Source: Spirochaetaceae bacterium | GTDB taxonomy: Bacteria > Spirochaetota > Spirochaetia > DSM-27196 > SLST01 | DNA: 64,000 nucleotides | Reading direction: 5' to 3' | Assembly: GCA_007118855.1 (NCBI GenBank) | Contig: SKQU01000026.1 | Span: forward strand, 4,505 to 68,504 | In this document: positions 1 to 64,000 of the stretch, one piece after another | How positions within the stretch are numbered: the first letter of the stretch is position 1 | How the letters are laid out: the number at the start of each line of letters is the position of its first letter | Notes under the pieces: model-generated | Seen by the model: only the letters and a program-made list of their open reading frames with translations | Told to the model about the DNA's origin: nothing | Databases searched by the model: none | Position numbers and translations under genes: made by a program

Positions 1-131
1 CGGTGTTGGACGCGAGCGAAGCCTCACTCGGAGGCGGCAGGTCCACCGGGAGTCCGTGAAGCGGAACCTCCGGAGCCGGACCGTCGTTCCTGGATGTCAC
101 GACAAGAACGTATGTGCCGTCCCGTTCGGGG

Positions 132-659
132 TCAAGGTCTCCAGCCCTGTTCCGGTCCGGCGGAAGCGAGCCAGCTTCGGTAGCGCGACAGCTCTTCAAG
201 GAAGTTCGGCGTGTAGATCTCGCGTGGGTGTCCGCCTATCTCGGCGATCGACCAGAACCGCCCCTCGGTGATCTCGGTCGGGTCCACCTGCACCGGGCCG
301 TCCCAGAGGGCGCGAAACGTGGCGACCATTTCCGACTCGTACTCGTTGCGGTGCAGATACCGGTAGAGCGGGTCGATCCGTGCGCCGTCTATCCCCAGCT
401 CTTCCCGCATCTCGCGTCTGGCCGCCTGCTCATAGGTTTCGCCGGTGTCAACGTGTCCGCCCACCGAGGTGTCCCACCGGTTGGGCTGGACGTCCTTCTC
501 CGGTGAGCGCAGCTGCAGGAAGAGCTCGCCGAGCGAGTTGAACACGAGCACATGGGCCACGCGATGGATGAGCTGCGGGTTGCCGTGAACCTGCGCGCGA
601 AGCGCGCACCCGACCACCTCGTCGGCTTCGTTCACCACGTCGAAGACTTCTGCGCTCAT
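132..659 (-). CDS. Nudix hydrolase
   Basis: 175-aa ORF with a complete Nudix box GHVDTGETYEQAARREMREELGI (Gx5Ex7REUxEExGU). Its ATG at 659 overlaps the TGA of the upstream gene (ATGA). Confidence 0.8.
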   Translation of the reverse strand: MSAEVFDVVNEADEVVGCALRAQVHGNPQLIHRVAHVLVFNSLGELFLQLRSPEKDVQPNRWDTSVGGHVDTGETYEQAARREMREELGIDGARIDPLYRYLHRNEYESEMVATFRALWDGPVQVDPTEITEGRFWSIAEIGGHPREIYTPNFLEELSRYRSWLASAGPEQGWRP

Positions 660-1813
660 GGGCCCGTCTGGCGCCCTCCCATCGTGAGCGCGTGGATCGT
701 TCCCTGCAGTTCGCGTATCTGCTGCTTCTGCGCCGAGATCAGGCGGATGAACTCCTCCGCCGTGGCCTCGTCCGGATTCTCGTCGAGACGCGTGCCCGGG
801 TGCGGGTTGATCGACCCGTAGTCGTCTTCGGCCTCAATGGTTGCGAGCGCGAAACTGTCCTCGTACTCGTCGAGATCGAGCGGCATCTCCGGAAAGCGTT
901 CGGAGTGGATTATCTTCTGCGCGATCCGGTCGATCTCCTTCAGGATCAGGGAGTCCCGCCCCACGAGCGCGAGCGGTACCGTATCGCTCACCGCCTCCCG
1001 GACGATGTGGTCGTAGTAGAGGAACCCGAGGCAGCTCGGCTCGAGCTGCAGGCGCTCTTCTATCAGCGTCCGCAGGCTCTGGACGATCTCCATGTCCTCC
1101 GGATGATCCGCCATGCTGACGATGATGCTCGGGCGCAGTTGGCTGATCCGGTCGCGAGCGAGCTTCGCGGCACGCTTGCTGATCTTCTCGATGCCTTCGA
1201 CGATCTGCGCGATGCTCGGCGTGGCGTTCGGCTGTCGCTCCTTCACGATGTCCGACAGGAATCGGCTGACACCCTTCTGGTCCGAGAAGGTCTGCTGCAG
1301 GAGCCGGAAGACGGCGTTCTTGAGGAACCCGTAGGCATTCAGGATCGACGGGGTCTGCGGCGTCGTCACCATGAGTCCCGAGTTCGAGATCAGGAAGAAG
1401 TCGAGGGTGTTGAAGTGGCTGCCTGACCCGAGGTCGAGCAGGATGTAGTCGGCATCGAGCTTCTCGATATTCGTGATGATGCTTCGCTTCTGCGCATGAG
1501 AGAGGTTCGCCGCTGCGGCGACCAGTACGTCCCCGGGAATGAACTCGAGGTTGGGGTACGGTGAGCGTACGCGCACATCGTTGAAGCTCACCGAGCGGTC
1601 GGAGAGGAAGTTCCCGATCCCGCGATGGCGGTTCTTCACGCCGAGGTAGGTGTGCAGATTCGACGCGCCGAGGTCGAGATCGATCACCACGGTGCGCTGA
1701 CCGAAGGAAGCGAGCGATATCCCGAGGTTGGCGACGAGCACGCTCTTGCCCACGCCGCCCTTTCCCGATGCGACCGGCAGAATCTTTCGCCGAAGGTCTT
1801 CGTTGATGATCAT
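656..1813 (-). CDS. MinD/ParA-family P-loop ATPase (FlhG/YlxH-like) with an acidic, coiled-coil C-terminal tail
   Basis: 385 aa. Deviant Walker A near the N-terminus (VASGKGGVGKSV) followed by VVIDLDLGASNLH. C-terminal EEFIRLISAQKQQIRELQGTI segment. ATG at 1813 preceded by AGGGGAG. Confidence 0.8.
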   Translation of the reverse strand: MIINEDLRRKILPVASGKGGVGKSVLVANLGISLASFGQRTVVIDLDLGASNLHTYLGVKNRHRGIGNFLSDRSVSFNDVRVRSPYPNLEFIPGDVLVAAAANLSHAQKRSIITNIEKLDADYILLDLGSGSHFNTLDFFLISNSGLMVTTPQTPSILNAYGFLKNAVFRLLQQTFSDQKGVSRFLSDIVKERQPNATPSIAQIVEGIEKISKRAAKLARDRISQLRPSIIVSMADHPEDMEIVQSLRTLIEERLQLEPSCLGFLYYDHIVREAVSDTVPLALVGRDSLILKEIDRIAQKIIHSERFPEMPLDLDEYEDSFALATIEAEDDYGSINPHPGTRLDENPDEATAEEFIRLISAQKQQIRELQGTIHALTMGGRQTGP

Positions 1814-1852
1814 GCCGACTCCCCTGATTCGTAGTATAGTCGGTGTAAGAGT

Positions 1853-1881
1853 TTGCGGAAAGGCGCGACTTGCATTATAGT
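1853..1881 (+). promoter_or_regulatory. Candidate sigma70-type promoter for the 859-aa gene (TTGCGG-N17-TATAGT)
   Basis: TTGCGG at 1853-1858 and TATAGT at 1876-1881 with a 17-nt spacer, 21 nt upstream of ATG 1902. GGGGGTGGG Shine-Dalgarno lies in between. Confidence 0.35.
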
Positions 1882-1901
1882 ATCCAGTCAGCGGGGGTGG
1901 G

Positions 1902-4481
1902 ATGCTAGAGATATTCGATCAGAACCCACAGAGTCGCGTGTTTCACGTGGACCGCGAGTGCTACGTGGTCTACCTCGGATCCCACTGGGAAGACTTCAAG
2001 CCGTTCCTGCGACTGGGAACCTCGCCCGAGCTCCCGCCCGAGCTCCCGCCCATCGTATCCACGATCGTCGTTCCGGACGCGCTCACCGGGAACCCGCTGG
2101 ACGAGCCTGCATGCCTCGCCGGCGATGCCACGCCGGATACGCACTATGTGGGTGATCTGGAGACGGTCGAGCACATGAAGAGCTTCGTCGGTCAGCACAC
2201 GATCCCCGTGGAGGCGATCGAAGCGATCGATCACGAGGACGACGACGGCAAGCACGTGCTCGTCTACTACTATAAGGACGGCAATCTGAAGATCAAGTTT
2301 CGCAGGAACGAGATCTTCGACCTCAGACGCCGTGAGAAGCTCGACGGACACTTCATCGCGCGTGCCCAGGATGCCAAAAACGAATATGGACGCGGGCCCT
2401 TCAAGTTCCCCGGCGATGCGTATCAGCTGCCCGGCTTCATCGTGCTGCGCGGCGCCCCCTACCTCGTAGCGCGCGGAGAGCTCGCGGCGCTGCATCTGAC
2501 CGACGACTACTTCTTTGCGCTCTCGGCGGCCGGTATCGACGCGGACAGGGTATCGACGGTGCAGGCCGAGGAGGCGGACGCCGCGCTCATCCGGTTCTTC
2601 AAGCGCAGTCGTACCCGGAACCGGCTGGTGCGCATCTCCTCGCCTCGCGGTGAGCGGGTTCGCCAGGCATCAGATCTCTTTCCGGCCAACTCGTTGCCTC
2701 CGTTGAAGACGATAGTTCTGGAAGGCCATGGCGGCGTCTTTGATTTCCACAAGTTCCGCGTGACGCGGGCGTCGGGACGGTTCGAGGCCTCGCTCGACGG
2801 GCTCGACGGGCCGATCGTGTTCGGGTCCGCCGCAAAGAAGACACGCGACGGTTCGTACGTGGTCGACGCGACCGCCGGGTCACTCCTGTTCGTCCGGTCA
2901 AAGACGAGCCATCCGCTCGTCGAGGGAACGCTCTACCAGTTCGGCGGGGTCCCCACGAACGACGACGCGAGTCGTTTTCTGCCCGAGAAGAACTACCCCT
3001 ACCGTGATCTGCTCTCCCAGGCCGAGAATACGCTGCTTGCGCAGCTCGAATACTTCTTCAACGAGCTGTTCGGCGGCCGCGACACCGCGAAGGTGATCCG
3101 AACGCTGAAGGGGCTCGATCCTGTGAAGGCGATCGGCAGGGACGACGGCTCGATCCACCCGATCGTTGAGGTCGTGCTTCACAACTACAAGGAGTATGCC
3201 CGGTACGTTCGCGACCATGAAGCGGAGGTCGGTCGCGGGGCGGAGGCCCTTCTGGGTCTGCTCGACCGTCACCAGGTTGGCAGGGCGGATGCCCCTGCCA
3301 ACCTGCCTCTTGTGGGTGAGATCTGCCGCGATGGCGAGCGGGAGTACCTCTTCTACCGCCTTGCCGCACGGATCACCGGCGACCGCTACGCTCATGCGGA
3401 ACAGGTTGCCGCGAAGGTTTACGCGCTCCCGGCCGTTGATTTCGCCGCCGAACGTCAGCGTCTGGTGGACCTCATCGCCGGGCTTGCGACGCCGGAGCAG
3501 ATGGACGAGGCTCGGTTGCGCCGGATCGCCGCGGCGGGAAAGAAGAAGGCTGCCGACCGACGCGCGGGCGAGTCCGAGAAGGAAGGCGCGGGCGGTTCAG
3601 AGCAGGATGCTCACGGCCGGGGAGACGGGACGACACCAGCGGGTGCACGGGAGCGGGGCGGGAAAGCCGCACCTCGCGGGAGAGCCGCCGGGGGCCGAGG
3701 CGCGGGCACCCGACGCAGGACCGGACGGCGCAGATGGGTGCTTCCGACCGCGGTGCTGCTCGTCCTGATCGCGGCGCTCCTGGCGCTGCTTCTCACCGGC
3801 ACGATCCCGAGTCCCTGGTTCGATCCCGTGGAGCCGGCGGCGGTGACCGACGACCCCACGGTTCCGATGCCCGACCCGGACGTCGTCGACCCGGACCTGA
3901 GGGACCCGGATGTCGACCCGGATGTGACCGATCCGGACCTGGTAGATCCGGACGCCGTCGTTCCGGACGCCGTCGATCCGGATGTGGAGCCTCGCCTGCC
4001 CGACGGATGGCCCGAGGAGTCTCTCCCGGCGATTCAGGCGCTCGAGCAGACGCCCGGTGTGACGATCACCGAAACCAGCGTGATCGGTCCGGGCGGGATC
4101 GAGATCACCCTGCGTGACATCATTGACCTGGTCAACCGAATCGCGACCGACAACGGGTATGCGCCCATGGGCGTGATTGACCCCGACCGGCCCGACCCTG
4201 ACTGGATCTATCCGGGAAATCTCTTTGTACTCCCGGACGGCACGCGCTACACTGTAGTGCAAGGTGATACGCTGTGGCACATCACCGTTCGGTATATGGT
4301 GGCTCGTTTGCGCAGCGACTACGACCGGTACACCCGTCTCGTCGCCGAGTACGAAGATGAAGCAACCGGTGAAGCGCGTCGGACCGAGATCGTTGAGTTA
4401 CTGGCGGCGCTCGGTGCTGCTTCGCACACCGAGAATTTCACCCGACTGGTCGAGGAGACCCTTGATCGCTGGGAAGAATAG
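1902..4481 (+). CDS. Uncharacterised bitopic membrane protein: ~590-aa cytoplasmic region, Arg/Gly-rich linker, one TM helix, D-P-D repeat spacer, C-terminal LysM-like segment
   Basis: 859-aa ORF with ATG plus SD. One hydrophobic helix (WVLPTAVLLVLIAALLALLLTG) preceded by an RRRTGRRR positive-inside cluster. (V/L)xDPD repeats follow. LysM-like strings IYPGNLFVLP and YTVVQGDTLWHITVRY sit near the C-terminus. Confidence 0.7.
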   Translation: MLEIFDQNPQSRVFHVDRECYVVYLGSHWEDFKPFLRLGTSPELPPELPPIVSTIVVPDALTGNPLDEPACLAGDATPDTHYVGDLETVEHMKSFVGQHTIPVEAIEAIDHEDDDGKHVLVYYYKDGNLKIKFRRNEIFDLRRREKLDGHFIARAQDAKNEYGRGPFKFPGDAYQLPGFIVLRGAPYLVARGELAALHLTDDYFFALSAAGIDADRVSTVQAEEADAALIRFFKRSRTRNRLVRISSPRGERVRQASDLFPANSLPPLKTIVLEGHGGVFDFHKFRVTRASGRFEASLDGLDGPIVFGSAAKKTRDGSYVVDATAGSLLFVRSKTSHPLVEGTLYQFGGVPTNDDASRFLPEKNYPYRDLLSQAENTLLAQLEYFFNELFGGRDTAKVIRTLKGLDPVKAIGRDDGSIHPIVEVVLHNYKEYARYVRDHEAEVGRGAEALLGLLDRHQVGRADAPANLPLVGEICRDGEREYLFYRLAARITGDRYAHAEQVAAKVYALPAVDFAAERQRLVDLIAGLATPEQMDEARLRRIAAAGKKKAADRRAGESEKEGAGGSEQDAHGRGDGTTPAGARERGGKAAPRGRAAGGRGAGTRRRTGRRRWVLPTAVLLVLIAALLALLLTGTIPSPWFDPVEPAAVTDDPTVPMPDPDVVDPDLRDPDVDPDVTDPDLVDPDAVVPDAVDPDVEPRLPDGWPEESLPAIQALEQTPGVTITETSVIGPGGIEITLRDIIDLVNRIATDNGYAPMGVIDPDRPDPDWIYPGNLFVLPDGTRYTVVQGDTLWHITVRYMVARLRSDYDRYTRLVAEYEDEATGEARRTEIVELLAALGAASHTENFTRLVEETLDRWEE
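3867..3992 (+). repeat. In-frame degenerate Asp-Pro-Asp repeat tract (MPDPDVVDPDLRDPDVDPDVTDPDLVDPDAVVPDAVDPDVEP)
   Basis: Reiterated gacccggac / gatccggat units in the DNA, immediately after the TM helix of the 859-aa protein. Confidence 0.8.
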
Positions 4482-4507
4482 ACCGAAGGAGGAGAGAAGG
4501 GTTTTAG

Positions 4508-4535
4508 TTGTTAACGCTGGAAAGTGTATTATACT
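4508..4535 (+). promoter_or_regulatory. Candidate promoter for the cfpA-like gene (TTGTTA-N16-TATACT)
   Basis: AT-rich patch in the 125-bp intergenic region. TTGTTA at 4508-4513 and TATACT at 4530-4535. Confidence 0.35.
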
Positions 4536-4557
4536 TAGGCCGGGGAGAACGAGAGCC

Positions 4558-4581
4558 GGGCAGAGCGTAGTGCTTCTGCCC
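4558..4581 (+). promoter_or_regulatory. 5' leader stem-loop upstream of the cfpA-like gene
   Basis: GGGCAGA(GC)gtagt(GC)tTCTGCCC gives 7+2 bp with one bulge. It lies between the candidate -10 and the AGGAAGGAG SD. No U-tract follows, so it is not a canonical terminator. Confidence 0.35.
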
Positions 4582-4606
4582 AAAACCACCACAGGAAGGA
4601 GTTAGT

Positions 4607-6583
4607 ATGTCCGATATCCCAAGGAGTCCAAACGTATTTCACCCTCGCAAGCCGTCAGCTGTTGGGTCACGCAACAGTCTGGCCCAGGAAGGGCGAAGCC
4701 AGAAGGACGAGTACAAGCAGGTCATCGCTGAAGAGGTGGAGAACATCCTCAAGGACATCCAGGTCAAGCTGCCGAACGAAGTGCTCGAGCAGCTCGACGT
4801 CATGGGTGGACTGAAGGAGAAGATCTACAACTACTACAACCAGAATTACCAGAACATGTTCAACCGGTACATCGTGACCGCTGAAGATGAGATGGTGAAG
4901 AAGGTTCGTAACTTCATCGACAAGGAAGAGTCGAAGGCCCTCGCGCGGTATTCTCCCAAGGAGATCGCCGAGATGCTCGACCAGATCGGTGGGGCGGACA
5001 AGTTCAACACCGGCGAGATCGAGAAGTCGATGGTCAACATGTACGGCCATCTCCAGGGGCACATCCAGCGAGGGATGAACGATCTCGAGAACGACACCAA
5101 CGCGCTGCTGCGGCAGAAGGCCGACGTCGGTGCCTTCATTCGCGGCGAGAACGCCTATTCGATCGTGAAATGCGCGTTCAAGGACAACCTCCACAAGCCG
5201 AAGAACGTCAGCGACGTGAAGCTCTCGGTGAACATTCTCGACTCCGAGCTCATAAGCCCGATCTTCCAGTACCAGGTGACCGTGGAGTTCCTGATCAAGG
5301 ACCAGATCGCCAAGACGATTACGACGCTGATCGAGCAGGAAGTCGAGCGCTACCAGGACGAGCTCGTTGACGAGGGCAAGGACGAGCTGACCGACAGCGA
5401 GATGATTTTCGAGAAGATCAAGCGGGTTCCGAACTACACCGACGACGATGCGGAGGACGAGAGCTCGAAGCGCTACACCTTCATGGCGAAGGAACTCGTC
5501 GAGAAGATCGAGGGGCTTCGCGCGGAGATCGATCCCAAGGAGTTCGATCCGCTCAACATCCGGGAGAACATCAAGAAGATCATCGACGCGGAGAACATTC
5601 GCAACCGCGGGTTCAACACGGCGATCAACTCGCTGACCTCAATTCTTGACACGTCGAAGATGGGCTATCAGTACATCGAGAACCTGAAGAACGCCCGCGA
5701 GCTCATCGTACGAGAGTACGAGGACACGGACGTCAACAACCTGCCGGACGAACGTTACCAGATGCGCCTGAAGTACTACGACCAGGAGCAGCTGCTGAAG
5801 GAGCGCGACGCGTACGACAAGCAGATGGAAGCGTTCAAGAACGAGATCACGCATGCGTGGGACGTCGTTCGCGCTCTCTACGACAGCAACAAGAGCGGCA
5901 TGCGGGTCAACGACTTCGACGACGTTGCGAAGCGGATGCGCGGTCGGGTTCGGCGTGCAAAGCAGGAGAGCGGAGAGCCGCTGTACGAGGAGATCGAGAA
6001 GACCTGGAACGAGATTCTGCGCATCAAGGCGGAGGAGACCGACGTCGAGCGGCTCAACAACACCTACCTGCACGAGAAGGCTCTGCTGAAGAAGATGCTC
6101 AACCGCTCCCAGGAGACGGTGGCGACGGTATACGGTCATCTCAATCCCAAGGAGCGGGTCGAGGTGGACAAGCGGATCCACTTCCTGCGGCGCGAGTTCG
6201 AGGAGTTCGACTACCTGATCAACCCCTACCATATTCAGCCGGGCCTCATCCTCGACGTGGACATCACCAGCATCAAGCGGAAGAAGTTCACGCTCAACGG
6301 GATGGCGAACGTGCTGAACGAGTTCCTGCACGGTGTCTCCAAGGGCTTCCAGGATGCGGCCTTCGCAACCTTCAAGCGCCGACGCAGCACGGTTCGCGAA
6401 GACCTGAACCAGAGTTTCATGTCCACTGTTGACCAGGAGATCACGGCTCAGGTCCCGGAGGCACAGCACTTCGAGTCGGCAACCGATGACGAGGAGTCGA
6501 GTGATGCCGGAGTGAAGGGCAAGGCTGATGTGACGCCGTCGCGGCGCCGCCGGAAGTCCTCTGACGATCTGCAAGAACTGTAG
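4607..6583 (+). CDS. cfpA: CfpA-like cytoplasmic filament protein (K/E/N-rich, coiled-coil-prone)
   Basis: 658 aa, similar in size to treponemal CfpA as I recall it. Long charged heptad-like stretches. Strongest SD in the window (AGGAAGGAG). Located two genes upstream of ppdK, the order I recall for T. pallidum. No alignment was run. Confidence 0.55.
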
Positions 6584-6586
6584 GGT

Positions 6587-7561
6587 ATGGAAAACACACT
6601 GAATCTTCTGTCGCGCAGGGCCGGTTTCAACACCGCCCTGCGCCACTTCAAGAGCGTCAACGCGTTTGCCGAAGACGTCGGCGAGGGGTACAACCTCGCC
6701 GATGTGCTCAACGAGGCGCTCGAGGACGGGTCGCTTGAGCGATACCAGGTCCGCGCTGTTCTGAACGCGCTCCTGGTCGAGAAGCTCGGTTACGTCACCC
6801 GCGCTCACAATCTCGAGGCCACGATAGACGACGCAGAGCCGATCATTGAAGCCCTTTCGAAGTGGGGGAAGATCCACGTCGTACTGTGCTACTACCATCC
6901 CCAGGCCGGTCTGTACGTCATCAACCCGGCGAACCCGGCGCATTGGGACGGTGTGTTGCCGCTTGTACGGGACGAGTACTTCCTGATGTTGGTGGGTCCG
7001 GCTACCGGGTCCCCGGATCACAGGACGCTTGAACGGGCGGCCGACGACGTTCTGAAGGTGCTCTACGGAAAGAGCGTCAAGGATGATTCCGCCTACCGTG
7101 GCAACCGCCGCGTTCTGAAACCTGCAGCCGATATACCGAGCTTTGACGAGACGCAACCGGCGCGCGCGGTTACATCCGCCGTGACGACGGAGGCTCCTGC
7201 TCAGCCCGCGGCCCAACGCGGCGGCAGCAGAAAACGGATAACCCCCAAGTATTCGGTCGTGGTGACGAACGAGCTCTTCCACAACGGGAACGTGGAGGCC
7301 TGGAAGAAGATCATTGCGAGCTTCCAGGCGAAGTACCCCGGACTCGACGTCCTCATCTGGTACGAGAATGAACGGATCAACGACATCAACTCACTGTTCA
7401 AGTGGGGGAAGGTCAAGCATGGTGTTCCCATCATGTTCAGCGTTGCGGGCGATGAGATCAAGGATGTCCGCAAGCTGCAGCGCTACCTCTACGAGGGGGC
7501 AAGCCCACGATTCGAGGCATTCCTCAAGGGCGGCTACGACCAGGTGCTGGACCTATTCTGA
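6587..7561 (+). CDS. Uncharacterised two-domain protein tightly linked to the cfpA-like gene
   Basis: 324-aa ORF. ATG lies 3 nt after the cfpA-like stop. Balanced composition. Two globular-looking halves joined by an Ala/Pro/Thr/Gln linker (TSAVTTEAPAQPAAQRGG). Confidence 0.7.
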   Translation: MENTLNLLSRRAGFNTALRHFKSVNAFAEDVGEGYNLADVLNEALEDGSLERYQVRAVLNALLVEKLGYVTRAHNLEATIDDAEPIIEALSKWGKIHVVLCYYHPQAGLYVINPANPAHWDGVLPLVRDEYFLMLVGPATGSPDHRTLERAADDVLKVLYGKSVKDDSAYRGNRRVLKPAADIPSFDETQPARAVTSAVTTEAPAQPAAQRGGSRKRITPKYSVVVTNELFHNGNVEAWKKIIASFQAKYPGLDVLIWYENERINDINSLFKWGKVKHGVPIMFSVAGDEIKDVRKLQRYLYEGASPRFEAFLKGGYDQVLDLF

Positions 7562-7620
7562 CGCAGACGATCCGGCGCTCCGGCGCCGCTCGTCGATCGC
7601 TCGCATGATGGAGAGAGGGA

Positions 7621-10278
7621 ATGCAGGAGTATTACTCGTTTAGCAGTACTGAGTATCTCAGTGATCCGGAGATTCTGGAAGCCGTCGGCAGTCGCGGTCG
7701 GCGGATTATGGAGCTTGCATCGCTCGGTGCGCCCATCTCCCCCGGGTTCATCATCACGAACGACACGCTGAACCAGATCGCCGCGGACGAGGCGGGCGTC
7801 TTTGAGATGCTCAAGGATCCGCTCTCGGACATGGAGGCGATCTTTCTCAAAGAGTTCAACAGCAGCTCGAATCCGCTGCTGATCAAGGTCGTGGAGAGTC
7901 CCATGCTCAACATGGTGAACACCTTTTCCACGATTCACAACATCGGGCTGTCAACGCAGACGGTCGATGGCTTCGCGGCGTTCGTGGGCGAACAGTTCGC
8001 CTACCATGAGTTCGGGAACGCGCTCGCGCATATCGCAGAGATGGAGCTTCTGACCGAGGGCGTGCCGGCGCGGCGCAAGACGCAGCTCGAGAAGGCGAGA
8101 AAGGACTTCCACGACGCGGCGGAGAAGGCGGACAGCCGCAAGGCGGTGCTTGCCGCGGTCGACAAGCACGGTGATGTCTTCCCGAGCAAGGTCTTCACCG
8201 ACTGTTACGAACAGTTCCGCTATGTCCTGAAGACATACCACAAGCTCTTCCAGATCAACCAGAGCTCCAGCGATTCTGCAATTCTCGTGCAGACGATGGT
8301 GTTCGGAAACTTCGGGAAGAACAGCCTGTTCGGATACTTCTACACGAGAGACATCATCTCCGGGGAGAGCGGGATCACCGGGGAGTTCTTCGAAGGGTCG
8401 TTCGACGATACCGAGGTCTCCGGGAAGCCGCTTTCGAAGATCGCGAAAGCGGTCAAGACCGAGCTCGACACGATAGGATCGGAGCTCGAGGCGCACTTCC
8501 GGGAGATCCGACGCGTCCGGTTCACGATCGAGCAGGGCAAGTTGTGGGTGATCGACCAGATGGAGGTCATCAACAAGAGCGCTCAGGCGGAGCTGAAGAC
8601 CCTGCTCGATCTGCACAAGAAGAAGGTCATTGACGACAAGTACATCATTGAGACGATCAAGCCGGGTCGTCTGAGCGAGCTGCTGCATCCGGCCCTCGAC
8701 GTTCGATCGGTGAAGGACGCAGGCAGCCAGTCCGGGGGCATCGCCGGCTCGGTCGGCGCGGCGATCGGGCGGGTCTATTTCGACACCGAGGAGCTGATCA
8801 AGGCGTACCGAATGGCCGTGCAGCAGGACGAAGACGCGAACTTCATCCTCGCGATGCCGGCTACCTTCGCCGAGGACGTCAAGGCCATAGAGGTCGCCAC
8901 CGGCGTGCTGTCCAGTGAAGGCGGGTACGCGAGCCATGCACCGGTTGTCGCGCGGAGCCTTGGGAAGGTGGCGCTCGTCAAGCCCGACATCAGCTGGGGC
9001 GACAGGCAGATGAAGATAGGCCGTAAGACGATCAAGCAGGGCGACTACATCACGGTCAACGTACCGTATTACGAGGAGCCTACCGTCTACTACGGACGCG
9101 GCGAGCTGACGAAGCCGAGTCCCGAGGGCAGCGGGCTGCTTGAGTTTCTCGATATCTGTGAAAGACACATCACGCCGGATTTTGACGTGCACTGTAACGG
9201 AGACCAGCCCAAGGACGCGGAGCTCGCGAAGAAGTTCCACGCGCACGGAATAGGTCTCTGCCGAACCGAGCACATGTTCTTCGCGGAGGACCGGATTCTC
9301 AAGTTCCGCACGATGATCATCGCCGGCAACAAGGAGGACCGGGAGAAGGCGCTCGTAGACCTCAAGAAGTTCCAGATCAAGGACTTCTACGAGCTCCTGA
9401 AGATCATGGACGGCATGCCGGTCACGATCCGCCTTCTCGATGCTCCGCTGCATGAGTTCCTTCCGCATACGCGCGAGAGCATGGACGAGTTCGTCAGACA
9501 CTTCCGCAAGCAGTATCCCAAGGTCAGCGAGGCCGAGGTCCGGAATCGGTGCGACCTGCTGAAGGAGTTCAACCCGATGCTCGGCCACCGCGGTATCCGT
9601 GTGGCGATCAGCTACCCGGAGATCTACAACATGCAGGTTGAGGCGATCTTCGAGGCCGCGTACAGGCTCAAGAGCGAGAAGATGAACCCCAGGCCGGAGA
9701 TCATGATTCCGCTCATCATGAGCGCTCACGAGATGAAGACGATCCGCAACGGCAAGCGCATAGAAGGGAAGGCGATCATCGGGATCAAGGAGATAGAGGA
9801 ACGGGTCAAGAAGAAGTTCAAGGCCCGGTCGCTCGACTACAAGGTCGGGACGATGATCGAGCTTCCGGCCGCCGCGCTGAACGCCGACAGTATCGCGCAG
9901 TACGCCGAGTTCTTCAGCTTCGGCACGAACGATCTGACCCAGACGACGAACGGCCTCTCGCGTGACGATTTCAACAGCTTCTTCAGCGACTACAACGAGT
10001 TCGACCTGCTCGAGGCGAATCCGTTCAAAGTGCTCGGGGAACAGGTGAAAGAGCTGATTCGCATTGCGGCCGAACGGGGCCGGCTGACCCGGCCGAGCAT
10101 CTCCATGGGCCTGTGCGGAGAGCACGGTGCGGAGCCTGAGAACATCGCCTACGTTCGAAGCGTCGGTCTGGACTACACCAGTTGCTCGGCATACGGCATC
10201 CCGATAGCCAAGCACGCGGTGGCGAAGATGAACGTCGCAGCCGAAGCCGCTGCCAGGAAGGCCGTCGCCGGCCGCTGA
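7621..10278 (+). CDS. ppdK: Pyruvate, phosphate dikinase
   Basis: 885 aa. Phosphohistidine-domain motif GGYASHAPVVARSLG. PEP-utilising motifs GLCRTEHMFF and FSFGTNDLTQ. SD GGAGAGAGGGA. Confidence 0.95.
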   Translation: MQEYYSFSSTEYLSDPEILEAVGSRGRRIMELASLGAPISPGFIITNDTLNQIAADEAGVFEMLKDPLSDMEAIFLKEFNSSSNPLLIKVVESPMLNMVNTFSTIHNIGLSTQTVDGFAAFVGEQFAYHEFGNALAHIAEMELLTEGVPARRKTQLEKARKDFHDAAEKADSRKAVLAAVDKHGDVFPSKVFTDCYEQFRYVLKTYHKLFQINQSSSDSAILVQTMVFGNFGKNSLFGYFYTRDIISGESGITGEFFEGSFDDTEVSGKPLSKIAKAVKTELDTIGSELEAHFREIRRVRFTIEQGKLWVIDQMEVINKSAQAELKTLLDLHKKKVIDDKYIIETIKPGRLSELLHPALDVRSVKDAGSQSGGIAGSVGAAIGRVYFDTEELIKAYRMAVQQDEDANFILAMPATFAEDVKAIEVATGVLSSEGGYASHAPVVARSLGKVALVKPDISWGDRQMKIGRKTIKQGDYITVNVPYYEEPTVYYGRGELTKPSPEGSGLLEFLDICERHITPDFDVHCNGDQPKDAELAKKFHAHGIGLCRTEHMFFAEDRILKFRTMIIAGNKEDREKALVDLKKFQIKDFYELLKIMDGMPVTIRLLDAPLHEFLPHTRESMDEFVRHFRKQYPKVSEAEVRNRCDLLKEFNPMLGHRGIRVAISYPEIYNMQVEAIFEAAYRLKSEKMNPRPEIMIPLIMSAHEMKTIRNGKRIEGKAIIGIKEIEERVKKKFKARSLDYKVGTMIELPAAALNADSIAQYAEFFSFGTNDLTQTTNGLSRDDFNSFFSDYNEFDLLEANPFKVLGEQVKELIRIAAERGRLTRPSISMGLCGEHGAEPENIAYVRSVGLDYTSCSAYGIPIAKHAVAKMNVAAEAAARKAVAGR

Positions 10279-10280
10279 TC

Positions 10281-10304
10281 CCGCGGCGGTTGGTGCCGCC
10301 GCGG
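10281..10304. terminator. GC-rich hairpin between convergent ppdK and the J-domain gene
   Basis: CCGCGGCGG-ttggtg-CCGCCGCGG, a perfect 9-bp stem with a 6-nt loop starting 3 nt after the ppdK stop. No U-tract. Confidence 0.5.
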
Positions 10305-10323
10305 ATGAACGCCTGAGCCCGGC

Positions 10324-11148
10324 CTATAGTCCGAGCTCAGGCAGACGCTCCGAGATTCCCAGGAGCGCCTGAAACGCGTCCAGCAGACAGAGTTTGACGG
10401 CGGTCTCGGTGACCCAGCTCGAGGTCTTGTAGTTGGTCACCACCGCCATGTACTCGTTGAGGCTCACCGCGAGGCTCTGCGGTGAGGCGAGCTCACCGTG
10501 TGGGGAGAGCTCGTGGCGGAAGAAGGCCCGCCTGATCGCCGCGTCGAGCGCGCGGCTTCCCTCGCGGTAACGACGGTAGGCGCCGTGCTCGTCGCGTGAG
10601 CTCGTCGGCGCAAAGGCGCGGTCGATCTGCATGCACTGGAGAAATGCCCGGGTGAACCCGGTGAAGATCTCAAGGGTTTCGCCGTCGACCGGGTTGGGCA
10701 CACGCAGGCGTTCGAGCTGGGCCAGCGCGTCGGTGATTCGGCGGACCGCCCCGCGGTAGCGGATCCGCGGGGTGCCCGCCCGGCGCTGGTGCGGATTCTC
10801 CAGTCCGTACTGGTAGTAGGTGAACACCCCGTCGAGAACACGATTTGCGATGTTCGAGAACAGCGCGGTGAAATCATCGTGCGCGCGGATCTCCCTGTCC
10901 AGGTGGGCCTGGACCTCTTCGTAGCGCAGCGCGGCGAGGTGCTCGACCGCTACGTCGTACGCTGCGTTTATCTTCACCATTGAGGTATGCGCCCATTCGA
11001 GGCGTTCGGGGTTGTAGTCGGGGTGATAGCGACGAACGAGCCTCCGGTACGAGGTGTTCAGGTCGCGCAGGGACGCCGCAGGGGATATCTTGAAGAGCGC
11101 GAGTGCCTTCTCCGCAGAGACGAAGGCCCGGCCGGAACGCGGCGCCAT
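10324..11148 (-). CDS. J-domain (DnaJ-like) protein with an uncharacterised ~200-aa C-terminal region
   Basis: 274 aa. N-terminal J-domain signature LNTSYRRLVRRYHPDYNP (HPD tripeptide) plus KINAAYDV. Confidence 0.8.
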   Translation of the reverse strand: MAPRSGRAFVSAEKALALFKISPAASLRDLNTSYRRLVRRYHPDYNPERLEWAHTSMVKINAAYDVAVEHLAALRYEEVQAHLDREIRAHDDFTALFSNIANRVLDGVFTYYQYGLENPHQRRAGTPRIRYRGAVRRITDALAQLERLRVPNPVDGETLEIFTGFTRAFLQCMQIDRAFAPTSSRDEHGAYRRYREGSRALDAAIRRAFFRHELSPHGELASPQSLAVSLNEYMAVVTNYKTSSWVTETAVKLCLLDAFQALLGISERLPELGL

Positions 11149-11200
11149 AGCCCGGCAAGTGTAATGATTGCGTCAGACTTCCTCAAGGCGGAAGATGTTT

Positions 11201-11229
11201 TTGACGAAGTCCATGTCGCGACGTATAAT
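11201..11229 (+). promoter_or_regulatory. Near-consensus sigma70 promoter (TTGACG-N17-TATAAT)
   Basis: TTGACG at 11201-11206 and TATAAT at 11224-11229 with an exact 17-nt spacer. GGAGGG SD at 11240-11245 and ATG at 11249. Confidence 0.6.
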
Positions 11230-11248
11230 GGAGTTATTCGGAGGGTAC

Positions 11249-11800
11249 ATGGCGCAGATCAAGGACCTGTTCAAGGCATACATGGCGAGCGAGCTTCCGA
11301 CCGACGGCGGGCTCATCATCACCTCGTTCTTTGACGAGGAGACGACCTATACGAAGTACGAGGTCACCTCCTACAACAACGTCAAGGACATCTACCGCAA
11401 CGAGGAAGGCATCGTCTTCCAGGCCGACGGGTACAAGCAGTTTGTTGTCGTGGAGCCGGCAAGCTACAGCCGCAAACACATGGAACCCGCGATGCGCGAT
11501 CGCGGCCACGCGATCCCGTACCGGTTCAAGGAGGTGGACTCGCTCGTCTCCAAACGGCAGGACAGGATCATGCTGGGCAAGGAACCGGTGATTACGTATA
11601 CCAGTTTCACGATCCTGCAGCCGGTAGGCGAGAACTTCGCCTACGTCGTCTACAAGGAGCCGGACATCCTGCAGACGATCGAGTCGTTCTTCGCGAAGAG
11701 TCTCTGGCAGGATGCGCGTGTGCCCAAGACCGACGCCGAAAAGGTGGCGAAGACGATCGCGCAGAGTCTGCACAAGATACTGAACCCCGCGGAGAATTGA
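11249..11800 (+). CDS. Hypothetical protein (183 aa)
   Basis: The track ORF begins at a TTG (11168). The ATG at 11249 has a proper SD and lies downstream of the consensus promoter. I recognise no motif. Confidence 0.65.
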   Translation: MAQIKDLFKAYMASELPTDGGLIITSFFDEETTYTKYEVTSYNNVKDIYRNEEGIVFQADGYKQFVVVEPASYSRKHMEPAMRDRGHAIPYRFKEVDSLVSKRQDRIMLGKEPVITYTSFTILQPVGENFAYVVYKEPDILQTIESFFAKSLWQDARVPKTDAEKVAKTIAQSLHKILNPAEN

Positions 11801-11806
11801 CCCGGG

Positions 11807-11829
11807 CGCGGAGCGAACAGCTCTCCGCG
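11807..11829 (+). terminator. Hairpin after the hypothetical gene
   Basis: CGCGGAG-N9-CTCCGCG (7-bp stem) starting 7 nt after the stop. No U-tract. Confidence 0.3.
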
Positions 11830-11856
11830 ACGGGCTGGCGGTCGACGGGGTCGATC

Positions 11857-11865
11857 TGATATAGT
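11857..11865 (+). promoter_or_regulatory. Extended -10 element (TGaTATAGT) 7 nt upstream of ATG 11873
   Basis: TG-n-TATAGT with no SD between it and the start codon, which suggests a leaderless transcript. Confidence 0.35.
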
Positions 11866-11872
11866 CTGGCGC

Positions 11873-12919
11873 ATGCAAGCACTCGTTCTGACGCGCAACA
11901 CGACGCTCGAGATCCAGGACCTGCCGCTTCCCGAACCAGGCTTCGGGGAAGTTCGGGTCGATGTTCGTGCGGTCGGCATCTGCGGGAGCGACGTCCACGG
12001 CTACGACGGGTCAAGCGGTCGCCGCGTGCCGCCGCTCGTTATGGGGCACGAGGCCTCGGGCGTGATCGGCGCCGTCGGTGCCGGGGTCGATCGGTGGAAG
12101 CCCGGCGATCGGGTTACCTTTGATTCGACCGTGTACCGGCTGGACGACTGGTACTCGCGCCGCGGCCAGTACAACCTGAGCGACGGGCGCGAGGTTCTCG
12201 GGGTCGCCACGGGTGAGTTCTCGCGCGCGGGATGCTTCGCGGAATCCGTCGTAATGCCCGCGCATGTTCTCTACGCCATACCGCACGGCGTCTCGTTCGA
12301 GCATGCTGCGCTCGTCGAGCCGTACGGCGTTGCGATGCACGCGGTCCGGCTCGGTGCGACAGAGCCCGGCATGGTCGCCGTCGTCGTGGGGTGCGGGACG
12401 ATAGGCCTGTGTCTGATCCAGATCCTTGCGGCGGCCGGCATGCGCAGCGTCGTCGCGGTTGATCTGGACGCCGGGCGCCGGGCGCTCGCCCGGGAGACGG
12501 GGGCGACGCACGACATGGACCCGCGGGACGGCGGCGAGGAGGCGGTGGCGCGGCTGTGCGGATCCCTGACCGAGGGACGCGGCGCGGACTACTCCTTCGA
12601 GGCCGTGGGTACCGCGGCGCCGCTCGGCACGGCGATCGCCGCGGTGCGCCGCGGCGGCACCGTGGTGCTCGTGGGGAATCTTGCGCCCGAGGCGGCTATC
12701 CCTCTGCAACGCATCGTGACGCAGCAGATTCGCCTCCAGGGAAGCTGCGCCATCGCCGGCGAGTTCGACCAGGTGCTCGCCCTGCTCGCCGCAGAGAAAC
12801 TCAGACCTGATCTGCTCGTCTCACGGGTCGCCCCACTCTCAGAGGGTCCTCACTGGTTCGAGCGCCTCTACAATGCCGAACCCGGACTGATGAAGGTGAT
12901 TCTGCGGCCCGGCCGGTAG
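11873..12919 (+). CDS. Zinc-dependent medium-chain alcohol/polyol dehydrogenase (sorbitol/threonine DH family)
   Basis: 348 aa. GICGSDVHGY and GHEASGVIGAVG zinc-ligand motifs. GCGTIGL Rossmann motif. Confidence 0.85.
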   Translation: MQALVLTRNTTLEIQDLPLPEPGFGEVRVDVRAVGICGSDVHGYDGSSGRRVPPLVMGHEASGVIGAVGAGVDRWKPGDRVTFDSTVYRLDDWYSRRGQYNLSDGREVLGVATGEFSRAGCFAESVVMPAHVLYAIPHGVSFEHAALVEPYGVAMHAVRLGATEPGMVAVVVGCGTIGLCLIQILAAAGMRSVVAVDLDAGRRALARETGATHDMDPRDGGEEAVARLCGSLTEGRGADYSFEAVGTAAPLGTAIAAVRRGGTVVLVGNLAPEAAIPLQRIVTQQIRLQGSCAIAGEFDQVLALLAAEKLRPDLLVSRVAPLSEGPHWFERLYNAEPGLMKVILRPGR

Positions 12920-12950
12920 AGAGAGGCCGCGCGAGTCGCTCCTGAGCGTC

Positions 12951-16079
<3,129 letters not shown>

Positions 16080-16083
<4 letters not shown>

Positions 16084-16112
16084 CCGTACGGTTGATGACA
16101 ACCGTTGGGTTG
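16080..16112. promoter_or_regulatory. Operator-like sites upstream of lacZ: a perfect 16-bp palindrome plus an adjacent 12/14 copy
   Basis: TCAACCGTACGGTTGA at 16080-16095. CAACCGTTGGGTTG at 16099-16112 matches CAACCGTACGGTTG at 12 of 14 positions. A further ACCGTACGTTG lies at 16055-16065. Confidence 0.45.
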
Positions 16113-16161
16113 GGACAACTCTGCCCTTGACGCGCCTTCGCGCCGCACGCATCATCCTCGC

Positions 16162-16845
16162 GTGTACCGTCGCCGTGCCCTGCTCGCCTTGCTGCTGCTC
16201 GTCTGCGGGATCGCCTCAGGCGAGGAGGCCGGGCCCCGGGCGACCGTTCGCCACCGTCTGTCGTTTCTGGGGGTCACGCGGTCGCAGGAGGCGGTCCCGT
16301 TGCTCGTGCTGCTCGGCGATCGCGCCGATACGCCTCCAACCGTTGCCGGGGTGCTCGGCTCCGAGCGGATGCGCGCCTACCATCCGCTCTACGTGCTCGC
16401 GATCCAGGCAGAGGGTATTGCGGAGCAGCCGACGGTCCGGACGGTCCGGTCGACGATCGAGCGCGTTCGTGACGCCTATGATGTGGATCCGGCGCGCGTC
16501 TATCTCGTGGGCGAGGGCAGCGGCGCGGACCTGATCTGGCGTCTGCTCGAGTCGTTCCCCCTCGACTATGCGGCGGCGGTGCCCGCGAACGGGCAGGGTG
16601 CACCCCGGCTCGTAGAGCGGTTCGCGGAAGTGCCCATGTGGATCTTCCACGATGCTGATGACGAGCGCGTGCCGGTCGACGTCGCGCGGGCGACCGTGGG
16701 TGCGCTCTGGGCCGCCGGAGCTGATGTCCGGTACACCGAGTACCGGGACCAGGAGACCGACCGATGGGCCGCGCTGCGGCGGGAGGACCGGTTGCTCTTC
16801 TGGCTCTTCATGCAGCGCCGTGAACAGGGTAGAGTCAACCGATGA
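16162..16845 (+). CDS. Secreted or lipoprotein-like alpha/beta-hydrolase-fold protein (putative esterase; non-canonical nucleophile motif)
   Basis: The track ORF starts at a TTG inside the lacZ operator region. An in-frame GTG at 16162 gives the signal-like N-terminus VYRRRALLALLLLVCGIASG. Also LLVLLGD, YLVGEGSGAD and PMWIFHDADDERVPV esterase-like strings. The start is uncertain. Confidence 0.45.
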   Translation: MYRRRALLALLLLVCGIASGEEAGPRATVRHRLSFLGVTRSQEAVPLLVLLGDRADTPPTVAGVLGSERMRAYHPLYVLAIQAEGIAEQPTVRTVRSTIERVRDAYDVDPARVYLVGEGSGADLIWRLLESFPLDYAAAVPANGQGAPRLVERFAEVPMWIFHDADDERVPVDVARATVGALWAAGADVRYTEYRDQETDRWAALRREDRLLFWLFMQRREQGRVNR

Positions 16846-18485
16846 ACAGCGCACCGCAATCGCTTCAGGCCTCTGTGCTCGCCGTGGGGTCCGGCAAGGG
16901 CGGCGTCGGCAAGTCGACCACCAGCGTGAACCTCGCGATCGTCGCCGCAAAGAGCGGGCGGCGCGTCGGGATCGTTGACCTCGATCCTCTGTCGAACATC
17001 GCCACCATCCTCGACGTGCCGGAACGCGACCTCGCTCGCGTCGCCGAGCGGGTCACGCATGAGACCGCATCGCTCCCGGATCAGACGGTTCGGCTCTTCC
17101 GAAACGTCGACCTGCTCTTCCCCCGGCCCAAGCTGGCGCGCGGCGAGAGCGCGAAGCTTCGCGCGGCGCTCTTCGAGCGCAATCGCTCCGTGCTGCTCGA
17201 CCGGTATGACCTGGTGATCTGCGACATGCCGGCCGGAATCGGGCGGGAGGAGAATCTCGCCTTTCTGCCCTTCGTCGACGCTCTGATCATCGTGACGAAT
17301 CCCGAGCCGACGTCGCACGTCTCGGCCGGGGGCTACATCCGGGTCGCCCGTGAGATCCGGCCCGATCTGCCGGTCCTGTTCTGGCACAATCGCCACCGTC
17401 AGACGATGCCCGGGGGATTCAACCCTACGGACGTGATTGGAAACTACAACCGCTATGTCGACGACGAGCTGCGGATCGACCCGGGGACGGCCGCGACGGT
17501 CTCGCACGTGGCGCTCATCCCGGACGACCCATCGTTGAACCTGCTGCAGCAGACGCTCGCCTTTGAGGCGCACGTGCTCGGCAAGCTGCTCGACGCGACG
17601 CAGATGCTTCACAAGGCGGTGATCGCGGGGATCGAGTCGGGCGGTGTGTTCGGCGGCGCGGCGAATCTGCTGCGCTATTACCTGAGCGCTCACCCGGGGC
17701 GACTCGCGCCGGATGAGCTGTCGCAGGAAGCGGTCCGGTACCTCACGGGAGGGGAGGCCGAAGGGTTCGGGCCGGCGGCAGGCGATGCGGACGGCGGGAT
17801 CGACGCGGCGTCGGTCGACTCGTTCGTGCATCGCTACGCCGGCCACCCGTTGACGAACTCGCTTCGCGAGACCGTCTTTGCGATTGAGCGGGCCGCAGAG
17901 CACGTCGTCGACCAGCAGCGGCTCTTCGCAACCGGCCGCGGCGACCGGCGGCCCATCACCCACGCCGCGGCCTGTGTGCGCCGTCTGATCGACGCCGTCG
18001 ACACCCACGCGGTGACGCCGTTCGAGCGGAATCTCGGCGGCATACTCCTGTGCTACCTTGGGATTCTGCTGATCTCCGGGGCGCCGCAGGTGCGTTCGCT
18101 CGTCGCGTCGGTGATTCCACGGCGCAGCGAGGAGGGACGCATCGTCCGCGACCGCCGGCACCAGATCCGCAATCTGATCGAGCGAAACGAGACATACCAC
18201 CGGCGGTACTTCACGCTCGTCCGCAAGGTCTACCCGGTGCTGGTTCACCAGATCAACCGGCTCGCGGACGCCGCCGGGTGGGGCGCAATCGTGCTCCGCG
18301 CGCGTGACGGAAGCGTCAACCGCAACGCCTACCTGAAGCTCCTGACGCACGTGCTGCACGACTCGCTGCACGCCGGACTCGGGATCTACGTTGGCTTCCG
18401 CTACAACCAGGCCGGCCGCGCGATCGAGGAGGGCGCGAAGAAGGTGCTCGCCCGTGTCCCGAGGCGGCAGCCGCCTACTGCCTGA
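16842..18485 (+). CDS. MinD/ParA-family ATPase with a ~300-aa uncharacterised C-terminal extension
   Basis: 547 aa. Deviant Walker A AVGSGKGGVGKSTT, then VGIVDLDPLSN and Walker B-like DLVICDMPAG. The ATG overlaps the upstream stop (ATGA). Confidence 0.8.
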   Translation: MNSAPQSLQASVLAVGSGKGGVGKSTTSVNLAIVAAKSGRRVGIVDLDPLSNIATILDVPERDLARVAERVTHETASLPDQTVRLFRNVDLLFPRPKLARGESAKLRAALFERNRSVLLDRYDLVICDMPAGIGREENLAFLPFVDALIIVTNPEPTSHVSAGGYIRVAREIRPDLPVLFWHNRHRQTMPGGFNPTDVIGNYNRYVDDELRIDPGTAATVSHVALIPDDPSLNLLQQTLAFEAHVLGKLLDATQMLHKAVIAGIESGGVFGGAANLLRYYLSAHPGRLAPDELSQEAVRYLTGGEAEGFGPAAGDADGGIDAASVDSFVHRYAGHPLTNSLRETVFAIERAAEHVVDQQRLFATGRGDRRPITHAAACVRRLIDAVDTHAVTPFERNLGGILLCYLGILLISGAPQVRSLVASVIPRRSEEGRIVRDRRHQIRNLIERNETYHRRYFTLVRKVYPVLVHQINRLADAAGWGAIVLRARDGSVNRNAYLKLLTHVLHDSLHAGLGIYVGFRYNQAGRAIEEGAKKVLARVPRRQPPTA

Positions 18486-19161
18486 GGACGGCCCGCTGGG
18501 CGGCCATGATCTCGTCGATTCCCGCCTCCGCAGCGTCGAGCAGATCGTTGAGCTGCCGGCGGGTGAATGATCCGTTTTCGCCTGTTCCCTGGACCTCTAT
18601 GAGCGCCTCGTCGCGCCGCACGACGTTCATGTCCACATCCGCGTGCGAATCCTGCGCGTAGTCGAGGTCGCAGACGATTTCGCCGTCCACGATGCCGACG
18701 CTGACCGCGGCGATCTGCCCGATCAGATAGTGATGCGGGCCGGGTTGCCCCTGTGCCGCCGCGAGCGCCGCGAGGGCGTCGTGGAGCGCCACCCAGCCCC
18801 CGGTGATTGCGGCGGTCCGGGTGCCTCCGTCGGCCTCCAGGACGTCGCAGTCGACGGTGATCGTGACCTCGCCGAGGAGGCTCAGATCGACCGCGGTGCG
18901 CAGACTCCGGCCGATGAGCCGCTGGATCTCCGTGCTGCGCCCGTCTCGTTTGCCGATCTCACGCGGCTTGCGGCCGCCCGGCGTGCTTCCCGGCAGCATC
19001 GAGTACTCCGCGGTGATCCAGCCCCTCCCCGTGTCGCGCAGGAAGGGCGGTACCGTCGCCTCGATCGTGGCCGAGCAGAGAACCTGCGTCAGTCCGAATT
19101 TGACGAGGCACGATCCGGCCGGATTTCGCAGCGCCTTGCGTGCGAACTCGAGACGCCTCAC
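18475..19161 (-). CDS. rph: Ribonuclease PH
   Basis: WITAEYSMLPGST, GRSTEIQRLIGRSLR and DCDVLEADGGTRTAAITG align by eye with E. coli RNase PH. The track ORF extends into fucU. I place the start at the GTG overlapping the fucU TGA (GTGA). The start is uncertain. Confidence 0.85.
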   Translation of the reverse strand: MRRLEFARKALRNPAGSCLVKFGLTQVLCSATIEATVPPFLRDTGRGWITAEYSMLPGSTPGGRKPREIGKRDGRSTEIQRLIGRSLRTAVDLSLLGEVTITVDCDVLEADGGTRTAAITGGWVALHDALAALAAAQGQPGPHHYLIGQIAAVSVGIVDGEIVCDLDYAQDSHADVDMNVVRRDEALIEVQGTGENGSFTRRQLNDLLDAAEAGIDEIMAAQRAVLRQ

Positions 19162-19592
19162 TGATCCACCACGACGCCCTTCTTCAGAATGACATTCGCG
19201 TAGAGCGCCGACTCTCCAGTCGCCACGATTGCGTACGCGGCCCGGGCGCGGTCGTAGAAGGCGAACCGCTCGACGAACTCGATCTTCGCTGGATGCGGTG
19301 AGCGCTTCTCGACGATCGCACGATAGGTCTCCCAGATCGTCGGCCGCGTGTGGTCGCCCGCGACGACCTCCATGAGCGCGACCGGGGCATCGACGAAGGT
19401 ATCGAGCGGGAAGAACCGCAGGATCGCATCCAGGAGCGCCGGCACATCGTGTCCGTCGCACCTCACGAGACGCCGGGCCATCGACGCCGCCGGGAAGTTG
19501 CCGTCGCCGATCACGAGCTCATCGCCGTGGCCCATTTCCATCATGATCTTCAGAAGCTCGGGGCTCAGTATTGCCGGGACTCCCTTCAGCAT
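19158..19592 (-). CDS. fucU: L-fucose mutarotase (RbsD/FucU family)
   Basis: MLKGVPAILSPELLKIMMEMGHGDELVIGDGNFP and YANVILKKGVV match E. coli FucU by eye. ATG at 19592 is preceded by GGAGG. Confidence 0.85.
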   Translation of the reverse strand: MLKGVPAILSPELLKIMMEMGHGDELVIGDGNFPAASMARRLVRCDGHDVPALLDAILRFFPLDTFVDAPVALMEVVAGDHTRPTIWETYRAIVEKRSPHPAKIEFVERFAFYDRARAAYAIVATGESALYANVILKKGVVVDQ

Positions 19593-19635
19593 GCGCACCT
19601 CCAGTCCTCAGAGCGTAGCGGGGCCGCGGAACCTC

Positions 19636-19686
19636 GTCAATCGACGCGCGCTGTCAGTCGACGCCCGCTGTCAGTCGACGCGCGAG
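19636..19686. repeat. Three tandem copies of a 17-bp unit (GTCA[A/G]TCGACGC[G/C]CG..) spanning the rhaA stop codon
   Basis: Copies at 19636-19652, 19653-19669 and 19670-19686. Copies 2 and 3 carry the palindromic GTCGAC core; copy 1 has ATCGAC. Confidence 0.85.
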
Positions 19687-20936
19687 GCGAGAACCGTTCG
19701 CTCATACTCGGCCACCTCGCTGATCCAGTCCGCCCCGGCGGGAACCTCCTGCCTGCGACAGAACTCGTTCCAGACCGCGCCGAACGGGAGCGTCTTCGCC
19801 TCCTCCTGGAAGGCGAGCCGATCGCCGAGCCTCCCTTCGTCCTCCGCCTCGCGGATGAGCGCCGCCGGCTCGAGCAGCGCATAGAGCGCCGCCTTCAGCG
19901 CCGCCCGCGTCCCGATCACCCACGCCTCAATCCGGTTGATGCTCGCATCGAAGAAGTCGAGCGCGACGAAGACACGGTCCCATGCCTGTGCACGCGCGAT
20001 CTCGCGCATGATCGCCCGGGTCTCGTCGTCGAAGAGCACGACGTGATCGCTGTCCCAGCGAATGGGGCGCGAGACATGCAGGAGCAGCTGCGGGAAGAAG
20101 GGCAGGAGTGCGCTCACCTTCTCCGCGATCGACTCGGTCGGGTGGTAGTGACCCGCGTCCATGCAGAGCACCTTCCCGCGCGACTGCGCGTAGGCGAGGT
20201 AGAACTCGTGCGAACCAACCACGTATGCCTCTGACGCGATGCCGAACAGCTTGCTCTCGACCGCGTCGAGCGTGTGCGCCGGGTCGAGCTCCTTCGCGAA
20301 TATGGCGTCGAGCGACTCGACCAGAAGCTCGCGATGGATGAGCCGGTCCGCCGGCTGATCCTTCCATCCGTCGGGGATCCAGAAGTTGTCGATGCTCGGG
20401 CCCTTCAGGCGTCGGCCCATCTCCGCGGAGATCTCCCGCGACCGGCGGCCGTGCTCCACCCAGAAGCCGCGGATTGACTTGTCACGGTGTGCGAGCGTGA
20501 AGCCGTCGTCGGACTTCGGGTGCGAGAAGAAGGTGGGGTTGAAGTCGAGGCCGATCCCGAGGCCCTGTGCCCACTCGATCCACCCGTTGAAGTGGGAGGG
20601 CTCGACGCGGTCGCGGTCCACCGGCGTGCCGCCGTGCTCGAGATAGCTCGCGTGGAGATTCAGGCGATGGGTGCCGGGGATGAGGCGGTAGGCGGTTTCG
20701 AAGTCGGCGCGCAGCTCATCCGGCGTGCGGGCCTTGCCCGGGTAGTTGCCGGTGGCAAGGATACCGCCGGTCAGCGGCCCGCTGCCCTCGAACCCTGTGA
20801 CATCGTCTCCCTGCCAGCAGTGAATGGATATTTCGACCCCTCCGGCCCGCTCCAGGGCGACTTCGGTGTCGACGCCGAGCTCGGCGTACCCGTCGCGCGC
20901 GTCGGCGTAGTTCTTCGCGATAGTTTCGTCTTTCAT
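19671..20936 (-). CDS. rhaA: L-rhamnose isomerase
   Basis: 421 aa from the ATG at 20936 (SD GGAGGCGGAGGA). Size and strings (ISIHCWQGDDV, RLNLHASY, HVSRPIRWDSDHVV) match the RhaA family. Confidence 0.88.
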   Translation of the reverse strand: MKDETIAKNYADARDGYAELGVDTEVALERAGGVEISIHCWQGDDVTGFEGSGPLTGGILATGNYPGKARTPDELRADFETAYRLIPGTHRLNLHASYLEHGGTPVDRDRVEPSHFNGWIEWAQGLGIGLDFNPTFFSHPKSDDGFTLAHRDKSIRGFWVEHGRRSREISAEMGRRLKGPSIDNFWIPDGWKDQPADRLIHRELLVESLDAIFAKELDPAHTLDAVESKLFGIASEAYVVGSHEFYLAYAQSRGKVLCMDAGHYHPTESIAEKVSALLPFFPQLLLHVSRPIRWDSDHVVLFDDETRAIMREIARAQAWDRVFVALDFFDASINRIEAWVIGTRAALKAALYALLEPAALIREAEDEGRLGDRLAFQEEAKTLPFGAVWNEFCRRQEVPAGADWISEVAEYERTVLASRVD

Positions 20937-20980
20937 GGTTCCTCCGCCTCCATTGTGCCGCAGATCTCGGTTTCCGTGAA

Positions 20981-21009
20981 TGGACAGATCGGTGCCGAGA
21001 ATGTAGATT
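20981..21009 (+). promoter_or_regulatory. Candidate promoter TGGACA-N17-TAGATT ending 6 nt before the AraC-family ATG
   Basis: Exact 17-nt spacer and no SD in the 6-nt gap, in the rhaA/araC divergent region. Confidence 0.4.
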
Positions 21010-21015
21010 TCGGTC

Positions 21016-21927
21016 ATGACCGGCGGCGCGAATCGCATCTACTACCTCACAGTGCCTGGCGCCGTGCGCGAGGTAGGCAGCTGGTGCGTGACCGCGGGAC
21101 GGTCCACGACGCTTCCCGGCGAGCGCTATCCGCCGGATGAGGCGCGCCACCCGTACCGCTACCGTGAGGTGAGCGCCCGCGGCAGGGTGCTCGACGAGCT
21201 GCAGATCGTGCTGATTGCCGAAGGCAGGGGCTCGTTCGAAAGCAGGGCCGGCGAGATTCGACGCGTCGGTGCCGGCTCCTGTCTTGTCCTCATGCCCGGG
21301 ACCTGGCATCGCTACCACCCCGATCAGGACAGCGGCTGGCGCGAATACTGGGTGGGCGTCAGGGGAGACGCGGTGGAGACGGCGGTTCGGCTACTCGGGC
21401 TCGAGGCGCGGGGGCCGGTGATCGATTCCGCGCACGCCGACCCGCTGGTCGAGACGTATGAGCGCCTGCTCGATCTCGCGTCGGTACACGACTCGGCGGC
21501 CCACGTGGAGATCATCGCCGACGTGCTCAGACTCGTCGTGCGGATCGCGAGGGCCGGGGAGTCGTATGCGGGCGGCGCACTCGACCGGAGTCGATCCGAC
21601 GGGAATCGATCAGACGGGGTTGACCGGGCGATCCGGATGATGCAGGCGGCTGTGACGTCGACCGTCGACCTCCCGCGACTTGCGGCACAGTGTGGATTCA
21701 GCGAGACGAGTTTCCGGCGGAGCTTTCGAGGCCGCGTGGGCACCTCTCCGTACCGCTACTTTGTGGCGCTGAAGGTGAATGCCGTCAAGCACGAGCTGGC
21801 CCATTCGGAGCTTCCCCTGAAGGCGATTGCCGAGCGATTCGGGTTTACCGACCAGTATCATCTGTCACGAGTGTTCAGGGAGTACACGGGGGTGCCACCC
21901 GGGCGATGGCGTCGGTTTGGCGGATAG
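21016..21927 (+). CDS. AraC/XylS-family transcriptional regulator (likely rhamnose regulon)
   Basis: 303 aa. C-terminal double HTH (AAQCGFSETSFRRSFRGRVGTSPYRY ... IAERFGFTDQYHLSRVFREYTG). N-terminal cupin-like region. Divergent from rhaA. Confidence 0.85.
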   Translation: MTGGANRIYYLTVPGAVREVGSWCVTAGRSTTLPGERYPPDEARHPYRYREVSARGRVLDELQIVLIAEGRGSFESRAGEIRRVGAGSCLVLMPGTWHRYHPDQDSGWREYWVGVRGDAVETAVRLLGLEARGPVIDSAHADPLVETYERLLDLASVHDSAAHVEIIADVLRLVVRIARAGESYAGGALDRSRSDGNRSDGVDRAIRMMQAAVTSTVDLPRLAAQCGFSETSFRRSFRGRVGTSPYRYFVALKVNAVKHELAHSELPLKAIAERFGFTDQYHLSRVFREYTGVPPGRWRRFGG

Positions 21928-21938
21928 CCCGGGCCCCG

Positions 21939-22661
21939 CTACAGGTGGAAGATCTTGCGAAACTCGCCGTGTCGCTCCCGCAGTTGCTTGTTGATGAAGA
22001 GGATGAGGAAGAAGGCGGAGAGCGTACAGGCGAAGGCGATCAGCGACCAGCTCACCAGGAGCTCGCCGCGCGCCCGGTTGACCAGGAACTCGATGCCCAC
22101 GACTTCGAGTCCGGCCGCAAGGATGCCCGTCGCGATCTTCTGGAGCACGTTGAGCCCGAGCCTCTTCATGGCCAGGACGGATGCGCCGATGAGCGCCGCC
22201 GTCAGAAGCGTCATGGGCAGTCCCAGGTCCAGAAACCAGTTCTGCTCGCCCACCGTGAAGTTCAGCGCAAGGAGGAATCCGGCGATGATCGCCGTCTGCG
22301 CGACGAGCAGAAGCGCCGGCCTGCGCAGCAGGACGATGACGGCAACGGTCGCAGCATAGACGCTGCCGATCGCGAGCAGGGGAAGAATCGACCACGAGAG
22401 CGTGAAGCCGGACGCGATGTCCGCGGCGAACACGATGACACCCGTGGTGAAGGCGATGAGCGACACCATCTCGAACAGCCAGATCTTCGCGTTGCGCACG
22501 GTTCTCCGAGCTTCACTCGTCAGCTCGGTCTCCGGCCGCAGGAGCGCACCGGGTCTGTCCGCTACTCCCTCGTCGCCGTTCCCGGCGACCGGCAGGCCGC
22601 ACAGCGGGCAGCGGTCGCTGCCGTCTTCGATTCTGACCCTGCAGTTTCTGCACTCGTTCAT
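21939..22661 (-). CDS. Zinc-ribbon membrane protein (N-terminal CxxC-N10-CxxC, ~6 TM helices)
   Basis: 240 aa. MNECRNCRVRIEDGSDRCPLCG followed by multiple hydrophobic helices. The ATG overlaps the upstream stop (ATGA). Confidence 0.7.
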   Translation of the reverse strand: MNECRNCRVRIEDGSDRCPLCGLPVAGNGDEGVADRPGALLRPETELTSEARRTVRNAKIWLFEMVSLIAFTTGVIVFAADIASGFTLSWSILPLLAIGSVYAATVAVIVLLRRPALLLVAQTAIIAGFLLALNFTVGEQNWFLDLGLPMTLLTAALIGASVLAMKRLGLNVLQKIATGILAAGLEVVGIEFLVNRARGELLVSWSLIAFACTLSAFFLILFINKQLRERHGEFRKIFHL

Positions 22662-23950
22662 GAGTCACTCTCCGATACGAGGATGTCCACACCGTCGGCG
22701 GCCACCTTCCGGAAGAACTCGCGCTCGACGGTGCGATCCTCGATGACGCTGCCGATCGTGATGGACAGGTTATTGGCGTAGCTGATTACCGCGCAGCCGG
22801 TCTTGTACGCGGCGTTCGGGCCGAGCACGACTCCTGCCGACTCCACGTAGGGTTCCAGCCCGTCCGGCAGGATGAATCTGCCGAGATTGGACACGACGCC
22901 GGAGTAGCTGCGGTCGCCGATCGTCCGGCGCAGGTGACTGAGGTAGAGGTCCTTGGCTGCTCGCGGGACGACTCTCACGAAGGAGCTGCGCTCGCCGCCG
23001 ACGTTCCTCGAGATCTGACGCGAGAGCTCCGCCGGGTCGAGCTGGATGTTCATCTGGTGATGGACGCGACGCACGATCCTCTCAAACGACCACTCGCCGA
23101 GTCCGAGGTCGATCTCAGGGGAGACGAAGAGCGAAAAGTTCCGCATCGTCTGCGACGGGTGGATCCGGCGCATGTTGACCGGCACTTCGATCCGGATGAT
23201 CCTGTGACGCGGCTTCAGCAGTCCCGCCGCCTGCTCGTCGAATGCCGCCTTGATGGCGTTCATGTAGGCCGCAACGAGATACTCTGTGAGCGTCGCTCCG
23301 TAGCGTCTGGCCGTCTGAAGCGTTACGTCGACCGGCATCTGCGCGGTCACGGTCCGATACCTGTTCATCAACGGGACGCCCGGGAGATGGTAGGCGGGTT
23401 CGAGATCCGGAGCCCCGGGCACTCCGTGGCGATAGTGCTCCTGAAAGGCGTCTTCGAACTCGGCATCCGGCACCGGTTCTTCGGGCCGCATCAGCAGGGC
23501 CCCCGGTTCCACCGGTTCGCCGAGCCGTCGCAGGTAGTCGACGATGAGCGATCCGAGGAACCGCATGGCCCCGTACCCGTCGGTGAGGACGTGGGAGAAG
23601 TCGGCGGCCACCGTTGCGCCGTGCGCATAGACGTGCAGCAGCTGCTCGCCTCTGCGGTGCAGCATGATCGGCGTCACCACCGGAGCGGCAGGCAGCGGTG
23701 CGAGGCGCACGGGCTCGGTGTGTCGCTGCAGGTAGTACCAGAAGAAGCCCCGCCGCAGATGCACCCGGTAGTATGGAACGCGCTCCATGACGGCGCCGAG
23801 CGCGTCCTGAAGCGTCCGGGCGCGGACGGGCTGCCGAAGCGTCACCGAGACGCGAAACACCGCCGGCGCGGCGTCGTGCCGGGTGGCGGGGTAGATCTTG
23901 GCCGCGTTGTCGAGGCGCAGCCAGTCCTCGGTAGCGGTTGCGTTGCTCAT
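22658..23950 (-). CDS. HxxxD-motif acyltransferase (condensation / alcohol-acetyltransferase-like superfamily)
   Basis: N-terminal WLRLDNAAKIYPA string and catalytic-type HVLTDGYG motif. The ATG at 23950 is preferred over the track start 23989, which overlaps the upstream gene. Confidence 0.65.
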   Translation of the reverse strand: MSNATATEDWLRLDNAAKIYPATRHDAAPAVFRVSVTLRQPVRARTLQDALGAVMERVPYYRVHLRRGFFWYYLQRHTEPVRLAPLPAAPVVTPIMLHRRGEQLLHVYAHGATVAADFSHVLTDGYGAMRFLGSLIVDYLRRLGEPVEPGALLMRPEEPVPDAEFEDAFQEHYRHGVPGAPDLEPAYHLPGVPLMNRYRTVTAQMPVDVTLQTARRYGATLTEYLVAAYMNAIKAAFDEQAAGLLKPRHRIIRIEVPVNMRRIHPSQTMRNFSLFVSPEIDLGLGEWSFERIVRRVHHQMNIQLDPAELSRQISRNVGGERSSFVRVVPRAAKDLYLSHLRRTIGDRSYSGVVSNLGRFILPDGLEPYVESAGVVLGPNAAYKTGCAVISYANNLSITIGSVIEDRTVEREFFRKVAADGVDILVSESDS

Positions 23951-23969
23951 GTCCACCACAAAGGTACCG

Positions 23970-24563
23970 TCAGAAGCGTGCCGCCTCAAGCAGGGGCGTC
24001 AGCGGATCATGGCGCAACACGAGGAAGTAGAAGAGGGTGGCGAACCACCCGTGCAGCAGTCCGACCATCCAGAGGTTGCGCGTCCTGAAGAAGATGAGCG
24101 TCGTTGCGGTGCCGAGGAAGAAGGTGGCGATCATCAGCTCGGTCTCCGGAACGTGGACGGCGCTGAACACGAGTGCGGCCACCATGACCACCACGAACTC
24201 GGGTGTCCGCTCGCGCATCAGCGCCATCAGGTTGTCGGCGAGCAGCGCGACGACGAGGAACTGTTGAACCAGTCCCCAGGCCGGATACAGGAGGAGCAGC
24301 AGCGCGAGGTTCCAGTTGACCAGCGCTTCGCCCGAGATCAGCGCGTATCCGACGCAGAATCCCCCCCCGGCCAGGAAGGCGAGTCCGCTCAGCACGGCCG
24401 CCTCCCGCAGACCGGCGTGGCGGAATCCCCAACGCCTCACGACCGATTCGTCGGCCTTGTGGCGCAGCATCACGTAGGCGGCCCAGAAGATGATCGCACC
24501 CACGGTGTACGGCAGCTGGTACTCGAGCCAGTCGGTGAAGACGAACTTCCCCGCCGCGGTCAT
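23970..24563 (-). CDS. CPBP/Abi-family intramembrane protease homologue with a degenerate catalytic motif
   Basis: Polytopic. FSAVH and LLHGWF motifs are present, but the usual EExxxR position reads QQFLVV. Start chosen at the internal ATG (MTAAGKF). The start is uncertain. Confidence 0.55.
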   Translation of the reverse strand: MTAAGKFVFTDWLEYQLPYTVGAIIFWAAYVMLRHKADESVVRRWGFRHAGLREAAVLSGLAFLAGGGFCVGYALISGEALVNWNLALLLLLYPAWGLVQQFLVVALLADNLMALMRERTPEFVVVMVAALVFSAVHVPETELMIATFFLGTATTLIFFRTRNLWMVGLLHGWFATLFYFLVLRHDPLTPLLEAARF

Positions 24564-24695
24564 CGCGGCTGCGCAGAGCTCAAAGGCACGGCCGCGCGGG
24601 GATTCGCGCAGGCTCGGAAGCTGGATGTGTCGCACGAGTGCTCCTGGGCGGCAGCATACCGGAAAGGCCGCAGGGTATCCATGGACGCCGAGGTC

Positions 24696-24724
24696 GTGAC
24701 ACCATCGACCGAGTCGACTATGAT
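24696..24724 (+). promoter_or_regulatory. Candidate promoter GTGACA-N17-TATGAT
   Basis: GTGACA at 24696-24701 and TATGAT at 24719-24724 with an exact 17-nt spacer, 15 nt upstream of ATG 24740. Confidence 0.45.
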
Positions 24725-24739
24725 AGCCCGACATTCGGT

Positions 24740-26695
24740 ATGCGGATTTCCAACATCAACACCTACTACGAGTATCCGGGAGACAGCTCATTTGCCCAGC
24801 GGTGCGCCGAGTACCGCGATCTGACGCTGGCGTCTCCCGCGGACGGACCCTTTACCGAGCTCATCCGACTGATCGAGGCTCGTATGCCCGATCGCAATCT
24901 GCTGCTCGACGCCGCGCAAGGGGTTGAGGACCGGATCGACGGATCGGGATTGCTCCTCCACGGAATCATCGCCGTTCTTGGGAGGTTCCCCGAGCCGGCT
25001 GACGCCGGGCGCGATCTGATCGACGTCGAGGTGCGTGAGCGGCTGCGCGACTCCGTTCTGGGCTTCCGGTACTGGCCGGACGAGCCCGGCGGCGACACGC
25101 TGTGCAGCTGGATCGAGAGCAGCCAGATCGCGTTCGCCGCCGCGGCGTACCTTGCCGGCCAGCTGTTTCCGGAGGATCGCTTCGGGAATACCGGGCGCAC
25201 CGGACGCGAACAGATGAACCGGTTCCGGCCGCGCGTGGAGCGGTGGCTCGATCTTCGTTTCCGAACCGGATTCAGCGAGTGGCTGAGCGGACAGCCGTAC
25301 GACGAGAGCCTCGCCGCACTGCTCAACCTCATCGAGTTCGCGCATGACCCGAAGCTCGTGCGTGCGGCGACCATGGTAGCCGACACGGTCCTGCTCGACG
25401 TCGTGCTCAACCACTTTCGCGGCGTCTTCGGCTGTACTCACGGGCGCACCGTCGACTGCCGGCCGGGTCCAGGAGCGTATGAGCGCATGGGCTCGACGAT
25501 CCGGCTCGTTGCGGGTACCAACCGGTACCGGGTGGGTGACCCCGGCGCGTCGCTGCTCTCGGTGAGCACCCGGTACAAGGTGCCGGCGGTTCTCGCCGCG
25601 ATCGCGGCGGACGCCGAGCGGCCGGAAGTGGAGAATCGTCAGCGCATGGGCATCCGGGTCGACGAGGCCGACCAGTGGGGGCTCGGCTTCCGCTCGCTCG
25701 AGGACGGAATCGTCTTCCTCGGTCTCGGGGCCTGCCTGCACGAGCGGACGGTCGGGCTTACGCTTCGAGTGCTCGACGAGTACCGCCTCTGGGATCACCC
25801 CTTCTTCGCACCGCTTCGCCGCCGCCGCGCGCTCATCGCGCTCGCCCGGGGGCTCGGACTGCTGCGGCCGCTCGTTCGACGTCTGGAGAAGAGGCTGACG
25901 AGCACGGCCCGCGAGGAAGTGAACGCGTACACCTATCGGACTCCTGACTACATGCTGAGCTGCGCCCAGGACTACCGGTCCGGCTACGGCGCCGATGCCC
26001 AGCATCTGTGGCAGGCGACGCTCGGGCCCGATGCGAAGGTCTTCCTCGCGCCTCCCGGTGGCCGTGACGAGCGGTTCGAGGTGCTCGGAGACGCCGAGGC
26101 GATTCTCCCGCGCGCGGTGCAGTACAAGAACGTGGTCATCTGTCACGTCCGGGGTGAGCCGTCGGTATGGTTTGCGGGGGCGGCCTTTGACGAGATAGAG
26201 GATGTGCCCGGTTGGCTCTGTGCTCGACGGGGCTCAGGCTATCTTGCCCTTTGGGCGCAGCGCCCCTGGCAGCAGCAGGCAGGCGACGGCTGGGAGCCGG
26301 GCCACATCACCGTCCCGGGCGCCTCTGCGATCCTGATCTGCGTCTGCGGCCGTGAGGTGACGCACGGGTCTTTCGAGAGCTTCGTCAGGGCGATGGCGGG
26401 AGCCCCGGTAGAGGTGAGCGGCCGCGGATCGCGCGAGCGTGTTGAGATCGATCTCGCCCCGCACGGACGGATCTCGCTCGGCCGACGGGGGCCTCTCACG
26501 GTGGGCGGATGGCAGATGCCGATCACCTCGCACGTTCACGGCAGCCCCTATCCGGCGGTTGAGGGATACCGGCGCTACGACAACCCGTACGTGGGCGCCG
26601 AGTTTCCGGCGAATGCGGTGCGGATACGGTGCGCGGACGAGATGCTCGCGCTCAACTGGCGTGACCAGTCCCGTTCGGCGAGCTCGTTTCTGTAG
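24740..26695 (+). CDS. Uncharacterised 651-aa cytoplasmic protein
   Basis: Long ORF with balanced composition and no signal peptide. The track start is GTG 24638. ATG 24740 lies downstream of a good promoter. The helix-rich N-terminal half and beta-rich C-terminal half are an impression only. Confidence 0.65.
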   Translation: MRISNINTYYEYPGDSSFAQRCAEYRDLTLASPADGPFTELIRLIEARMPDRNLLLDAAQGVEDRIDGSGLLLHGIIAVLGRFPEPADAGRDLIDVEVRERLRDSVLGFRYWPDEPGGDTLCSWIESSQIAFAAAAYLAGQLFPEDRFGNTGRTGREQMNRFRPRVERWLDLRFRTGFSEWLSGQPYDESLAALLNLIEFAHDPKLVRAATMVADTVLLDVVLNHFRGVFGCTHGRTVDCRPGPGAYERMGSTIRLVAGTNRYRVGDPGASLLSVSTRYKVPAVLAAIAADAERPEVENRQRMGIRVDEADQWGLGFRSLEDGIVFLGLGACLHERTVGLTLRVLDEYRLWDHPFFAPLRRRRALIALARGLGLLRPLVRRLEKRLTSTAREEVNAYTYRTPDYMLSCAQDYRSGYGADAQHLWQATLGPDAKVFLAPPGGRDERFEVLGDAEAILPRAVQYKNVVICHVRGEPSVWFAGAAFDEIEDVPGWLCARRGSGYLALWAQRPWQQQAGDGWEPGHITVPGASAILICVCGREVTHGSFESFVRAMAGAPVEVSGRGSRERVEIDLAPHGRISLGRRGPLTVGGWQMPITSHVHGSPYPAVEGYRRYDNPYVGAEFPANAVRIRCADEMLALNWRDQSRSASSFL

Positions 26696-26747
26696 GATTC
26701 AGTGCCGGCCGGAAGGTCGATGACAATGGAAGCATCGAGGAGGATGT

Positions 26748-27557
26748 ATGGAGCTTGGGTTGCAGAGTTACTGTCTGAGAGGCATCAAGGACAACGAAGC
26801 GGTAGCGAAGACGGTCAAGGAGTGCGGGTTGCGCAGGATCGAAGTGTGTGCCGTGCACACAGCCTTCGACGACCCGGCAGGTTTCGAGGCGCTCGCCGGG
26901 CAATACCGGGCAGGCGGAGTGCCGATCGTCAGCATAGGCGTCAACAGGATCGGCACCGATCGAAGGGCCGCCACGACGCTCTTCGAGTGCGCGAAGGCTG
27001 CAGGGCTCGAGCGGATGAGCGTCGACTTCCCGCTGGAAGGGATCGACGATGCACTTGCGATCGCCGATGAGCTCAGCGAACGGTACGGCGTCAGGCTCGG
27101 CATCCACAACCACGGCGGGCGTCACTGGCTCGGCTCGGTCACCGCGCTTCGATGGGTCTTCGGCAGGACGAGCGAGCGGGTAGGGCTGAGCCTCGACACG
27201 GCGTGGGCGGTAGACTCGCGGGAGGATCCCGTGGCCATGGTGCGGGAGTTCGGAGACAGGCTGCACCTCGTGCACATCAAGGACTTCGTGTTCGCCCGTG
27301 ACCGCACCCCGGAAGACGTCGTCGTGGGTACCGGCACGCTCGATCTGGCGGCGCTCGACCGCGCGATGGCGGAGGTCGGGTTCGCCGGAGAGGCGATTCT
27401 CGAGTACGAGGGCGACGTCGAAAACCCCGTTCCGGCGCTGCGCGACTGCGTGAAGGCGGTCGGCCGGACCATGGAGCTCGTGACGGTACCGGTGGACCGA
27501 CCAGCGACAGAGTCTCTTCATCGATCTACGAGTCGGCTCGAACCGGAGCAGCCGTGA
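26748..27557 (+). CDS. Sugar phosphate isomerase/epimerase (xylose-isomerase-like TIM barrel)
   Basis: 269 aa. RLGIHNH, SLDTAW and LVHIKD strings typical of the AP-endonuclease-2 / xylose-isomerase-like fold. SD GAGGAGGA. Confidence 0.8.
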   Translation: MELGLQSYCLRGIKDNEAVAKTVKECGLRRIEVCAVHTAFDDPAGFEALAGQYRAGGVPIVSIGVNRIGTDRRAATTLFECAKAAGLERMSVDFPLEGIDDALAIADELSERYGVRLGIHNHGGRHWLGSVTALRWVFGRTSERVGLSLDTAWAVDSREDPVAMVREFGDRLHLVHIKDFVFARDRTPEDVVVGTGTLDLAALDRAMAEVGFAGEAILEYEGDVENPVPALRDCVKAVGRTMELVTVPVDRPATESLHRSTSRLEPEQP

Positions 27558-27575
27558 AGCCTGACTGGTCGTTTC

Positions 27576-27604
27576 TCGACTAGCCATAGCGCAACCGGTA
27601 TACT
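27576..27604 (+). promoter_or_regulatory. Candidate promoter TCGACT-N17-TATACT ending 6 nt before ATG 27611
   Basis: Exact 17-nt spacer and no SD in the gap. Confidence 0.4.
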
Positions 27605-27610
27605 GCACCA

Positions 27611-28219
27611 ATGAGCGATTCCAGGGGCGACTCTCTCGAGCGGCTGCGGGAACACGTGATTGATCAGCTGTCCACCGGCTACTCGCGCGACTTCCTGAGC
27701 GAGGAGGAGTTCGAGCAGCGGCTGGAGACCGCAACGGCCGCGGACCGGCACGCCGAGCTGCGAAGCCTGATCGTCGATCTTCCACCGGCCGGCTCTCCGA
27801 ACCCGCCTGCCGTCTCCGGCGAGTCGGCGGCTGCCGACGGTCGCCTCGAGCGGTTCGCGATTAACCGGGCTGAGGTCTCAGCCGAGTCTTCGCTCATCGC
27901 GGTGTTCTCCGGAGCCGATCGCAAGGGCGTGTGGGAACCCCCGAGGACGTTGAACGTCGTGGCGATCTTCGGGGGCAGCGACATAGATCTGCGGGAGGCG
28001 CGCTTTCCTCCCGGCGGGCTCACGATCAAGGTGGTCGCGATGTTCGGAGGCGTGGACATCATCGTTTCCGAGGGGACCAATGTCGAGGTGAGCGGGGCCG
28101 GGATCTTCGGCGCCTTCGAAGCGGGGAAACGGAAGTCACCGGCGATCCCCGGGGCGCCCACCGTGAAGGTGGAGGGCGCCGCGATCTTCGGTGGCGTGGA
28201 AGTCAGATTCAAGGGGTGA
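27611..28219 (+). CDS. DUF1707-like N-terminus plus LiaF-like C-terminal domain protein
   Basis: 202 aa. N-terminal RLREHVIDQL..GYSRDFLSEEEFEQRLETATAADRHAELRSLIVDLP pattern. C-terminal repetitive beta-strand motif (AIFGGSDIDL, AMFGGVDIIV, AIFGGVEV). Confidence 0.6.
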   Translation: MSDSRGDSLERLREHVIDQLSTGYSRDFLSEEEFEQRLETATAADRHAELRSLIVDLPPAGSPNPPAVSGESAAADGRLERFAINRAEVSAESSLIAVFSGADRKGVWEPPRTLNVVAIFGGSDIDLREARFPPGGLTIKVVAMFGGVDIIVSEGTNVEVSGAGIFGAFEAGKRKSPAIPGAPTVKVEGAAIFGGVEVRFKG

Positions 28220-28221
28220 GC

Positions 28222-29304
28222 ATGAGTGACGGGATGAAGTACGCGCCTCGTGCGCAGGGACGACGGGTCGTTGAAGCCGGCGAGTTCCGGGTCGGTGTCG
28301 CAGGGCTTGACCACGGACACATCGTCGGCATGTGCCACGGACTCCAGGATGCCGGCGCGCAGATCGTCGCGGTCCACGATCCCGACTCGTCGAAAATGGA
28401 GGGGTTTCGCGGCGAGTTTCCGGATGTGGAACTCGTCGCTGAAGAGCGGGCGCTTCTCGAGCGCGAGGATCTGCACCTTGTGGCCTCCGCCGCGGTCCCA
28501 GCGGACCGCGGGCCGCTCGGGCTGCGCGTCATGGATCACGGGAAACACTACTTCTCGGACAAGGCGCCGTTTACGACGCTCGATCAGCTCGAGGCGGCGA
28601 GGGCGAAGGTGCGCGAGACCGGGCTCATCTGGGCGGTCTGCTACAGCGAGCGAGTCCAGAGCGAGAGCGGTGTCTTCGCCTCGCAGCTCATAGAGCAGGG
28701 AGCGATCGGGACCGTGCTTCAGGTAATCGGGCTCGGGCCGCACCGGCTCGGTGCCTCCGCCCGCCCCGAGTGGTTCTTCAGGAAGGAGCGATACGGCGGG
28801 ATCCTGGTTGACATCGGCAGCCACCAGGCAGAGCAGTTTCTCTACTATGCCGGTGCGAACGATGCCAAGGTTCTGCACAGCAAGGTGGCGAACTACAACC
28901 ATCCGGAATACCCGGAGCTCGAGGATTTCGGCGATGCAACGCTCGTCGCGGACAACGGCGTGACCAACTACTTTCGCGTCGACTGGTTTACGCCGGACGG
29001 TCTTTCGACCTGGGGAGACGGACGGACCTTCATCATGGGAACCGAGGGGTACCTGGAGCTTCGCAAGTACACCGACGTGGCCCGGGACGCCGGCGGAGAC
29101 CAGGTCTACCTCGTGAACGGCGAGGGGGAGAAGCACTTCTCGGTCGCCGGGAGCGTGGGGTTTCCCTACTTCGGGGACCTGATCCTCGATTGCCTGAACG
29201 GGAGTGAGAACGCGATGAGGCAGGAGCATACGTTCAAGGCCGCAGAGCTGTCGCTCATCGCGCAGCGCGACGCGATCACGCTCAACACCTCCCCCGTCGG
29301 ATGA
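28222..29304 (+). CDS. Gfo/Idh/MocA-family oxidoreductase
   Basis: 360 aa from the ATG 3 nt after the upstream stop. N-terminal Rossmann RVGVAGLDHGH and family-typical layout. The track ORF has a spurious 5' extension. Confidence 0.8.
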   Translation: MSDGMKYAPRAQGRRVVEAGEFRVGVAGLDHGHIVGMCHGLQDAGAQIVAVHDPDSSKMEGFRGEFPDVELVAEERALLEREDLHLVASAAVPADRGPLGLRVMDHGKHYFSDKAPFTTLDQLEAARAKVRETGLIWAVCYSERVQSESGVFASQLIEQGAIGTVLQVIGLGPHRLGASARPEWFFRKERYGGILVDIGSHQAEQFLYYAGANDAKVLHSKVANYNHPEYPELEDFGDATLVADNGVTNYFRVDWFTPDGLSTWGDGRTFIMGTEGYLELRKYTDVARDAGGDQVYLVNGEGEKHFSVAGSVGFPYFGDLILDCLNGSENAMRQEHTFKAAELSLIAQRDAITLNTSPVG

Positions 29305-29305
29305 G

Positions 29306-30817
29306 ATGAGCCGACCCGAGCACGCAATCACCAACGGTCCGCGCTGCTCCGGGGTGCTGCTCCACCCGACTTCGCTTCCGGGCGCACTCGGTATCGGGAG
29401 CCTGGGACCTGAAGCCGGCGCCTTCGTCGACTTTCTCGCCCGCGCCGGACAGCGTCTCTGGCAGGTCTGCCCGCTCGGTCCGACCGGCTACGGTGACTCA
29501 CCGTACCAGTGTTTCAGCGCCTTCGCCGGGAACCCGCTCCTGATCGGAATCGAGCCGCTGGTCGCAGAGGGTCTGCTCGAGGAGGCCGATCTCCGGAACG
29601 CCCCTGAGAACCGCGATCGCGTGGACTACGGCGAGGTGATCCCCTGGAAGACCGATCTGCTGTGCCGGGCATACGAGCGGTTCCGCCGTGATGCGTCCTC
29701 GGCCATGCGCGCGCGGCTGCGCCAGTTTTCGCACCTGCACGCGCACTGGCTCGACGACTACGCCGTGTTCATGGCGCTGAAGGATGCCTACGAGGGCAGG
29801 CCCTGGACCGAGTGGGACGCGAAGCATCGCGACCGGGACCCTGAGGCGCTCGGTGCGTTCGTCTCCTCGCACGAGGAACGCATAGGGCGAAGCACCTTCC
29901 TCCAGTGGCTCTTTCACACGCAGTGGTACGCGCTGCGCGCCCAGGCCGGCTCGTACGGGATCCGCATCATAGGGGATCTACCTATCTTCGTCGCGCACGA
30001 CAGCGCCGACGTCTGGGCGCATCGCGAGCTGTTCAAGCTCGACGCGAAGGGAAGGCCGTCGGTGATTGCCGGGGTTCCTCCCGATTACTTCAGCGCGACC
30101 GGGCAACTGTGGGGTAACCCGATCTACGACTGGGAGGTTCACGAGCGCAGCGGGTTCGCCTGGTGGGTCGACGTGCTTGCGAGCAAGTTCTCCCTCTACG
30201 ACTACGTGCGCATCGACCACTTCCGCGGGTTCAGCGCGTACTGGTCGGTGCCCGCCGGAGAGTCGACCGCCATGAGAGGCTCCTGGGTGCCCTCGCCCGG
30301 GCGTACACTGTTCGAGACCGTCGAGCGTCGACTCGGCCGCCTGCCGGTGATCGCCGAAGACCTCGGGGTGATCACGCCGGACGTGGTCGAGCTCATCGAG
30401 CACTTCGGGTTCGCCCGGATGAAGGTCCTGCAGTTCGCCTTTCAGGCGCACGAGCGCAACGAGTACCTGCCGTACCGCTACGAGAGGAACTCGATCGTGT
30501 ACACGGGCACCCACGACAACGACACGGTGGTCGGGTGGCTTTCTGAAGCGGAGACGGCCGACCGTGCCTTCGCGCTGGGATACCTTGGGAGCGACGGAAA
30601 CGACCCGGCATGGGACTTCATCAGGGCGGCGCTCGCCTCGCCGGCTCACTTCGCCGTGGTTCCGGCACAGGACCTCCTTGGGCAGGGCAGCGAGGCGCGG
30701 ATGAACACCCCGGGCACCACGGGCGGCAACTGGCAGTACAGACTCCGGCCGCACGATCTCACCGCCGACGTCGCGGATCGCCTGCGATCGCTCTGCGATC
30801 TGTACGGCAGGCTGTAG
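29306..30817 (+). CDS. malQ: 4-alpha-glucanotransferase (amylomaltase, GH77)
   Basis: 503 aa. GVLLHPTSLPG, YGDSPYQCFSAFAGNPLLI, IDHFRGF, PVIAEDLGVITPDV and YTGTHDNDT. Confidence 0.92.
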   Translation: MSRPEHAITNGPRCSGVLLHPTSLPGALGIGSLGPEAGAFVDFLARAGQRLWQVCPLGPTGYGDSPYQCFSAFAGNPLLIGIEPLVAEGLLEEADLRNAPENRDRVDYGEVIPWKTDLLCRAYERFRRDASSAMRARLRQFSHLHAHWLDDYAVFMALKDAYEGRPWTEWDAKHRDRDPEALGAFVSSHEERIGRSTFLQWLFHTQWYALRAQAGSYGIRIIGDLPIFVAHDSADVWAHRELFKLDAKGRPSVIAGVPPDYFSATGQLWGNPIYDWEVHERSGFAWWVDVLASKFSLYDYVRIDHFRGFSAYWSVPAGESTAMRGSWVPSPGRTLFETVERRLGRLPVIAEDLGVITPDVVELIEHFGFARMKVLQFAFQAHERNEYLPYRYERNSIVYTGTHDNDTVVGWLSEAETADRAFALGYLGSDGNDPAWDFIRAALASPAHFAVVPAQDLLGQGSEARMNTPGTTGGNWQYRLRPHDLTADVADRLRSLCDLYGRL

Positions 30818-30891
30818 CCCGGCCGGCGGCGCCCGCAGCACCACGGTCCGTGACAGTCTTCACCGCTTGCGCCATCTGCGGCTTCGTGCTA

Positions 30892-30907
30892 TTGTTGCAT
30901 GCAACAA
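30892..30907. promoter_or_regulatory. Perfect 16-bp palindrome TTGTTGCATGCAACAA overlapping the lacI-family start region
   Basis: Seen directly. It overlaps a candidate TTGCGC-N17-TATTGT promoter (30867-30895) and both candidate ATGs (30899, 30908). Confidence 0.5.
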
Positions 30908-31897
30908 ATGGAAGCACGAGCCGGCCGGGTGACCGTCTATGATGTCGCGAAGGCGGCGGGAACGTCCGCCAGCACCGTATCCCGGGTTCTGAACGGTTCC
31001 GCGCTGATCGCGCCCGAGACCAGGGCCACCGTCCTCGACGCCGCCGACGAGCTTGGGTATCGCCAGCGCAGAGTACGCCGCTCCGCATCGCGGTCGGTGC
31101 TGAACGTCGTGGTGTTTCTTCCTCGCGCGGCCGAGGCGCATGCCCATCTCTTCTACGACGCGGCCGCGCTTTTCGCCGGGATCCAGAAGGGGCTCGAGCC
31201 CGTGCGGACGCATACGATCGCGGCGCTTGTGGGGTCGACTTCACCGTTCGAGGGCAAGAAGCTCGGTGACATCGACGGGTGCATCTTCGCCTTCTGCGAC
31301 CCGCCCGGGAAGGCGCGTCGGCTCCTCATCGAGCGCGGAATTCCGGCCGTGGTGATCAACCGGCTCGACGAGCAGTTCGCCTGCGTGGTCAACGACCACG
31401 AGGCGGGCATGGCCGCGATCGCCGCACTCGTTGCGGCAAGACGCCCGCAGGCGCGGCCGGCCTGGGTAACGGTTGCGACGGCGAACCCGGTCGCAGGGTA
31501 CCGGCGTCGGGCCCTGCTCGGCTGCGAAGCTCTGCGGATGGCCGATGCCGATTGTTTCGAGTTCGGCTCGATCGCACAAATCGGGACCGAATCGGTGGCC
31601 TCGATGCTCGAGGCCGGGTACGACACGCTGATCTGCGTGAACGACCTCGTCGCGATCGCGGCCTACGAGCGGCTGTCGCTGCTCGGTGTCCGGGTGCCTC
31701 ACGGGGTGGGTCTCACCGGCTACGATGCGGCCCCGGTGCGGGAGCTCCTCTCTCAGGAGATCGTGACCGTCGATCTTGCCGGCGAGGCGATGGGGCGGCA
31801 GGCGGCGGAGCAGCTCGTGGAAGCGATACTGCGAAGGGAGCTGCCGCGGGGACGGACCATGGTAGCCGGCGGCCTGATTGCCGGGTCGACGCTGTAG
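30899..31897 (+). CDS. LacI/GalR-family transcriptional regulator
   Basis: 332 aa. N-terminal HTH VTVYDVAKAAGTSASTVSRVLNG plus a periplasmic-binding-protein-like core. The start could instead be ATG 30908. Confidence 0.88.
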   Translation: MQQMEARAGRVTVYDVAKAAGTSASTVSRVLNGSALIAPETRATVLDAADELGYRQRRVRRSASRSVLNVVVFLPRAAEAHAHLFYDAAALFAGIQKGLEPVRTHTIAALVGSTSPFEGKKLGDIDGCIFAFCDPPGKARRLLIERGIPAVVINRLDEQFACVVNDHEAGMAAIAALVAARRPQARPAWVTVATANPVAGYRRRALLGCEALRMADADCFEFGSIAQIGTESVASMLEAGYDTLICVNDLVAIAAYERLSLLGVRVPHGVGLTGYDAAPVRELLSQEIVTVDLAGEAMGRQAAEQLVEAILRRELPRGRTMVAGGLIAGSTL

Positions 31898-31908
31898 AGG
31901 AGGAGGAT

Positions 31909-32766
31909 ATGGGAGCGATTCTGGTGACCGGGGCAAGCCGTGGCATTGGACGCGGGATTGCGCTCGAGCTTGCACGCGCGGGAAAGGTCGTCGCGGTTCA
32001 CTACAACGGCAATCGCGAGGCGGCGCTTGCCACCGCGAAGGAGTGTGGACCGGGTCCCGACGGCGCCCGGTGCGCGGTCTTTCAGGCCGACATCTCGAAA
32101 GCGGACGACCGGGCGCGCCTCGTGAACGAGGTGGTCGATACCTATGGCTCGATCGACGGCCTCGTGAACAATGCCGGTATCGCGCCGCGCAGGCGGGACG
32201 ACATCGTCGAGGCCGATGAAGAGATCTTCAACGAGGTCATCCAGGTCAACCTCACCGGTCCCTATTTCCTGACGCAGCTCGTCGCGCGCCGGTGGCTCGA
32301 GCACGATGCGCCCGCGACGGGGAATGCGCCCGCGACGGGGAATGCGCCCGCGACGGAAGGGGCCCCCGCGGCGAGTCCACCCGCGGACGGTGGACCGTCC
32401 GCACCGCAGCCGCGACGCATCGTCTTCGTCACGTCGATCAGCGCGACGATGGTCTCCACCTCGCGCGGCGAGTACTGTGTGAGCAAGGCGGGTCTCGCGA
32501 TGGGGGCCGCGCTCTTCGCCGCGCGTCTTGCGCCCGAAGGCATCCTCGTCTTCGAAGTACGACCCGGCATCACGAAGACCGACATGACCGCCGGCGTCAC
32601 CGGGAAGTACGACCGGCTCATCGCCGACGGGCTCGTGCCGCAGCGGCGGTGGGGGCTCCCCGAGGATACCGGCAAGGTGGTCCGCTCGATCATGGACGGC
32701 CACCTCGACTTCTCGCCCGGTTCGGTTATCTACACCGACGGCGGATTGAACATTCCAAGATTGTAG
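31909..32766 (+). CDS. Short-chain dehydrogenase/reductase (KduD/FabG-like) with a low-complexity insertion
   Basis: 285 aa from the ATG after AGGAGGAGGA. TGASRGIGRGIA cofactor motif, NNAG, and YCVSK catalytic Tyr/Lys. The track ORF has a spurious 5' extension. Confidence 0.85.
   Translation: MGAILVTGASRGIGRGIALELARAGKVVAVHYNGNREAALATAKECGPGPDGARCAVFQADISKADDRARLVNEVVDTYGSIDGLVNNAGIAPRRRDDIVEADEEIFNEVIQVNLTGPYFLTQLVARRWLEHDAPATGNAPATGNAPATEGAPAASPPADGGPSAPQPRRIVFVTSISATMVSTSRGEYCVSKAGLAMGAALFAARLAPEGILVFEVRPGITKTDMTAGVTGKYDRLIADGLVPQRRWGLPEDTGKVVRSIMDGHLDFSPGSVIYTDGGLNIPRL
32308..32360 (+). repeat. In-frame 18-bp tandem repeat (gcgcccgcgacggggaat x2 plus a partial third), encoding APATGN-APATGN-APATEG
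   Basis: Two identical copies at 32308-32325 and 32326-32343, and a diverged third at 32344-32360, inside the SDR gene. Confidence 0.9.
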
Positions 32767-32775
32767 GAGGAGAGG

Positions 32776-34191
32776 ATGATCGCGATCGACACGAAGGTTA
32801 CGGCGGCTGATCTGGTCCCGGGCCTCGAATCGCTCTCTGCCGTGGCGCGCAGATGCGTCGATCTGCTGCGCGAACGGTGGAACGAGGCGGACGGCACGCC
32901 GGTCTTCACGGAGGCGGGCAGGTACACCAGTCGCGGCTGGACCGAGTGGACGCAGGGGTTCCAGTACGGCATCGCGCTCCTGCTCTTCGAGACGACCGGA
33001 AACGAAGAGTATCTGGAGTACGGCCGACGCGAAACGGTGAAGAAGATGGCCCCCCACCTCACGCACATTGGGGTTCACGACCACGGCTTCAACAATGTGA
33101 GCACCTATGGGAATCTCCTGCGCATGATGAGCGAAGGCACGATCCCGCAGGACGAGTGGCAGCGGGAGTTCTACGAGCTCGCGCTCAAGCTCTCGGGAGC
33201 CGTTCAGGCGAGCCGGTGGACCGCGCTACCCGACGGTCTCGGGTACGTGTGCAGCTTCAACGGCCGGCACAGTCTCTTCTCGGACACGATTCGCAGCATG
33301 CGCTCGCTCGCGCTCGCGCACCAGCTCGGGCACGTCCTCATGGGCGAGCAGGATGAGCGGATATCGCTGCTCGGACGCCTGCTCGCGCACGCGGAGACGA
33401 CCGGCCGCTACAACGTCTACTTCGGCGAGGGACGCGATGCCTACGACGTTCGGGGCCGTGTCGTGCACGAGAGCATCTTCAACGTCGACTCCGGCGCCTA
33501 CCGCTGTCCGTCGACGCAGCAGGGCTACTCGCCGTTCTCGACCTGGACCCGCGGGCTCGCGTGGATCCTCGCCGGCTATCCGGAGGAGCTCGAGTGGCTC
33601 GAGACCCTGTCCGACGACGAGGTGCGCGCGTGCGGGTTTCCCGCAGGCGGCGTTGCGGAGATCAGCGCCCGTTACCTCGAGATCGCGCGGGCGACGGCCG
33701 ACTTCTTCATCGAACAGAGCCCGACCGACGGTATACCCTACTGGGACACCGGCGCGCCGGGGCTCTCGCGCATGGGAGACTACCGCGACCGTCCCGCCGA
33801 TCCGTACAACGAGCACGAACCGGTGGACAGTTCGGCGGCCGCGATCGGCGCGCAGGGGTTGCTGCGGCTCGGAGGCTATCTTGCCCGGAATGCCGGCTCG
33901 AAGGCCGACGAGCAGGCCGCGGCCCGCTATACGCAGGCCGGCCTCACGGTGTCCCGGACGCTGCTCGGAGAGCCGTACCTCTCGCTTGCCGCCGGGCACG
34001 AGGGCATCCTCCTGCACTCGGTCTATCACCGTCCGAACGGCTGGGACTACGTGCCTCCGGGACAGACGGTGCCCAACGGCGAGTCGGCGATGTGGGGCGA
34101 CTACCACCTGATGGAGCTCGGACTCATGGTGAAGCGGCTTGCCGAGGGCAAGGCGCCGCAGCGCTTCTTCGACATCAGGAGGCCGGCATGA
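32776..34191 (+). CDS. GH88-family unsaturated glucuronyl hydrolase-like protein
   Basis: 471 aa. WTEWTQGFQYG, VHDHGFNN, STWTRGLAWILAGY, YWDTGAP and AMWGDYHLMEL align by eye with Bacillus GL1 UGL (DWTDGFWSG, HHDIGF, STWTRGQAWGIYGF, TIWGDYYYLE). Confidence 0.75.
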   Translation: MIAIDTKVTAADLVPGLESLSAVARRCVDLLRERWNEADGTPVFTEAGRYTSRGWTEWTQGFQYGIALLLFETTGNEEYLEYGRRETVKKMAPHLTHIGVHDHGFNNVSTYGNLLRMMSEGTIPQDEWQREFYELALKLSGAVQASRWTALPDGLGYVCSFNGRHSLFSDTIRSMRSLALAHQLGHVLMGEQDERISLLGRLLAHAETTGRYNVYFGEGRDAYDVRGRVVHESIFNVDSGAYRCPSTQQGYSPFSTWTRGLAWILAGYPEELEWLETLSDDEVRACGFPAGGVAEISARYLEIARATADFFIEQSPTDGIPYWDTGAPGLSRMGDYRDRPADPYNEHEPVDSSAAAIGAQGLLRLGGYLARNAGSKADEQAAARYTQAGLTVSRTLLGEPYLSLAAGHEGILLHSVYHRPNGWDYVPPGQTVPNGESAMWGDYHLMELGLMVKRLAEGKAPQRFFDIRRPA

Positions 34192-35051
34192 GCGCGATGA
34201 ACCGTACGACCGACGATCTCAGGGATCGCGGCAGAACTCCGCCGGATCAAAGCCGACTGTGTATTCACACCGCGACGACGCGTCCGCTGCCGCTCGAGGC
34301 GGCGGTCGACGAGTACGTCCGCGCGGGTGTCCGCGGTATCACCGTCTGGCGCGACGCGCTCGCCGGCCGCAGCGCTCGGGCCGCCGGTGATCGGATTCGC
34401 AGGGCCGGCCTCGAAGTGGTCTCGCTCTGCCGCGGAGGGTTCTTCGTGAATGCCGACGAGGAAGAGCGTATCGTCGCGATCGAGGAGAACCGTTCCGCCG
34501 TCCGGGAGGCAGCCGAGCTCGGGGCGCCGCTGGTCGTGCTCGTCTGCGGGGCCGATCCGGCGGTGCCGCTGCCGCTCGCGCGCGAGCAGATCCGGACGGG
34601 CATCGAGGCGGTACTCCCGCTCGCCTCGCAGCTCGGCGTCAAGCTTGCGATCGAACCGCTGCACCCCATGTACGCCGACACGCGCAGCGCGATCACGGAC
34701 CTCGCGACCGCGAATCGGATGTGCGAGGAGATCGACTCGCCGGCGCTCGGCGTCGCGGTGGACGTCTACCACCTGTGGTTCGACCCCTCGCTCGAGACCG
34801 AGATCGAGCGCGCAGGTGAGCGCGTCCTCGCCTTTCACGTCTGCGACTGGAGGACCCCCACGCGCGACTTGCTCACCGACCGGGGGCTCATGGGCGAGGG
34901 GTGCATCGACATTCCCGCGATTCGCGGCTGGGTGGAAGCGGCCGGATTCGACGGGTTCATCGAAGTCGAGATCTTCTCGACCGAGTACTGGGCCCTCGAG
35001 CAGCGCAGCTATATTGAACGAATCGTCGGCGCCTACGAAGCGCACGTATAA
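34188..35051 (+). CDS. Sugar phosphate isomerase/epimerase (xylose-isomerase-like TIM barrel)
   Basis: 287 aa. ATGA overlap with the GH88 gene. LAIEPLHP and VDVYHLW strings. The track ORF has a spurious 5' extension in this frame. Confidence 0.8.
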   Translation: MSAMNRTTDDLRDRGRTPPDQSRLCIHTATTRPLPLEAAVDEYVRAGVRGITVWRDALAGRSARAAGDRIRRAGLEVVSLCRGGFFVNADEEERIVAIEENRSAVREAAELGAPLVVLVCGADPAVPLPLAREQIRTGIEAVLPLASQLGVKLAIEPLHPMYADTRSAITDLATANRMCEEIDSPALGVAVDVYHLWFDPSLETEIERAGERVLAFHVCDWRTPTRDLLTDRGLMGEGCIDIPAIRGWVEAAGFDGFIEVEIFSTEYWALEQRSYIERIVGAYEAHV

Positions 35052-35071
35052 GAAGCAGCAGAGGAGGAACA

Positions 35072-36214
35072 ATGGACCGCCATATTGGAGTTATCATGAA
35101 CGGGGTGACCGGGCGCATGGGAACGAACCAGCACCTGGTGCGAAGCATCCTCGCGATCCGCGCGCAGGGCGGAGTCCCCGCGAAGAACGGTGACCGGATC
35201 ATCCCACAGCCCATACTCGTAGGCCGCAACGAGGCGAAGCTCGCGCGGCTGGCCGCCGCGCACGGCGTGGAACGCTATACGACCGACCTCGACGCGGCGC
35301 TCGGCGACGATCGCGCGCCGGTCTACTTCGACTCGGCGACGACCGAACAGCGGGTCCACGGCGTGGGGAAGGCGATCGACGCGGGCAAGTCGATCTACTG
35401 CGAGAAGCCCACGGCGACGACGCTCGACGAGGCGATCGCCCTCGCACGGAAGGCCCGGCTCGCCGGCGTGAAGAACGGCGTCGTCCAGGACAAGCTGTGG
35501 CTGCCCGGGCTGCTGAAGCTGCGCTATCTCATCGAGACCGGGTTCTTCGGCAGAATCCTGAGCGTGCGCGGTGAGTTCGGCTACTGGGTCTTCGACGGCT
35601 TCCACCAGCCGACGCAGCGACCGAGCTGGAACTACCGCAAGGAGGACGGCGGCGGCATCATGATCGACATGTTCTGCCACTGGCGGTACGTGATCGACAA
35701 CCTGTTCGGTCCGGTACGCCGTCTCTCGGCGATCGGTGCGACGCATGTTCCCGAACGGGTCGACGAGCAGGGCCGAACGTACACCTGTACGGCCGACGAT
35801 GCAGCCTACGGGACATTCGAGCTCGAGGACGGGGTCATCTGCCACTTCAACAGCTCCTGGGCGGTGCGCGTGCGGCGCGACGACCTGCTCACGCTGCAGG
35901 TCGACGGCACGAACGGCACCGCGGTCGCGGGGCTCACCCAGTGCGTGGTGCAGCCCGACGCGACGACTCCGAAGCCGGTGTGGAACCCCGACCTCGAGAG
36001 CCCGATCGACTACTTCGACGACTGGAAGCTCGTGCCCACCCGGGACCCCGCGGACAACGCGTTCAAGGCGCAATGGGAGCTCTTCCTGCGCCACGTCGTC
36101 GACGACGAGCCGTTCCCCTGGGATCTCATGGAGGGCGCGAAGGGCGTGCAGCTCGCGGAGCTCGGGCTTCAGTCGTGGCGCGAGCGTCGCTGGGTCGACG
36201 TCGAGCCGCTGTGA
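35072..36214 (+). CDS. Gfo/Idh/MocA-family oxidoreductase
   Basis: 380 aa. N-terminal IGVIMNGVTGRMG Rossmann motif and an EKP motif (IYCEKPTA). SD GAGGAGGA. Confidence 0.8.
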   Translation: MDRHIGVIMNGVTGRMGTNQHLVRSILAIRAQGGVPAKNGDRIIPQPILVGRNEAKLARLAAAHGVERYTTDLDAALGDDRAPVYFDSATTEQRVHGVGKAIDAGKSIYCEKPTATTLDEAIALARKARLAGVKNGVVQDKLWLPGLLKLRYLIETGFFGRILSVRGEFGYWVFDGFHQPTQRPSWNYRKEDGGGIMIDMFCHWRYVIDNLFGPVRRLSAIGATHVPERVDEQGRTYTCTADDAAYGTFELEDGVICHFNSSWAVRVRRDDLLTLQVDGTNGTAVAGLTQCVVQPDATTPKPVWNPDLESPIDYFDDWKLVPTRDPADNAFKAQWELFLRHVVDDEPFPWDLMEGAKGVQLAELGLQSWRERRWVDVEPL

Positions 36215-36221
36215 CCGGGCT

Positions 36222-36250
36222 TTGGCACGTCGAGGTTGAGCTGGTATAGT
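36222..36250 (+). promoter_or_regulatory. Candidate promoter TTGGCA-N17-TATAGT upstream of kdgK
   Basis: Exact 17-nt spacer, 18 nt upstream of ATG 36269, with a GGAGGG SD in between. Confidence 0.45.
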
Positions 36251-36268
36251 GGATGAAACGGAGGGCTT

Positions 36269-37366
36269 ATGGATTCGCTTTCGATTCGACCGGCTGACGA
36301 GTGCCTGTGGGACCAGGTGTCGCTCGGCGAGATCATGCTGCGGCTCGATCCGGGAGAGGGGAGAGTCAAGACCGCACGCACGTTCACGGTGTGGGAAGGC
36401 GGCGGCGAGTACAATGTCGCGCGGGGGCTTCGGCGCTGCTTCGGGATGCGCACGGCCGTGGTGACGGCGATTCCGCGTACCGACGTCGGCTACCTGCTCG
36501 AGGACCTCATCCTGCAGGGCGGGGTCGACATGCGTCACGTGAAGTGGGTCGACTACGACGGGATCGGGCGGGAGAACCGCGTGGGACTGAACTTCACCGA
36601 ACGCGGGTTCGGCGTCCGGGGAGCGCTCGGGGTCTCCGATCGCGCGCACTCGGCCGCGAGTGCCCTGCGGAAAGGCGACATCGACTGGCAGCGCATCTTC
36701 GGGAAGGAGGGCGCCCGCTGGTTCCACTGCGGCGGCATCTTCGCGGGACTCAGCGAGACGTGCCCCGATGTCGTCATCGAGGCGATGCAGGCGGCGCACG
36801 AGCATGGGACGATCGTCAGCTACGACCTCAACTACCGTGCGTCCCTGTGGAAGAACAACGGCGGGAAGAAACGGGCGCAGGAAGTCAACCGCGAGATTGC
36901 GAAGTACGTGGACGTGATGATCGGAAACGAAGAGGATTTCACCGCGTCGCTCGGTTTCGAGGTAGAGGGTGTGGACAAGTCGCTCACGGGGCTCGACCCG
37001 GCGAAGTTCACCTCGATGATCAAGCGGGTCGTCGAGGAGTTCCCCAACTTCCGGGCGGTGGCGACGACGCTGCGGGACGTGCATTCAGCGACCTCCAACG
37101 GCTGGAGCGCGGTGCTCTCCTATGACGGGTTTCACCAGGCGACCAATCGCGAGCGGCTCGAGATCATGGACCGCGTCGGCGGCGGGGACAGCTTCGCGAG
37201 CGGGCTCATCTACGGCTTCCTCTGCGGGAAGTCGCCGCAGGAATGCGTCGAGTACGGCGCGGCGCACGGAGCGCTCGCGATGACCACTCCCGGGGACACG
37301 TCGATGGCCTCGCTCGCCGAAGTGGAGAAACTCGTCGGCGGCGGCAGCGCGAGGGTTGAGCGATGA
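36269..37366 (+). CDS. kdgK: 2-dehydro-3-deoxygluconokinase (PfkB family)
   Basis: 365 aa. PfkB signature GGGDSFASGLIYG near the C-terminus and GGGEYNVA near the N-terminus. Followed by eda with an ATGA overlap. Confidence 0.8.
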   Translation: MDSLSIRPADECLWDQVSLGEIMLRLDPGEGRVKTARTFTVWEGGGEYNVARGLRRCFGMRTAVVTAIPRTDVGYLLEDLILQGGVDMRHVKWVDYDGIGRENRVGLNFTERGFGVRGALGVSDRAHSAASALRKGDIDWQRIFGKEGARWFHCGGIFAGLSETCPDVVIEAMQAAHEHGTIVSYDLNYRASLWKNNGGKKRAQEVNREIAKYVDVMIGNEEDFTASLGFEVEGVDKSLTGLDPAKFTSMIKRVVEEFPNFRAVATTLRDVHSATSNGWSAVLSYDGFHQATNRERLEIMDRVGGGDSFASGLIYGFLCGKSPQECVEYGAAHGALAMTTPGDTSMASLAEVEKLVGGGSARVER

Positions 37367-38151
37367 GCGGTTCAGCAGACAGGGCGGATCTCGATCGACG
37401 ACTGAACGAGTACGGCGTCGTCCCGGTCATCGTGCTCAGCGACCCGGCGCAGGCCGAACCGCTCGGCGAGGCGCTTCTTGCCGGAGGGCTGCCGGTTGCC
37501 GAGATTACCTTTCGCTCGGACGCGGCGCTCGAGGGAATCCGGACGATGGCGAAGACCTACCCGCAGATGCTGCTCGGTGCCGGGACGGTGCTCTCGGTCG
37601 ACCAGGCGAAAGCGGCGGCGGACGCGGGTGCGCGGTTCATCGTGACGCCCGGATTCAACACCGGCGTGGTCGACCACTGCATCGATGCGGGCCTGCCGGT
37701 CTATCCCGGTATCAGCGGGACCGGCGAGATAGAGCTGGCGATCAGCCGCGGGCTGGAGGTGGTGAAGTTCTTCCCCGCGGAGGCGCTCGGCGGGGTCGCG
37801 ATGCTCAAGGCGCTCTCCGGTCCCTATAGGAGCCTTCGCTTCATGCCGACCGGCGGGATCAGCCTTGCGAATCTCCACGACTACCTTTCGCTCCCGCAGG
37901 TGCTCGCCTGCGGCGGAAGCTGGCTCGTCTCGAGCGACGCGCTCGCGGCCGGCGACTACGCGAAGATCGTGAGTACGGTCCGCACGACGCTGCTCGAGAT
38001 CTACGGCTGCCTGGTCTCTGACGTCGGGGTCGAGGTGCGTACTCGCTACCCACGGCGCACAAAGGCCTATCTCGAGCGCGAGGAGGTGGGAACGAGGGAT
38101 ACCGACGCCGGTATCACCATTGCCGCCACGGACGTCGTGCTTCGCGGATGA
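37363..38151 (+). CDS. eda: KDPG / KHG aldolase with a ~45-aa C-terminal extension
   Basis: VVPVIV, AEITFRS, GAGTVL, FIVTPG, VKFFPAE and RFMPTGGI (Schiff-base Lys region). 262 aa versus the ~210 typical for the family. Confidence 0.85.
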   Translation: MSGSADRADLDRRLNEYGVVPVIVLSDPAQAEPLGEALLAGGLPVAEITFRSDAALEGIRTMAKTYPQMLLGAGTVLSVDQAKAAADAGARFIVTPGFNTGVVDHCIDAGLPVYPGISGTGEIELAISRGLEVVKFFPAEALGGVAMLKALSGPYRSLRFMPTGGISLANLHDYLSLPQVLACGGSWLVSSDALAAGDYAKIVSTVRTTLLEIYGCLVSDVGVEVRTRYPRRTKAYLEREEVGTRDTDAGITIAATDVVLRG

Positions 38152-39434
38152 CCTTTCCAGACTTCCATCACGAGGCCGACTACCTCTCGTTTCTCGAGGC
38201 CCGTTCGGCCCTCCCGGCCGGGTTTCGCGCCGCCGTCTCGCGGATCGCGTTCACGCCGCAGGAGCGCCCCACCCTCGAGCCGTACCGGATGAACCTCGCA
38301 CTCCTCTGCGCCGACGAGCCGGTTGAGAGCTTTGGCGGCGTATTCACGAGGAACGCCTTCCCGGGGGCGCCGGTGATTCTCGGTCGTGAGCGTCTCGCCG
38401 AGCCTGTGGTCCAGGGAGTGCTCGTCAACAACAAGATCGCCAATGTGCGGGCGGCGACCGGGCTCGAGGACGCGCGTCGCCTCACCGCGGCGCTCGGGGA
38501 ACGCCTCGGGCTGCCGGCCGAGCGTCTGTTCAGCGTGTCCACCGGTATCATCGGGTGGACGCTTCCGGTCGCCGAGATAGAAGGTGCGATCCCGTCGCTC
38601 TGCGACGGGCTGCACCGCGGGAGCGCGCTCGACGTGGCGCAGGCGATCATGACGACCGACGGCTTCCCCAAGGTCCGACGCGTAGAGATCGGCGGCGGCT
38701 CGATTCTGGGGATCGTCAAGGGCGCCGGGATGATCGAGCCGAACATGGCGACGATGCTTGCCTTCGTGCTGACCGACGTGGCGATTCGGCGGGAAGCGGC
38801 GCGCCGTGCCCTGGCGCAGGCCGTGCGGGAATCCTTCAACGCGATCACGGTCGACGGGGACATGAGCACGAGCGACATGGCGCTGCTCCTCTCCTCCGGA
38901 CGGGTCGCGGGCGTCGCGGAGGACGACTTCGTGCAGGCACTTGCCCGGCTTTGTGGACTTCTCGCGCAGGATGTGGTACGTAACGGGGAAGGCGCAGGGC
39001 ACGTGCTGCAGCTGACGGTTTCCGGCCTGCAGACCGACGAGCTTGCCCGGGGAGTCGCCAAGGCGGTGGCGAACAGCCCCCTGGTGAAGACCGCGGTCTA
39101 CGGGAACGATCCGAACGTTGGGAGGCTGCTGTCGGCCGTGGGGGACTATCTCGGGTCGGCCGGGCTGTCCGTTGATCCTCGGCTGATCACGATTCGCGTG
39201 GGTGAGGAAACCGTGTTCGCCGAAGGAGCCTTCAGGATAGACCGGGAGAAGGAAGTCCGGCTCTCCGACTACCTGAAGTCGGCGGCGATGAATCCGCGGG
39301 TGACCGGGTATCCGCAGCATCAGCGGAGCGTTGAGATCGCCATTGACTGCGGGATGGGCCGAGCGGACGCGAGAGTGTGGGGCTCCGACCTGTCGGACCA
39401 GTACGTGCACGAGAACGCGGATTACAGGACGTAG
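38148..39434 (+). CDS. argJ: Bifunctional ornithine acetyltransferase / N-acetylglutamate synthase
   Basis: 428 aa. GAGMIEPNMATMLAFVLTDV (autocleavage ATML site) and C-terminal ENADYRT. Confidence 0.9.
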   Translation: MTFPDFHHEADYLSFLEARSALPAGFRAAVSRIAFTPQERPTLEPYRMNLALLCADEPVESFGGVFTRNAFPGAPVILGRERLAEPVVQGVLVNNKIANVRAATGLEDARRLTAALGERLGLPAERLFSVSTGIIGWTLPVAEIEGAIPSLCDGLHRGSALDVAQAIMTTDGFPKVRRVEIGGGSILGIVKGAGMIEPNMATMLAFVLTDVAIRREAARRALAQAVRESFNAITVDGDMSTSDMALLLSSGRVAGVAEDDFVQALARLCGLLAQDVVRNGEGAGHVLQLTVSGLQTDELARGVAKAVANSPLVKTAVYGNDPNVGRLLSAVGDYLGSAGLSVDPRLITIRVGEETVFAEGAFRIDREKEVRLSDYLKSAAMNPRVTGYPQHQRSVEIAIDCGMGRADARVWGSDLSDQYVHENADYRT

Positions 39435-39442
39435 GACGAATC

Positions 39443-40447
39443 ATGAACAAAGGTACAACGACGACCTCGGCGGCCGGCCCGGAGTTCGCGGCAGAGGTGT
39501 CGCGCGCGCGCGACCTGATCGAGCGGTGCCGCCAGGAGATCGCGCGGGCGATCATCGGTCAGACCGGCATGGTCGACGGCATGCTCATGGGCATTCTCAC
39601 CGGAGGACACGTCCTGCTCGAGGGAGTGCCCGGGCTCGCGAAGACGCTCGCCATCACGAGTCTGGCGCGGGTGATGGACGCGAGCTTCAAACGAATCCAG
39701 TTCACGCCGGATCTGCTGCCGGCCGACCTGATCGGGACGATGGTGTATCGCCAGCAGACCGGCGAGTTCATGGCTCGCAAGGGGCCCATCTTCTCCAACA
39801 TCATCCTGGCCGACGAGGTGAACCGCGCACCGGCGAAGGTTCAGTCGGCAATGCTCGAGTCGATGCAGGAGCGGCAGGTCACGATCGGAGAGACGACCTT
39901 TCCGCTGCCCGCGCCGTTCTTCGTGCTCGCGACCCAGAACCCCATCGAGCAGGAAGGAACCTACCCGCTTCCGGAAGCACAGCTCGACCGGTTCATCATG
40001 AAACTCGCGGTTACCTACCCCTCTCCGGAGGAGGAGCTGCAGATCCTCAAGCGGGTGGGGGTGGAGCACGATCCCAGGCTCAAGACGATCCTGTTCGCTT
40101 CGGACGTCAAGCGGCTCCAGGAGACCGCGTCGAAGATCCAGGTCGACGACCGGATCCAGGAATACATCGTCGCCCTGGTGATGAGCTCACGCAAGCAGAA
40201 CGAGTCACGTTCGTTCCACCGGTACGTGGAGTTTGGAGCGTCGCCCCGCGCAACCATCTTCCTGTACCGCTGTGCCAAGGTCCGTGCGCTGTTCGACGGA
40301 CGACCGCACGTACTGCCCGACGATGTGAAGGCAGTGGCCCCCTCGGTGCTGCGCCACCGTATCGTGCCGTCGTACGAGGCGGAAGCCGAGCAGCTTACCT
40401 CCGATGACCTGGTCGGTCTGCTCCTGTCGACGGTGCCCGTTCCCTGA
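39443..40447 (+). CDS. moxR: MoxR-family AAA+ ATPase
   Basis: 334 aa from ATG 39443. Walker A region GHVLLEGVPGLAKT, RIQFTPDLLPADLIGT, and Walker B ILADEVNRA. Confidence 0.9.
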   Translation: MNKGTTTTSAAGPEFAAEVSRARDLIERCRQEIARAIIGQTGMVDGMLMGILTGGHVLLEGVPGLAKTLAITSLARVMDASFKRIQFTPDLLPADLIGTMVYRQQTGEFMARKGPIFSNIILADEVNRAPAKVQSAMLESMQERQVTIGETTFPLPAPFFVLATQNPIEQEGTYPLPEAQLDRFIMKLAVTYPSPEEELQILKRVGVEHDPRLKTILFASDVKRLQETASKIQVDDRIQEYIVALVMSSRKQNESRSFHRYVEFGASPRATIFLYRCAKVRALFDGRPHVLPDDVKAVAPSVLRHRIVPSYEAEAEQLTSDDLVGLLLSTVPVP

Positions 40448-40452
40448 GAAAT

Positions 40453-41325
40453 ATGGATAGATCCCGGCTCCTGGCCAGCGTAAAACGCATCCAGCTCGTA
40501 GCCAGCCGACTGGTGGAGAACCTGCTCGCCGGTGATTACCGCAGTGTCTTTCGCGGCCCGGGGATGGAGTTCGACGAAGTGCGCGAGTACGTGGAGGGCG
40601 ACGACGCTCGCCTGATCGACTGGAACGTCAGCTCGCGCATGGACGCGCCGTACACCAAGACCTTCCGCGAGGAGCGGGAGCTGACCCTCGCCCTGGTTGT
40701 CGATGTCTCGGCGAGCCTCTTCTCCGGACCGTCGCACAGGACGAGGCGTGAGGTCGTCGTGGAGCTCTTCGCCCTGCTCAGTCTTGCCGCGATCGTCAAC
40801 AATGATCGTGTGGGAGCGGTTCTCTTCTCCGACCGGATCGAGAGCTGGGTCGCCCCGCGCAAGGGGAAGCGGCACGCGCTACGCCTCATCACAGACCTGG
40901 TGGGGGTGGAGCCGCGGGGGGTCGGCTCGGATCTCGCACTGGCGCTCCGGACGACCGGCGAAGCGCTCAAACGGCGAGGCGTCGTGGTCGTGCTCTCCGA
41001 CTTCAAGACGAGCGGATACCTGGCGGACCTGACGCTGATGGGGCGCCGGCATGACGTCATTGCGATACGCGTGACCGATCCGGTCGACCGGGCGTTCCCC
41101 GTCACCGGGCTCATCCGTCTCGACGATCCCGAGACGAGGCGAACAGTCGCCGCGGCCGGCTACTCGGCGCGGTTTCGCGCCTCCTACGAGGCGTACCGGG
41201 AACAGCAGCGGAAGACCTGGCTTGCCGAGTGCCGCAAGCGCAATATCGGCACGCTCGACGTTTCGACTGATCAGGATCCGGCCGCTCAGCTGATCCGGTA
41301 CTTCGAGCACAGGAAGGCGCAATGA
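40453..41325 (+). CDS. DUF58-family protein (vWA-like, MoxR partner)
   Basis: 290 aa. FRGPGMEFDEVREYVEGDDARLIDWNVSSR and VVDVSASL. Confidence 0.85.
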   Translation: MDRSRLLASVKRIQLVASRLVENLLAGDYRSVFRGPGMEFDEVREYVEGDDARLIDWNVSSRMDAPYTKTFREERELTLALVVDVSASLFSGPSHRTRREVVVELFALLSLAAIVNNDRVGAVLFSDRIESWVAPRKGKRHALRLITDLVGVEPRGVGSDLALALRTTGEALKRRGVVVVLSDFKTSGYLADLTLMGRRHDVIAIRVTDPVDRAFPVTGLIRLDDPETRRTVAAAGYSARFRASYEAYREQQRKTWLAECRKRNIGTLDVSTDQDPAAQLIRYFEHRKAQ

Positions 41326-42263
41326 GCACGGTTGCCCGGCGCGTGCTTTTGGTGGCCATGCTCGCCCTGGCATGGACGTCATCGGTCGCCCTGGCCCAGT
41401 CACTCACGATCGTCGAGTCGGTCCGGCTGCCGGCCGAATCCTTCGTCGCGGACGCCGTCGAGCTGCGCTACAGGGTGCGGTCTGCCGTTGAGCTCGAGAC
41501 GCCTCTACGGGTGCCGGAACCCGCCTGGGGGGATATCACGTCGGTTCGCGTTGTCGAGCGCGGGGACGAGTACGACGTGCGGCTGGTGGTTCTGCCGTAT
41601 GAGCCGGGCACGCTGACCATCCCTCCCATCGATCTCGGGGGCGCGGTGCTCGACGGGTTGAGCTTCGTCGTCTCGAGCGTCGCCGAGGATCGCGTCGAGA
41701 TACGCGGCATCCGCGGTCCCCAACGATTGCCGGGCACCCGTCTCGTGGTGCTCGCGGCGGTCCTCGTGGTGGCCCTGCCGCTGCTCGCGGCTCTCTACTT
41801 CGCGGGCCCGGGCAGAGCGGCCGTGCGCCGCATCCTCGCCCGACGACAGGCTCGCGTCCCGTACAGGAGGCTGTTGCGCACGATCGATCAGCTCGAGAAG
41901 AACGTTCGCTATGATACGGCGCGGCACTTCTACACGGAGCTCGTGGGTGCGGTTCAGGACCTCATGACGGGCCGTCTCGGGTTCGACTGCCGGTCCGCGA
42001 CTTCCACAGAGCTGACCTCCTACCTGCCTGCCCTTGCCGCCCAGTGCGGAGCCGAAGCCCGGGCGGCCGGCCCGCTCGCAAAGATCTTCGAAGCGGCCGA
42101 CAACGCCAAGTTTGCCGGTGCCCAGATCCGGCGGAAGACCCGGCTCGAGCAGCTGCAGCTGTGCCGGGAGCTGATGGTCGAGCTCGAAAGCCTTCGCAGG
42201 CGCAGACTGAGAGCGCGCCGAAGCTCGTCCGGATCGCCGGAGGTCGCCGATGCTGGTGTTTGA
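41322..42263 (+). CDS. Bat-locus membrane protein (signal peptide, beta-rich ectodomain, one TM, cytoplasmic tail)
   Basis: 313 aa. ATGA overlap with DUF58. Signal-like LLVAMLALAWTSSVALA and TM LVVLAAVLVVALPLLAALYFAG. Confidence 0.6.
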   Translation: MSTVARRVLLVAMLALAWTSSVALAQSLTIVESVRLPAESFVADAVELRYRVRSAVELETPLRVPEPAWGDITSVRVVERGDEYDVRLVVLPYEPGTLTIPPIDLGGAVLDGLSFVVSSVAEDRVEIRGIRGPQRLPGTRLVVLAAVLVVALPLLAALYFAGPGRAAVRRILARRQARVPYRRLLRTIDQLEKNVRYDTARHFYTELVGAVQDLMTGRLGFDCRSATSTELTSYLPALAAQCGAEARAAGPLAKIFEAADNAKFAGAQIRRKTRLEQLQLCRELMVELESLRRRRLRARRSSSGSPEVADAGV

Positions 42264-43251
42264 GCGACCCGCCCTCCTCCTTCTGCTGCTCGCGGTCCCG
42301 GGGCTCGTCTACCTGAGGCACTTCTGGCGGGGCAGGGGCGGCACTTTCTCCTTTCCCTTCGGGGTCTGGGGCGGCAAGGGGTTCGTCCCGCCGACCACTG
42401 CCGCCTCCGTATTCGTCGCCGTTGCGGCAGCCTCCTTCTGGGTGGGACTGATCGTGCTTCTCGTGGCCTTCGCCGGGCCGCAGCGCGTCACCCGCGAGCG
42501 CAGCTTTCTCACGCGCGGCGTGGATATCGTGTTCGTGCTCGACCAGTCCCCGACGATGGCGGCGCGGGACTTCCTGCCCGGGAACCGGTTTGAGGCAGCG
42601 CGTGGTGTGATCCGCAGATTCGTTTCGCTTCGCGAGAATGATCCTGTGGGTATCGTCGGGTTCGGACTCGAGGCCTCGCTGCGCGTACCGCCCACGATCG
42701 ACTACGAGCACTTCCTTGCGGTGCTCGACACGATGGAGGTCTTCGAGATGGGCGACGGGACGGCGATCGGGATGGGCATCGCAACCGCCGCGCTTCATCT
42801 CGAACGGTCGAATGCGCCGCGCAGGGCGATCATTCTGCTGACCGACGGCGTCAACAATGCCGGCGAGATCCAGCCGGAGACGGCGGCTCGCGCCGTCCGG
42901 TCGCTCGGCATCAACCTCTACATCATCGGGATCGGGAGTGACGGTGAAGTGGAGATTGAAATCCGTGATCCGGAGACAGGTCGGCTGCTGCGGGGGACGA
43001 TTCGCGAGAGTTACGACCAGGAGGCGATGCTCGAGATCGCCGATATCGCCGGCGGGCGTTTCTTCTACGCCGGCTCGAGCGGGGCACTGCAGGCGGCGTT
43101 CGACGCGATCGACACGATCGAGCGCGTCGAGCAACGTTCGCTTCTGCGTGTTGTCCGGCAGCCGCTCGACCAGCTGCTGATCTTCTGGGGCGTCGGCCTG
43201 ATCGGGATCGACTTCCTGATCCGGCGGCTCTTCGTCCGCGAGGTCGTATGA
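42250..43251 (+). CDS. batA: vWA-domain membrane protein BatA
   Basis: 333 aa. N-terminal TM pair and MIDAS-type DIVFVLDQSPTM ... LLTDGVNNAG. Confidence 0.85.
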   Translation: MLVFERPALLLLLLAVPGLVYLRHFWRGRGGTFSFPFGVWGGKGFVPPTTAASVFVAVAAASFWVGLIVLLVAFAGPQRVTRERSFLTRGVDIVFVLDQSPTMAARDFLPGNRFEAARGVIRRFVSLRENDPVGIVGFGLEASLRVPPTIDYEHFLAVLDTMEVFEMGDGTAIGMGIATAALHLERSNAPRRAIILLTDGVNNAGEIQPETAARAVRSLGINLYIIGIGSDGEVEIEIRDPETGRLLRGTIRESYDQEAMLEIADIAGGRFFYAGSSGALQAAFDAIDTIERVEQRSLLRVVRQPLDQLLIFWGVGLIGIDFLIRRLFVREVV

Positions 43252-43263
43252 CGGGGAGGGGTT

Positions 43264-44253
43264 GTGACGGTTGAGAGCCCCCGGGTGCTCATGGGATTCC
43301 TCATCCTTGTGCCGGTTATCGCCCTTCAGGTGCGCGCCTTTCTCAAGGGGCGTTCGGAGATCGCGCTGCTCGGGGCGATCTGGTCACACGACACGACCGT
43401 CCGGCTCTATACGGTGAAGTGGTTCTTCTCTTCCTTCGTGTTTGACGTGTTTCTGGTCTTTGCCGTGCTTGCCGCGGCAGACGTCACCTGGGGCGAGCGT
43501 CCCGTGGAGGAGGACCGTTCGGGGCTCGACGTGGTGATCGCTCTCGACGTCTCGCACAGTATGCTCGCGAGAGACATCGAGCCGTCGCGCCTTGAGCGGG
43601 CCGTGGGCGTGGTGCGGGCGATGACGAGGCAACTGCCGGCGGCGAGAACCGCGCTCGTCGCGTTCAAGGGGGCCGCGGTGACCGTCACCCCGTTGACCGA
43701 GGACGGCAATTCGTTGGAGGTTGTGCTCGACGGGGTGGGTCCCGGTCTGGTCTCCGCCCCCGGTACGAACATTGAGCAAGGCCTCTCAGAGGCCCTGCGA
43801 ACGCTTCCTGAGGCGAGTTTCGCTCACCGCGCGATCGTGCTGCTGAGCGACGGCGAAGCGCTTGGCGGGGACGTGGACGGGCCGATCGCGGAACTGCGCC
43901 GACGCGGGATTCCGGTCATGACCGTCATGACCGGGACGACCGCCGGCTCCACGATACCTACCTCAGACGGAACGCCGGTCCTCGACCGTGACGGCCGGCC
44001 GGCGATCAGCCGGGCGGATCCGCTGACGCTCGAGAGGATCGCGACGAGGACCGGCGGAGCGTTCTTCGACGTGGCCTCGCCGGATCTCGTGGCGGAGCTC
44101 AGCGGCTCGCTTTCGCGTTTCGCCGTGATACGCGGGCGTGAAGGATTCCGTCTGGTACCCAGACGGCGGTACCGGCTGTTTCTGGGAGTAGCGATCGTGG
44201 CGCTCCTGGCATCGTCGGCGGTGAGGGTGGTGAGATGGCGCGGAATAGTGTGA
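43264..44253 (+). CDS. batB: vWA-domain membrane protein BatB
   Basis: 329 aa. GTG start after GGGGAGGGG. DVVIALDVSHSM ... LLSDGEALGG. C-terminal TM. Confidence 0.85.
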   Translation: MTVESPRVLMGFLILVPVIALQVRAFLKGRSEIALLGAIWSHDTTVRLYTVKWFFSSFVFDVFLVFAVLAAADVTWGERPVEEDRSGLDVVIALDVSHSMLARDIEPSRLERAVGVVRAMTRQLPAARTALVAFKGAAVTVTPLTEDGNSLEVVLDGVGPGLVSAPGTNIEQGLSEALRTLPEASFAHRAIVLLSDGEALGGDVDGPIAELRRRGIPVMTVMTGTTAGSTIPTSDGTPVLDRDGRPAISRADPLTLERIATRTGGAFFDVASPDLVAELSGSLSRFAVIRGREGFRLVPRRRYRLFLGVAIVALLASSAVRVVRWRGIV

Positions 44254-44879
44254 GGCTGGGCGTCTTGAGCGGATTGATGAGCGGCGTGCTGGTTCTGGTG
44301 CTCGGCTGCTCCTCTGCCGGACCGGTTCTGGCCGTGATCCGTGGAAACATGGCGTACGGCAGGGGCGACTATCAGGCCGCGCTCCTGCGCTACCTGAGCG
44401 CTGACGACGAGGCGTATCAGGGGTGGCTGCTGTACAATGCCGGCAACGTCTATTTCGCGCTCGGTGAGCAGGATGCTGCCCTCGAGGCATGGGATCAGGC
44501 GCGGAAGGCGGTGATCGAAGGCAATGCCGTGAGTCGGGCGGCGGCCGCGACACTGGTCCATGCGGCGAGCTACAATCGAGGAGTGCTGTTCTACCAGCGA
44601 GGCGAGTACCGGGCCGCATACGACGAGTTTCGCTACGCGCTCACGGTGGAGTCGGGCAATGTCGCCGCGAAGGAGAACCTTGAGCTCTCGCTGCACAAGA
44701 CCCGTGCAGCCGAGCAGGGGTCGCAGATCGGTTCAGGCGTCGATCCGGTATCCGGGCAGACCGACGACGACCGGGGACCGACGACCATGCGGATACTCGA
44801 GTACGTTCGTCGGAAGGAAGCACAGCGATGGTACGCAAGCCGCGAAATCGACGCCATCACCGATCCGCGCGACTGGTAG
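44235..44879 (+). CDS. batC: TPR-repeat protein (BatC-like)
   Basis: 214 aa. N-terminal hydrophobic segment and TPR-like repeats (YGRGDYQAALLRY, NAGNVYFALGEQDAAL, YQRGEYRAAYDEF). Confidence 0.65.
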   Translation: MARNSVRLGVLSGLMSGVLVLVLGCSSAGPVLAVIRGNMAYGRGDYQAALLRYLSADDEAYQGWLLYNAGNVYFALGEQDAALEAWDQARKAVIEGNAVSRAAAATLVHAASYNRGVLFYQRGEYRAAYDEFRYALTVESGNVAAKENLELSLHKTRAAEQGSQIGSGVDPVSGQTDDDRGPTTMRILEYVRRKEAQRWYASREIDAITDPRDW

Positions 44880-46894
44880 TCTGCCTGCTGGGCATCTGCG
44901 TCGGCGCGCACCCACAGGTGACGCATGCCCAGGTGACGCACGGCCGGGTGACGACGGAGCTCTCCGAGCAGTCGCTCGCCGTGGGTGAACGCGTCACCCT
45001 GCTCCTCACGGTCGACTACGAGGAACCGGCCGATGTCGATGTCCCGGAGCTGACAGTTCCCGGGCTGCGGGTCGTGGACGGCCCCACGATACGCCCCGTC
45101 TCGCTCTTGACTGACACGGGGCGCGAGCGCGCGGTGGAGATCCGGTACGTGCTCGAAGCCGCGACCGCCGGTCGGTTCGTGCTTCCGGCAACGGAGGTGC
45201 GGGTCGCCGGTCAGCTTTTCCTGACTGAGGAGCGTCTGATCGCGATCGGCGAGCGGCAGAATCGCAACCGGGTGCCGTTTCTCGCCCGGTGGACCGGCCC
45301 ATCCGGAGCGCCGTCTGCCGGTGAGGCCCGCGTCTACGCGGTGGAGATCTACAACGTGCCGGACTACCTCTACCCCTCCTCGGTCTCGGTCGGATCACCG
45401 CAAAACGCGATCGTGGAGGAGGTTCCGGGTCTCGGCTCGATCGCCCGGTATACCGTGGACGGAGTCACCCTCCACTCCATTCCCGTGGCGGTGTTCATGG
45501 TGACACCGTCTGAGCCGGGCACCATGAGACTGCCGGAGGTCGAGATCATCGCCGAGTCGCTCCGTGCGGTGGCACCGGCCACGACCATCAACGTCCGGGC
45601 GCTGCCCGAATCAGTCCGGCCGAGCGGCGCTGTCGGCGAGCTCGACTACGCGGTCCAGCTTGATCCCACCACGCTCCTGCGATCCGAGAGCGCTGTCCTC
45701 CGTATACGGGTCTCCGGCCGCGGCAATCTGCACTTCCTGGCCATCCCTGAGCCGCAGATCACCGGGTTTCTCGTGGAGCACGAGGAGACCCGCGGCTCGT
45801 TCATTCCCACCGAAGGCGGGTACGAGGGCTTTGTCGAGCTGGTGATGCGCCTTCGTCCGACCTCTGCTGATCGTCATGGAGTGGAACCGGCGGATCTTGT
45901 CTTCTACGACCCCTCGCGCGCACAGGTTCACCGGCTGGGCGCCGCGCCCATCGGCGTGACGGTGCAGGACATCAACGTGCCCGTTGATGACTCGGGAGCG
46001 GAGGTTGCACTCGAGCTGCTCGGACGTGAAGAGATCGCGTCCATGGAGCGGCGCATCTGGTACCGTGACCCCCTGGCGTACGGTTGGTTTGCGCCCGGGA
46101 TCCTCGCCTTCGTGGCCGGCCGGATCTGGAAGCGTCGGCACCCCGTTCTGCTCGTCCTCGCGGCCCTGGGGTCACTGTTTCTCACCAATGCGGTGTCGGA
46201 CCGGTTGCCGTGGTCGGACATCGACCGCGGCCTGCGCCGGTATGCGGAGGGTGACCTCCCGGCAGCGATTGCGGCTTTTGAGCGCTGCTCGCGGGCAGTG
46301 CCCGACTCCCCCGGCATCAACTACAACCTCGCGGTGCTCTACTTCCAGGTGGGCGATGTGCCGCGTTCGGTGTACGCCGCGCGGGAGGCGATTCGCCTCA
46401 ACCCCCTCGCCGATCACCCCCGTCAGCTGCTCCGCACGGTTGAGCAGTGGGCCGGCATAGAGCGGACGGTCGCCCCGCCTCACCACGTGCATCCTGACCT
46501 CATGTTTCTCGTTCTTGCGATCCTCGTGAACCTTCTCTTCGTGGGGGCTGCCTTCGAGCGTACCCGGCGCCGGGCAAGGACCGTCATCGTCGGCATATTC
46601 GTGGTGTTCCTCATTGGAGGCGCGGTCGCGGGTCTCGTTGCGACTGCCATCGGACACGAGCAACAGGTCGGCGTCGTGCGGGAAGACGTCACCCTGCGGC
46701 GGATCCCCGGTTCCGACGCGGCCGGGTGGCTGCCGGTCAGCAGCGGCGCCGCCGTCAACGTCCTCGCTCGCCATGGAAACTCACTGCTCGTACAGACCGT
46801 CCTGGGGCTCGAAGGATGGGTCGATCTCGACGAGATTCTGTGGCACGGTGTGCCGGCCTTCTCAGTGCTGCGGTACCGGGGGTTCGCCCTGTAA
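44828..46894 (+). CDS. batD: BatD-like protein fused to a TPR plus SH3-like (BatE-like) C-terminus
   Basis: 688 aa. Signal-like N-terminus and a long beta-rich region. TM helices, one TPR unit (AIAAFERCSRAVPDSPGINYNLAVLYFQVGD), and a C-terminal SH3-like strand pattern (VTLRRIPGSDAAGWLPVSSGAAVNVL..GWVDLDEI). Confidence 0.6.
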   Translation: MVRKPRNRRHHRSARLVVCLLGICVGAHPQVTHAQVTHGRVTTELSEQSLAVGERVTLLLTVDYEEPADVDVPELTVPGLRVVDGPTIRPVSLLTDTGRERAVEIRYVLEAATAGRFVLPATEVRVAGQLFLTEERLIAIGERQNRNRVPFLARWTGPSGAPSAGEARVYAVEIYNVPDYLYPSSVSVGSPQNAIVEEVPGLGSIARYTVDGVTLHSIPVAVFMVTPSEPGTMRLPEVEIIAESLRAVAPATTINVRALPESVRPSGAVGELDYAVQLDPTTLLRSESAVLRIRVSGRGNLHFLAIPEPQITGFLVEHEETRGSFIPTEGGYEGFVELVMRLRPTSADRHGVEPADLVFYDPSRAQVHRLGAAPIGVTVQDINVPVDDSGAEVALELLGREEIASMERRIWYRDPLAYGWFAPGILAFVAGRIWKRRHPVLLVLAALGSLFLTNAVSDRLPWSDIDRGLRRYAEGDLPAAIAAFERCSRAVPDSPGINYNLAVLYFQVGDVPRSVYAAREAIRLNPLADHPRQLLRTVEQWAGIERTVAPPHHVHPDLMFLVLAILVNLLFVGAAFERTRRRARTVIVGIFVVFLIGGAVAGLVATAIGHEQQVGVVREDVTLRRIPGSDAAGWLPVSSGAAVNVLARHGNSLLVQTVLGLEGWVDLDEILWHGVPAFSVLRYRGFAL

Positions 46895-46924
46895 CGATCG
46901 CCGGGGCAGGGTGTTTTGGAGTAT

Positions 46925-47413
46925 ATGGGAGACTTCGCCAGCATACTCGAGGAGTGGGAGTCGATGCGTCGCGGCTCCCAGCGGCAGGGTTCCGACGGGT
47001 CGCGGCTGCCCAGACCGCATGTGACAGATCCGCAGGAGGACACCGCCTGGCTTGAGCGGGCGATCGACCGGTACCCTGTCGTCGACAAGGATGCCGGTGA
47101 GGAGCCTGAGCCTGGCGAGACGGTACGTCCCGAGGATCTGCCCGTTGACGACTCGCTCGACCTGCACGGGTATACGCTCGCAGAGGCGCTGACCGCGACC
47201 GAGCAGTTCGTCAGCGCCAGTCTCGCGCGTGGACTGCGCAAAGTCATGGTCATCCATGGAAAGGGCAGGAACGGCGAGGGTGTGCTCAGGCGTGAGGTGC
47301 GACGCTACCTCGAACGCCACCCGTCGGTCGGTCGGATGGGCTATGCGAGAGGCCCGGACGGCGGGCGAGGCGCGCTATGGTCGCTGCTGCGGTACGGGGG
47401 GCAGGATCGCTGA
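46925..47413 (+). CDS. Smr-domain protein
   Basis: LDLHGYTLAEAL ... VIHGKGRNGEGVLRREVRRYL. The track start is TTG 46916; ATG at 46925 is preferred. Confidence 0.8.
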   Translation: MGDFASILEEWESMRRGSQRQGSDGSRLPRPHVTDPQEDTAWLERAIDRYPVVDKDAGEEPEPGETVRPEDLPVDDSLDLHGYTLAEALTATEQFVSASLARGLRKVMVIHGKGRNGEGVLRREVRRYLERHPSVGRMGYARGPDGGRGALWSLLRYGGQDR

Positions 47414-47423
47414 GTGGCCTCGT

Positions 47424-47642
47424 CTATCGTTCGCGGTAAATGATCCTGCCTCGGGTCAGGTCGTAGGGAGAGAGCGCAACTTTGACCTTGTCGCCCGGTA
47501 CGATGCGGATGTAGTGTTTTCGCATCTTCCCCGAGAGGTGAGTGAGGATATTGTGGCCGTTCTTGAGCTCCACGCGAAACATGGTGTTTGGAAGAGACTC
47601 CGTGACGACCCCTTCTACTTCGATTGCTTCCTCTTTTGCCAC
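47424..47642 (-). CDS. infA: Translation initiation factor IF-1
   Basis: 72 aa: [72 protein letters not shown] start after AAGGAG. Confidence 0.95.
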
Positions 47643-47661
47643 AGCAACTCCTTTTCACGAG

Positions 47662-47691
47662 ATCTTACGTAATTGATTGCGTCGTTGTCAA
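47662..47691 (-). promoter_or_regulatory. Candidate infA promoter (TTGACA-N18-TAAGAT)
   Basis: On the minus strand, TTGACA is at 47691-47686 and TAAGAT at 47667-47662. Confidence 0.4.
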
Positions 47692-47787
47692 TTCCACCGC
47701 CGGATCAGCAATCGGACATTCGCGCCGTGTTGACTTTATGTGCGGGATTCACCAGATTAAGGGACCTTTGGGTCTGGGAGGCGGTCC

Positions 47788-48144
47788 ATGGACAAGGATT
47801 TCGTCGAGCGGATGAAGGTCAAGTTGCTCGATATGAAGGCGGAGATTCTGCAGAATCTCCTCGCCGAGGACGAAGAGTTTCGGGACATCATCGAGAAGGA
47901 TGACTCCAAGGATCTCGTTGATATCGCGAGTACGGATATTGACAAGACTACACTGGAGGCGCTCGGAAGTCAGGAGATCAAGCGTTTGCGGCTGATCGAG
48001 GCGGCTCTTTCGAGAATCGACAGCGGCAGCTACGGCCTCTGTCTCAAGAGTGGCGAACCGATTCCCAGAGAACGTCTCGAAGCGATCCCGTACGCGCTCT
48101 ACCGCATTGAGTACCAGAACGAGGTGGAACGCAGGAACCGGTAA
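47788..48144 (+). CDS. dksA: DksA/TraR-family protein with a degenerate (single-Cys) zinc finger
   Basis: 118 aa. Coiled-coil N-terminus. The C-terminal GSYGLCLKSGEPIPRERLEAIPYALYRIEYQ retains only 1 of the 4 Cys of the CxxC-N17-CxxC motif. Confidence 0.8.
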   Translation: MDKDFVERMKVKLLDMKAEILQNLLAEDEEFRDIIEKDDSKDLVDIASTDIDKTTLEALGSQEIKRLRLIEAALSRIDSGSYGLCLKSGEPIPRERLEAIPYALYRIEYQNEVERRNR

Positions 48145-48173
48145 ACTCCCCTCACCATCCTTCCGATCATAAG

Positions 48174-48578
48174 ATGGAGGGTATGGTGATGATCGGTATA
48201 CAGGCACAGCAGGTATCTGGTCGATCGGTTCATCTGGCAAACATCCTCCGCGCGCAATACTCACAGGCCAAGGTCTCTTTGCCGGTCAACAACGGACTGT
48301 ACGCCCGGCTCAAACACGTTCAGGGTGTGCCCAGCCAATCGAGCACGGGATACTCACTGTCAAAGCTGCAGATGATCGATCTCATGGTCGAACGGCTCAC
48401 GAGCCTGCGCGGGCAGCCGGTTGGCATTCCCCGGCCGTCGTCCGAGCAGGAGGCCGGCAGGGCGGTTGAGTCACTCGCGCGTGAGCTTCACCAGGCGCTG
48501 AAAGGCGCCGCGACGAACCTCGGCTCCTTCGCCTCCGGAGTCGTGGAGAGCGGAATGCTGATAGACCTCGTCGCGTAG
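48174..48578 (+). CDS. Hypothetical protein (~130 aa)
   Basis: ORF 29 nt after dksA. Three in-frame ATGs (48174, 48183, 48189). GGAGGG is best placed for 48189. I recognise no motif. Confidence 0.5.
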   Translation: MEGMVMIGIQAQQVSGRSVHLANILRAQYSQAKVSLPVNNGLYARLKHVQGVPSQSSTGYSLSKLQMIDLMVERLTSLRGQPVGIPRPSSEQEAGRAVESLARELHQALKGAATNLGSFASGVVESGMLIDLVA

Positions 48579-48592
48579 CCGGCTCGCGCCGG

Positions 48593-49273
48593 TCAGATCT
48601 GCGGATTCGGGGAGAAATCGTTGTTGGCTATCTCGCGCTCGAGCGTTGAGTGCGGGCCGTGCCCGGGAAAGAGGCGCGTCTCGGGGGGGAGCTCGAACAG
48701 CCTTCTGCGGATGCTCTTCGTCAGTTTTTCCAGATCGGCGCCGACGACATCCGTGCGTCCTACCTTCTTGAAGAAGAGCGTGTCCCCGGAGAAGAGGATC
48801 CCCCGCTCCTCGCTGTACAGGCAGACGCTGCCCTGACTGTGGCCCGGCGTGTGGATCGTCACGAAGTCGGTGTTGAGCACCGGATCTCCGTCCTTGAGGA
48901 AGAATGTCGGTCTCGGCAATTCGGTGTAGAGCGCGTCGAACGCCTCGATCGCGTCGGGGCCGAGAGCCTCGAAGAGCTCTCGATTGGTCTGCTCACCTTT
49001 GGGAGGAAGGTAGGGTCGATCGCTGCGATGGATTCCTACCTCCATCTTCTCGACGCGGTCGCGGTAGCGCTCAATGATCGCCCGGGCCGCGGCCGTATGG
49101 TCGAGGTGCCCGTGTGTGAAGACGATTGCCGTGGGAACGACGTTCAGGATCTCCAGTCGCGACAGGAGCAGTGGTGCGTCCGCGCCCGGGTCGACAACCA
49201 TGCACTCCTTCTTGCCGGTAGCAACCACATATGCGTTCGTGTACAGTGAACCGACAATGATGCGCTCTACCAT
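48593..49273 (-). CDS. MBL-fold metallo-hydrolase (glyoxalase II-like)
   Basis: 226 aa from ATG 49273. THGHLDHTAA metal motif, HTPGHSQGS, and C-terminal PGHGPHSTLERE. The track ORF has a spurious 5' extension. Confidence 0.85.
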   Translation of the reverse strand: MVERIIVGSLYTNAYVVATGKKECMVVDPGADAPLLLSRLEILNVVPTAIVFTHGHLDHTAAARAIIERYRDRVEKMEVGIHRSDRPYLPPKGEQTNRELFEALGPDAIEAFDALYTELPRPTFFLKDGDPVLNTDFVTIHTPGHSQGSVCLYSEERGILFSGDTLFFKKVGRTDVVGADLEKLTKSIRRRLFELPPETRLFPGHGPHSTLEREIANNDFSPNPQI

Positions 49274-49315
49274 TATTGATAAAAATATACCATTTATACT
49301 AATTGGGCAAGCTGC

Positions 49316-50449
49316 GTGATCTCCCCTCTCATGGCGGTCATCCTGGTCTCCCTGCTCTTCTACCTCGTCATTCCCGGCGTCGGTGCGTTCAACGTGCGCC
49401 GCCAATGGCGCATGTTCCGTCGCAGGGTGATCGATGCGAGCCTTCTGCCCCCGGTGACCTTTGCGTCTGCGAGGCGTCCGCGGGACGACCACGGGACACC
49501 ACTGAAGGCTCGTTTCGTGGGAACCCTTGAGAGTATACAGGGGGAAAACACCGCCTGGATCCGGGGGCCGGACATCACCGTCGCCGTCGACATGAGCGTG
49601 AGCGACGTCTACCTCGTCGCGCACAGCCCGACCGACCGACCGGACACACCCCCGGCCCGTACGAGCTGGTCACGCCTTGGATCTCTTCCGGGGGGGATGA
49701 AGGTGCTCGTGAGCGGAATCCTGGACTCCAGCGAGCCGCACCCGGCCATCCGTTCGGGCCACGGGGAACCGGTGCTCGCCGTTTTCTACGACGGGCCGGA
49801 ATCGACGCTTGTGCGCCGCTGCGTATGGAGCGGGAGGCAGCTCAACGAGTACTGGAACTCCGCGACCCCGCTCGCGCTCGCCGGAGGCACCTTCGCCCTG
49901 ATCGTGGTCGCATACGTGCTCCTGAGGCAACCACTTGCGCTTCCCCTCGCACGACTGGCCATCGCGCTCGCCGCGGTTCCGGTGCTTCCGCTGCTGCCGC
50001 CCGGGATCGTGTTCTTCTACCTGTACCGTCTGGGCTGGAGACGCGGCCGAGTCCTCAGGGCCCACCGGGACGTCATCCAGCTTCCGTTGCGCTACCTCCC
50101 GGACGACGCCCGGTGCGCAACGTTGCCCAACGGCGAGCTCTACTGCATGGATGACTATCCGCTGGAAGCAGCAGGCGCCCTGCAGCAGGAGGGGCTGACT
50201 GTGATCGATCCGCCGCTCGGCGGGAACCCGAACTCGTGCACGGTCTTCGGGCGAGCGGCGGAGGGGCGGCTTGCCCCGCCGCTCGACGCGCTGTGCGAAT
50301 GGACCGCCGTCCACGGAGATCCGCGCCTTGCGTCGGCCCAATGCCAACGACGGGCGCGACGATACGAGCTCGGCTCGGTGGTGATCCTCGGCGTCGGCCT
50401 GCTGGTGAACTTCCTGCTCACGATGGCCGTACTCGTTATGGTCCTGTGA
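49316..50449 (+). CDS. Uncharacterised polytopic membrane protein
   Basis: 377 aa (GTG 49316, or ATG 49331). Hydrophobic helices at the N-terminus, middle and C-terminus. Divergent from the MBL gene across an AT-rich 42-bp gap. Confidence 0.55.
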   Translation: MISPLMAVILVSLLFYLVIPGVGAFNVRRQWRMFRRRVIDASLLPPVTFASARRPRDDHGTPLKARFVGTLESIQGENTAWIRGPDITVAVDMSVSDVYLVAHSPTDRPDTPPARTSWSRLGSLPGGMKVLVSGILDSSEPHPAIRSGHGEPVLAVFYDGPESTLVRRCVWSGRQLNEYWNSATPLALAGGTFALIVVAYVLLRQPLALPLARLAIALAAVPVLPLLPPGIVFFYLYRLGWRRGRVLRAHRDVIQLPLRYLPDDARCATLPNGELYCMDDYPLEAAGALQQEGLTVIDPPLGGNPNSCTVFGRAAEGRLAPPLDALCEWTAVHGDPRLASAQCQRRARRYELGSVVILGVGLLVNFLLTMAVLVMVL

Positions 50450-50453
50450 GTTC

Positions 50454-50481
50454 CGCCTGAGAGGCTCTCGCCTGAGAGGCT
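50454..50481. repeat. Tandem 15-bp duplication (CGCCTGAGAGGCT x2) between convergent genes
   Basis: Copies at 50454-50466 and 50469-50481. Each contains a GCCT-gag-AGGC mini-palindrome. Confidence 0.8.
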
Positions 50482-51619
50482 ACTTCTTGCGGGCGAAGTT
50501 CACCGTGAGCTTTCGTCCCCGCAGCTCCTTGCCATTCAGCTCATCGACGGCGGTCTGCGCCTTCTCCAGAGCGACTTCCACGAACGAGTAGTTGTCGAGC
50601 ACCTTCACCTGGCCTATATCATCCTGGCTGATCGCGTCCGCGCTCGTGAAGAAGGTGATCAGGTCACGGGATCGAACCCTCTTGCTGCGGCCGATGCTGA
50701 CGAAGATGCTCTGCTTGTCGGAGGTCGATTTGTCAGAGTTCGTTTCGTCCTGCTTCCTGGCCGTCCGTTCCTTCCGCGGTCGTCCGCCGCCGGCCTGGCC
50801 CTCCAGACTCTGTTTGAGCAGATAGGCAAGGATATAGCCGCGGTTGAACGGCGTGGTGTACTTGCGAGCGAGCTTTCTGTACTGGTTGAGCTCGACGGGA
50901 TCCTCTTCGTGATGGATCGCGTGCACCGCAGCGTCAATGAGCCGCTTCAGCTGCTCGGGGTCAAACGGCAGGTCACTCATGGTTCTCTCCTCGTGGTTTG
51001 ATCTGGAGGGAGCGGATTGGGGAACCCAAGAACAATCGGTCGCAGTTATCGGGCGCCGCAGCAGGTCCTCGAGCAGGTCGAACTCCTTGCCGAGATCGGC
51101 GACGAGGACGATCGTGGTCGGTCGTCGTCCGAGCTTGGCGTAGATGAAATGGAGGTCCGCGCTGAACTGCTCGGCATTCTCGTCCCTGGGCAGGGAGATT
51201 GCGACGGTCGAGACTGCCGACAGATCGATCGTATCCCGGCGAATGTGATCGATGATTCGCGCCGGCGGGGCGATCAGCACGTCAGGACGCCGCTCCGCCA
51301 CGCCTTCTTCTCGCCGCCCGCCGGTCTCCGGCCGGAGGCTCACGACCGTCAAATCCAGACCCGGCTCAATCCGCGCCATGACCTCGCTGGTCAGCGACGA
51401 GACCGACTCGCTCGAACCGGTCACCACGATCGACTCGAGACGAGAGCGAGGGGGTCGGGACCTTCGGCCGCCGATGCGCGACGAGGCGTAGCGGGCCACA
51501 GCCGCGCGCGCAACTGCCCTCATACGGTCACCGGCGTCCGGTGCCTCAGCGATGAGATCACGTCGATGGCGGACGTGCCGGGCGATCAGCCGCTCCAGGG
51601 CGTCCAGCTCGCGTGCCAT
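50480..51619 (-). CDS. DbpA-type RNA-binding-domain protein with a degenerate partial DEAD-box RecA1-like region
   Basis: The C-terminal ~75 aa (IFVSIGRSKRVRSRDLITFF..VKVLDNYSFVEV..LNGKELRGRKLTVNFARKK) resembles the DbpA/YxiN RBD. The N-terminal half aligns by eye to DEAD-box motifs Ia-III, but all are substituted. ATG 51619 is preferred over the TTG track start. Confidence 0.65.
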   Translation of the reverse strand: MARELDALERLIARHVRHRRDLIAEAPDAGDRMRAVARAAVARYASSRIGGRRSRPPRSRLESIVVTGSSESVSSLTSEVMARIEPGLDLTVVSLRPETGGRREEGVAERRPDVLIAPPARIIDHIRRDTIDLSAVSTVAISLPRDENAEQFSADLHFIYAKLGRRPTTIVLVADLGKEFDLLEDLLRRPITATDCSWVPQSAPSRSNHEERTMSDLPFDPEQLKRLIDAAVHAIHHEEDPVELNQYRKLARKYTTPFNRGYILAYLLKQSLEGQAGGGRPRKERTARKQDETNSDKSTSDKQSIFVSIGRSKRVRSRDLITFFTSADAISQDDIGQVKVLDNYSFVEVALEKAQTAVDELNGKELRGRKLTVNFARKK

Positions 51620-51811
51620 AGTCTTTCTCGAACCCTGTGCGTTTCCGCGAGCCACGTACAATCCGTCTCTCTTTCCTGATGAGAGAATAGCGAGGTACGC
51701 TAAGTCGTGTCAACGGCACGATTTCGGGACCCCCCGGGTCAGTGGACAGAATATGGGCTACAATCTTATCAAGTCGTCGGTCCGAGTGACCGATCTACAT
51801 GGCAGGTGAGC

Positions 51812-53020
51812 ATGAAATACGCAGGAATAATGATGTGGGCGGTGTGTGCGGCACTTTCGTGGGCCGAACCGACCGTACGGCTCGAGTACGTCTACGAAGA
51901 GGGCGAGCAGTACCGGGTGCTCTCCACCGTTGAGCAGGATGTCTGGCTCAACGGCCGGTTTTCGCACCATGCGACAATCCTCAACCGCATATCGATCTCG
52001 GTCCCTCGCGTTTCCGACGGCCGTGGATACCACCGGGCGATCTTCGTGACTTCAGAGGAGGCCGTGGGAGGAGCCGGAATCTCGGAGGTCTTCACCTGGG
52101 GTACCGAGTACGAGTCCGAGTTCTGGCGCGACAGGCTCGGGTACTACGAGATCGAGCCGCAGTACTACATGCCGGTCGTGCGCGACGTGCCGGTCTTCCC
52201 GGACCGGCCGCTTCGCCCCGGAGAGACCTGGAGCGCAGCGGGCAACGAAGTTCACGATTTCCGGCGCAGCTTTGGTATTCCTGAACCGTACGAGTTTCCG
52301 ATTCCCGTCACCTACCGGTTTCTCAGCGTCGAGAAGCGCGACGGGAGGGAGTTTGCGCTGATCAACGTTCGTTACAACGTGTACTACCGGCCCGACCGCA
52401 GGTATCCCGGCGCCGTCTACCCGGTGAGAATCTCCGGCTACAGCGACCAGCTCTTGTACTGGGATCTGCGCGCAGGGCGCCCGCACGAGTACGAGGAGCG
52501 CTATGAGTTCGTGTTCGTGCTCTCCTCCGGTGATGAGGTCGTCTACGAAGGGACCGCCGGCGCCCGGGTGATCGAGGCCTCACGCATGGACCGCAGCCTT
52601 ATCGCCGCGGAGGTGCGGCGCGATCTCGATGAGCTCGGGTTCGAGGATCAGGACGTCGTGGAGGACGAACGAGGCGTTACGATACGGCTCGACAATATTC
52701 TGTTCCCGCCCGATTCGCCTCTGCTGCGGGCGAGCGAGAAGGAGAAGCTCGACGGCATCGCCGAAATACTCCGCCGCTACCCGGAGCGTGACATCCTGAT
52801 CAGCGGTCATACCGCGCTCGCGGGCACCGAGGCGGGCCGCATGCAACTTTCTCAGGAGCGTGCCGCGGCGGTCGCCGGCTACCTGCTCGAGCTCGGCGTT
52901 CGCGATCGCGACCAGATGATCCTCCGAGGTTTCGGGGCAACCGTCCCCGTCGCGGACAACGCGACGGAGGCGGGACGCCGACGCAACCGGCGCGTTGAGA
53001 TCACGATTCTCGAAAACTGA
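51812..53020 (+). CDS. OmpA-family (peptidoglycan-associating C-terminal domain) protein with a signal peptide
   Basis: 402 aa from ATG 51812 (SD AGGTGAG). Signal MKYAGIMMWAVCAALSWA. C-terminal ILFPPDS...ISGHTALAGTEAGRMQLSQERAAAV...RRRNRRVEITI. Confidence 0.8.
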   Translation: MKYAGIMMWAVCAALSWAEPTVRLEYVYEEGEQYRVLSTVEQDVWLNGRFSHHATILNRISISVPRVSDGRGYHRAIFVTSEEAVGGAGISEVFTWGTEYESEFWRDRLGYYEIEPQYYMPVVRDVPVFPDRPLRPGETWSAAGNEVHDFRRSFGIPEPYEFPIPVTYRFLSVEKRDGREFALINVRYNVYYRPDRRYPGAVYPVRISGYSDQLLYWDLRAGRPHEYEERYEFVFVLSSGDEVVYEGTAGARVIEASRMDRSLIAAEVRRDLDELGFEDQDVVEDERGVTIRLDNILFPPDSPLLRASEKEKLDGIAEILRRYPERDILISGHTALAGTEAGRMQLSQERAAAVAGYLLELGVRDRDQMILRGFGATVPVADNATEAGRRRNRRVEITILEN

Positions 53021-53041
53021 CCCGCCCGGCAACCGAGCCAC

Positions 53042-53098
53042 TTGCCGCTTCCCGGTCGATATGGTATCCTAAAGTCAACCAATACAGTTGGTTTACTT
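53042..53098 (+). promoter_or_regulatory. Candidate cysK promoter (TTGCCG-N17-TATCCT) followed by an 11-bp-arm inverted repeat
   Basis: TATCCT at 53065-53070. Inverted repeat AAGTcAACCAA-tacag-TTGGTTtACTT at 53072-98 (one mismatch), ending 14 nt upstream of ATG 53112. Confidence 0.35.
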
Positions 53099-53111
53099 GG
53101 GTAGGTATGCC

Positions 53112-54047
53112 ATGCCAATCGCACAGGACATGACGGATCTCATCGGCCGCACTCCCATGGTGCGGCTGAACCGGCTCGGTGCGGGTCTCCCGGGGACCGT
53201 GGTGGTGAAGCTCGAGAGCTTCAACCCGGGCTCGAGCGTCAAGGACCGGATCGGGCTCGCGATGATCGAGGCAGCCGAGGCCGACGGCACGCTCAAGCCC
53301 GGCGCGACCATCGTGGAGGCGACCAGCGGGAATACCGGGATCGCGCTCGCCTACGTAGCCGCGGTCAAGGGGTACCGGGTGATCCTTACCATGCCTGACA
53401 CGATGAGTGTGGAGCGCCGACGCCTGCTCCGCGCCTACGGAGCGGAGCTCGAGCTCACCCCCGGCCCGCAGGGGATGCGCGCCGCGGTTGCACGCGCCGA
53501 GCAGATCGTCGCCGAGAATCCGGGGGCAATCATGGCGAGCCAGTTCCGCAACGAGGCGAACCCGCGGGTCCATCGGCGCACGACCGCCGAAGAGATCTGG
53601 ACCGACACGGACGGCGCGGTGGATATCTTCGTGGCGGCGGTGGGAACAGGCGGTACGATAACCGGCGTGGGCGGGCGGCTGAAGGAGCTCAAGCCTTCGG
53701 TCGCAGCGATCGCGGTGGAGCCTGACACCTCTGCGGTGCTCTCAGGCGGGCAACCGGGGCCGCACAAGATTCAGGGGATCGGCGCGGGGTTCATCCCGGA
53801 CGTTCTTGACCGGTCGGTGATCGACGAGATCGTTCGGGTGACTTCCGATGATGCGACGCGGATCTCCCGCAGGCTCGCAGCGGAGGAGGGGATCCTCTGC
53901 GGGGTCTCGGCCGGGGCGAACGTCTCGGCGGCGCTGGAAGTCGCCGCAAGGCCGGAGAACCGTGAGCGGATGATCGTCACCGTGATCTGTGACACCGGCG
54001 AGAGATACCTGAGTACCTGGCTCTTCGAGCAGAAGGAGGATTCATGA
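53112..54047 (+). CDS. cysK: Cysteine synthase A (O-acetylserine sulfhydrylase)
   Basis: 311 aa. [13 protein letters not shown] (PLP Lys), [10 protein letters not shown] and GTGGTITG. Confidence 0.92.
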
Positions 54048-55333
54048 GCTACCAATTCGAGACGCTGGCGCTTCACGCCGGGCAGGTCAAGAGCGCCGAG
54101 ACGCCGAGCCGGGCGGTTCCGGTGCACCGCACGACCGCCTACAATTTCCGTGACACCGAGCACGCGGCGAATCTCTTCGCCCTCAAGGAGCTCGGGTACA
54201 TATACACGCGGATCATGAACCCCACGCAGGAGACGCTCGAGCAGCGGATCGCCGCGCTCGACGGCGGGGCGGCGGCGCTTGCGCTCGCGAGCGGCACGTC
54301 GGCGATCTACTACTCGATCATCAATATCGCGGAGGCCGGCGACGAAATCGTGTCGAGCTCGCACCTCTACGGCGGCACCTATACGATGTTCAACGACATC
54401 CTGCCGCACTACGGTATCACCGTTCGCTTCGCCGACCCGAACGACATCGACGCGATGGAGGCGGCGATCAACGAGAAGACGCGGGCGCTCTTCGTCGAGT
54501 CGATCGGCAATCCGGCCCTCTCGGTGCCGGATCTTGAAGCGCTCGCGGGTCTCGCCCACGCGCACCACCTGCCGCTGATCGTCGACTCGACTTTCACCAC
54601 GCCCTATCTCTTGCGGCCTGTAGAGCACGGGGCCGACATCGTGTGCCATTCGCTGACCAAGTGGATCGGCGGTCACGGAACGGGTATAGGCGGGATCGTC
54701 GTTGACTCCGGCACCTTCGACTGGACGAAGGGGCCGTTCCGCACGATGAACGAGCCGGAGCCGAGCTATCACGGCATCCGGTTTGCCCGCGACCTCGGCG
54801 ATCTGAACCCGATCGGGTACATCCTGCGCATGCGCGTGGTTCCGTTGCGAAATCTCGGGTCGGCCATTGCGCCGGACAATGCGTGGATGTTCATCCAGGG
54901 CACGGAGACGCTTGCCCTGCGCATGGAGCGCCACTCGCAGAATGCCATGGCGGTTGCCGAGTATCTGGAGAAGCATCCGGAGGTTGACTGGGTCCGGTAT
55001 CCCGGCCTTCCGAGCCATCCGACGCACGCGAATGCCGCCAAGTACCTCAAGAAGGGGTACGGAGGGATGGTCGTCTTCGGCATCAAGGGCGGAAGATTCG
55101 CAGGTGAGCGCTTCATCAACCGGCTCGAGCTGTTCAGCCACGTGGCGAACGTGGGCGACGCAAAGAGCCTCGCGATCCACCCGGCGAGCACCACCCACTC
55201 CCAGCTCGACGAAGAGGCGCAGGACTCCGCCGGGTCGCATCCGGAGCTCGTCCGGCTTTCGATCGGGCTCGAGCACGTAGATGACATTGTCGCCGACCTC
55301 GAACACGGGCTCGGCGGCGCCGGGAGCCGGTGA
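54044..55333 (+). CDS. metY: O-acetylhomoserine (thiol)-lyase / sulfhydrylase
   Basis: 429 aa. [16 protein letters not shown] and [11 protein letters not shown] (PLP Lys). ATGA overlap with cysK. Confidence 0.9.
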
Positions 55334-56412
55334 TGAGCATGGAACACCGATTCGTCGTGCTCGACGGTGATCAGACCGGACAGGAGCTGCTCGAAGAGGC
55401 CCTGCGCGTGCTCGACGAACGGGTCATCGGCTTCAAGCTCGAGCCGGTGCGCTACGACCTGTCGCTCGGCCACCGCCGCGAGACCGGGAACCGGGTCGTG
55501 TACGAGGCGGGCGCGGCGATCCGCGAGCACCGGGTGGCGATCAAGGCGGCAACGATCACCCCGGAGGGATCCGATGACGTCGGCAGTCCCAACCGGATTC
55601 TGCGGGAGGAGATCGACGCACAGGTGATCCTGCGCACTGGCCGCCGCATTCCCGGCGTTCGACCCATCGCCGGCGTCTTCGCGCCGATCAGCGTGGTGCG
55701 CATGGCGCGTGACGACGCCTACGGCGCGAAGGAGTGGCGCGAAGCCTCGGACGGCGACGAGATCGCATACCGGACCGAGAAGATCTCGCGCAGCGTCTGC
55801 CGCGCCGTGGCCCGTTACGCCTTCATCCACGCCAAGCGCGTGGGAGCAAAGGTGTTCGGCGGCCCCAAGTTCACGGTCAGCCCGGTCTACGAAGGGATGT
55901 TCAAGGAGGAGATGGACGCGGCCGCGGCGGAACACCCGGAGGTGGAGTACGAACCGCAGCTCATCGACGCCACCTTCGCGCTCCTGCTGGCGACCAGCGG
56001 TGATCCGCTCGTCATACCTTCGCTCAACCGCGACGGAGACCTGCTTTCGGACATGGTCCTGCAGATGTTCGGCTCGATTGCCGGGTCGGAGTCCATGGTC
56101 ATCTCGCTCGACGAAGCCGGGAACGTCGCCGGTGTCATGGCCGAGGCGCCGCACGGAACCGCGCCTGGACTGCAGGGCAGGAACGTCGCGAACCCCATGG
56201 CGATGGTACTCGCCGCGGCCGGCATGCTCGCGCATCTGCGCATGCCGCAGGCGCAACGCGCGAGCCGCGCGGTGTACGAGGCGACGCTCGAGAGCGTCTA
56301 TGAGGGAAACCGCACCGCGGATCTCGGGGGGACGTCGAGCACCACCGCCTTCACCGACGAGGTCATTCGGCGGGTGAAGAGCAAGGTTGAGGTGTGGGCT
56401 GCGATGGGGTGA
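55333..56412 (+). CDS. Isocitrate/isopropylmalate-dehydrogenase-family protein (short type-II NADP-IDH-like)
   Basis: VVLDGDQTGQELL, AIKAATITPEG, NRDGDLLSD and HGTAPGLQGRNVANP. 359-360 aa. The start overlaps the metY stop (GTGATG). Confidence 0.8.
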   Translation: MSMEHRFVVLDGDQTGQELLEEALRVLDERVIGFKLEPVRYDLSLGHRRETGNRVVYEAGAAIREHRVAIKAATITPEGSDDVGSPNRILREEIDAQVILRTGRRIPGVRPIAGVFAPISVVRMARDDAYGAKEWREASDGDEIAYRTEKISRSVCRAVARYAFIHAKRVGAKVFGGPKFTVSPVYEGMFKEEMDAAAAEHPEVEYEPQLIDATFALLLATSGDPLVIPSLNRDGDLLSDMVLQMFGSIAGSESMVISLDEAGNVAGVMAEAPHGTAPGLQGRNVANPMAMVLAAAGMLAHLRMPQAQRASRAVYEATLESVYEGNRTADLGGTSSTTAFTDEVIRRVKSKVEVWAAMG

Positions 56413-57022
56413 GGGGCGGGAGTCCCACGGGTCGCGGCCCGAAGGCAACGGTCCCGCGGCCCAGCGCGTCGAGAGCCGCCCGGCGGGCGTCTGCGGCCGC
56501 CAGAGAGCGGACCGTCAGACTCAGCAGGGCCGACGAGACGCCGACGACGGTCGCGGGGATCAGTTCGGCCGGTGTGAGCGACCGCCAGCGCGTTCTGATC
56601 GCGTCGCAGCTGCTCTGCAGGTAGTTCAGGTTGCGCGACTGCACCGACGGCGGCAACAGCCTCGCGACCAGGATTGCGCTCATCACGCCGAGCGCGAGGT
56701 CCGCGGCGGCGAAGACGACCGAGGCCCCCCGCTCGCCGTTGATGTAGTGACCGAGCCCGGGGGCGATCCACGACGAAACCGCCGAGCGATGGACGTGGGC
56801 ACGCTCCTGCCCCGCGACCGACATCAGGTCCAGACCCGTGCCGATCTCACCGGCCGTCAGGCTCACGAGTGGTCTGTCGTGCCACGCCGCGCGAAGTGAC
56901 GCCAGTTGCTCTTCGGCCGGCGTGAGCGCCGCCGGCGGCTCGTCCGCCGCGAGCCGCGCGGACCCCGCGGTCAGGAGAGCCAGGAGGGCGAGCCACCAGA
57001 CCGTGCGGCGGGTCGGTCGCAT
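56363..57022 (-). CDS. Uncharacterised exported/membrane protein
   Basis: 219 aa. Signal-like MRPTRRTVWWLALLALLTAGSA and an internal PGLGHYINGE plus TM segment. Its ATG lies 2 nt after the upstream stop. The 3' end overlaps the convergent IDH-like gene by 50 nt. Confidence 0.55.
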   Translation of the reverse strand: MRPTRRTVWWLALLALLTAGSARLAADEPPAALTPAEEQLASLRAAWHDRPLVSLTAGEIGTGLDLMSVAGQERAHVHRSAVSSWIAPGLGHYINGERGASVVFAAADLALGVMSAILVARLLPPSVQSRNLNYLQSSCDAIRTRWRSLTPAELIPATVVGVSSALLSLTVRSLAAADARRAALDALGRGTVAFGPRPVGLPPLTPSQPTPQPCSSPAE

Positions 57023-57023
57023 C

Positions 57024-57704
57024 TCACGCTTCCAGGTACCGCTCGTAGTCCGACACGAGCAGATGAACCGGCTTCTCGTCCTCCTCGATCTCCGGATACC
57101 GGCCGAGCGGCGTGTAGAAGCGATTGTCCGTCTCGTCGTCGTTGACCTTGCTCACCTCGCCGGTGAGGACGAGGCCTGATCCGGGTTCTCCGTAGAACCG
57201 ATGGTAGAGTCGCGGCACGAGGGTGATGCTCTCCCCCGGTTCGAGCACGACGGTCCCGCCGGCGTCGACGGTGCGGTCGATCGCGTCGACCGACACGGTC
57301 ACCGGCTCATCCGAGAACTCGTCGTCGTCGGTGGCGCCGTAGAGCTCGAGGACGAGGCGGCCGCCTCCCCGGTTGATAATGTCCTCGGTCTTGTTCCAGT
57401 GATAGTGAAAGGGCGTCTCCTGGTTCTCGCGGACGATCATGATCTTCTCCGCGTAGGGGCGGATCGGATCGCCGGCCTCTCCGTTGCGCATGGCAAAAAG
57501 CAGCAGCCCGCGCTCCAGGTAGGGGCCTCCCCCGAAGTCGGTGACGTCCCACCCGAGCTTGTGCCGCACGATTCGACCGCAGGATGACGACCTGCGCCTC
57601 CATTCGTCCGGCTCCCAGAATGCCCACGGCGGGAGGTGAAAGCGCATGGAGGCGAAGAACTCCTTCGCCTCGACGATATAGCGGTTGATCTCACTGCGTG
57701 TCAT
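57024..57704 (-). CDS. D-lyxose/D-mannose ketol-isomerase (cupin)
   Basis: 226 aa. AEKIMIVRENQETPFHYHWNKTEDIINRGGGRLVLEL and GEVSKVNDDETDN align closely by eye with the E. coli O157 D-lyxose isomerase I recall. Confidence 0.85.
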   Translation of the reverse strand: MTRSEINRYIVEAKEFFASMRFHLPPWAFWEPDEWRRRSSSCGRIVRHKLGWDVTDFGGGPYLERGLLLFAMRNGEAGDPIRPYAEKIMIVRENQETPFHYHWNKTEDIINRGGGRLVLELYGATDDDEFSDEPVTVSVDAIDRTVDAGGTVVLEPGESITLVPRLYHRFYGEPGSGLVLTGEVSKVNDDETDNRFYTPLGRYPEIEEDEKPVHLLVSDYERYLEA

Positions 57705-57924
57705 TGTGCGTATTCTGCGGGTAAGGCTCGAGGTCGTCAATACGATCTGGACGCTCAGAAAGCACGAGCATCGCGATGACGTACACGATGATGCCTGCGC
57801 CGGCCGCCAGTCCCAGCAGCACGAATCCTGCACGAACCGGCATGGGCTCTATGCCCATGGCATCGGCCAGCCCGCTGCATACACCAGCGATCACCTTGTC
57901 CCTTCCCAGATACACAGCGCGCAT
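57691..57924 (-). CDS. PspC-domain membrane protein
   Basis: 77 aa. LGRDKVIAGVCSGLADAMGIEPMPVRAGFVL followed by a TM helix. ATG 57924 is preferred over TTG 57930. Confidence 0.7.
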   Translation of the reverse strand: MRAVYLGRDKVIAGVCSGLADAMGIEPMPVRAGFVLLGLAAGAGIIVYVIAMLVLSERPDRIDDLEPYPQNTHNDTQ

Positions 57925-58005
57925 GGACAACTACTACAACCAATTCGGCCGGTTGACAACTGCCGCGGGGCCCGGAGATACTTTCCGACGAAGGACCGGG
58001 GAGCC

Positions 58006-58599
58006 ATGAACGACAAGGTGGGACGCAAGAGCGCCAACCGCGAGAGGATCATCCGCGCGGCGGCGAAGCTGATCATCGAGAAAGGGGTTGCCAACACCAG
58101 CCTTGCAGACATTGCCGATGAAGCCGGGATCAGCAAGGGCACGCTCTACTACTACTACCCGACGAAGGGTGATCTGGTCTTCGACATCAGCGTGCGCCAT
58201 ATGGACCATATCACCACCTCGATCCGCTCGTGGATCGCGGGGCACGGACGCGAAGAGGGTGCTGAACGGGTGCTCCAGATGGTCGTGGAGACGATTCTGA
58301 AGTCGGAGACCCGCGGCTATATCCATTTCTACCTGATCCAGGAGGCCCTCAGCGGGAACCACGAGTCACTGCGTCTGCGGTTCACCGAGGAGTACGATCG
58401 ATGGCTCGAGCTGATCGCGGAAGGCCTGCGGCAGATCATGGAGCCGCAGACCGACTTCGCGACCGTGTCGCGCATCATTCTCTCGAGCATAGACGGACTG
58501 CTCCTGCAGAATCTGCTCCGGGTCGGCCCCATCCCGCTCGAACGGATCAGCAGGTATTTCGCGTCCAACCAGATTGCCGGTGAATCTCCTCCTGCTTGA
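58006..58599 (+). CDS. TetR/AcrR-family transcriptional regulator
   Basis: 197 aa. HTH RIIRAAAKLIIEKGVANTSLADIADEAGISKGTLYYYYPTKGDL. Divergent from the pspC-like operon. Confidence 0.88.
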   Translation: MNDKVGRKSANRERIIRAAAKLIIEKGVANTSLADIADEAGISKGTLYYYYPTKGDLVFDISVRHMDHITTSIRSWIAGHGREEGAERVLQMVVETILKSETRGYIHFYLIQEALSGNHESLRLRFTEEYDRWLELIAEGLRQIMEPQTDFATVSRIILSSIDGLLLQNLLRVGPIPLERISRYFASNQIAGESPPA

Positions 58600-59317
58600 G
58601 CCGGACGAGCGCGTCCTCGGGCCCCGCGATGTGCGGACGAGGCACATCCGCCGGGTGCTGCGACTCGGCCCCGGCGACAGGGTCCGCGCCGGAGAAATCG
58701 GCGGGCGTATCGGCATCGCCCGGATCGTCCGGGTGGCCGCAGGGGGATTGGAGCTCGATTTCGAGCCGTCTCTCGACCCGCCGGCACTGCCTCCGGTGGA
58801 GATCCTGCTCGGTCACCCTCGCCCGATCGTTCTCAGGCGGTTGCTCCGGGATCTGGCGGCGATAGGGCCGGCGCGCGTGCTGGTTGTCGCCACGGAGCTC
58901 GGTGAGCGCAGCTACTTCGATTCCACCCTCTGGGACGACACACGCACGCCCATGCTCGAGGGCGCTTCACAGGGCGGCTCAACCCTCGTGCCGCAGCTCG
59001 AGAGGGCCCGTTCGCTGGAAACGGCCGTGAGTCTGCTGCGTTCCCCGCTTTCCCGACGGCTCGTGCTCCATCAGCGCGAGGGGGCTGCGCATTTCGGCCG
59101 CGAATCCGTCTCCGCGGGCGCGCGATGGGCCGCCGTCGCGGTCGGCTCGGAGCGGGGGTGGAGTGACCGCGAGGTCGAGCTGCTCCTGGCGCACGGCTTC
59201 TCGCCGTGCACTCTCGGCCCGCGTACTCTTCGCACCGAGACGGCTGCCGTGATCGCCGCCTGGCAAGCGGTTTCGTGGTACCATGGGCGACATGAAGGGA
59301 GTACGGCTGGCGACTGA
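58580..59317 (+). CDS. rsmE: 16S rRNA (uracil1498-N3)-methyltransferase
   Basis: C-terminal AVGSERGWSDREVELL..GF..CTLGPRTLRTETAA motif. The start is ambiguous (TTG 58574 or GTG 58580, which gives VNLLLLE). Confidence 0.8.
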   Translation: MNLLLLEPDERVLGPRDVRTRHIRRVLRLGPGDRVRAGEIGGRIGIARIVRVAAGGLELDFEPSLDPPALPPVEILLGHPRPIVLRRLLRDLAAIGPARVLVVATELGERSYFDSTLWDDTRTPMLEGASQGGSTLVPQLERARSLETAVSLLRSPLSRRLVLHQREGAAHFGRESVSAGARWAAVAVGSERGWSDREVELLLAHGFSPCTLGPRTLRTETAAVIAAWQAVSWYHGRHEGSTAGD

Positions 59318-59888
59318 CCGCCTTATGGTGCGGGATCTGCCGCCGCGCGATGCACAGCGGGTCGCACGATTTCACCACGAGAATTGGCATTTTCACCGGC
59401 AGTGGGAGCCGTACAGGAACGGTGAGTACTTCACCGCACAGATGCAGCGGCGGGTGCTGCGCCTGGAAGCCCGGTCGGATTCGAAGCTCCACCTCTGGCT
59501 TCTGCTGCGCGAGGGCCGCGGCACGAGCCGGGCAGACCTGCCGATCATCGGGTCGCTCGCCCTCTCGTCAATCGAGCGCGGCTCGTTGAAGAGCTGCCAG
59601 GTGGGGTACAAGATCGACGCGAGGTACGCCAGACGGGGCTACATGACGGAGGCGCTCGCCGCGGTGATCACGCACGCCTTCACGACGATGGATCTGCACC
59701 GTATGGAGGCGACCGTCATGCCGCGCAATCGGCCGTCCCGCGCGCTCCTCGAGCACCTCGGGTTCCGTGACGAGGGGTGTGCCCGCGCGCTCATACTCAT
59801 CCAGGGCGTCTGGGAGGATCACCTGCGGCTGGCGATGCTTCGCGACGAGTGGCGCGGCGTCGGCGACAAAGGCGACGCCCGGTCTTGA
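59292..59888 (+). CDS. GNAT-family N-acetyltransferase (RimJ/RimL-like)
   Basis: QVGYKIDARYARRGYMTEAL and HRMEATVMPRNRPSRALLEHLGFRDEG. An alternative ATG lies at 59283. Confidence 0.8.
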   Translation: MKGVRLATDRLMVRDLPPRDAQRVARFHHENWHFHRQWEPYRNGEYFTAQMQRRVLRLEARSDSKLHLWLLLREGRGTSRADLPIIGSLALSSIERGSLKSCQVGYKIDARYARRGYMTEALAAVITHAFTTMDLHRMEATVMPRNRPSRALLEHLGFRDEGCARALILIQGVWEDHLRLAMLRDEWRGVGDKGDARS

Positions 59889-59913
59889 CCCGCGGATCGG
59901 GCTTTACTATATC
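59885..59913 (+). promoter_or_regulatory. Candidate rpmB promoter (TTGACC-N17-TATATC)
   Basis: TTGACC at 59885-59890 and TATATC at 59908-59913. AGGAG SD precedes ATG 59938. Confidence 0.35.
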
Positions 59914-59937
59914 TTATCTCTACCAAGGCAGGAGTGT

Positions 59938-60177
59938 ATGGCCAGGAAATGTACGATCACCGGTAAGAAGCCGCTTTCAGGGAACAATATCTCGCACGCT
60001 CACAACAAGACGCGGCGGATGCAACTGCCGAATATCCGAAAGAAACGGATCTACGTGCCGGAGCTCGGACGATTTGTACGCCTTACGGTATCCACGCGCG
60101 CCCTGCGTTCAATCAGCAAGGTCGGGCTGCTCGCCTATCTGAAGAAGCACGACCTGCAGCTCAAAGACGTCACCTGA
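59938..60177 (+). CDS. rpmB: 50S ribosomal protein L28
   Basis: 79 aa. MARKCTITGKKPLSGNNISHAHNKTRR is a typical L28 N-terminus. Confidence 0.93.
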   Translation: MARKCTITGKKPLSGNNISHAHNKTRRMQLPNIRKKRIYVPELGRFVRLTVSTRALRSISKVGLLAYLKKHDLQLKDVT

Positions 60178-60196
60178 TCTCATCCCGGGCCTCCGG

Positions 60197-62764
60197 CTAC
60201 AGCTTGCCGGATTCCTTCGCGATCTTCAGCGCCGTCGTCACGTCGATCTTCTCGATTTCCTCACCGCTGCGCCGCTCCTCCGGGAGCGTGATATTCTTCT
60301 TGCCCACCTTGATGTACGGCCCGTACTTCCCGTCGTGAATCGCTACTCGCTTCCCTGAACCCGGGTCCGTTCCCAGGTCCTTGAGTACGCGCGACTGTCC
60401 GCGGCCACGCTTGGGCTCAGCAAGGATCTCCAGTGCCCGGTCGAGATCTATATCGTACGCGTTGTCCTCGCCCTTCAGGCTTCGGAAGTCCCCGTCGTGC
60501 ACGATGTAGGGGCCGAATCTCCCGTTATTGGCCACGATCTGCGTCCCCGTCTCCGGGTGGACTCCAAGGGTACGGGGCAGGCTCAGGAGCCGGACCGCCT
60601 CCGCCACCGTCACCTCCTTTGGAGAGGCCTCCTTCGGCAGGGTGGCCCGCTTTGGCTTTGGGTTCTCCTCGGTCTTCTCACCGAGCTGGAGGTACGGCCC
60701 GTATCGCCCCACGAGCGAGAAGATGGGCTCCCCGCTGTCAGGGTGATGCCCAATGGGCACGGGACCGTTCTTCTGGATCTCAATGATCTCCCTGACATCC
60801 TCTTCGGTCAGATCGGCCGGCGCGATTTCCTCCGGGATGGACGCGTGGATCTCCTGCCCGTCGATCTGTTCGACGACGTACGGACCGAACTTGCCGATCC
60901 TGATGTTCGGGACCGACTTCAGCTGCGGCAGCGACACCTTGCGGCATTCCTCGGGTTCGATCTCCGACTCGCGCTCGTCCACGCGCTGCTTCAGACCGTT
61001 CCCGCCACAGTAGAAACCGCGAAGATAGTCGAGTCGGTCCCGCTCCCCGTACGAGATCTCGTCAAGTGCCGCCTCCATCTCGGAGGTGAAGCTGTACTCG
61101 ATCAGGTAGTGGAAGTGCTGTTCGAGCAGCTGCATGACCGCGTAGCCGGTGAAAGTGGGGACGAGGGCGTTGCCCTGCTTTCGGATGTATCCGCGCTCGA
61201 AGAGCACGCTGATGATCGACGCATAGGTCGACGGGCGACCGATGCCTTCCTTCTCGAGCCGCTGGACCAGGCTTGCTTCCGTGTAGCGTGCCGGCGGCTT
61301 GGTCTCGTGGAACACGCTCTCGAGGGCGGCCACACGGAGCGTCTGGCCCTCGCGCAGCTCAGGGAGAAAGGTCTCCTTGTCGTCGAGCGCGGCCTCCGGG
61401 TCGTCCTTCCCCTCAACGTAGACCCGGATGTACCCGGGGAACAGAATCCGTGTGCCGGTGGCGGTGAACACCGCATCGCCTACTTCTATCTTGGCAGTTA
61501 CCGAGGATTTTCGCGCCTCCGCCATCTGACTCGCGAGGGTGCGTTTCCAGATAAGCTCGTAGAGCGAGCGTTCCTTGCCCTCGAGGTCCGTGTCGTCGGG
61601 ATGGACGAACCGCTCACCGGCGGGGCGGATCGCCTCGTGCGCCTCCTGGGCGTCGCGACTGTTCGCGGCGAAACGTCGCGGTTCGGCCGAGAGGAACTCA
61701 TCGCCGTAGAGCTCGCTGACACTCGATCTCGCCCCGGTCAGGCCTTCCTGGGACAGGGCGGGGGAGTCGGTCCTCATGTAGGTGATGAACCCTCTCTCGT
61801 AGAGGCGCTGCGCGGTGCGCATCGTATCACGGGCCGAGAGCCGCAGTTTCCTGTTGCCCTCCTGCTGAAGGCTCGAGGTGATGAAGGGAGCCGCCGGACG
61901 TGAGCTGAACTGCTTCTCCGTGAGCGACCGGACGGTCCACTCCCGATTCCGTATGTCGTCGGCGAGTTTCTTCGCCGCAGCCTCGTCGAGGACCACGACG
62001 TCGCGATCCTTGAGCACGCTCCCGTCTATCGCGTCGAAGTCCCTGCCGCCTGCCACTCGAGTGCCGCCCACCGACTCGAGCCGGGCGTCAAACGGCGGTT
62101 CGGTGTCGCCCGCCTCCTCCGCGCAACGCTGCAGTTGGGCCCGCAGGTCCCAGTAGACGGCCTTGCGAAAGGCTATCCGCTCGCGTTCCCGCTCCACGAT
62201 CAGGCGCAGACCCGGCGATTGCACGCGACCGGCGGACAGCCCGTAGGCGATCTTCTTCCAGATGAGCGGGCTCAAGGTGTAGCCGTAGAGCCGGTCGAGG
62301 ATCCGCCTCGTCTCCTGGGCGTTCACGAGGTTCATGTCGATGGGTCGACCGTGCTCGAGGGCGTGTTCGATCGCCGTGCGGGTTATCTCGTGGAACACCA
62401 TACGACGTACCGGGACCTTCGGCTTCAGCACCTCGACGAGGTGCCACGAGATGCTCTCGCCTTCACGGTCTTCGTCGGTAGCCAGGAGCACCTCGTCGGC
62501 ATCCTTCAGGCGGTCCTTCAGCTCACGCACGATCTTGGCCTTGTCGCGCGGAGTGATGTAGAACGGGCTGAAGTCGTTCTCCACATCGATGCCGAGCCTG
62601 GCCCAGTCGAGCCCCTTGAGCTTTCGGGGGATGTCCGAGGCGCGCTGAGGGAGATCGCGGATGTGCCCTATGCTTGCCTCGACGTGATAGTCCGAGCCGA
62701 GGAACCGCTTGATTGTGCGCGCCTTGGTCGGCGATTCTACGATTACCAGTTTCTTTGCTGCCAT
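60197..62764 (-). CDS. topA: DNA topoisomerase I (Cys-less C-terminal repeat type)
   Basis: 855 aa from ATG 62764. Toprim LVIVESPTKARTIKRFLG. Active-site region ITYMRTDS. Four C-terminal G(K/R)(F/Y)GPY repeats without CxxC. The track ORF has a spurious 117-codon 5' extension. Confidence 0.95.
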   Translation of the reverse strand: MAAKKLVIVESPTKARTIKRFLGSDYHVEASIGHIRDLPQRASDIPRKLKGLDWARLGIDVENDFSPFYITPRDKAKIVRELKDRLKDADEVLLATDEDREGESISWHLVEVLKPKVPVRRMVFHEITRTAIEHALEHGRPIDMNLVNAQETRRILDRLYGYTLSPLIWKKIAYGLSAGRVQSPGLRLIVERERERIAFRKAVYWDLRAQLQRCAEEAGDTEPPFDARLESVGGTRVAGGRDFDAIDGSVLKDRDVVVLDEAAAKKLADDIRNREWTVRSLTEKQFSSRPAAPFITSSLQQEGNRKLRLSARDTMRTAQRLYERGFITYMRTDSPALSQEGLTGARSSVSELYGDEFLSAEPRRFAANSRDAQEAHEAIRPAGERFVHPDDTDLEGKERSLYELIWKRTLASQMAEARKSSVTAKIEVGDAVFTATGTRILFPGYIRVYVEGKDDPEAALDDKETFLPELREGQTLRVAALESVFHETKPPARYTEASLVQRLEKEGIGRPSTYASIISVLFERGYIRKQGNALVPTFTGYAVMQLLEQHFHYLIEYSFTSEMEAALDEISYGERDRLDYLRGFYCGGNGLKQRVDERESEIEPEECRKVSLPQLKSVPNIRIGKFGPYVVEQIDGQEIHASIPEEIAPADLTEEDVREIIEIQKNGPVPIGHHPDSGEPIFSLVGRYGPYLQLGEKTEENPKPKRATLPKEASPKEVTVAEAVRLLSLPRTLGVHPETGTQIVANNGRFGPYIVHDGDFRSLKGEDNAYDIDLDRALEILAEPKRGRGQSRVLKDLGTDPGSGKRVAIHDGKYGPYIKVGKKNITLPEERRSGEEIEKIDVTTALKIAKESGKL

Positions 62765-62819
62765 ACACCTACCTGAATTGCCACTATGAATACAATCACT
62801 GTCGGCAAAGAGTAAAGGG

Positions 62820-63152
62820 CTACCGTTTTCGACGACGCAGGAAGTGACGGTAGCTGCCCAGGAGGTAGCCTGCCGTGAGGCGGTCGGGAACCGGGTCCTC
62901 GCCTCCGGTGAACAGCCCACCGGCGCACCGAAGGACTCGCAGAAGCCCGGCAAGGGCGCCGAGCAGCCCGTGCTTGAGGATCGCGTCACGCATATAGTGC
63001 GAGCAGGTCGGGTTGTAGATGCAGTGAGGCGGCAGACCGGGAGAGATGACGTGTTGGTAGAGCCAGACGGGGGCGGTCGCCAGCACCCGCACGGCGTGTC
63101 GCACGCGGTGCCCACGCGATCGCCCGGCTGCTTGATCTTGATCGGGCGCCAT
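62820..63152 (-). CDS. yidD: Membrane protein insertion efficiency factor YidD
   Basis: 110 aa from ATG 63152. WLYQHVISPGLPPHCIYNPTCSHYMRDAILKHG ... GGEDPVP. Confidence 0.8.
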   Translation of the reverse strand: MAPDQDQAAGRSRGHRVRHAVRVLATAPVWLYQHVISPGLPPHCIYNPTCSHYMRDAILKHGLLGALAGLLRVLRCAGGLFTGGEDPVPDRLTAGYLLGSYRHFLRRRKR

Positions 63153-63195
63153 TGGTATCCTTTGGAAGGTAACGATCAGGGAAAGGAACGCCAAG

Positions 63196-63756
63196 GTGGC
63201 ACGACGAAGCGGCAGGGGGCGCTCCCGCAAGCGGGGCGACCGGCAGCAGAAGAACGACCAGCAGCAGAAGAGGTCTTCGAAGACGACCGAGCGTCGGCGG
63301 AGCTTCGATCCTGAGAAGCATTTCATGCCTCCTCCCGTGCCCAAGCGCGAGTACGATCCGGATCCCGTCACCGGTGAGCCGATCTCTGACATCCTGTCGG
63401 CCGTCGCCGATCCGGAGACCGGCAGACCGGCGAACTTCGACTCGATGGTGCGGCGCCTCGAGGAAGAGGAGTCGGTCGGCGAGAACGAGCGGATCGTCTA
63501 CATCGGCAGAGGAGCGTTCGCCATTCTCGTGGACGACAAGAGCCGCAAACCCCGCTTCACGATTCGCAAGCGTATCCAGGTTGAAGACGAGTTCCAGAAG
63601 TACGAGTGGCGACGTGAGTTGAGCCCGGGCATATCGCGCGACTACACGCCCAATCCCCAGCCCCTTGCCGAGTTGCACGATGAGGCGGCCGCGAGCGTGC
63701 GCGACAGCGGGTACGGGAAGGCCCAACCGTCGGTCTACCTGCCAAAGAACGACTGA
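63196..63756 (+). CDS. Hypothetical protein with a highly basic N-terminus
   Basis: 186 aa. GTG start. N-terminal RRSGRGRSRKRGDRQQKNDQQQKR, then a globular-looking region. No motif recognised. Confidence 0.55.
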   Translation: MARRSGRGRSRKRGDRQQKNDQQQKRSSKTTERRRSFDPEKHFMPPPVPKREYDPDPVTGEPISDILSAVADPETGRPANFDSMVRRLEEEESVGENERIVYIGRGAFAILVDDKSRKPRFTIRKRIQVEDEFQKYEWRRELSPGISRDYTPNPQPLAELHDEAAASVRDSGYGKAQPSVYLPKND

Positions 63757-63824
63757 TCTCCGTGACGGCCCCTACGACACGTCATAAGCTGTTCCAAGGT
63801 ACGGGAATAGACTATGATGGCGCC

Positions 63825-64000
63825 ATGTCCGCGCCCGCTCTTCCTGCCCAGCTCGCCGGGCTCAACGTCTACATGGTCGGCATCAAGGGCACGGGAATGG
63901 CCGCGCTCGCCGAGATTCTCGTTGCCCGCGGGGTGAGGGTCACCGGATCGGACGTAGAGGAGACCTTCTATACCGACGCGCTCCTCGCCCGGGCACGGAT
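63825..64000 (+). CDS. murC: UDP-N-acetylmuramate--L-alanine ligase, 5' fragment (runs off the window)
   Basis: My manual translation from ATG 63825 gives MSAPALPAQLAGLNVYMVGIKGTGMAALAEILVARGVRVTGSD. This is the Mur-ligase N-terminal GxxGxGMxxLAxxL..G..V.GSD pattern. Confidence 0.6.
   Translation, partial: MSAPALPAQLAGLNVYMVGIKGTGMAALAEILVARGVRVTGSDVEETFYTDALLARAR

Follow-up and report, generated by a model that had tools for sequence, protein, structure and literature searches.

A conserved acyltransferase and DUF6320 gene pair with an optional CPBP neighbour in a Spirochaetaceae bacterium, possibly a membrane-docked acylation system

Three co-directional open reading frames lie on the minus strand of a 64,000-nucleotide stretch of Spirochaetaceae DNA (the window; contig SKQU01000026.1), in the order CPBP protein, acyltransferase-like enzyme (AT) and DUF6320 protein. 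The genes and their key features are as follows.

23970..24635, minus strand: CPBP/Rce1-like gene, QQ-type polytopic membrane protein (PF02517 match; NCBI gene call, 221 aa)
24261..24266, minus strand: codons of Q124-Q125 in the CPBP protein, in QQFLVV replacing the EExxxR motif 1 (sequence)
22658..23950, minus strand: AT, acyltransferase-like enzyme of 430 aa from ATG 23950 (AF2 model and Foldseek)
23576..23593, minus strand: HVLTDG active-site motif of the AT, with H120, D124 and G125 (alignment)
22658-22661, minus strand: ATGA stop/start overlap of AT and DUF6320 (sequence)
21939..22661, minus strand: DUF6320 zinc-ribbon 6-TM protein (PF19845 match; AF2 model)
22599..22652, minus strand: zinc ribbon C4xxC7-N10-C18xxC21 of DUF6320 (sequence)

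The CPBP stop and the AT start codon (ATG 23950) are separated by 19 nt, and the ATGA overlap apparently couples the translation of AT and DUF6320. Because the CPBP reading frame stays open as far as ATG 24734, this gene begins at GTG 24635, as in the NCBI call, or further upstream; the end coordinate of 24563 in an earlier, sequence-only reading of this DNA removes the conserved first TM helix. The remainder of that reading's layout, three tightly packed co-directional minus-strand genes with an ATGA overlap, was confirmed in the sequence. The other window neighbours of the trio are sugar-metabolism and housekeeping genes, no esterase gene neighbours AT-DUF6320 within the window, and a promoter and terminator scan of the locus yielded nothing informative.

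The AT was modelled by AF2 with a pLDDT of 85.4 and a pTM of 0.87. A Foldseek search of this model against the PDB gave 257 matches at E ≤ 1e-3, and all 50 listed share the two-lobe condensation/PapA5/BAHD (CAT-superfamily) fold, with NRPS C domains ranked first and followed by AzeD, PapA5, TRI3 and MEL acyltransferase. The matches to C domains, PapA5, TRI3 and MEL acyltransferase have E values of 1e-15 to 1e-17; for the free-standing enzymes the TM scores are 0.58-0.67 at 10-16% sequence identity. Since PDB sequence searches with both the single sequence and a profile returned noise or nothing, the fold assignment rests on the AF2 model. H120, D124 and G125 are invariant in all 31 sequences of alignment A1, and HxxxDG is kept at 82 of 83 loci compared, the sole exception being HILTDA in a decayed locus. 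The protein has neither a signal peptide nor a hydrophobic segment (maximum KD19 1.27), WLRLDNAAKIYPA is found at residue 10, and the N-terminal WLxLDNAAKIYP segment is invariant and poorly modelled. Based on the model, the AT is a soluble, cytoplasmic condensation-fold HxxxD enzyme, which agrees with the 430-aa soluble acyltransferase carrying HVLTDG and WLRLDNAAKIYPA that had been read from the sequence.

Family assignment by HMM, suggested at the outset for all three proteins, succeeded for the CPBP (PF02517) and DUF6320 (PF19845) proteins and failed for the AT, which matches neither Pfam nor NCBIfam and whose family lacks a dedicated Pfam model. NCBIfam had no match for the other two proteins either, except for a sub-threshold CPBP-permease model. 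The sole Pfam similarity within the AT family is a weak one to AATase (PF07247), seen in 12 of the 31 members with a best E value of 1.1e-5 and not in the window AT. Among these 31 members there was no match to Condensation (PF00668) even at E ≤ 1, and family members likewise gave no match to WS/DGAT (PF03007/PF06974) at E ≤ 1. The N-terminal LD and SNLG motifs of the AT may resemble the PLSPxD and SNVPGP motifs of WS/DGAT. PGAP labels the B. cereus homologue 'alcohol acetyltransferase'.

The DUF6320 protein matches PF19845 at 35.4 bits (cut-off 29.9). An acidic stretch of some 25 aa links its N-terminal zinc ribbon to six TM helices, and the last residues of its basic C-terminal tail are FH. 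Its AF2 model (pLDDT 89.1) places the helices at residues 49-83, 92-110, 115-137, 142-168, 172-198 and 205-238, and K+R counts per loop, read by the positive-inside pattern, predict a cytoplasmic zinc ribbon and tail; both results support the protein of about six TM helices with a cytoplasmic CxxC-N10-CxxC that the sequence-only reading had described. Foldseek found no fold match for this confident model in the PDB (best E 3.1). Across 65 diverse members, conservation is confined to the four zinc-ribbon cysteines, which are invariant, and to W90, W142, W205, P149 and F238, with no conserved polar or charged residue inside the membrane; the three tryptophans sit at the outer interface, the C-terminal tail is also conserved, and 75 of 76 locus copies contain the zinc-ribbon motif. 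At 50% identity, a profile search gathers 1315 clusters; of the best 150, almost all are stand-alone proteins of about 230-270 aa. We infer that DUF6320 is an anchor or adaptor rather than an enzyme or an ion-coupled transporter.

The CPBP protein scores 30.9 bits with PF02517 (Rce1-like), above the cut-off of 22.4, and all 18 aligned relatives match this family as well. It is predicted to have about seven TM helices with the N-terminus inside, according to the positive-inside loop pattern. Residues 124-129 read QQFLVV in place of the canonical motif 1, EExxxR. The two glutamines are invariant in alignment A3 and in all 120 database relatives of the subfamily, the motif-1 arginine is replaced by a hydrophobic residue, and the family alignment contains no invariant acidic column. 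Motif 2 is kept as FSAVH (157-161), with F157 and H161 invariant and paired by hhalign with the FSIVH of an Enterococcus CPBP. Motif 3 is kept in part: H195 is invariant, and the asparagine is lost (A199 in HGWFA, canonical HGFYN). A CPBP protein degenerate at EE with the FxxxH and histidine motifs retained, as first noticed by eye, is thus borne out.

The alignment of QQ with EE can be judged in two ways. The Pfam match begins at profile position 3 in both proteins, at residue 108 of the window CPBP and residue 95 of the canonical Enterococcus CPBP, and QQ and EE both follow 16 residues after this start, which supports the QQ=EE register. The hhalign comparison with canonical CPBPs aligns motifs 2 and 3 and stops before motif 1; a gapless backward extension would set EE against V128/V129 rather than QQ. 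The Pfam offset favours the QQ=EE register, and in either register the sequence has no glutamate. With QQ in place of EE and no invariant acidic residue, the protein is probably not a glutamic protease. Neither a PDB search with the CPBP-subfamily profile nor an attempt to find Rce1 with an artificial CPBP consensus gave a match.

To place the locus in a wider context, 83 related AT loci from at least eight phyla were compared, four of which stop at a contig end downstream of the AT. DUF6320 lies directly downstream of the AT in 77 of the 79 assessable loci, and is both directly downstream and co-directional in 76 of the 83. At L049 it is present downstream and split by a run of Ns, at L037 it survives as a deletion remnant, and L082 is the only one of the 83 loci truly without it. 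In 70 of 75 pairs the two genes lie -17 to +37 nt apart, and 19 pairs overlap; no natural AT-DUF6320 fusion was seen among the best 150 DUF6320 representatives other than the 573-aa P0388. The pair occurs in at least 594 species-level genomes of at least eight phyla, with carriers in FCB-group bacteria, Spirochaetota, Bacillota and some Asgard-labelled MAGs, many of them free-living sediment and soil taxa. Additionally, it is found on plasmids of Bacillus cereus, B. thuringiensis, Anaerotruncus and Subdoligranulum. Cultured carriers are Chitinophaga, Flavihumibacter, Adhaeribacter, Thermophagus and the B. cereus plasmids, among them Chitinophaga ginsengisegetis, Flavihumibacter fluminis, Thermophagus xiamenensis and B. 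cereus FORC_047.

The arrangement recurs across phyla and is therefore far beyond chance. AT and DUF6320 form an invariant core that is inherited as a unit across at least eight phyla, with CPBP as an optional member. The trio proposed as a unit by the sequence-only reading does recur across phyla but is not obligate: a CPBP gene adjoins the AT in 20 of 86 loci and is not adjacent in the other 66, whereas DUF6320 is nearly constant. Counting from the CPBP instead, the AT-DUF6320 module is adjacent at 23 of 60 informative QQ-CPBP loci and not at the other 37; of these solo loci, 13 are bordered on each side by clean flanks of 1.5 kb or more. QQ-CPBP may therefore have a function independent of the pair, and no recurrent partner gene was found at the solo loci. 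The linked loci belong to Spirochaetota, Aegiribacteria, Fibrobacterota and Bacteroidales and show three gene orders (CPBP>AT>Zn, AT>Zn<CPBP and Zn>CPBP>AT), and CPBP gaps are tight or overlapping in the lineage of the window (for example, L085 and L002).

The recurrent neighbours of the pair are esterases and lipases. Of 115 AT loci, 28 carry such a gene no more than 1.5 kb away, from four unrelated hydrolase families: Esterase_PHB/Abhydrolase_2, Abhydrolase_3, Hydrolase_4/DLH and GDSL. In Anaerotruncus the order is Abhydrolase_3 (4-nt overlap), AT, DUF6320 and a DAGK-family lipid kinase. The Abhydrolase_3 neighbours of Chitinophagales and Anaerotruncus share 31% identity over 108 aa, a low value that points to independent recruitments; a conserved fourth gene was considered and rejected, as these copies are not close orthologues, and the esterase association represents some five or six independent events. 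Neighbour esterases match both Abhydrolase_3 and Say1_Mug180, the latter far more weakly (1.9e-14 vs 1.5e-40). Several Bacteroidales neighbour esterases look secreted, whereas the AT is cytoplasmic. Among 86 loci, the 20 CPBP-adjacent and 28 esterase-adjacent ones do not overlap at all, and 38 have neither gene nearby; like the 28 of 115 above, this exclusivity is given in counts uncorrected for shared ancestry.

The recurrence of esterases and lipases argues for ester chemistry on a lipid-like acceptor over a peptide or glycan, and so narrows the earlier suggestion of acylation of a lipid, glycan or peptide at the membrane to the first of these. Our best explanation, to which we give about an even chance, is a membrane-docked system for O-acylation, whose acceptor is hydrophobic and probably a lipid. 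DUF6320 would recruit the AT to the cytoplasmic face of the membrane, with the N-terminal WLxLDNAAKIYP segment as a candidate docking element. The His-Asp dyad would then move an acyl group, probably from acyl-CoA, onto the hydroxyl of a putative membrane-embedded acceptor, most likely a lipid, forming an ester. QQ-CPBP could be an optional, non-proteolytic third subunit with one of two roles: presentation of the hydrophobic substrate, by analogy with LnsB and LnsA in S. aureus, or the deacylation that esterases and lipases would carry out in other lineages; the latter is suggested because CPBP and esterase never occur together at AT loci. The whole system would then be an acylation/deacylation cycle with a logic like that of yeast Atf2/Say1. 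Put at its fullest, AT-DUF6320 would be the core of a widespread, undescribed lipid acylation/deacylation cycle, DUF6320 a docking subunit of new fold, and the Glu-less QQ-CPBP a non-canonical intramembrane hydrolase or substrate chaperone interchangeable with soluble esterases; we advance this extended version tentatively and regard it as doubtful in its entirety.

Several other explanations deserve consideration. The AT could act on an undecaprenyl-linked intermediate, acylating its sugar on the inner side of the membrane, with DUF6320 holding or flipping the lipid-linked substrate. Rce1-type proteins bind isoprenoid-modified substrates, which would suit this reading, as would the pairing of a polytopic membrane protein with an HxxxD enzyme of the cytoplasm and the GT1/GT4 glycosyltransferases at 3 of 76 upstream neighbours. 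However, no polysaccharide, O-antigen, capsule or teichoic-acid cluster recurs among the 76 upstream and 70 downstream neighbours of the pair, DUF6320 lacks the conserved polar or charged intramembrane residues expected of a flippase, and the genes that do recur are esterases and lipases, joined once by a DAG-kinase-family lipid kinase, so that we consider a glycan acceptor unlikely. An N- or O-acylated secreted peptide, with CPBP/Abi providing processing or self-immunity, is far less probable still. The CPBP/Abi family is tied to bacteriocin immunity and peptide maturation (MroQ and didemnin are examples) and condensation-fold enzymes are able to acylate peptides, yet the same 76 upstream and 70 downstream neighbours contain no recurrent precursor-peptide, ABC/peptidase exporter or NRPS/PKS/carrier-protein gene, and the catalytic Glu pair is missing in every QQ-CPBP member. 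The pair sits in unrelated housekeeping contexts that differ in each lineage, and PADLOC matches none of the three proteins to a defence system. The bacteriocin-immunity angle of the sequence-only reading thus finds no support.

Two alternatives remain. The AT might acetylate exogenous hydrophobic alcohols (steroids or terpenoids, xenobiotic or host-derived) as yeast Atf2 does, with DUF6320 aiding release of the ester, a variant of the best explanation in which the acceptor is exogenous and not a lipid. AATase, the Atf1/Atf2 family, is the only Pfam resemblance of the AT family, the neighbour esterases match Abhydrolase_3 and Say1_Mug180, the Atf2/Say1 cycle is documented in yeast (PMC4076087), and on B. 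cereus plasmids the pair lies near a GntR regulator and an ABC transporter. Against this, the AATase similarity is weak (best E 1e-5) and does not extend to the window AT, Say1 is matched much less well than Abhydrolase_3, many carriers are free-living in sediment and soil, and no consistent efflux-pump association was found among the flanking genes; we judge a detoxifying role to be improbable. It is also rather unlikely that CPBP is a mere neighbour with an unrelated role and that only AT-DUF6320 functions as a unit. The solo QQ-CPBP loci with clean flanks and the many AT loci without an adjacent CPBP are what such an arrangement would give, but a single CPBP subfamily adjoins the pair in three gene orders and several phyla, with tight or overlapping gaps in the lineage of the window, and adjacency in 23 of 60 loci is very high for one specific partner.

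If the membrane-docked acyltransferase model is right, it would establish a novel means of holding a condensation-fold acyltransferase at the membrane, and a DUF without a fold counterpart in the PDB would gain a role. Support would grow, too, for the emerging idea that many bacterial “CAAX proteases” do not act as proteases. Additionally, it could reveal a new class of acylated lipid in the membranes of Bacteroidota and Spirochaetota.

The absence of a described system of this composition, as first supposed, is supported: literature text searches for DUF6320 and PF19845 returned nothing and those on COG4908 and PF07247 nothing relevant to bacteria. LnsAB, discussed below, is a partial precedent. 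The AT shares a CAT-like fold and HxxxDG with PapA5 (1q9j), WS/DGAT, BAHD/TRI3 (3fot), MEL acyltransferase (8jos) and Atf1/Atf2. Free-standing condensation-fold acyltransferases are soluble and act on hydrophobic alcohols or lipids, and we know of none with a zinc-ribbon 6-TM partner. Compared with an NRPS condensation domain proper, the AT has neither a PF00668 match nor a PKS, NRPS or carrier-protein context. QQ-CPBP shares PF02517, FxxxH, the motif-3 histidine and a polytopic form with the canonical Rce1/CPBP glutamic proteases. SpdC/LyrA with SagB and SpbR with SpsB are CPBPs that regulate or scaffold a partner enzyme without peptide cleavage; their partners are a glycosidase or a signal peptidase, whereas the neighbour of QQ-CPBP is an acyltransferase module.

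Lnb, the lipoprotein N-acyltransferase of Bacteroides, carries a periplasmic NlpC/P60-like DUF4105 domain on a 5-TM protein. A Bacteroidota lipoprotein N-acyltransferase was considered for the module and rejected, because Lnb is a DUF4105 protein (PMC11573676) and none of the three proteins matches. The yeast Atf2/Say1 pair carries out a documented sterol acetylation-deacetylation cycle (PMC4076087) and resembles the proposed system, at the family level only, in teaming an AATase-type acetyltransferase with an esterase of HSL type (Abhydrolase_3/Say1-like), both working on a lipid alcohol of the membrane. The yeast cycle has no DUF6320 or CPBP counterpart, and the bacterial esterase is swapped between families and absent from the window.

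The S. aureus protein LnsB is a CPBP with a degenerate motif 1 (C167, Q168) and a required, non-catalytic partner of the acyltransferase LnsA; its CPBP motifs are dispensable, in keeping with a non-proteolytic partner or substrate chaperone (PMC13559823). The LnsAB system of lipoprotein N-acylation resembles the window locus, where the gene of an acyltransferase-like enzyme lies next to that of a CPBP degenerate at motif 1 and the two proteins may be partners. LnsA is a secreted protein of NlpC/P60 (LRAT-like) Cys-His fold that sits as a cap over LnsB at the outer face and takes phosphatidylglycerol as donor, whereas the window AT has a condensation/CAT fold, a His-Asp dyad and no signal peptide. 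DUF6320 is an additional obligate partner with no equivalent in LnsAB, whose genes lnsA and lnsB are not adjacent. Should the proposed model prove right, a catalytically degenerate CPBP would be seen for a second time, independently of LnsAB, to work with an acyltransferase.

The minus strand of the window carries three ORFs, all running in one direction and encoding a CPBP/Rce1-like membrane protein (CPBP), an HxxxDG acyltransferase-like enzyme (AT) and a zinc-ribbon 6-TM protein (DUF6320). The AT and DUF6320 genes share an ATGA overlap, and the gap between the CPBP and AT genes is 19 nt.

Genes of the module in the window
23970-24635, minus strand: CPBP-like gene, 221 aa from GTG (NCBI call); ORF open to an ATG at 24734
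22658-23950, minus strand: AT gene, 430 aa
21939-22661, minus strand: DUF6320 gene, 240 aa

The sequence-only reading had described three minus-strand ORFs, the ATGA overlap and a CPBP without catalytic glutamate, and all of this is borne out. Its end point for the module, 24563, is 72 nt short of the NCBI-called start of the CPBP gene at 24635, because the omitted stretch is conserved in relatives and makes the first TM helix of the protein. The flanking genes (AraC regulator, rhamnose isomerase, FucU, RNase PH, ParA-like ATPase, GH2 beta-galactosidase and PEP-utilising enzyme) belong to housekeeping or sugar metabolism and are not kept beside the module in other lineages; the nearest relatives of the window are Spirochaetales/Spirochaetota MAGs. 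Divergent from the CPBP gene is a 685-aa ORF (24638-26695, plus strand; 651 aa according to NCBI) that has no match in Pfam, NCBIfam or PADLOC and does not recur beside the module in other lineages. A DUF1707/LiaF-like_C protein is encoded near the module both here (27611-28219, plus strand) and in a 62%-identical relative (L002:4582-5229), which probably reflects lineage synteny, not a functional link. Three successive long ORFs (859, 658 and 324 aa) at 1902-7561 on the plus strand, none with a Pfam match, have a G+C content of 0.57-0.60 versus about 0.66 and a strong positive AT nucleotide skew; this segment may be foreign or lineage-specific DNA.

The invariant core of the module is the AT-DUF6320 pair, a conserved association of a cytoplasmic HxxxDG acyltransferase-fold enzyme with a zinc-ribbon 6-TM protein. 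DUF6320 lies directly downstream of AT, on the same strand, in 76 of 83 loci, and 70 of 75 pairs fall within -17 to +37 nt from AT stop to DUF6320 start, 19 pairs overlapping; the two are probably co-translated. Among the seven loci without a downstream DUF6320 call, four are contig ends, and in L049 the gene is interrupted by a 100-N run. In a Chitinophagaceae MAG (L037, 5977-7374), an apparent in-frame deletion of almost all of DUF6320 joins the AT C-terminus to the DUF6320 tail (..KKMFHV); this is also the only AT copy with HxxxDA (HILTDA) instead of HxxxDG, and a GDSL hydrolase adjoins it. Only L082 represents a true absence.

In a species scan with one genome per species, at least 594 species were found to encode AT, with carriers in Spirochaetota, Bacteroidota, Cloacimonadota, Fibrobacterota, Aegiribacteria, Clostridia, Lentisphaeria and MAGs labelled Heimdallarchaeota. 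Cultured Bacteroidota with AT are found in Chitinophaga, Flavihumibacter, Adhaeribacter, Thermophagus, Marinifilum and Cesiribacter. The pair is also present, at 28-31% identity, on megaplasmids of B. cereus and B. thuringiensis and on plasmids of Anaerotruncus and Subdoligranulum. On the conjugative megaplasmids pFORC47_1 of B. cereus and pMC319 of B. thuringiensis (L170:162-6967 and L172), it is preceded by genes for a GntR regulator, an ABC transporter ATPase and permease, an alpha/beta hydrolase and a DUF4097 'toastrack' protein, and the pMC319 copy of DUF6320 bears the annotation 'putative small multidrug resistance protein'. Five MAG contigs labelled Candidatus Heimdallarchaeota or 'uncultured archaeon' (L034, L042, L045, L056 and L064; AT at about 6001-7260 in each) also carry the pair, with AT copies 35-37% identical to that of the window. 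A bacterial membrane-lipid enzyme could have passed horizontally into Asgard archaea here, or the contigs could have been misbinned.

Searches of Pfam, NCBIfam and PDB sequences gave no match for the AT of the window, whose family comprises at least 855 proteins at E<=1e-3 out of 8000 candidates scored, named in databases as 'hypothetical', 'NRPS condensation-like' or 'alcohol acetyltransferase'. The nearest family by sequence is AATase (PF07247), matched weakly by 12 of 31 members. In the alignment of these 31 members, with identities as low as 44%, H120, D124 and G125 of HVLTDG are invariant, as are an N-terminal W..LDNAA.I.P block, TMRNFSL (268-274) and N355-L-G357. Its confident AF2 model (pLDDT 85.4, pTM 0.87) retrieved 257 PDB chains at E<=1e-3 with Foldseek, led by NRPS C domains (TomBC, E 9e-18) and followed by AzeD (TM 0.67), PapA5, TRI3 and a mannosylerythritol-lipid acyltransferase; at the level of this predicted structure, a CAT-superfamily two-lobe fold is established. 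Since neither a hydrophobic segment nor a signal peptide was found in AT, the enzyme should be cytoplasmic and soluble. Residues 10-21 form its most conserved segment and the one of lowest model confidence (pLDDT 40-53), which would be consistent with a stretch that stays disordered until a partner or substrate binds.

The 240-aa membrane partner belongs to DUF6320 (PF19845), for which a literature search found no mention, in keeping with the initial view that no system of this composition had been described. Among 1.84 billion representatives, a profile search recovered 1315 clusters; the best 150 of these are nearly all stand-alone proteins of about 230-270 aa, with no AT-DUF6320 fusion among them. 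In 65 diverse members, invariance is confined to W90, W205 and the four cysteines of the zinc ribbon; W142, P149, S206 and F238 come close to it, and no charged or polar intramembrane residue is conserved. The AF2 model (pLDDT 89.1) has six TM helices, and Foldseek found no match to its fold in the PDB (best E 3.1). By their K+R counts, loops 2-3 and 4-5 are cytoplasmic, as is the C-terminal tail; the zinc ribbon is therefore predicted to lie on that side too, with the three conserved tryptophans at the outer interface.

All 18 aligned CPBP relatives match PF02517, and their invariant columns (W51, W69-G70, Y117-P118, W120-G121, Q124-Q125-F126, F157, H161, L167, W189, G192 and H195-G196) include no acidic residue. 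QQ occupies the motif-1 position in 120 of the 120 database relatives listed. In a profile-profile alignment with canonical CPBPs of Enterococcus plasmids, FSAVH pairs with FSIVH and HGWFA with HGFYN; this makes motifs 2 and 3 homologues of the canonical ones, the motif-3 Asn having been lost. Motif 1 falls outside that local alignment, and in the window protein and a canonical one alike the PF02517 match begins at profile position 3, with QQ or EE 16 residues further on, which supports QQFLVV as the likely counterpart of EExxxR. Judged from these alignments, the catalytic glutamates are absent across the whole QQ-CPBP subfamily, in either register.

The sequence-only reading took the three genes as one module. 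A conserved unit does exist, as a pair with an optional third gene and not as an obligate trio: counted from AT, CPBP adjoins in 20 of 86 loci, and counted from CPBP in a metagenome scan, the module is present in 23 of 60 informative loci and absent next to CPBP in 37. The order is CPBP>AT>DUF6320 in Spirochaetota, Aegiribacteria and Fibrobacterota and convergent (AT>DUF6320<CPBP) in Bacteroidales, while DUF6320>CPBP>AT on two metagenome contigs (L103:2852-5680 and L147:2-2039) is a trio reshuffled yet kept together. The link of CPBP to the pair is thus real and facultative. Solo QQ-CPBP genes (L113, L117, L122, L129, L133-L137, L145, L150, L157 and L169) have at least 1.5 kb on each side free of AT and DUF6320, and no recurrent partner was found in these flanks.

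Genes downstream of the pair are variable, and in a Pfam scan at 76 loci the genes directly upstream were enriched for esterase-type alpha/beta hydrolases. With family-specific HMMs, an esterase or lipase was found within 1.5 kb of AT in 28 of 115 loci, a count that takes no account of shared ancestry.

Esterases and lipases near AT
Esterase_PHB/Abhydrolase_2 type: upstream, same direction as AT; Bacteroidales
Abhydrolase_3 (HSL/Say1-like): two arrangements; Chitinophagales, Cytophagales
Abhydrolase_3: 4-nt overlap with AT start, DAGK-family lipid kinase after DUF6320; Anaerotruncus
Hydrolase_4/DLH type: B. cereus group
GDSL lipases: Subdoligranulum and L037

The two Abhydrolase_3 groups are not orthologous, and such unrelated enzymes near AT indicate repeated recruitment of analogous activities, arguing for functional coupling to ester hydrolysis. 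The clearest lipid-metabolism setting is a tight four-gene, same-strand cluster on the Anaerotruncus colihominis plasmid NZ_CP094683.1 (L171:4042-7842), ordered Abhydrolase_3 esterase, AT, DUF6320 and DAGK_cat/YegS-family lipid kinase. Glu-less CPBP and esterase are alternative accessories to the pair: among 86 loci, none has both, 20 have CPBP, 28 an esterase and 38 neither (Fisher p=2e-4, uncorrected for ancestry).

Based on genes, alignments and predicted structures, the module can be classed with membrane-associated acyltransferases that have an accessory subunit in the membrane; it is an undescribed system whose substrate and physical complex are putative. DUF6320 would dock AT at the inner membrane face, where AT would esterify the hydroxyl of a membrane-embedded hydrophobic acceptor from an activated acyl donor; a neighbouring esterase would take the ester off or, alternatively, CPBP might present the substrate or stand in for the esterase. 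We consider it likely that AT does transfer acyl groups and has DUF6320 as its obligate partner, and lean somewhat towards a non-proteolytic CPBP. A lipid-like acceptor and an ester product have roughly even chances; of the lipid, glycan or peptide acylation initially suggested, lipid/ester chemistry fits better and peptide/bacteriocin chemistry worse. The system merits attention as the pair is widespread, DUF6320 is predicted to be a new membrane fold, the CPBP clade is invariably Glu-less and cultured carriers exist.

By analogy, the closest parallel in function is LnsAB of S. aureus: acyl transfer by LnsA needs a CPBP whose motif 1 is degenerate (C167, Q168) and whose CPBP motif residues are all dispensable (PMC13559823). 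LnsAB differs from the window module in its catalytic fold, in the side of the membrane on which it works and in how its genes are organised. SpdC-SagB and SpbR-SpsB provide further CPBPs that work as partners, not proteases. Bacteroides Lnb was considered as a relative and rejected, being a DUF4105 protein. For the pairing of AT with an esterase, the nearest logical analogue is the yeast Atf2/Say1 cycle (PMC4076087).

Follow-up and report, generated by a model that had tools for sequence, protein, structure and literature searches.

Two types of isomerase, KduI and DhuI, were the only ones known in the catabolism of unsaturated uronates as of December 2025 (PMC12838403). In Verruconatronum alginivorum, alginate induces a cytoplasmic operon that encodes GH88, a KDPG aldolase and a cupin resembling KdgF (PMC13274419), which is a putative orthologue of the conserved module described here. 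We found no paper in the literature that describes the module itself. The operon reported here belongs to a soda-lake spirochaete; the genomic data comprised a single stretch of 64 kb of this genome, referred to below as the window, and approximately 10 kb on each side of every related gene.

Positions 30899-38151 of the window are a single LacI-controlled operon with the following features:

30891..30908, no strand: candidate LacI operator, an 18-bp near-perfect palindrome overlapping the LacI start codon
30899..31897, + strand: LacI-family regulator, the first gene of the operon (Pfam LacI and Peripla_BP_3)
31909..32766, + strand: FabG-like SDR of the PRK12745 type, 285 aa (NCBIfam PRK12745)
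32776..34191, + strand: GH88-like protein (GH88L), 471 aa (sub-threshold Pfam GH88; profile and fold homology)
34188..35051, + strand: TIM2, a xylose-isomerase-like TIM barrel (Pfam AP_endonuc_2, 134 bits)
35072..36214, + strand: Gfo2, a Gfo/Idh/MocA oxidoreductase (Pfam)
36269..37366, + strand: PfkB-family kinase, KDG-kinase-like (Pfam PfkB)
37363..38151, + strand: Eda, a KDPG/KHG aldolase (Pfam Aldolase, 228 bits)

The intergenic gaps from LacI through ArgJ measure 11, 9, -4, 20, 54, -4 and -4 nt, the first of these separating the LacI stop codon from the true SDR start at 31909. The GH88L stop and the TIM2 start overlap as ATGA (34188-34191), an overlap that had been anticipated correctly and that couples the two genes translationally, and ArgJ (38148-39434) is coupled to Eda, the last operon gene, by another 4-nt overlap. 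The candidate operator sequence ATTGTTGCATGCAACAAa recurs nowhere else in the window when 3 or fewer mismatches are allowed (chance expectation 0.01); its core TGTTGCNNGCAACA also lies just upstream of the LacI gene in the related loci L003 and L009 and recurs in L030, and orthologues of the regulator occupy the same position in L003, L009 and L010. The gene set is found with the same order and translational coupling in Spirochaetota, Verrucomicrobiota, Planctomycetota, Bacteroidota, Proteobacteria and others.

The original prediction had read a GH88 hydrolase, a KduD/FabG-like SDR, kdgK and eda as a route from unsaturated uronate through KDG and KDPG to pyruvate and glyceraldehyde-3-phosphate, lacking both known isomerases and a transporter, and the locus does look like this. 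Among the approximately 60 window genes scanned there was no KduI domain, no RpiB/LacAB domain as in DhuI and no sugar transporter, and tblastn with Bacillus KduI returned nothing in the window. KduI is likewise absent from all 86 GH88L loci, and KduI or DhuI could be encoded elsewhere in these genomes.

Not all of the individual assignments held in full. The GH88 call itself falls under the Pfam threshold (23.3 bits, cutoff 26.6), but we judge the homology to be real on the grounds of profile and predicted fold: hhalign against six canonical GH88 sequences gave a probability of 99.9%, UGL 1VD5 was matched in the PDB with E=6e-11, and the AlphaFold2 model (pTM 0.87) had UGL 2FV0 and 1VD5 as its top Foldseek matches (TM 0.77). 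With an identity of only about 24% to the GH88 enzymes that have been characterised, GH88L forms a discrete, highly conserved clade, approximately 60% identical over at least 599 species from more than 12 phyla. It is matched by more than 8000 clusters at the 90%-identity level, with about 65% identity among the matches listed, and clustering at 50% identity leaves essentially one full-length representative. Its N-terminus, judged by eye, is not signal-peptide-like. D102 (in HDHGF) is kept and aligns with UGL D88, as are H231, Q249 and W257-x-R259-G-x-A-W263, which align with UGL H193, Q211, W219, R221 and W225. In the profile-profile alignment, however, the column of the UGL general acid D149 holds an invariant Arg, R173, with an invariant Asp, D170, capping the same helix three residues earlier. 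The catalytic machinery of GH88L may therefore differ, and a glycosidase role is putative. Compared with UGL, the protein has approximately 90 additional residues, located in loops (322-353 and 418-443) that are conserved in sequence, are modelled with low confidence and could close the pocket.

The SDR is FabG-like as predicted (PRK12745, 258.7 bits, above the cutoff of 250), with conserved Ser, YxxxK motif and TGxxxGIG motif, a 20-aa low-complexity insert, and as its nearest PDB entry 4DA9, named just 'Short-chain dehydrogenase/reductase'. It was rejected as a KduD orthologue, scoring only 82.6 bits against TIGR01832 (cutoff 338.85). The predicted kdgK is indeed a PfkB kinase, but in the NCBIfam search it reaches the cutoff of no curated KDG-kinase model: the kinase half of a KDPG-aldolase/kinase fusion scores best, with 296 bits against a cutoff of 700, followed by the model for haloarchaeal KDG/KDGal kinase with 140 bits (cutoff 440). 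Kinase identities among loci fall into two ranges, 64-93% and 28-52%. The identification of Eda was borne out by TIGR01182 (242.7, cutoff 156) and PRK05718 (257.7, cutoff 241).

Co-occurrence was assessed in the 86 GH88L loci, sampled from more than 12 phyla, with a proximity limit of 4 kb. The SDR lies within this distance of the GH88L gene in 58 loci, and the kinase and Eda in 19 each; SDR, GH88L, Eda and PfkB kinase occur together without Gfo2 or TIM2 in L013, L022, L044, L034, L058 and L071. Gfo2 is present in 28 loci, adjoining TIM2 in 17 and a 152-aa cupin (Pfam MannoseP_isomer, 30.8 bits, cutoff 23.6) in 11, never both and never alone, and the two types are found even within one family, the Methylacidiphilaceae (L043, L075). 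This exchange of TIM2 for the cupin, together with strict pairing with an oxidoreductase, parallels KduI-KduD and DhuI-DhuD, and gives indirect support to the idea of a new isomerase.

TIM2 is matched by PDB entries 3QC0/3JU2 (S. meliloti SMc04130, E=1e-66) and 7VPF (E=2e-62), which carry the generic names 'sugar isomerase', 'uncharacterized protein' and 'Xylose isomerase'. Its best curated families, all far under cutoff, are the IolO epimerase and the UlaE, FrlC, OtnI and Hyi isomerases, and of these its nearest relatives IolO, OtnI and Hyi are keto-sugar-acid epimerases and ketol isomerases. Hyi performs the equivalent conversion of an aldehyde to a ketol adjacent to a carboxylate. Gfo2 is conserved across phyla at 61-92% identity and matches 3OQB (E=2e-162), deposited simply as 'Oxidoreductase'; its best curated matches, levoglucosan dehydrogenase and IolG, are far under cutoff. 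It is credible that the TIM2/Gfo2 pair stands in for the isomerase-reductase step. Firmicutes and Chloroflexi also have the pair in triads of the form Gfo2-DUF993-TIM2, from which GH88L is missing and whose Gfo (Paenibacillus, Sediminibacillus, Roseiflexaceae) is 66-68% identical to Gfo2; the substrate of the pair therefore need not arise from a GH88-type reaction.

With just under even confidence, we read the operon as a cytoplasmic route that takes a small 4,5-unsaturated uronide or free unsaturated uronate through KDG to pyruvate and glyceraldehyde-3-phosphate, with the substrate, each catalytic role and the order of steps all predicted. GH88L would hydrate the C4=C5 enol ether to a 4-deoxy-5-keto-uronate, either DHU/DKI (threo form) or DEH (erythro form). 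TIM2 would then act as the ketol isomerase converting DHU to 3-deoxy-D-glycero-2,5-hexodiulosonate, which is the KduI/DhuI reaction, with the 152-aa cupin taking over this step in other lineages, and Gfo2 would reduce the TIM2 product to KDG, as do KduD and DhuD. The SDR may reduce the GH88L hydration product directly, DEH to KDG, like the alginate DEH reductases, and the PfkB kinase and Eda would complete the route. Direct action of the SDR on the GH88L product is supported by the six loci without Gfo2 and TIM2. Whereas the classical route needs one oxidoreductase, the operon has two, and the model has to be split into two branches to employ both; alternatively, the SDR might be a KduD-like reductase and Gfo2 might have another role. 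A plasmid-borne variant of the locus in Chondrinema has, in addition, a PanF/PutP/MctP-type sodium:solute symporter, which counts as support for a small anionic substrate. It counts against this reading that the module often has neither lyase nor transporter nearby and that some of its carriers, for example Methylacidiphilum, are not known to degrade uronates.

The original prediction had further proposed two copies of a TIM-barrel/Gfo unit; the first of these lies within a group upstream of the operon:

24740..26695, + strand: orf685, a polysaccharide-lyase-like fold heading the group (Foldseek)
26748..27557, + strand: TIM1, a distinct xylose-isomerase-like TIM barrel (Pfam AP_endonuc_2, 64 bits)
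27611..28219, + strand: DUF1707/LiaF_C protein, 2 nt upstream of Gfo1 (Pfam)
28222..29304, + strand: Gfo1, a Gfo/Idh/MocA oxidoreductase of another subfamily than Gfo2 (PDB matches)
29306..30817, + strand: MalQ, a 4-alpha-glucanotransferase of GH77 (Pfam GH77, 595 bits)

The genes named in the prediction lie where it placed them, including the interleaved DUF1707/LiaF-like gene and malQ; the duplication did not hold. TIM1 and TIM2 have no significant similarity, and Gfo1 is 32% identical to Gfo2 in an alignment of 107 residues. The DUF1707 gene separates the two members of the first supposed pair, the syntenic locus L003 has no TIM1, which is present elsewhere only in L008, and the sole candidate LacI operator detected in the window sits downstream of the group. 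The group is separate, lineage-specific and outside the conserved module. The original observation is thus partly confirmed and its interpretation partly supported: a new isomerase remains credible for TIM2/Gfo2, with Gfo2 paired with TIM2 or the cupin in 28 of 28 loci, and of the two supposed pairs only this second one is part of the conserved module. The best PDB match of TIM1 is 3P6L (E=1e-14), and Gfo1 is matched by 2P2S (E=6e-113) and 3U3X (E=2e-84), both named merely (putative) oxidoreductases.

For orf685, whose length of 651 aa was taken from the near-identical P0241, no Pfam, NCBIfam or PDB sequence match was obtained. Its AlphaFold2 model (pLDDT 86) has an alpha-helical N-terminal and a beta-rich C-terminal region, and Foldseek places heparinase III 4FNV (E=3e-6), the PL15 lyase Atu3025, GAG lyases, PL8 and PL33 at the top, with low TM-scores of 0.2-0.36. 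orf685 may be a cytoplasmic exo-lyase producing the unsaturated substrate; among GH88L loci it occurs in the window and L008 only. The order DUF1707-Gfo1-MalQ is repeated in L003 and L008, and no loci but those of spirochaetes (L003, L008 and L009) have MalQ beside the module, as a lineage-specific neighbour. Gfo1 is an occasional neighbour of the module, with orthologues of 55-57% identity close to it in L011, L062 and L087.

In a reading that we consider unlikely, GH88L could be a KdgF-like hydratase or ring-opening enzyme acting on a free unsaturated monosaccharide acid, and not a glycosidase, with the module salvaging a single small metabolite and not oligosaccharide ends. The extreme conservation of GH88L, its potentially pocket-closing loops and the Arg aligned with the canonical acid would suit such a role, as would the occurrence of the module in small-genome methanotrophs (L043, L075), the monocarboxylate-type symporter in Chondrinema and the lack of a consistent lyase or oligosaccharide transporter near the module. 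The substrates of canonical GH88 enzymes are glycosides, however, and here a lyase-fold protein precedes the GH88L gene.

We give a small chance to a scheme in which Gfo2 and TIM2 or the cupin process not the 4-deoxy-5-keto-uronate but a saturated sugar acid released as aglycone, acting as uronate reductase plus aldonate dehydratase or as uronate isomerase plus fructuronate reductase; KDG would then be the end product of either half of an unsaturated diuronide, with the SDR alone handling the GH88L product. This would account for the two oxidoreductases, and is consistent with the complete operons that SDR and GH88L, as the invariant core, form with kinase and Eda and with the GH88L-independent DUF993 triads. 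The TIM-barrel superfamily of TIM2 includes the mannonate dehydratase UxuA, but neither UxuA nor UxaC shows detectable similarity to TIM2, and the uronate identity of the aglycone is itself putative. We know of no precedent for a cupin as aldonate dehydratase, whereas KduI is a precedent for a cupin ketol isomerase on exactly the substrate in question.

Improbable too, and fitting less well than the new-isomerase reading, is an oxidise-then-eliminate sequence, in which Gfo2 would oxidise a glycoside or anhydro-sugar hydroxyl to a ketone, TIM2 would beta-eliminate like LgdB or DgpB/C, GH88L would hydrate the resulting enol ether and the SDR would re-reduce the keto group. TIM-barrel/Gfo pairs are the known logic of 3-keto-glycoside pathways, enol-ether hydration is GH88 chemistry, and the sub-cutoff levoglucosan dehydrogenase match of Gfo2 points the same way. 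So do the weak PDB matches of TIM1, among them 8BVK and 8TCD/8TCS, which bear generic names as sugar phosphate isomerases or xylose-isomerase-like TIM barrels, and the Chondrinema locus, which has a further TIM barrel and a TAT-signal Gfo resembling the glycoside 3-dehydrogenase BT_2158 (104.8 bits, cutoff 750). Against it, the nearest curated families of TIM2 are epimerases and isomerases and not lyases, the cupin replaces TIM2 in 11 of the 28 loci, and to our knowledge there is no cupin 3-keto-glycoside lyase. Some operons have SDR, GH88L, kinase and Eda but neither Gfo2 nor TIM2, GH88L keeps the residues aligned with the uronate-binding residues of UGL, and a KDG-type kinase and Eda require a 2-keto-3-deoxy acid, which a neutral 3-keto route does not yield.

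That the TIM/Gfo pairs are chance or co-regulated neighbours from an unrelated pathway, for example one that degrades inositol or rare sugars, is highly improbable: such pairs are typically found in the catabolism of inositol and rhizopine, weak IolE and IolG matches were obtained, and MalQ and DUF1707 are plainly unrelated, but every IolG/IolE score is 5- to 10-fold under cutoff, and gene set, order and translational coupling recur across phyla.

The genes considered here lie on the + strand throughout and were confirmed with Pfam and NCBIfam; the original observation is largely right. The G+C content of the window is 57-69%. The features are, in order:

24740-26695, + strand: orf685, 651-aa protein heading the upstream gene group, no family match
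26748-27557, + strand: TIM1, xylose-isomerase-like TIM barrel (Pfam/NCBIfam)
27611-28219, + strand: DUF1707/LiaF_C protein (Pfam/NCBIfam)
28222-29304, + strand: Gfo1, Gfo/Idh/MocA oxidoreductase (Pfam/NCBIfam)
29306-30817, + strand: MalQ (Pfam/NCBIfam)
30899-31897, + strand: LacI (Pfam/NCBIfam)
31909-32766, + strand: SDR, FabG-like short-chain dehydrogenase (Pfam/NCBIfam)
32776-34191, + strand: GH88L, 471-aa GH88-like protein
34188-35051, + strand: TIM2, xylose-isomerase-like TIM barrel (Pfam/NCBIfam)
35072-36214, + strand: Gfo2, Gfo/Idh/MocA oxidoreductase (Pfam/NCBIfam)
36269-37366, + strand: PfkB kinase (Pfam/NCBIfam)
37363-38151, + strand: Eda (Pfam/NCBIfam)
38148-39434, + strand: ArgJ (Pfam/NCBIfam)

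From LacI to ArgJ the successive intergenic gaps are 11, 9, -4, 20, 54, -4 and -4 nt, so that these genes make up a single tight operon; the ATGA overlap of GH88L and TIM2 predicted earlier was borne out on reading the sequence. A contig of a spirochaete MAG (GCA_003563635.1) is nearly identical to the window and carries the same flanking genes, its protein P0241 being 99% identical to orf685. Spanning the start of LacI (window 30891-30908) is a near-perfect 18 bp palindrome, ATTGTTGCATGCAACAAa, the sole such site in the 64-kb window. Its core, TGTTGC-NN-GCAACA, is also located at the LacI start in the related loci L003 (8190-8203) and L009 (1191-1204) and is present in L030 (6998-7011); it is a candidate autoregulatory LacI operator. 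The proposed regulon prediction for the LacI gene at 30899 was run, and because the palindrome occurs once, the predicted regulon within the window is the LacI-ArgJ operon alone, without orf685-TIM1-DUF1707-Gfo1-MalQ.

ArgJ, an ornithine acetyltransferase, has a 4-nt ATGA overlap with the Eda stop codon and is found downstream of Eda in L003 as well (15365-16651); a metabolic link to the sugar-acid genes is not obvious. Directly after ArgJ (39440-46894, + strand) follow genes for a MoxR ATPase, a DUF58 protein, two VWA-like proteins and a BatD/TPR protein, a run which resembles the Bat aerotolerance operon and is kept in L003, whose synteny is the basis of the VWA-like calls.

Homology of GH88L to glycoside hydrolase family 88 is secure, although the protein stays below the Pfam cutoff for PF07470 (23.3 bits against 26.6, with only 47 residues covered) and matched none of the NCBIfam models; the earlier GH88 call thus stands as to ancestry and not as to family threshold. 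The relationship is established by a sequence match to the GH88 enzyme UGL (PDB 1VD5, E=6e-11), by hhalign against six canonical GH88 sequences (99.9% probability, E=1e-35) and by an AlphaFold2 model (pTM 0.87) with a UGL-like (alpha/alpha)6-barrel fold, for which the top PDB matches in Foldseek were 2FV0, 1VD5, 2ZZR and 3WIW (E 8e-12 to 1e-10; target-normalised TM-scores 0.76-0.80). Identity to canonical GH88 enzymes is about 24%. More than 8000 clusters at 90% identity match GH88L, the best 120 listed at 63-87% identity, and the named organisms among these 120 belong to Spirochaetota, Verrucomicrobiota and Planctomycetota. When each species was represented by a single genome, GH88L was found in at least 599 genomes, among them Bacteroidota, Ignavibacteria, Acidobacteriota, Chloroflexota, Poribacteria, Latescibacterota, Actinomycetota, Proteobacteria and Methylacidiphilaceae. 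The 80 best loci, which were kept, share 57-87% identity with the window protein, and when a library is clustered at 50% identity, what is left of the family is essentially one full-length representative plus fragments. By these sequence comparisons GH88L is a discrete, very conserved clade.

D102, within the invariant HDHGF of GH88L, aligns with UGL D88 (H-D88-I-G-F), and the invariant H231, Q249, W257, R259 and W263 align with UGL H193, Q211, W219, R221 and W225, the substrate-pocket residues of that enzyme. The column of the UGL general acid D149 (canonical IID motif) is occupied by an invariant arginine, R173, in the hhalign alignment with the six canonical sequences. An invariant aspartate, D170, stands three residues before it, right after strand 166-168 and ahead of helix 171-183 in the model, a placement that fits the canonical strand-Asp-helix pattern. 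D170 may be a displaced general acid, or the chemistry may be a different one. GH88L is about 90 residues longer than UGL, largely through loops 322-353 and 418-443, which are conserved in sequence and of low model confidence; they would be in keeping with a pocket that closes around a small substrate.

The remaining enzymes of the operon were compared with curated models. The SDR had been called KduD/FabG-like, and the second half of that name is the one retained: it passes NCBIfam PRK12745 (258.7 bits, cutoff 250) and falls far under the KduD models TIGR01832 (82.6 bits, cutoff 338.85) and PRK06935 (74.5, cutoff 369). Its gene contains an 18-nt tandem repeat (window 32306-32356; 2.8 copies, 100% matches) that keeps the reading frame and makes up much of a 20-residue low-complexity loop insert with GNAPAT-type repeats, which is missing in five aligned orthologues. 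The gene predicted as kdgK encodes a PfkB kinase (Pfam PfkB, 82.8 bits) that scores below cutoff with all curated KDG-kinase models (KDG being 2-keto-3-deoxygluconate), namely KDG_KDGal_kin_Halo (140 bits, cutoff 440), DhDoxglucKinKdgK (28.8, cutoff 400) and the kinase half of an aldolase-kinase fusion model (296 bits, cutoff 700). By sequence it is kinase-like, Eda-linked and a putative KDG kinase. Eda itself was correctly named, passing TIGR01182 (242.7 bits, cutoff 156.05) and PRK05718 (257.7, cutoff 241). A KDG-type kinase and a bona fide Eda at the end of the route fix its product as a 2-keto-3-deoxy-hexonate.

Neither KduI nor DhuI is encoded at the locus, as originally predicted: a Pfam scan of about 60 window genes gave no KduI domain and no RpiB/LacAB domain, and the same genes include no sugar transporter, as had also been predicted. 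A tblastn search with a Bacillus KduI was without a hit in the window (best E=4.4) and, at E<=1e-3, in 86 related loci around GH88L homologues; it took in 64 kb of this genome and roughly 10 kb on both sides of the gene in each related locus. Nor did the window show a gene of an alginate lyase family. The sole cupin sugar isomerase found there is a protein of the D-lyxose isomerase family (57024-57833, - strand; Pfam Lyx_isomer, 309 bits), which is not KduI; its gene is unlinked, lying about 19 kb from the operon amid unrelated genes.

The locus had also been read as holding two copies of a two-gene unit, each a TIM barrel with a Gfo/Idh/MocA oxidoreductase. This reading fails, as TIM1 and TIM2 are without significant similarity, Gfo1 and Gfo2 share 32% identity over 107 residues, and TIM1 and Gfo1 are split by the DUF1707 gene. 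For the associated idea of a new isomerase type in place of KduI there is indirect, comparative support, confined to the TIM2/Gfo2 pair. Co-occurrence was counted by tblastn of the window proteins against the 86 GH88L loci, within about 10 kb either side of each gene. The SDR lies within 4 kb of GH88L in 58 of the 86 loci, mostly directly upstream, and the kinase and Eda do so in 19 loci each. Gfo2 was present in 28 loci, and its neighbour was TIM2 in 17 of these and a 152-aa cupin in the other 11, with no locus having both or neither; the Methylacidiphilaceae hold both neighbour types (L043, L075). The cupins are 68-93% identical to one another across lineages and are located between GH88L and Gfo2, at the position of TIM2 elsewhere (L045, 11374-11832; L075, approximately 11380-11826). 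The cupin passes Pfam Cupin_2 and the mannose-6-phosphate-isomerase C-terminal model (30.8 bits, cutoff 23.6), and in a tblastn search of plasmids its matches were annotated solely as 'cupin domain-containing protein'; it may be KdgF-like or KduI-like. Loci with SDR, GH88L, Eda and kinase and without Gfo2/TIM2 also occur (L013, L022, L034, L044, L058 and L071).

These patterns suggest that TIM2 may be an isomerase replacing KduI. The role is favoured by the mutually exclusive replacement of TIM2 by a cupin passing a sugar-isomerase model, KduI itself being a cupin; by strict pairing with an oxidoreductase, a trait shared with KduI-KduD and DhuI-DhuD; by the nearest curated relatives of TIM2, which are keto-sugar-acid epimerases and ketol isomerases; and by the lack of KduI in each locus examined. 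A December 2025 survey knows KduI and DhuI as the only types of isomerase for DHU, the threo 4-deoxy-5-keto-uronate, and the DhuI-DhuD system of streptococci combines a DHU isomerase of a different fold with a reductase to which it is still genetically paired (PMC12838403). That system is a precedent for non-homologous replacement of KduI-KduD; it differs in that the window has no RpiB/LacAB fold, the candidate isomerase being a xylose-isomerase-like TIM barrel or, in other lineages, a 152-aa monocupin, and the candidate reductase a Gfo/Idh/MocA protein.

A plasmid of Chondrinema litorale (NZ_CP111053.1), from a red-alga isolate, carries its own version of the module (L088, 10044-19017; 52% identity), flanked by IS1595 transposases. 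Its gene order is AraC, GH88L, TIM2, Gfo2, SDR, a sodium:solute symporter (PanF/PutP/MctP type) and a TAT-signal Gfo protein. The last resembles the glycoside 3-dehydrogenase BT_2158, and a further TIM barrel is also present.

Structural-genomics proteins are close homologues of TIM2 (PDB 3QC0/3JU2, S. meliloti SMc04130, E=1e-66; also 7VPF), of Gfo2 (3OQB, E=2e-162) and of the SDR (4DA9, E=3e-52). Over its aligned part, 7VPF does not differ from a protein of Paenibacillus periandrae. The molecule names of these five entries are generic only. A triad of Gfo2, DUF993 and TIM2 without GH88L, accompanied by an AraC or LacI regulator, was found in Paenibacillus, Sediminibacillus and Roseiflexaceae (L089, 7613-10840; L090, 6658-9816; L091, 6625-9822), its Gfo2 being 66-68% identical to that of the window, and DUF993 matches PDB 4DNH, deposited as 'Uncharacterized protein'. 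Gfo2-TIM2 is therefore, as judged from gene neighbourhoods, a portable two-enzyme unit, joined to DUF993 in those genomes, whereas in the window it is joined to GH88L and SDR. Literature searches found no paper on 3QC0/3JU2 (SMc04130), 7VPF, 3OQB, 4DA9 or 4DNH, none mentioning DUF993 (PF06187) and none describing the module, slash-containing names such as Gfo/Idh/MocA being unsearchable.

The module is best described as a widespread variant of the pathway from unsaturated uronates to KDG, opening with a GH88-fold enzyme in which most pocket residues are kept. GH88L would hydrate a 4,5-unsaturated uronide to a 4-deoxy-5-keto-uronate; TIM2 or the cupin would isomerise the threo form, DHU, to a 2,5-diketo acid, and Gfo2 would reduce this 2,5-diketo product to KDG. 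The SDR might reduce the GH88L product directly, from the erythro form DEH to KDG, or alternatively act as a KduD-like enzyme, and the kinase and Eda would complete the route. A more far-reaching version is possible, though we hold it to be rather unlikely: the GH88L clade, the PRK12745-type SDR and (TIM2 or cupin)-Gfo2 would form an undescribed 4-deoxy-5-keto-uronate pathway in at least 599 species genomes, the TIM barrel and the 152-aa monocupin would be the third and fourth independent inventions of a DHU ketol-isomerase, the Gfo/Idh/MocA enzyme would replace KduD/DhuD, and GH88L would have a re-wired active site (Asp170/Arg173) for a small defined substrate, not for polysaccharide ends.

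In common with the classical route (UGL/GH105, KduI, KduD, KdgK, Eda/KdgA), the window has a GH88-fold enzyme first, a KDG-type kinase and KDPG aldolase last, an isomerase-like protein paired with an oxidoreductase between them, and clustering in one operon. It differs in that GH88L is a separate, sub-threshold clade with an arginine in the acid column, KduI is missing, the SDR is not KduD, and the partner tied to the isomerase-like gene is a Gfo/Idh/MocA enzyme, not an SDR. The alginate end pathway (DEH reductase SDR, KdgK, Eda, KdgF) likewise has an SDR, here immediately beside the candidate enzyme releasing the 4-deoxy-5-keto-uronate; the SDR-GH88L-kinase-Eda operons look like a direct DEH-to-KDG route, and a small cupin occurs in some versions. 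The difference is that our SDR appears to belong to no known DEH-reductase family. In a 2026 paper, a cytoplasmic operon of a soda-lake Verrucomicrobium that combines GH88 and a KDPG aldolase with a regulator and a KdgF-like cupin is reported to be alginate-induced (PMC13274419); its described gene composition resembles that of the module.

The KDG-pathway reading is weakened on several sides: the catalytic-acid column of GH88L is changed; the window operon has two oxidoreductases (SDR and Gfo2) where the classical route needs one; the module is also found in methanotrophs and in many genomes without a lyase or transporter close by; and the Gfo2-TIM2 pair also goes with DUF993. A rival is the 3-keto oxidise-then-eliminate route, which has in its favour that LgdA/LgdB (levoglucosan) and DgpA/B/C (C-glycoside) share with the window a Gfo/Idh/MocA oxidoreductase beside a xylose-isomerase-like TIM barrel. 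Our system differs from these in that a cupin can stand in for the TIM barrel and the route ends in a KDG kinase and KDPG aldolase; Gfo2 (54.6 bits) and Gfo1 (25.1) also fail the levoglucosan dehydrogenase model (LevoglcsnDh, cutoff 650), and neither TIM1 nor TIM2 was matched by a curated model of the lyases concerned (LgdB, DgpB/C). In another reading Gfo2 and TIM2 would process the saturated uronate aglycone, and the association with DUF993 without GH88L does mean that their substrate need not stem from a GH88-type reaction; set beside this is the exchange with a cupin, which favours a ketol isomerase in the KDG pathway. GH88L might further be a hydratase of a free monosaccharide acid, a view to be weighed with the putative closed pocket on one side and the action of canonical GH88 enzymes on glycosides on the other. 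Inositol models all failed: IolG (50.8 and 28.3, cutoff 355), IolE (34.7, cutoff 290, TIM1) and IolO (34.7, cutoff 300, TIM2). A role in Kdo/LPS salvage was rejected, the family being present in Micromonospora and Chloroflexota.

Unsaturated uronates are the common product of polysaccharide lyases acting on pectin, alginate, glycosaminoglycans, ulvan, gellan and xanthan, and KduI-KduD, DhuI-DhuD or DEH reductases are commonly held to account for the steps that lead from them to KDG. The module spans more than 12 phyla and at least 599 species genomes, with KduI in none of the loci examined, which suggests that a sizeable share of environmental uronate catabolism proceeds via uncharacterised enzymes. 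Among the carriers are Planctomycetota, Verrucomicrobiota, Spirochaetota and Poribacteria, phyla of importance to the turnover of glycans in soils, sediments and oceans. If this is true, pathway-reconstruction tools would call the route incomplete or mis-annotate it; at present the SDR falls under a '3-ketoacyl-ACP reductase' model, the TIM barrel is called 'sugar phosphate isomerase' (NCBI) and the hydrolase 'unsaturated chondroitin disaccharide hydrolase' (JGI). Three of the module proteins, TIM2, Gfo2 and the SDR, have close homologues with crystal structures, and should the undescribed pathway be real, functions would be assigned to 3QC0, 3JU2, 7VPF, 3OQB, 4DA9 and perhaps 4DNH.

In the upstream group, orf685 gave no match in Pfam, NCBIfam or PDB sequence searches. 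In its AlphaFold2 model (pLDDT 86) the N-terminal region is alpha-helical and the C-terminal one rich in beta structure; the structures that it matches best are those of heparinase III, Atu3025 (a PL15 exo-alginate lyase), GAG lyases, PL8 and PL33. The eleven Foldseek matches with E<=1e-3 are to polysaccharide lyases and dermatan-sulfate epimerase 1, at a probability of 0.96-1.00 and TM-scores of only 0.2-0.36. There are 527 unnamed homologues, and named genomes belong to Spirochaetota, Chloroflexota/Anaerolineae and one Promethearchaeota; in other genomes the homologues adjoin an MFS_2-type transporter and Gfo or TIM genes. As a lead from the model, orf685 may be a cytoplasmic exo-lyase supplying the unsaturated substrate in this lineage, and may represent a new lyase family. 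It was rejected as a general member of the module, since among the GH88L loci it occurs in the window and L008 only; both TIM1 and orf685 are missing from the syntenic relative L003. Gfo1 orthologues lie near the module in three Verrucomicrobiota loci in addition to spirochaetes. The DUF1707/LiaF_C gene is located directly 5' of Gfo1 with a 2-nt gap (window 27611-29304), an order also seen in two spirochaete loci (L003, 4875-6610; L008, 5835-7523); a putative membrane-stress protein makes an odd companion for a sugar oxidoreductase. A 1,5-anhydrofructose or glycogen-derived substrate, considered because of the adjacent MalQ, was rejected since MalQ stands beside the module in spirochaete loci only.

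Further upstream, the window holds a set of sugar genes (11873-21927) for a Zn-dependent alcohol dehydrogenase, a GH2 beta-galactosidase (1032 aa), RbsD/FucU, RhaA (L-rhamnose isomerase) and an AraC regulator. RhaA/FucU and GH2 were set aside as parts of the pathway, RhaA being three opposite-strand genes away from the locus. The RhaA neighbourhood recurs in the related spirochaete locus L003, and the gene content of the cluster hints at use of rhamnose- and galactose-containing glycans.
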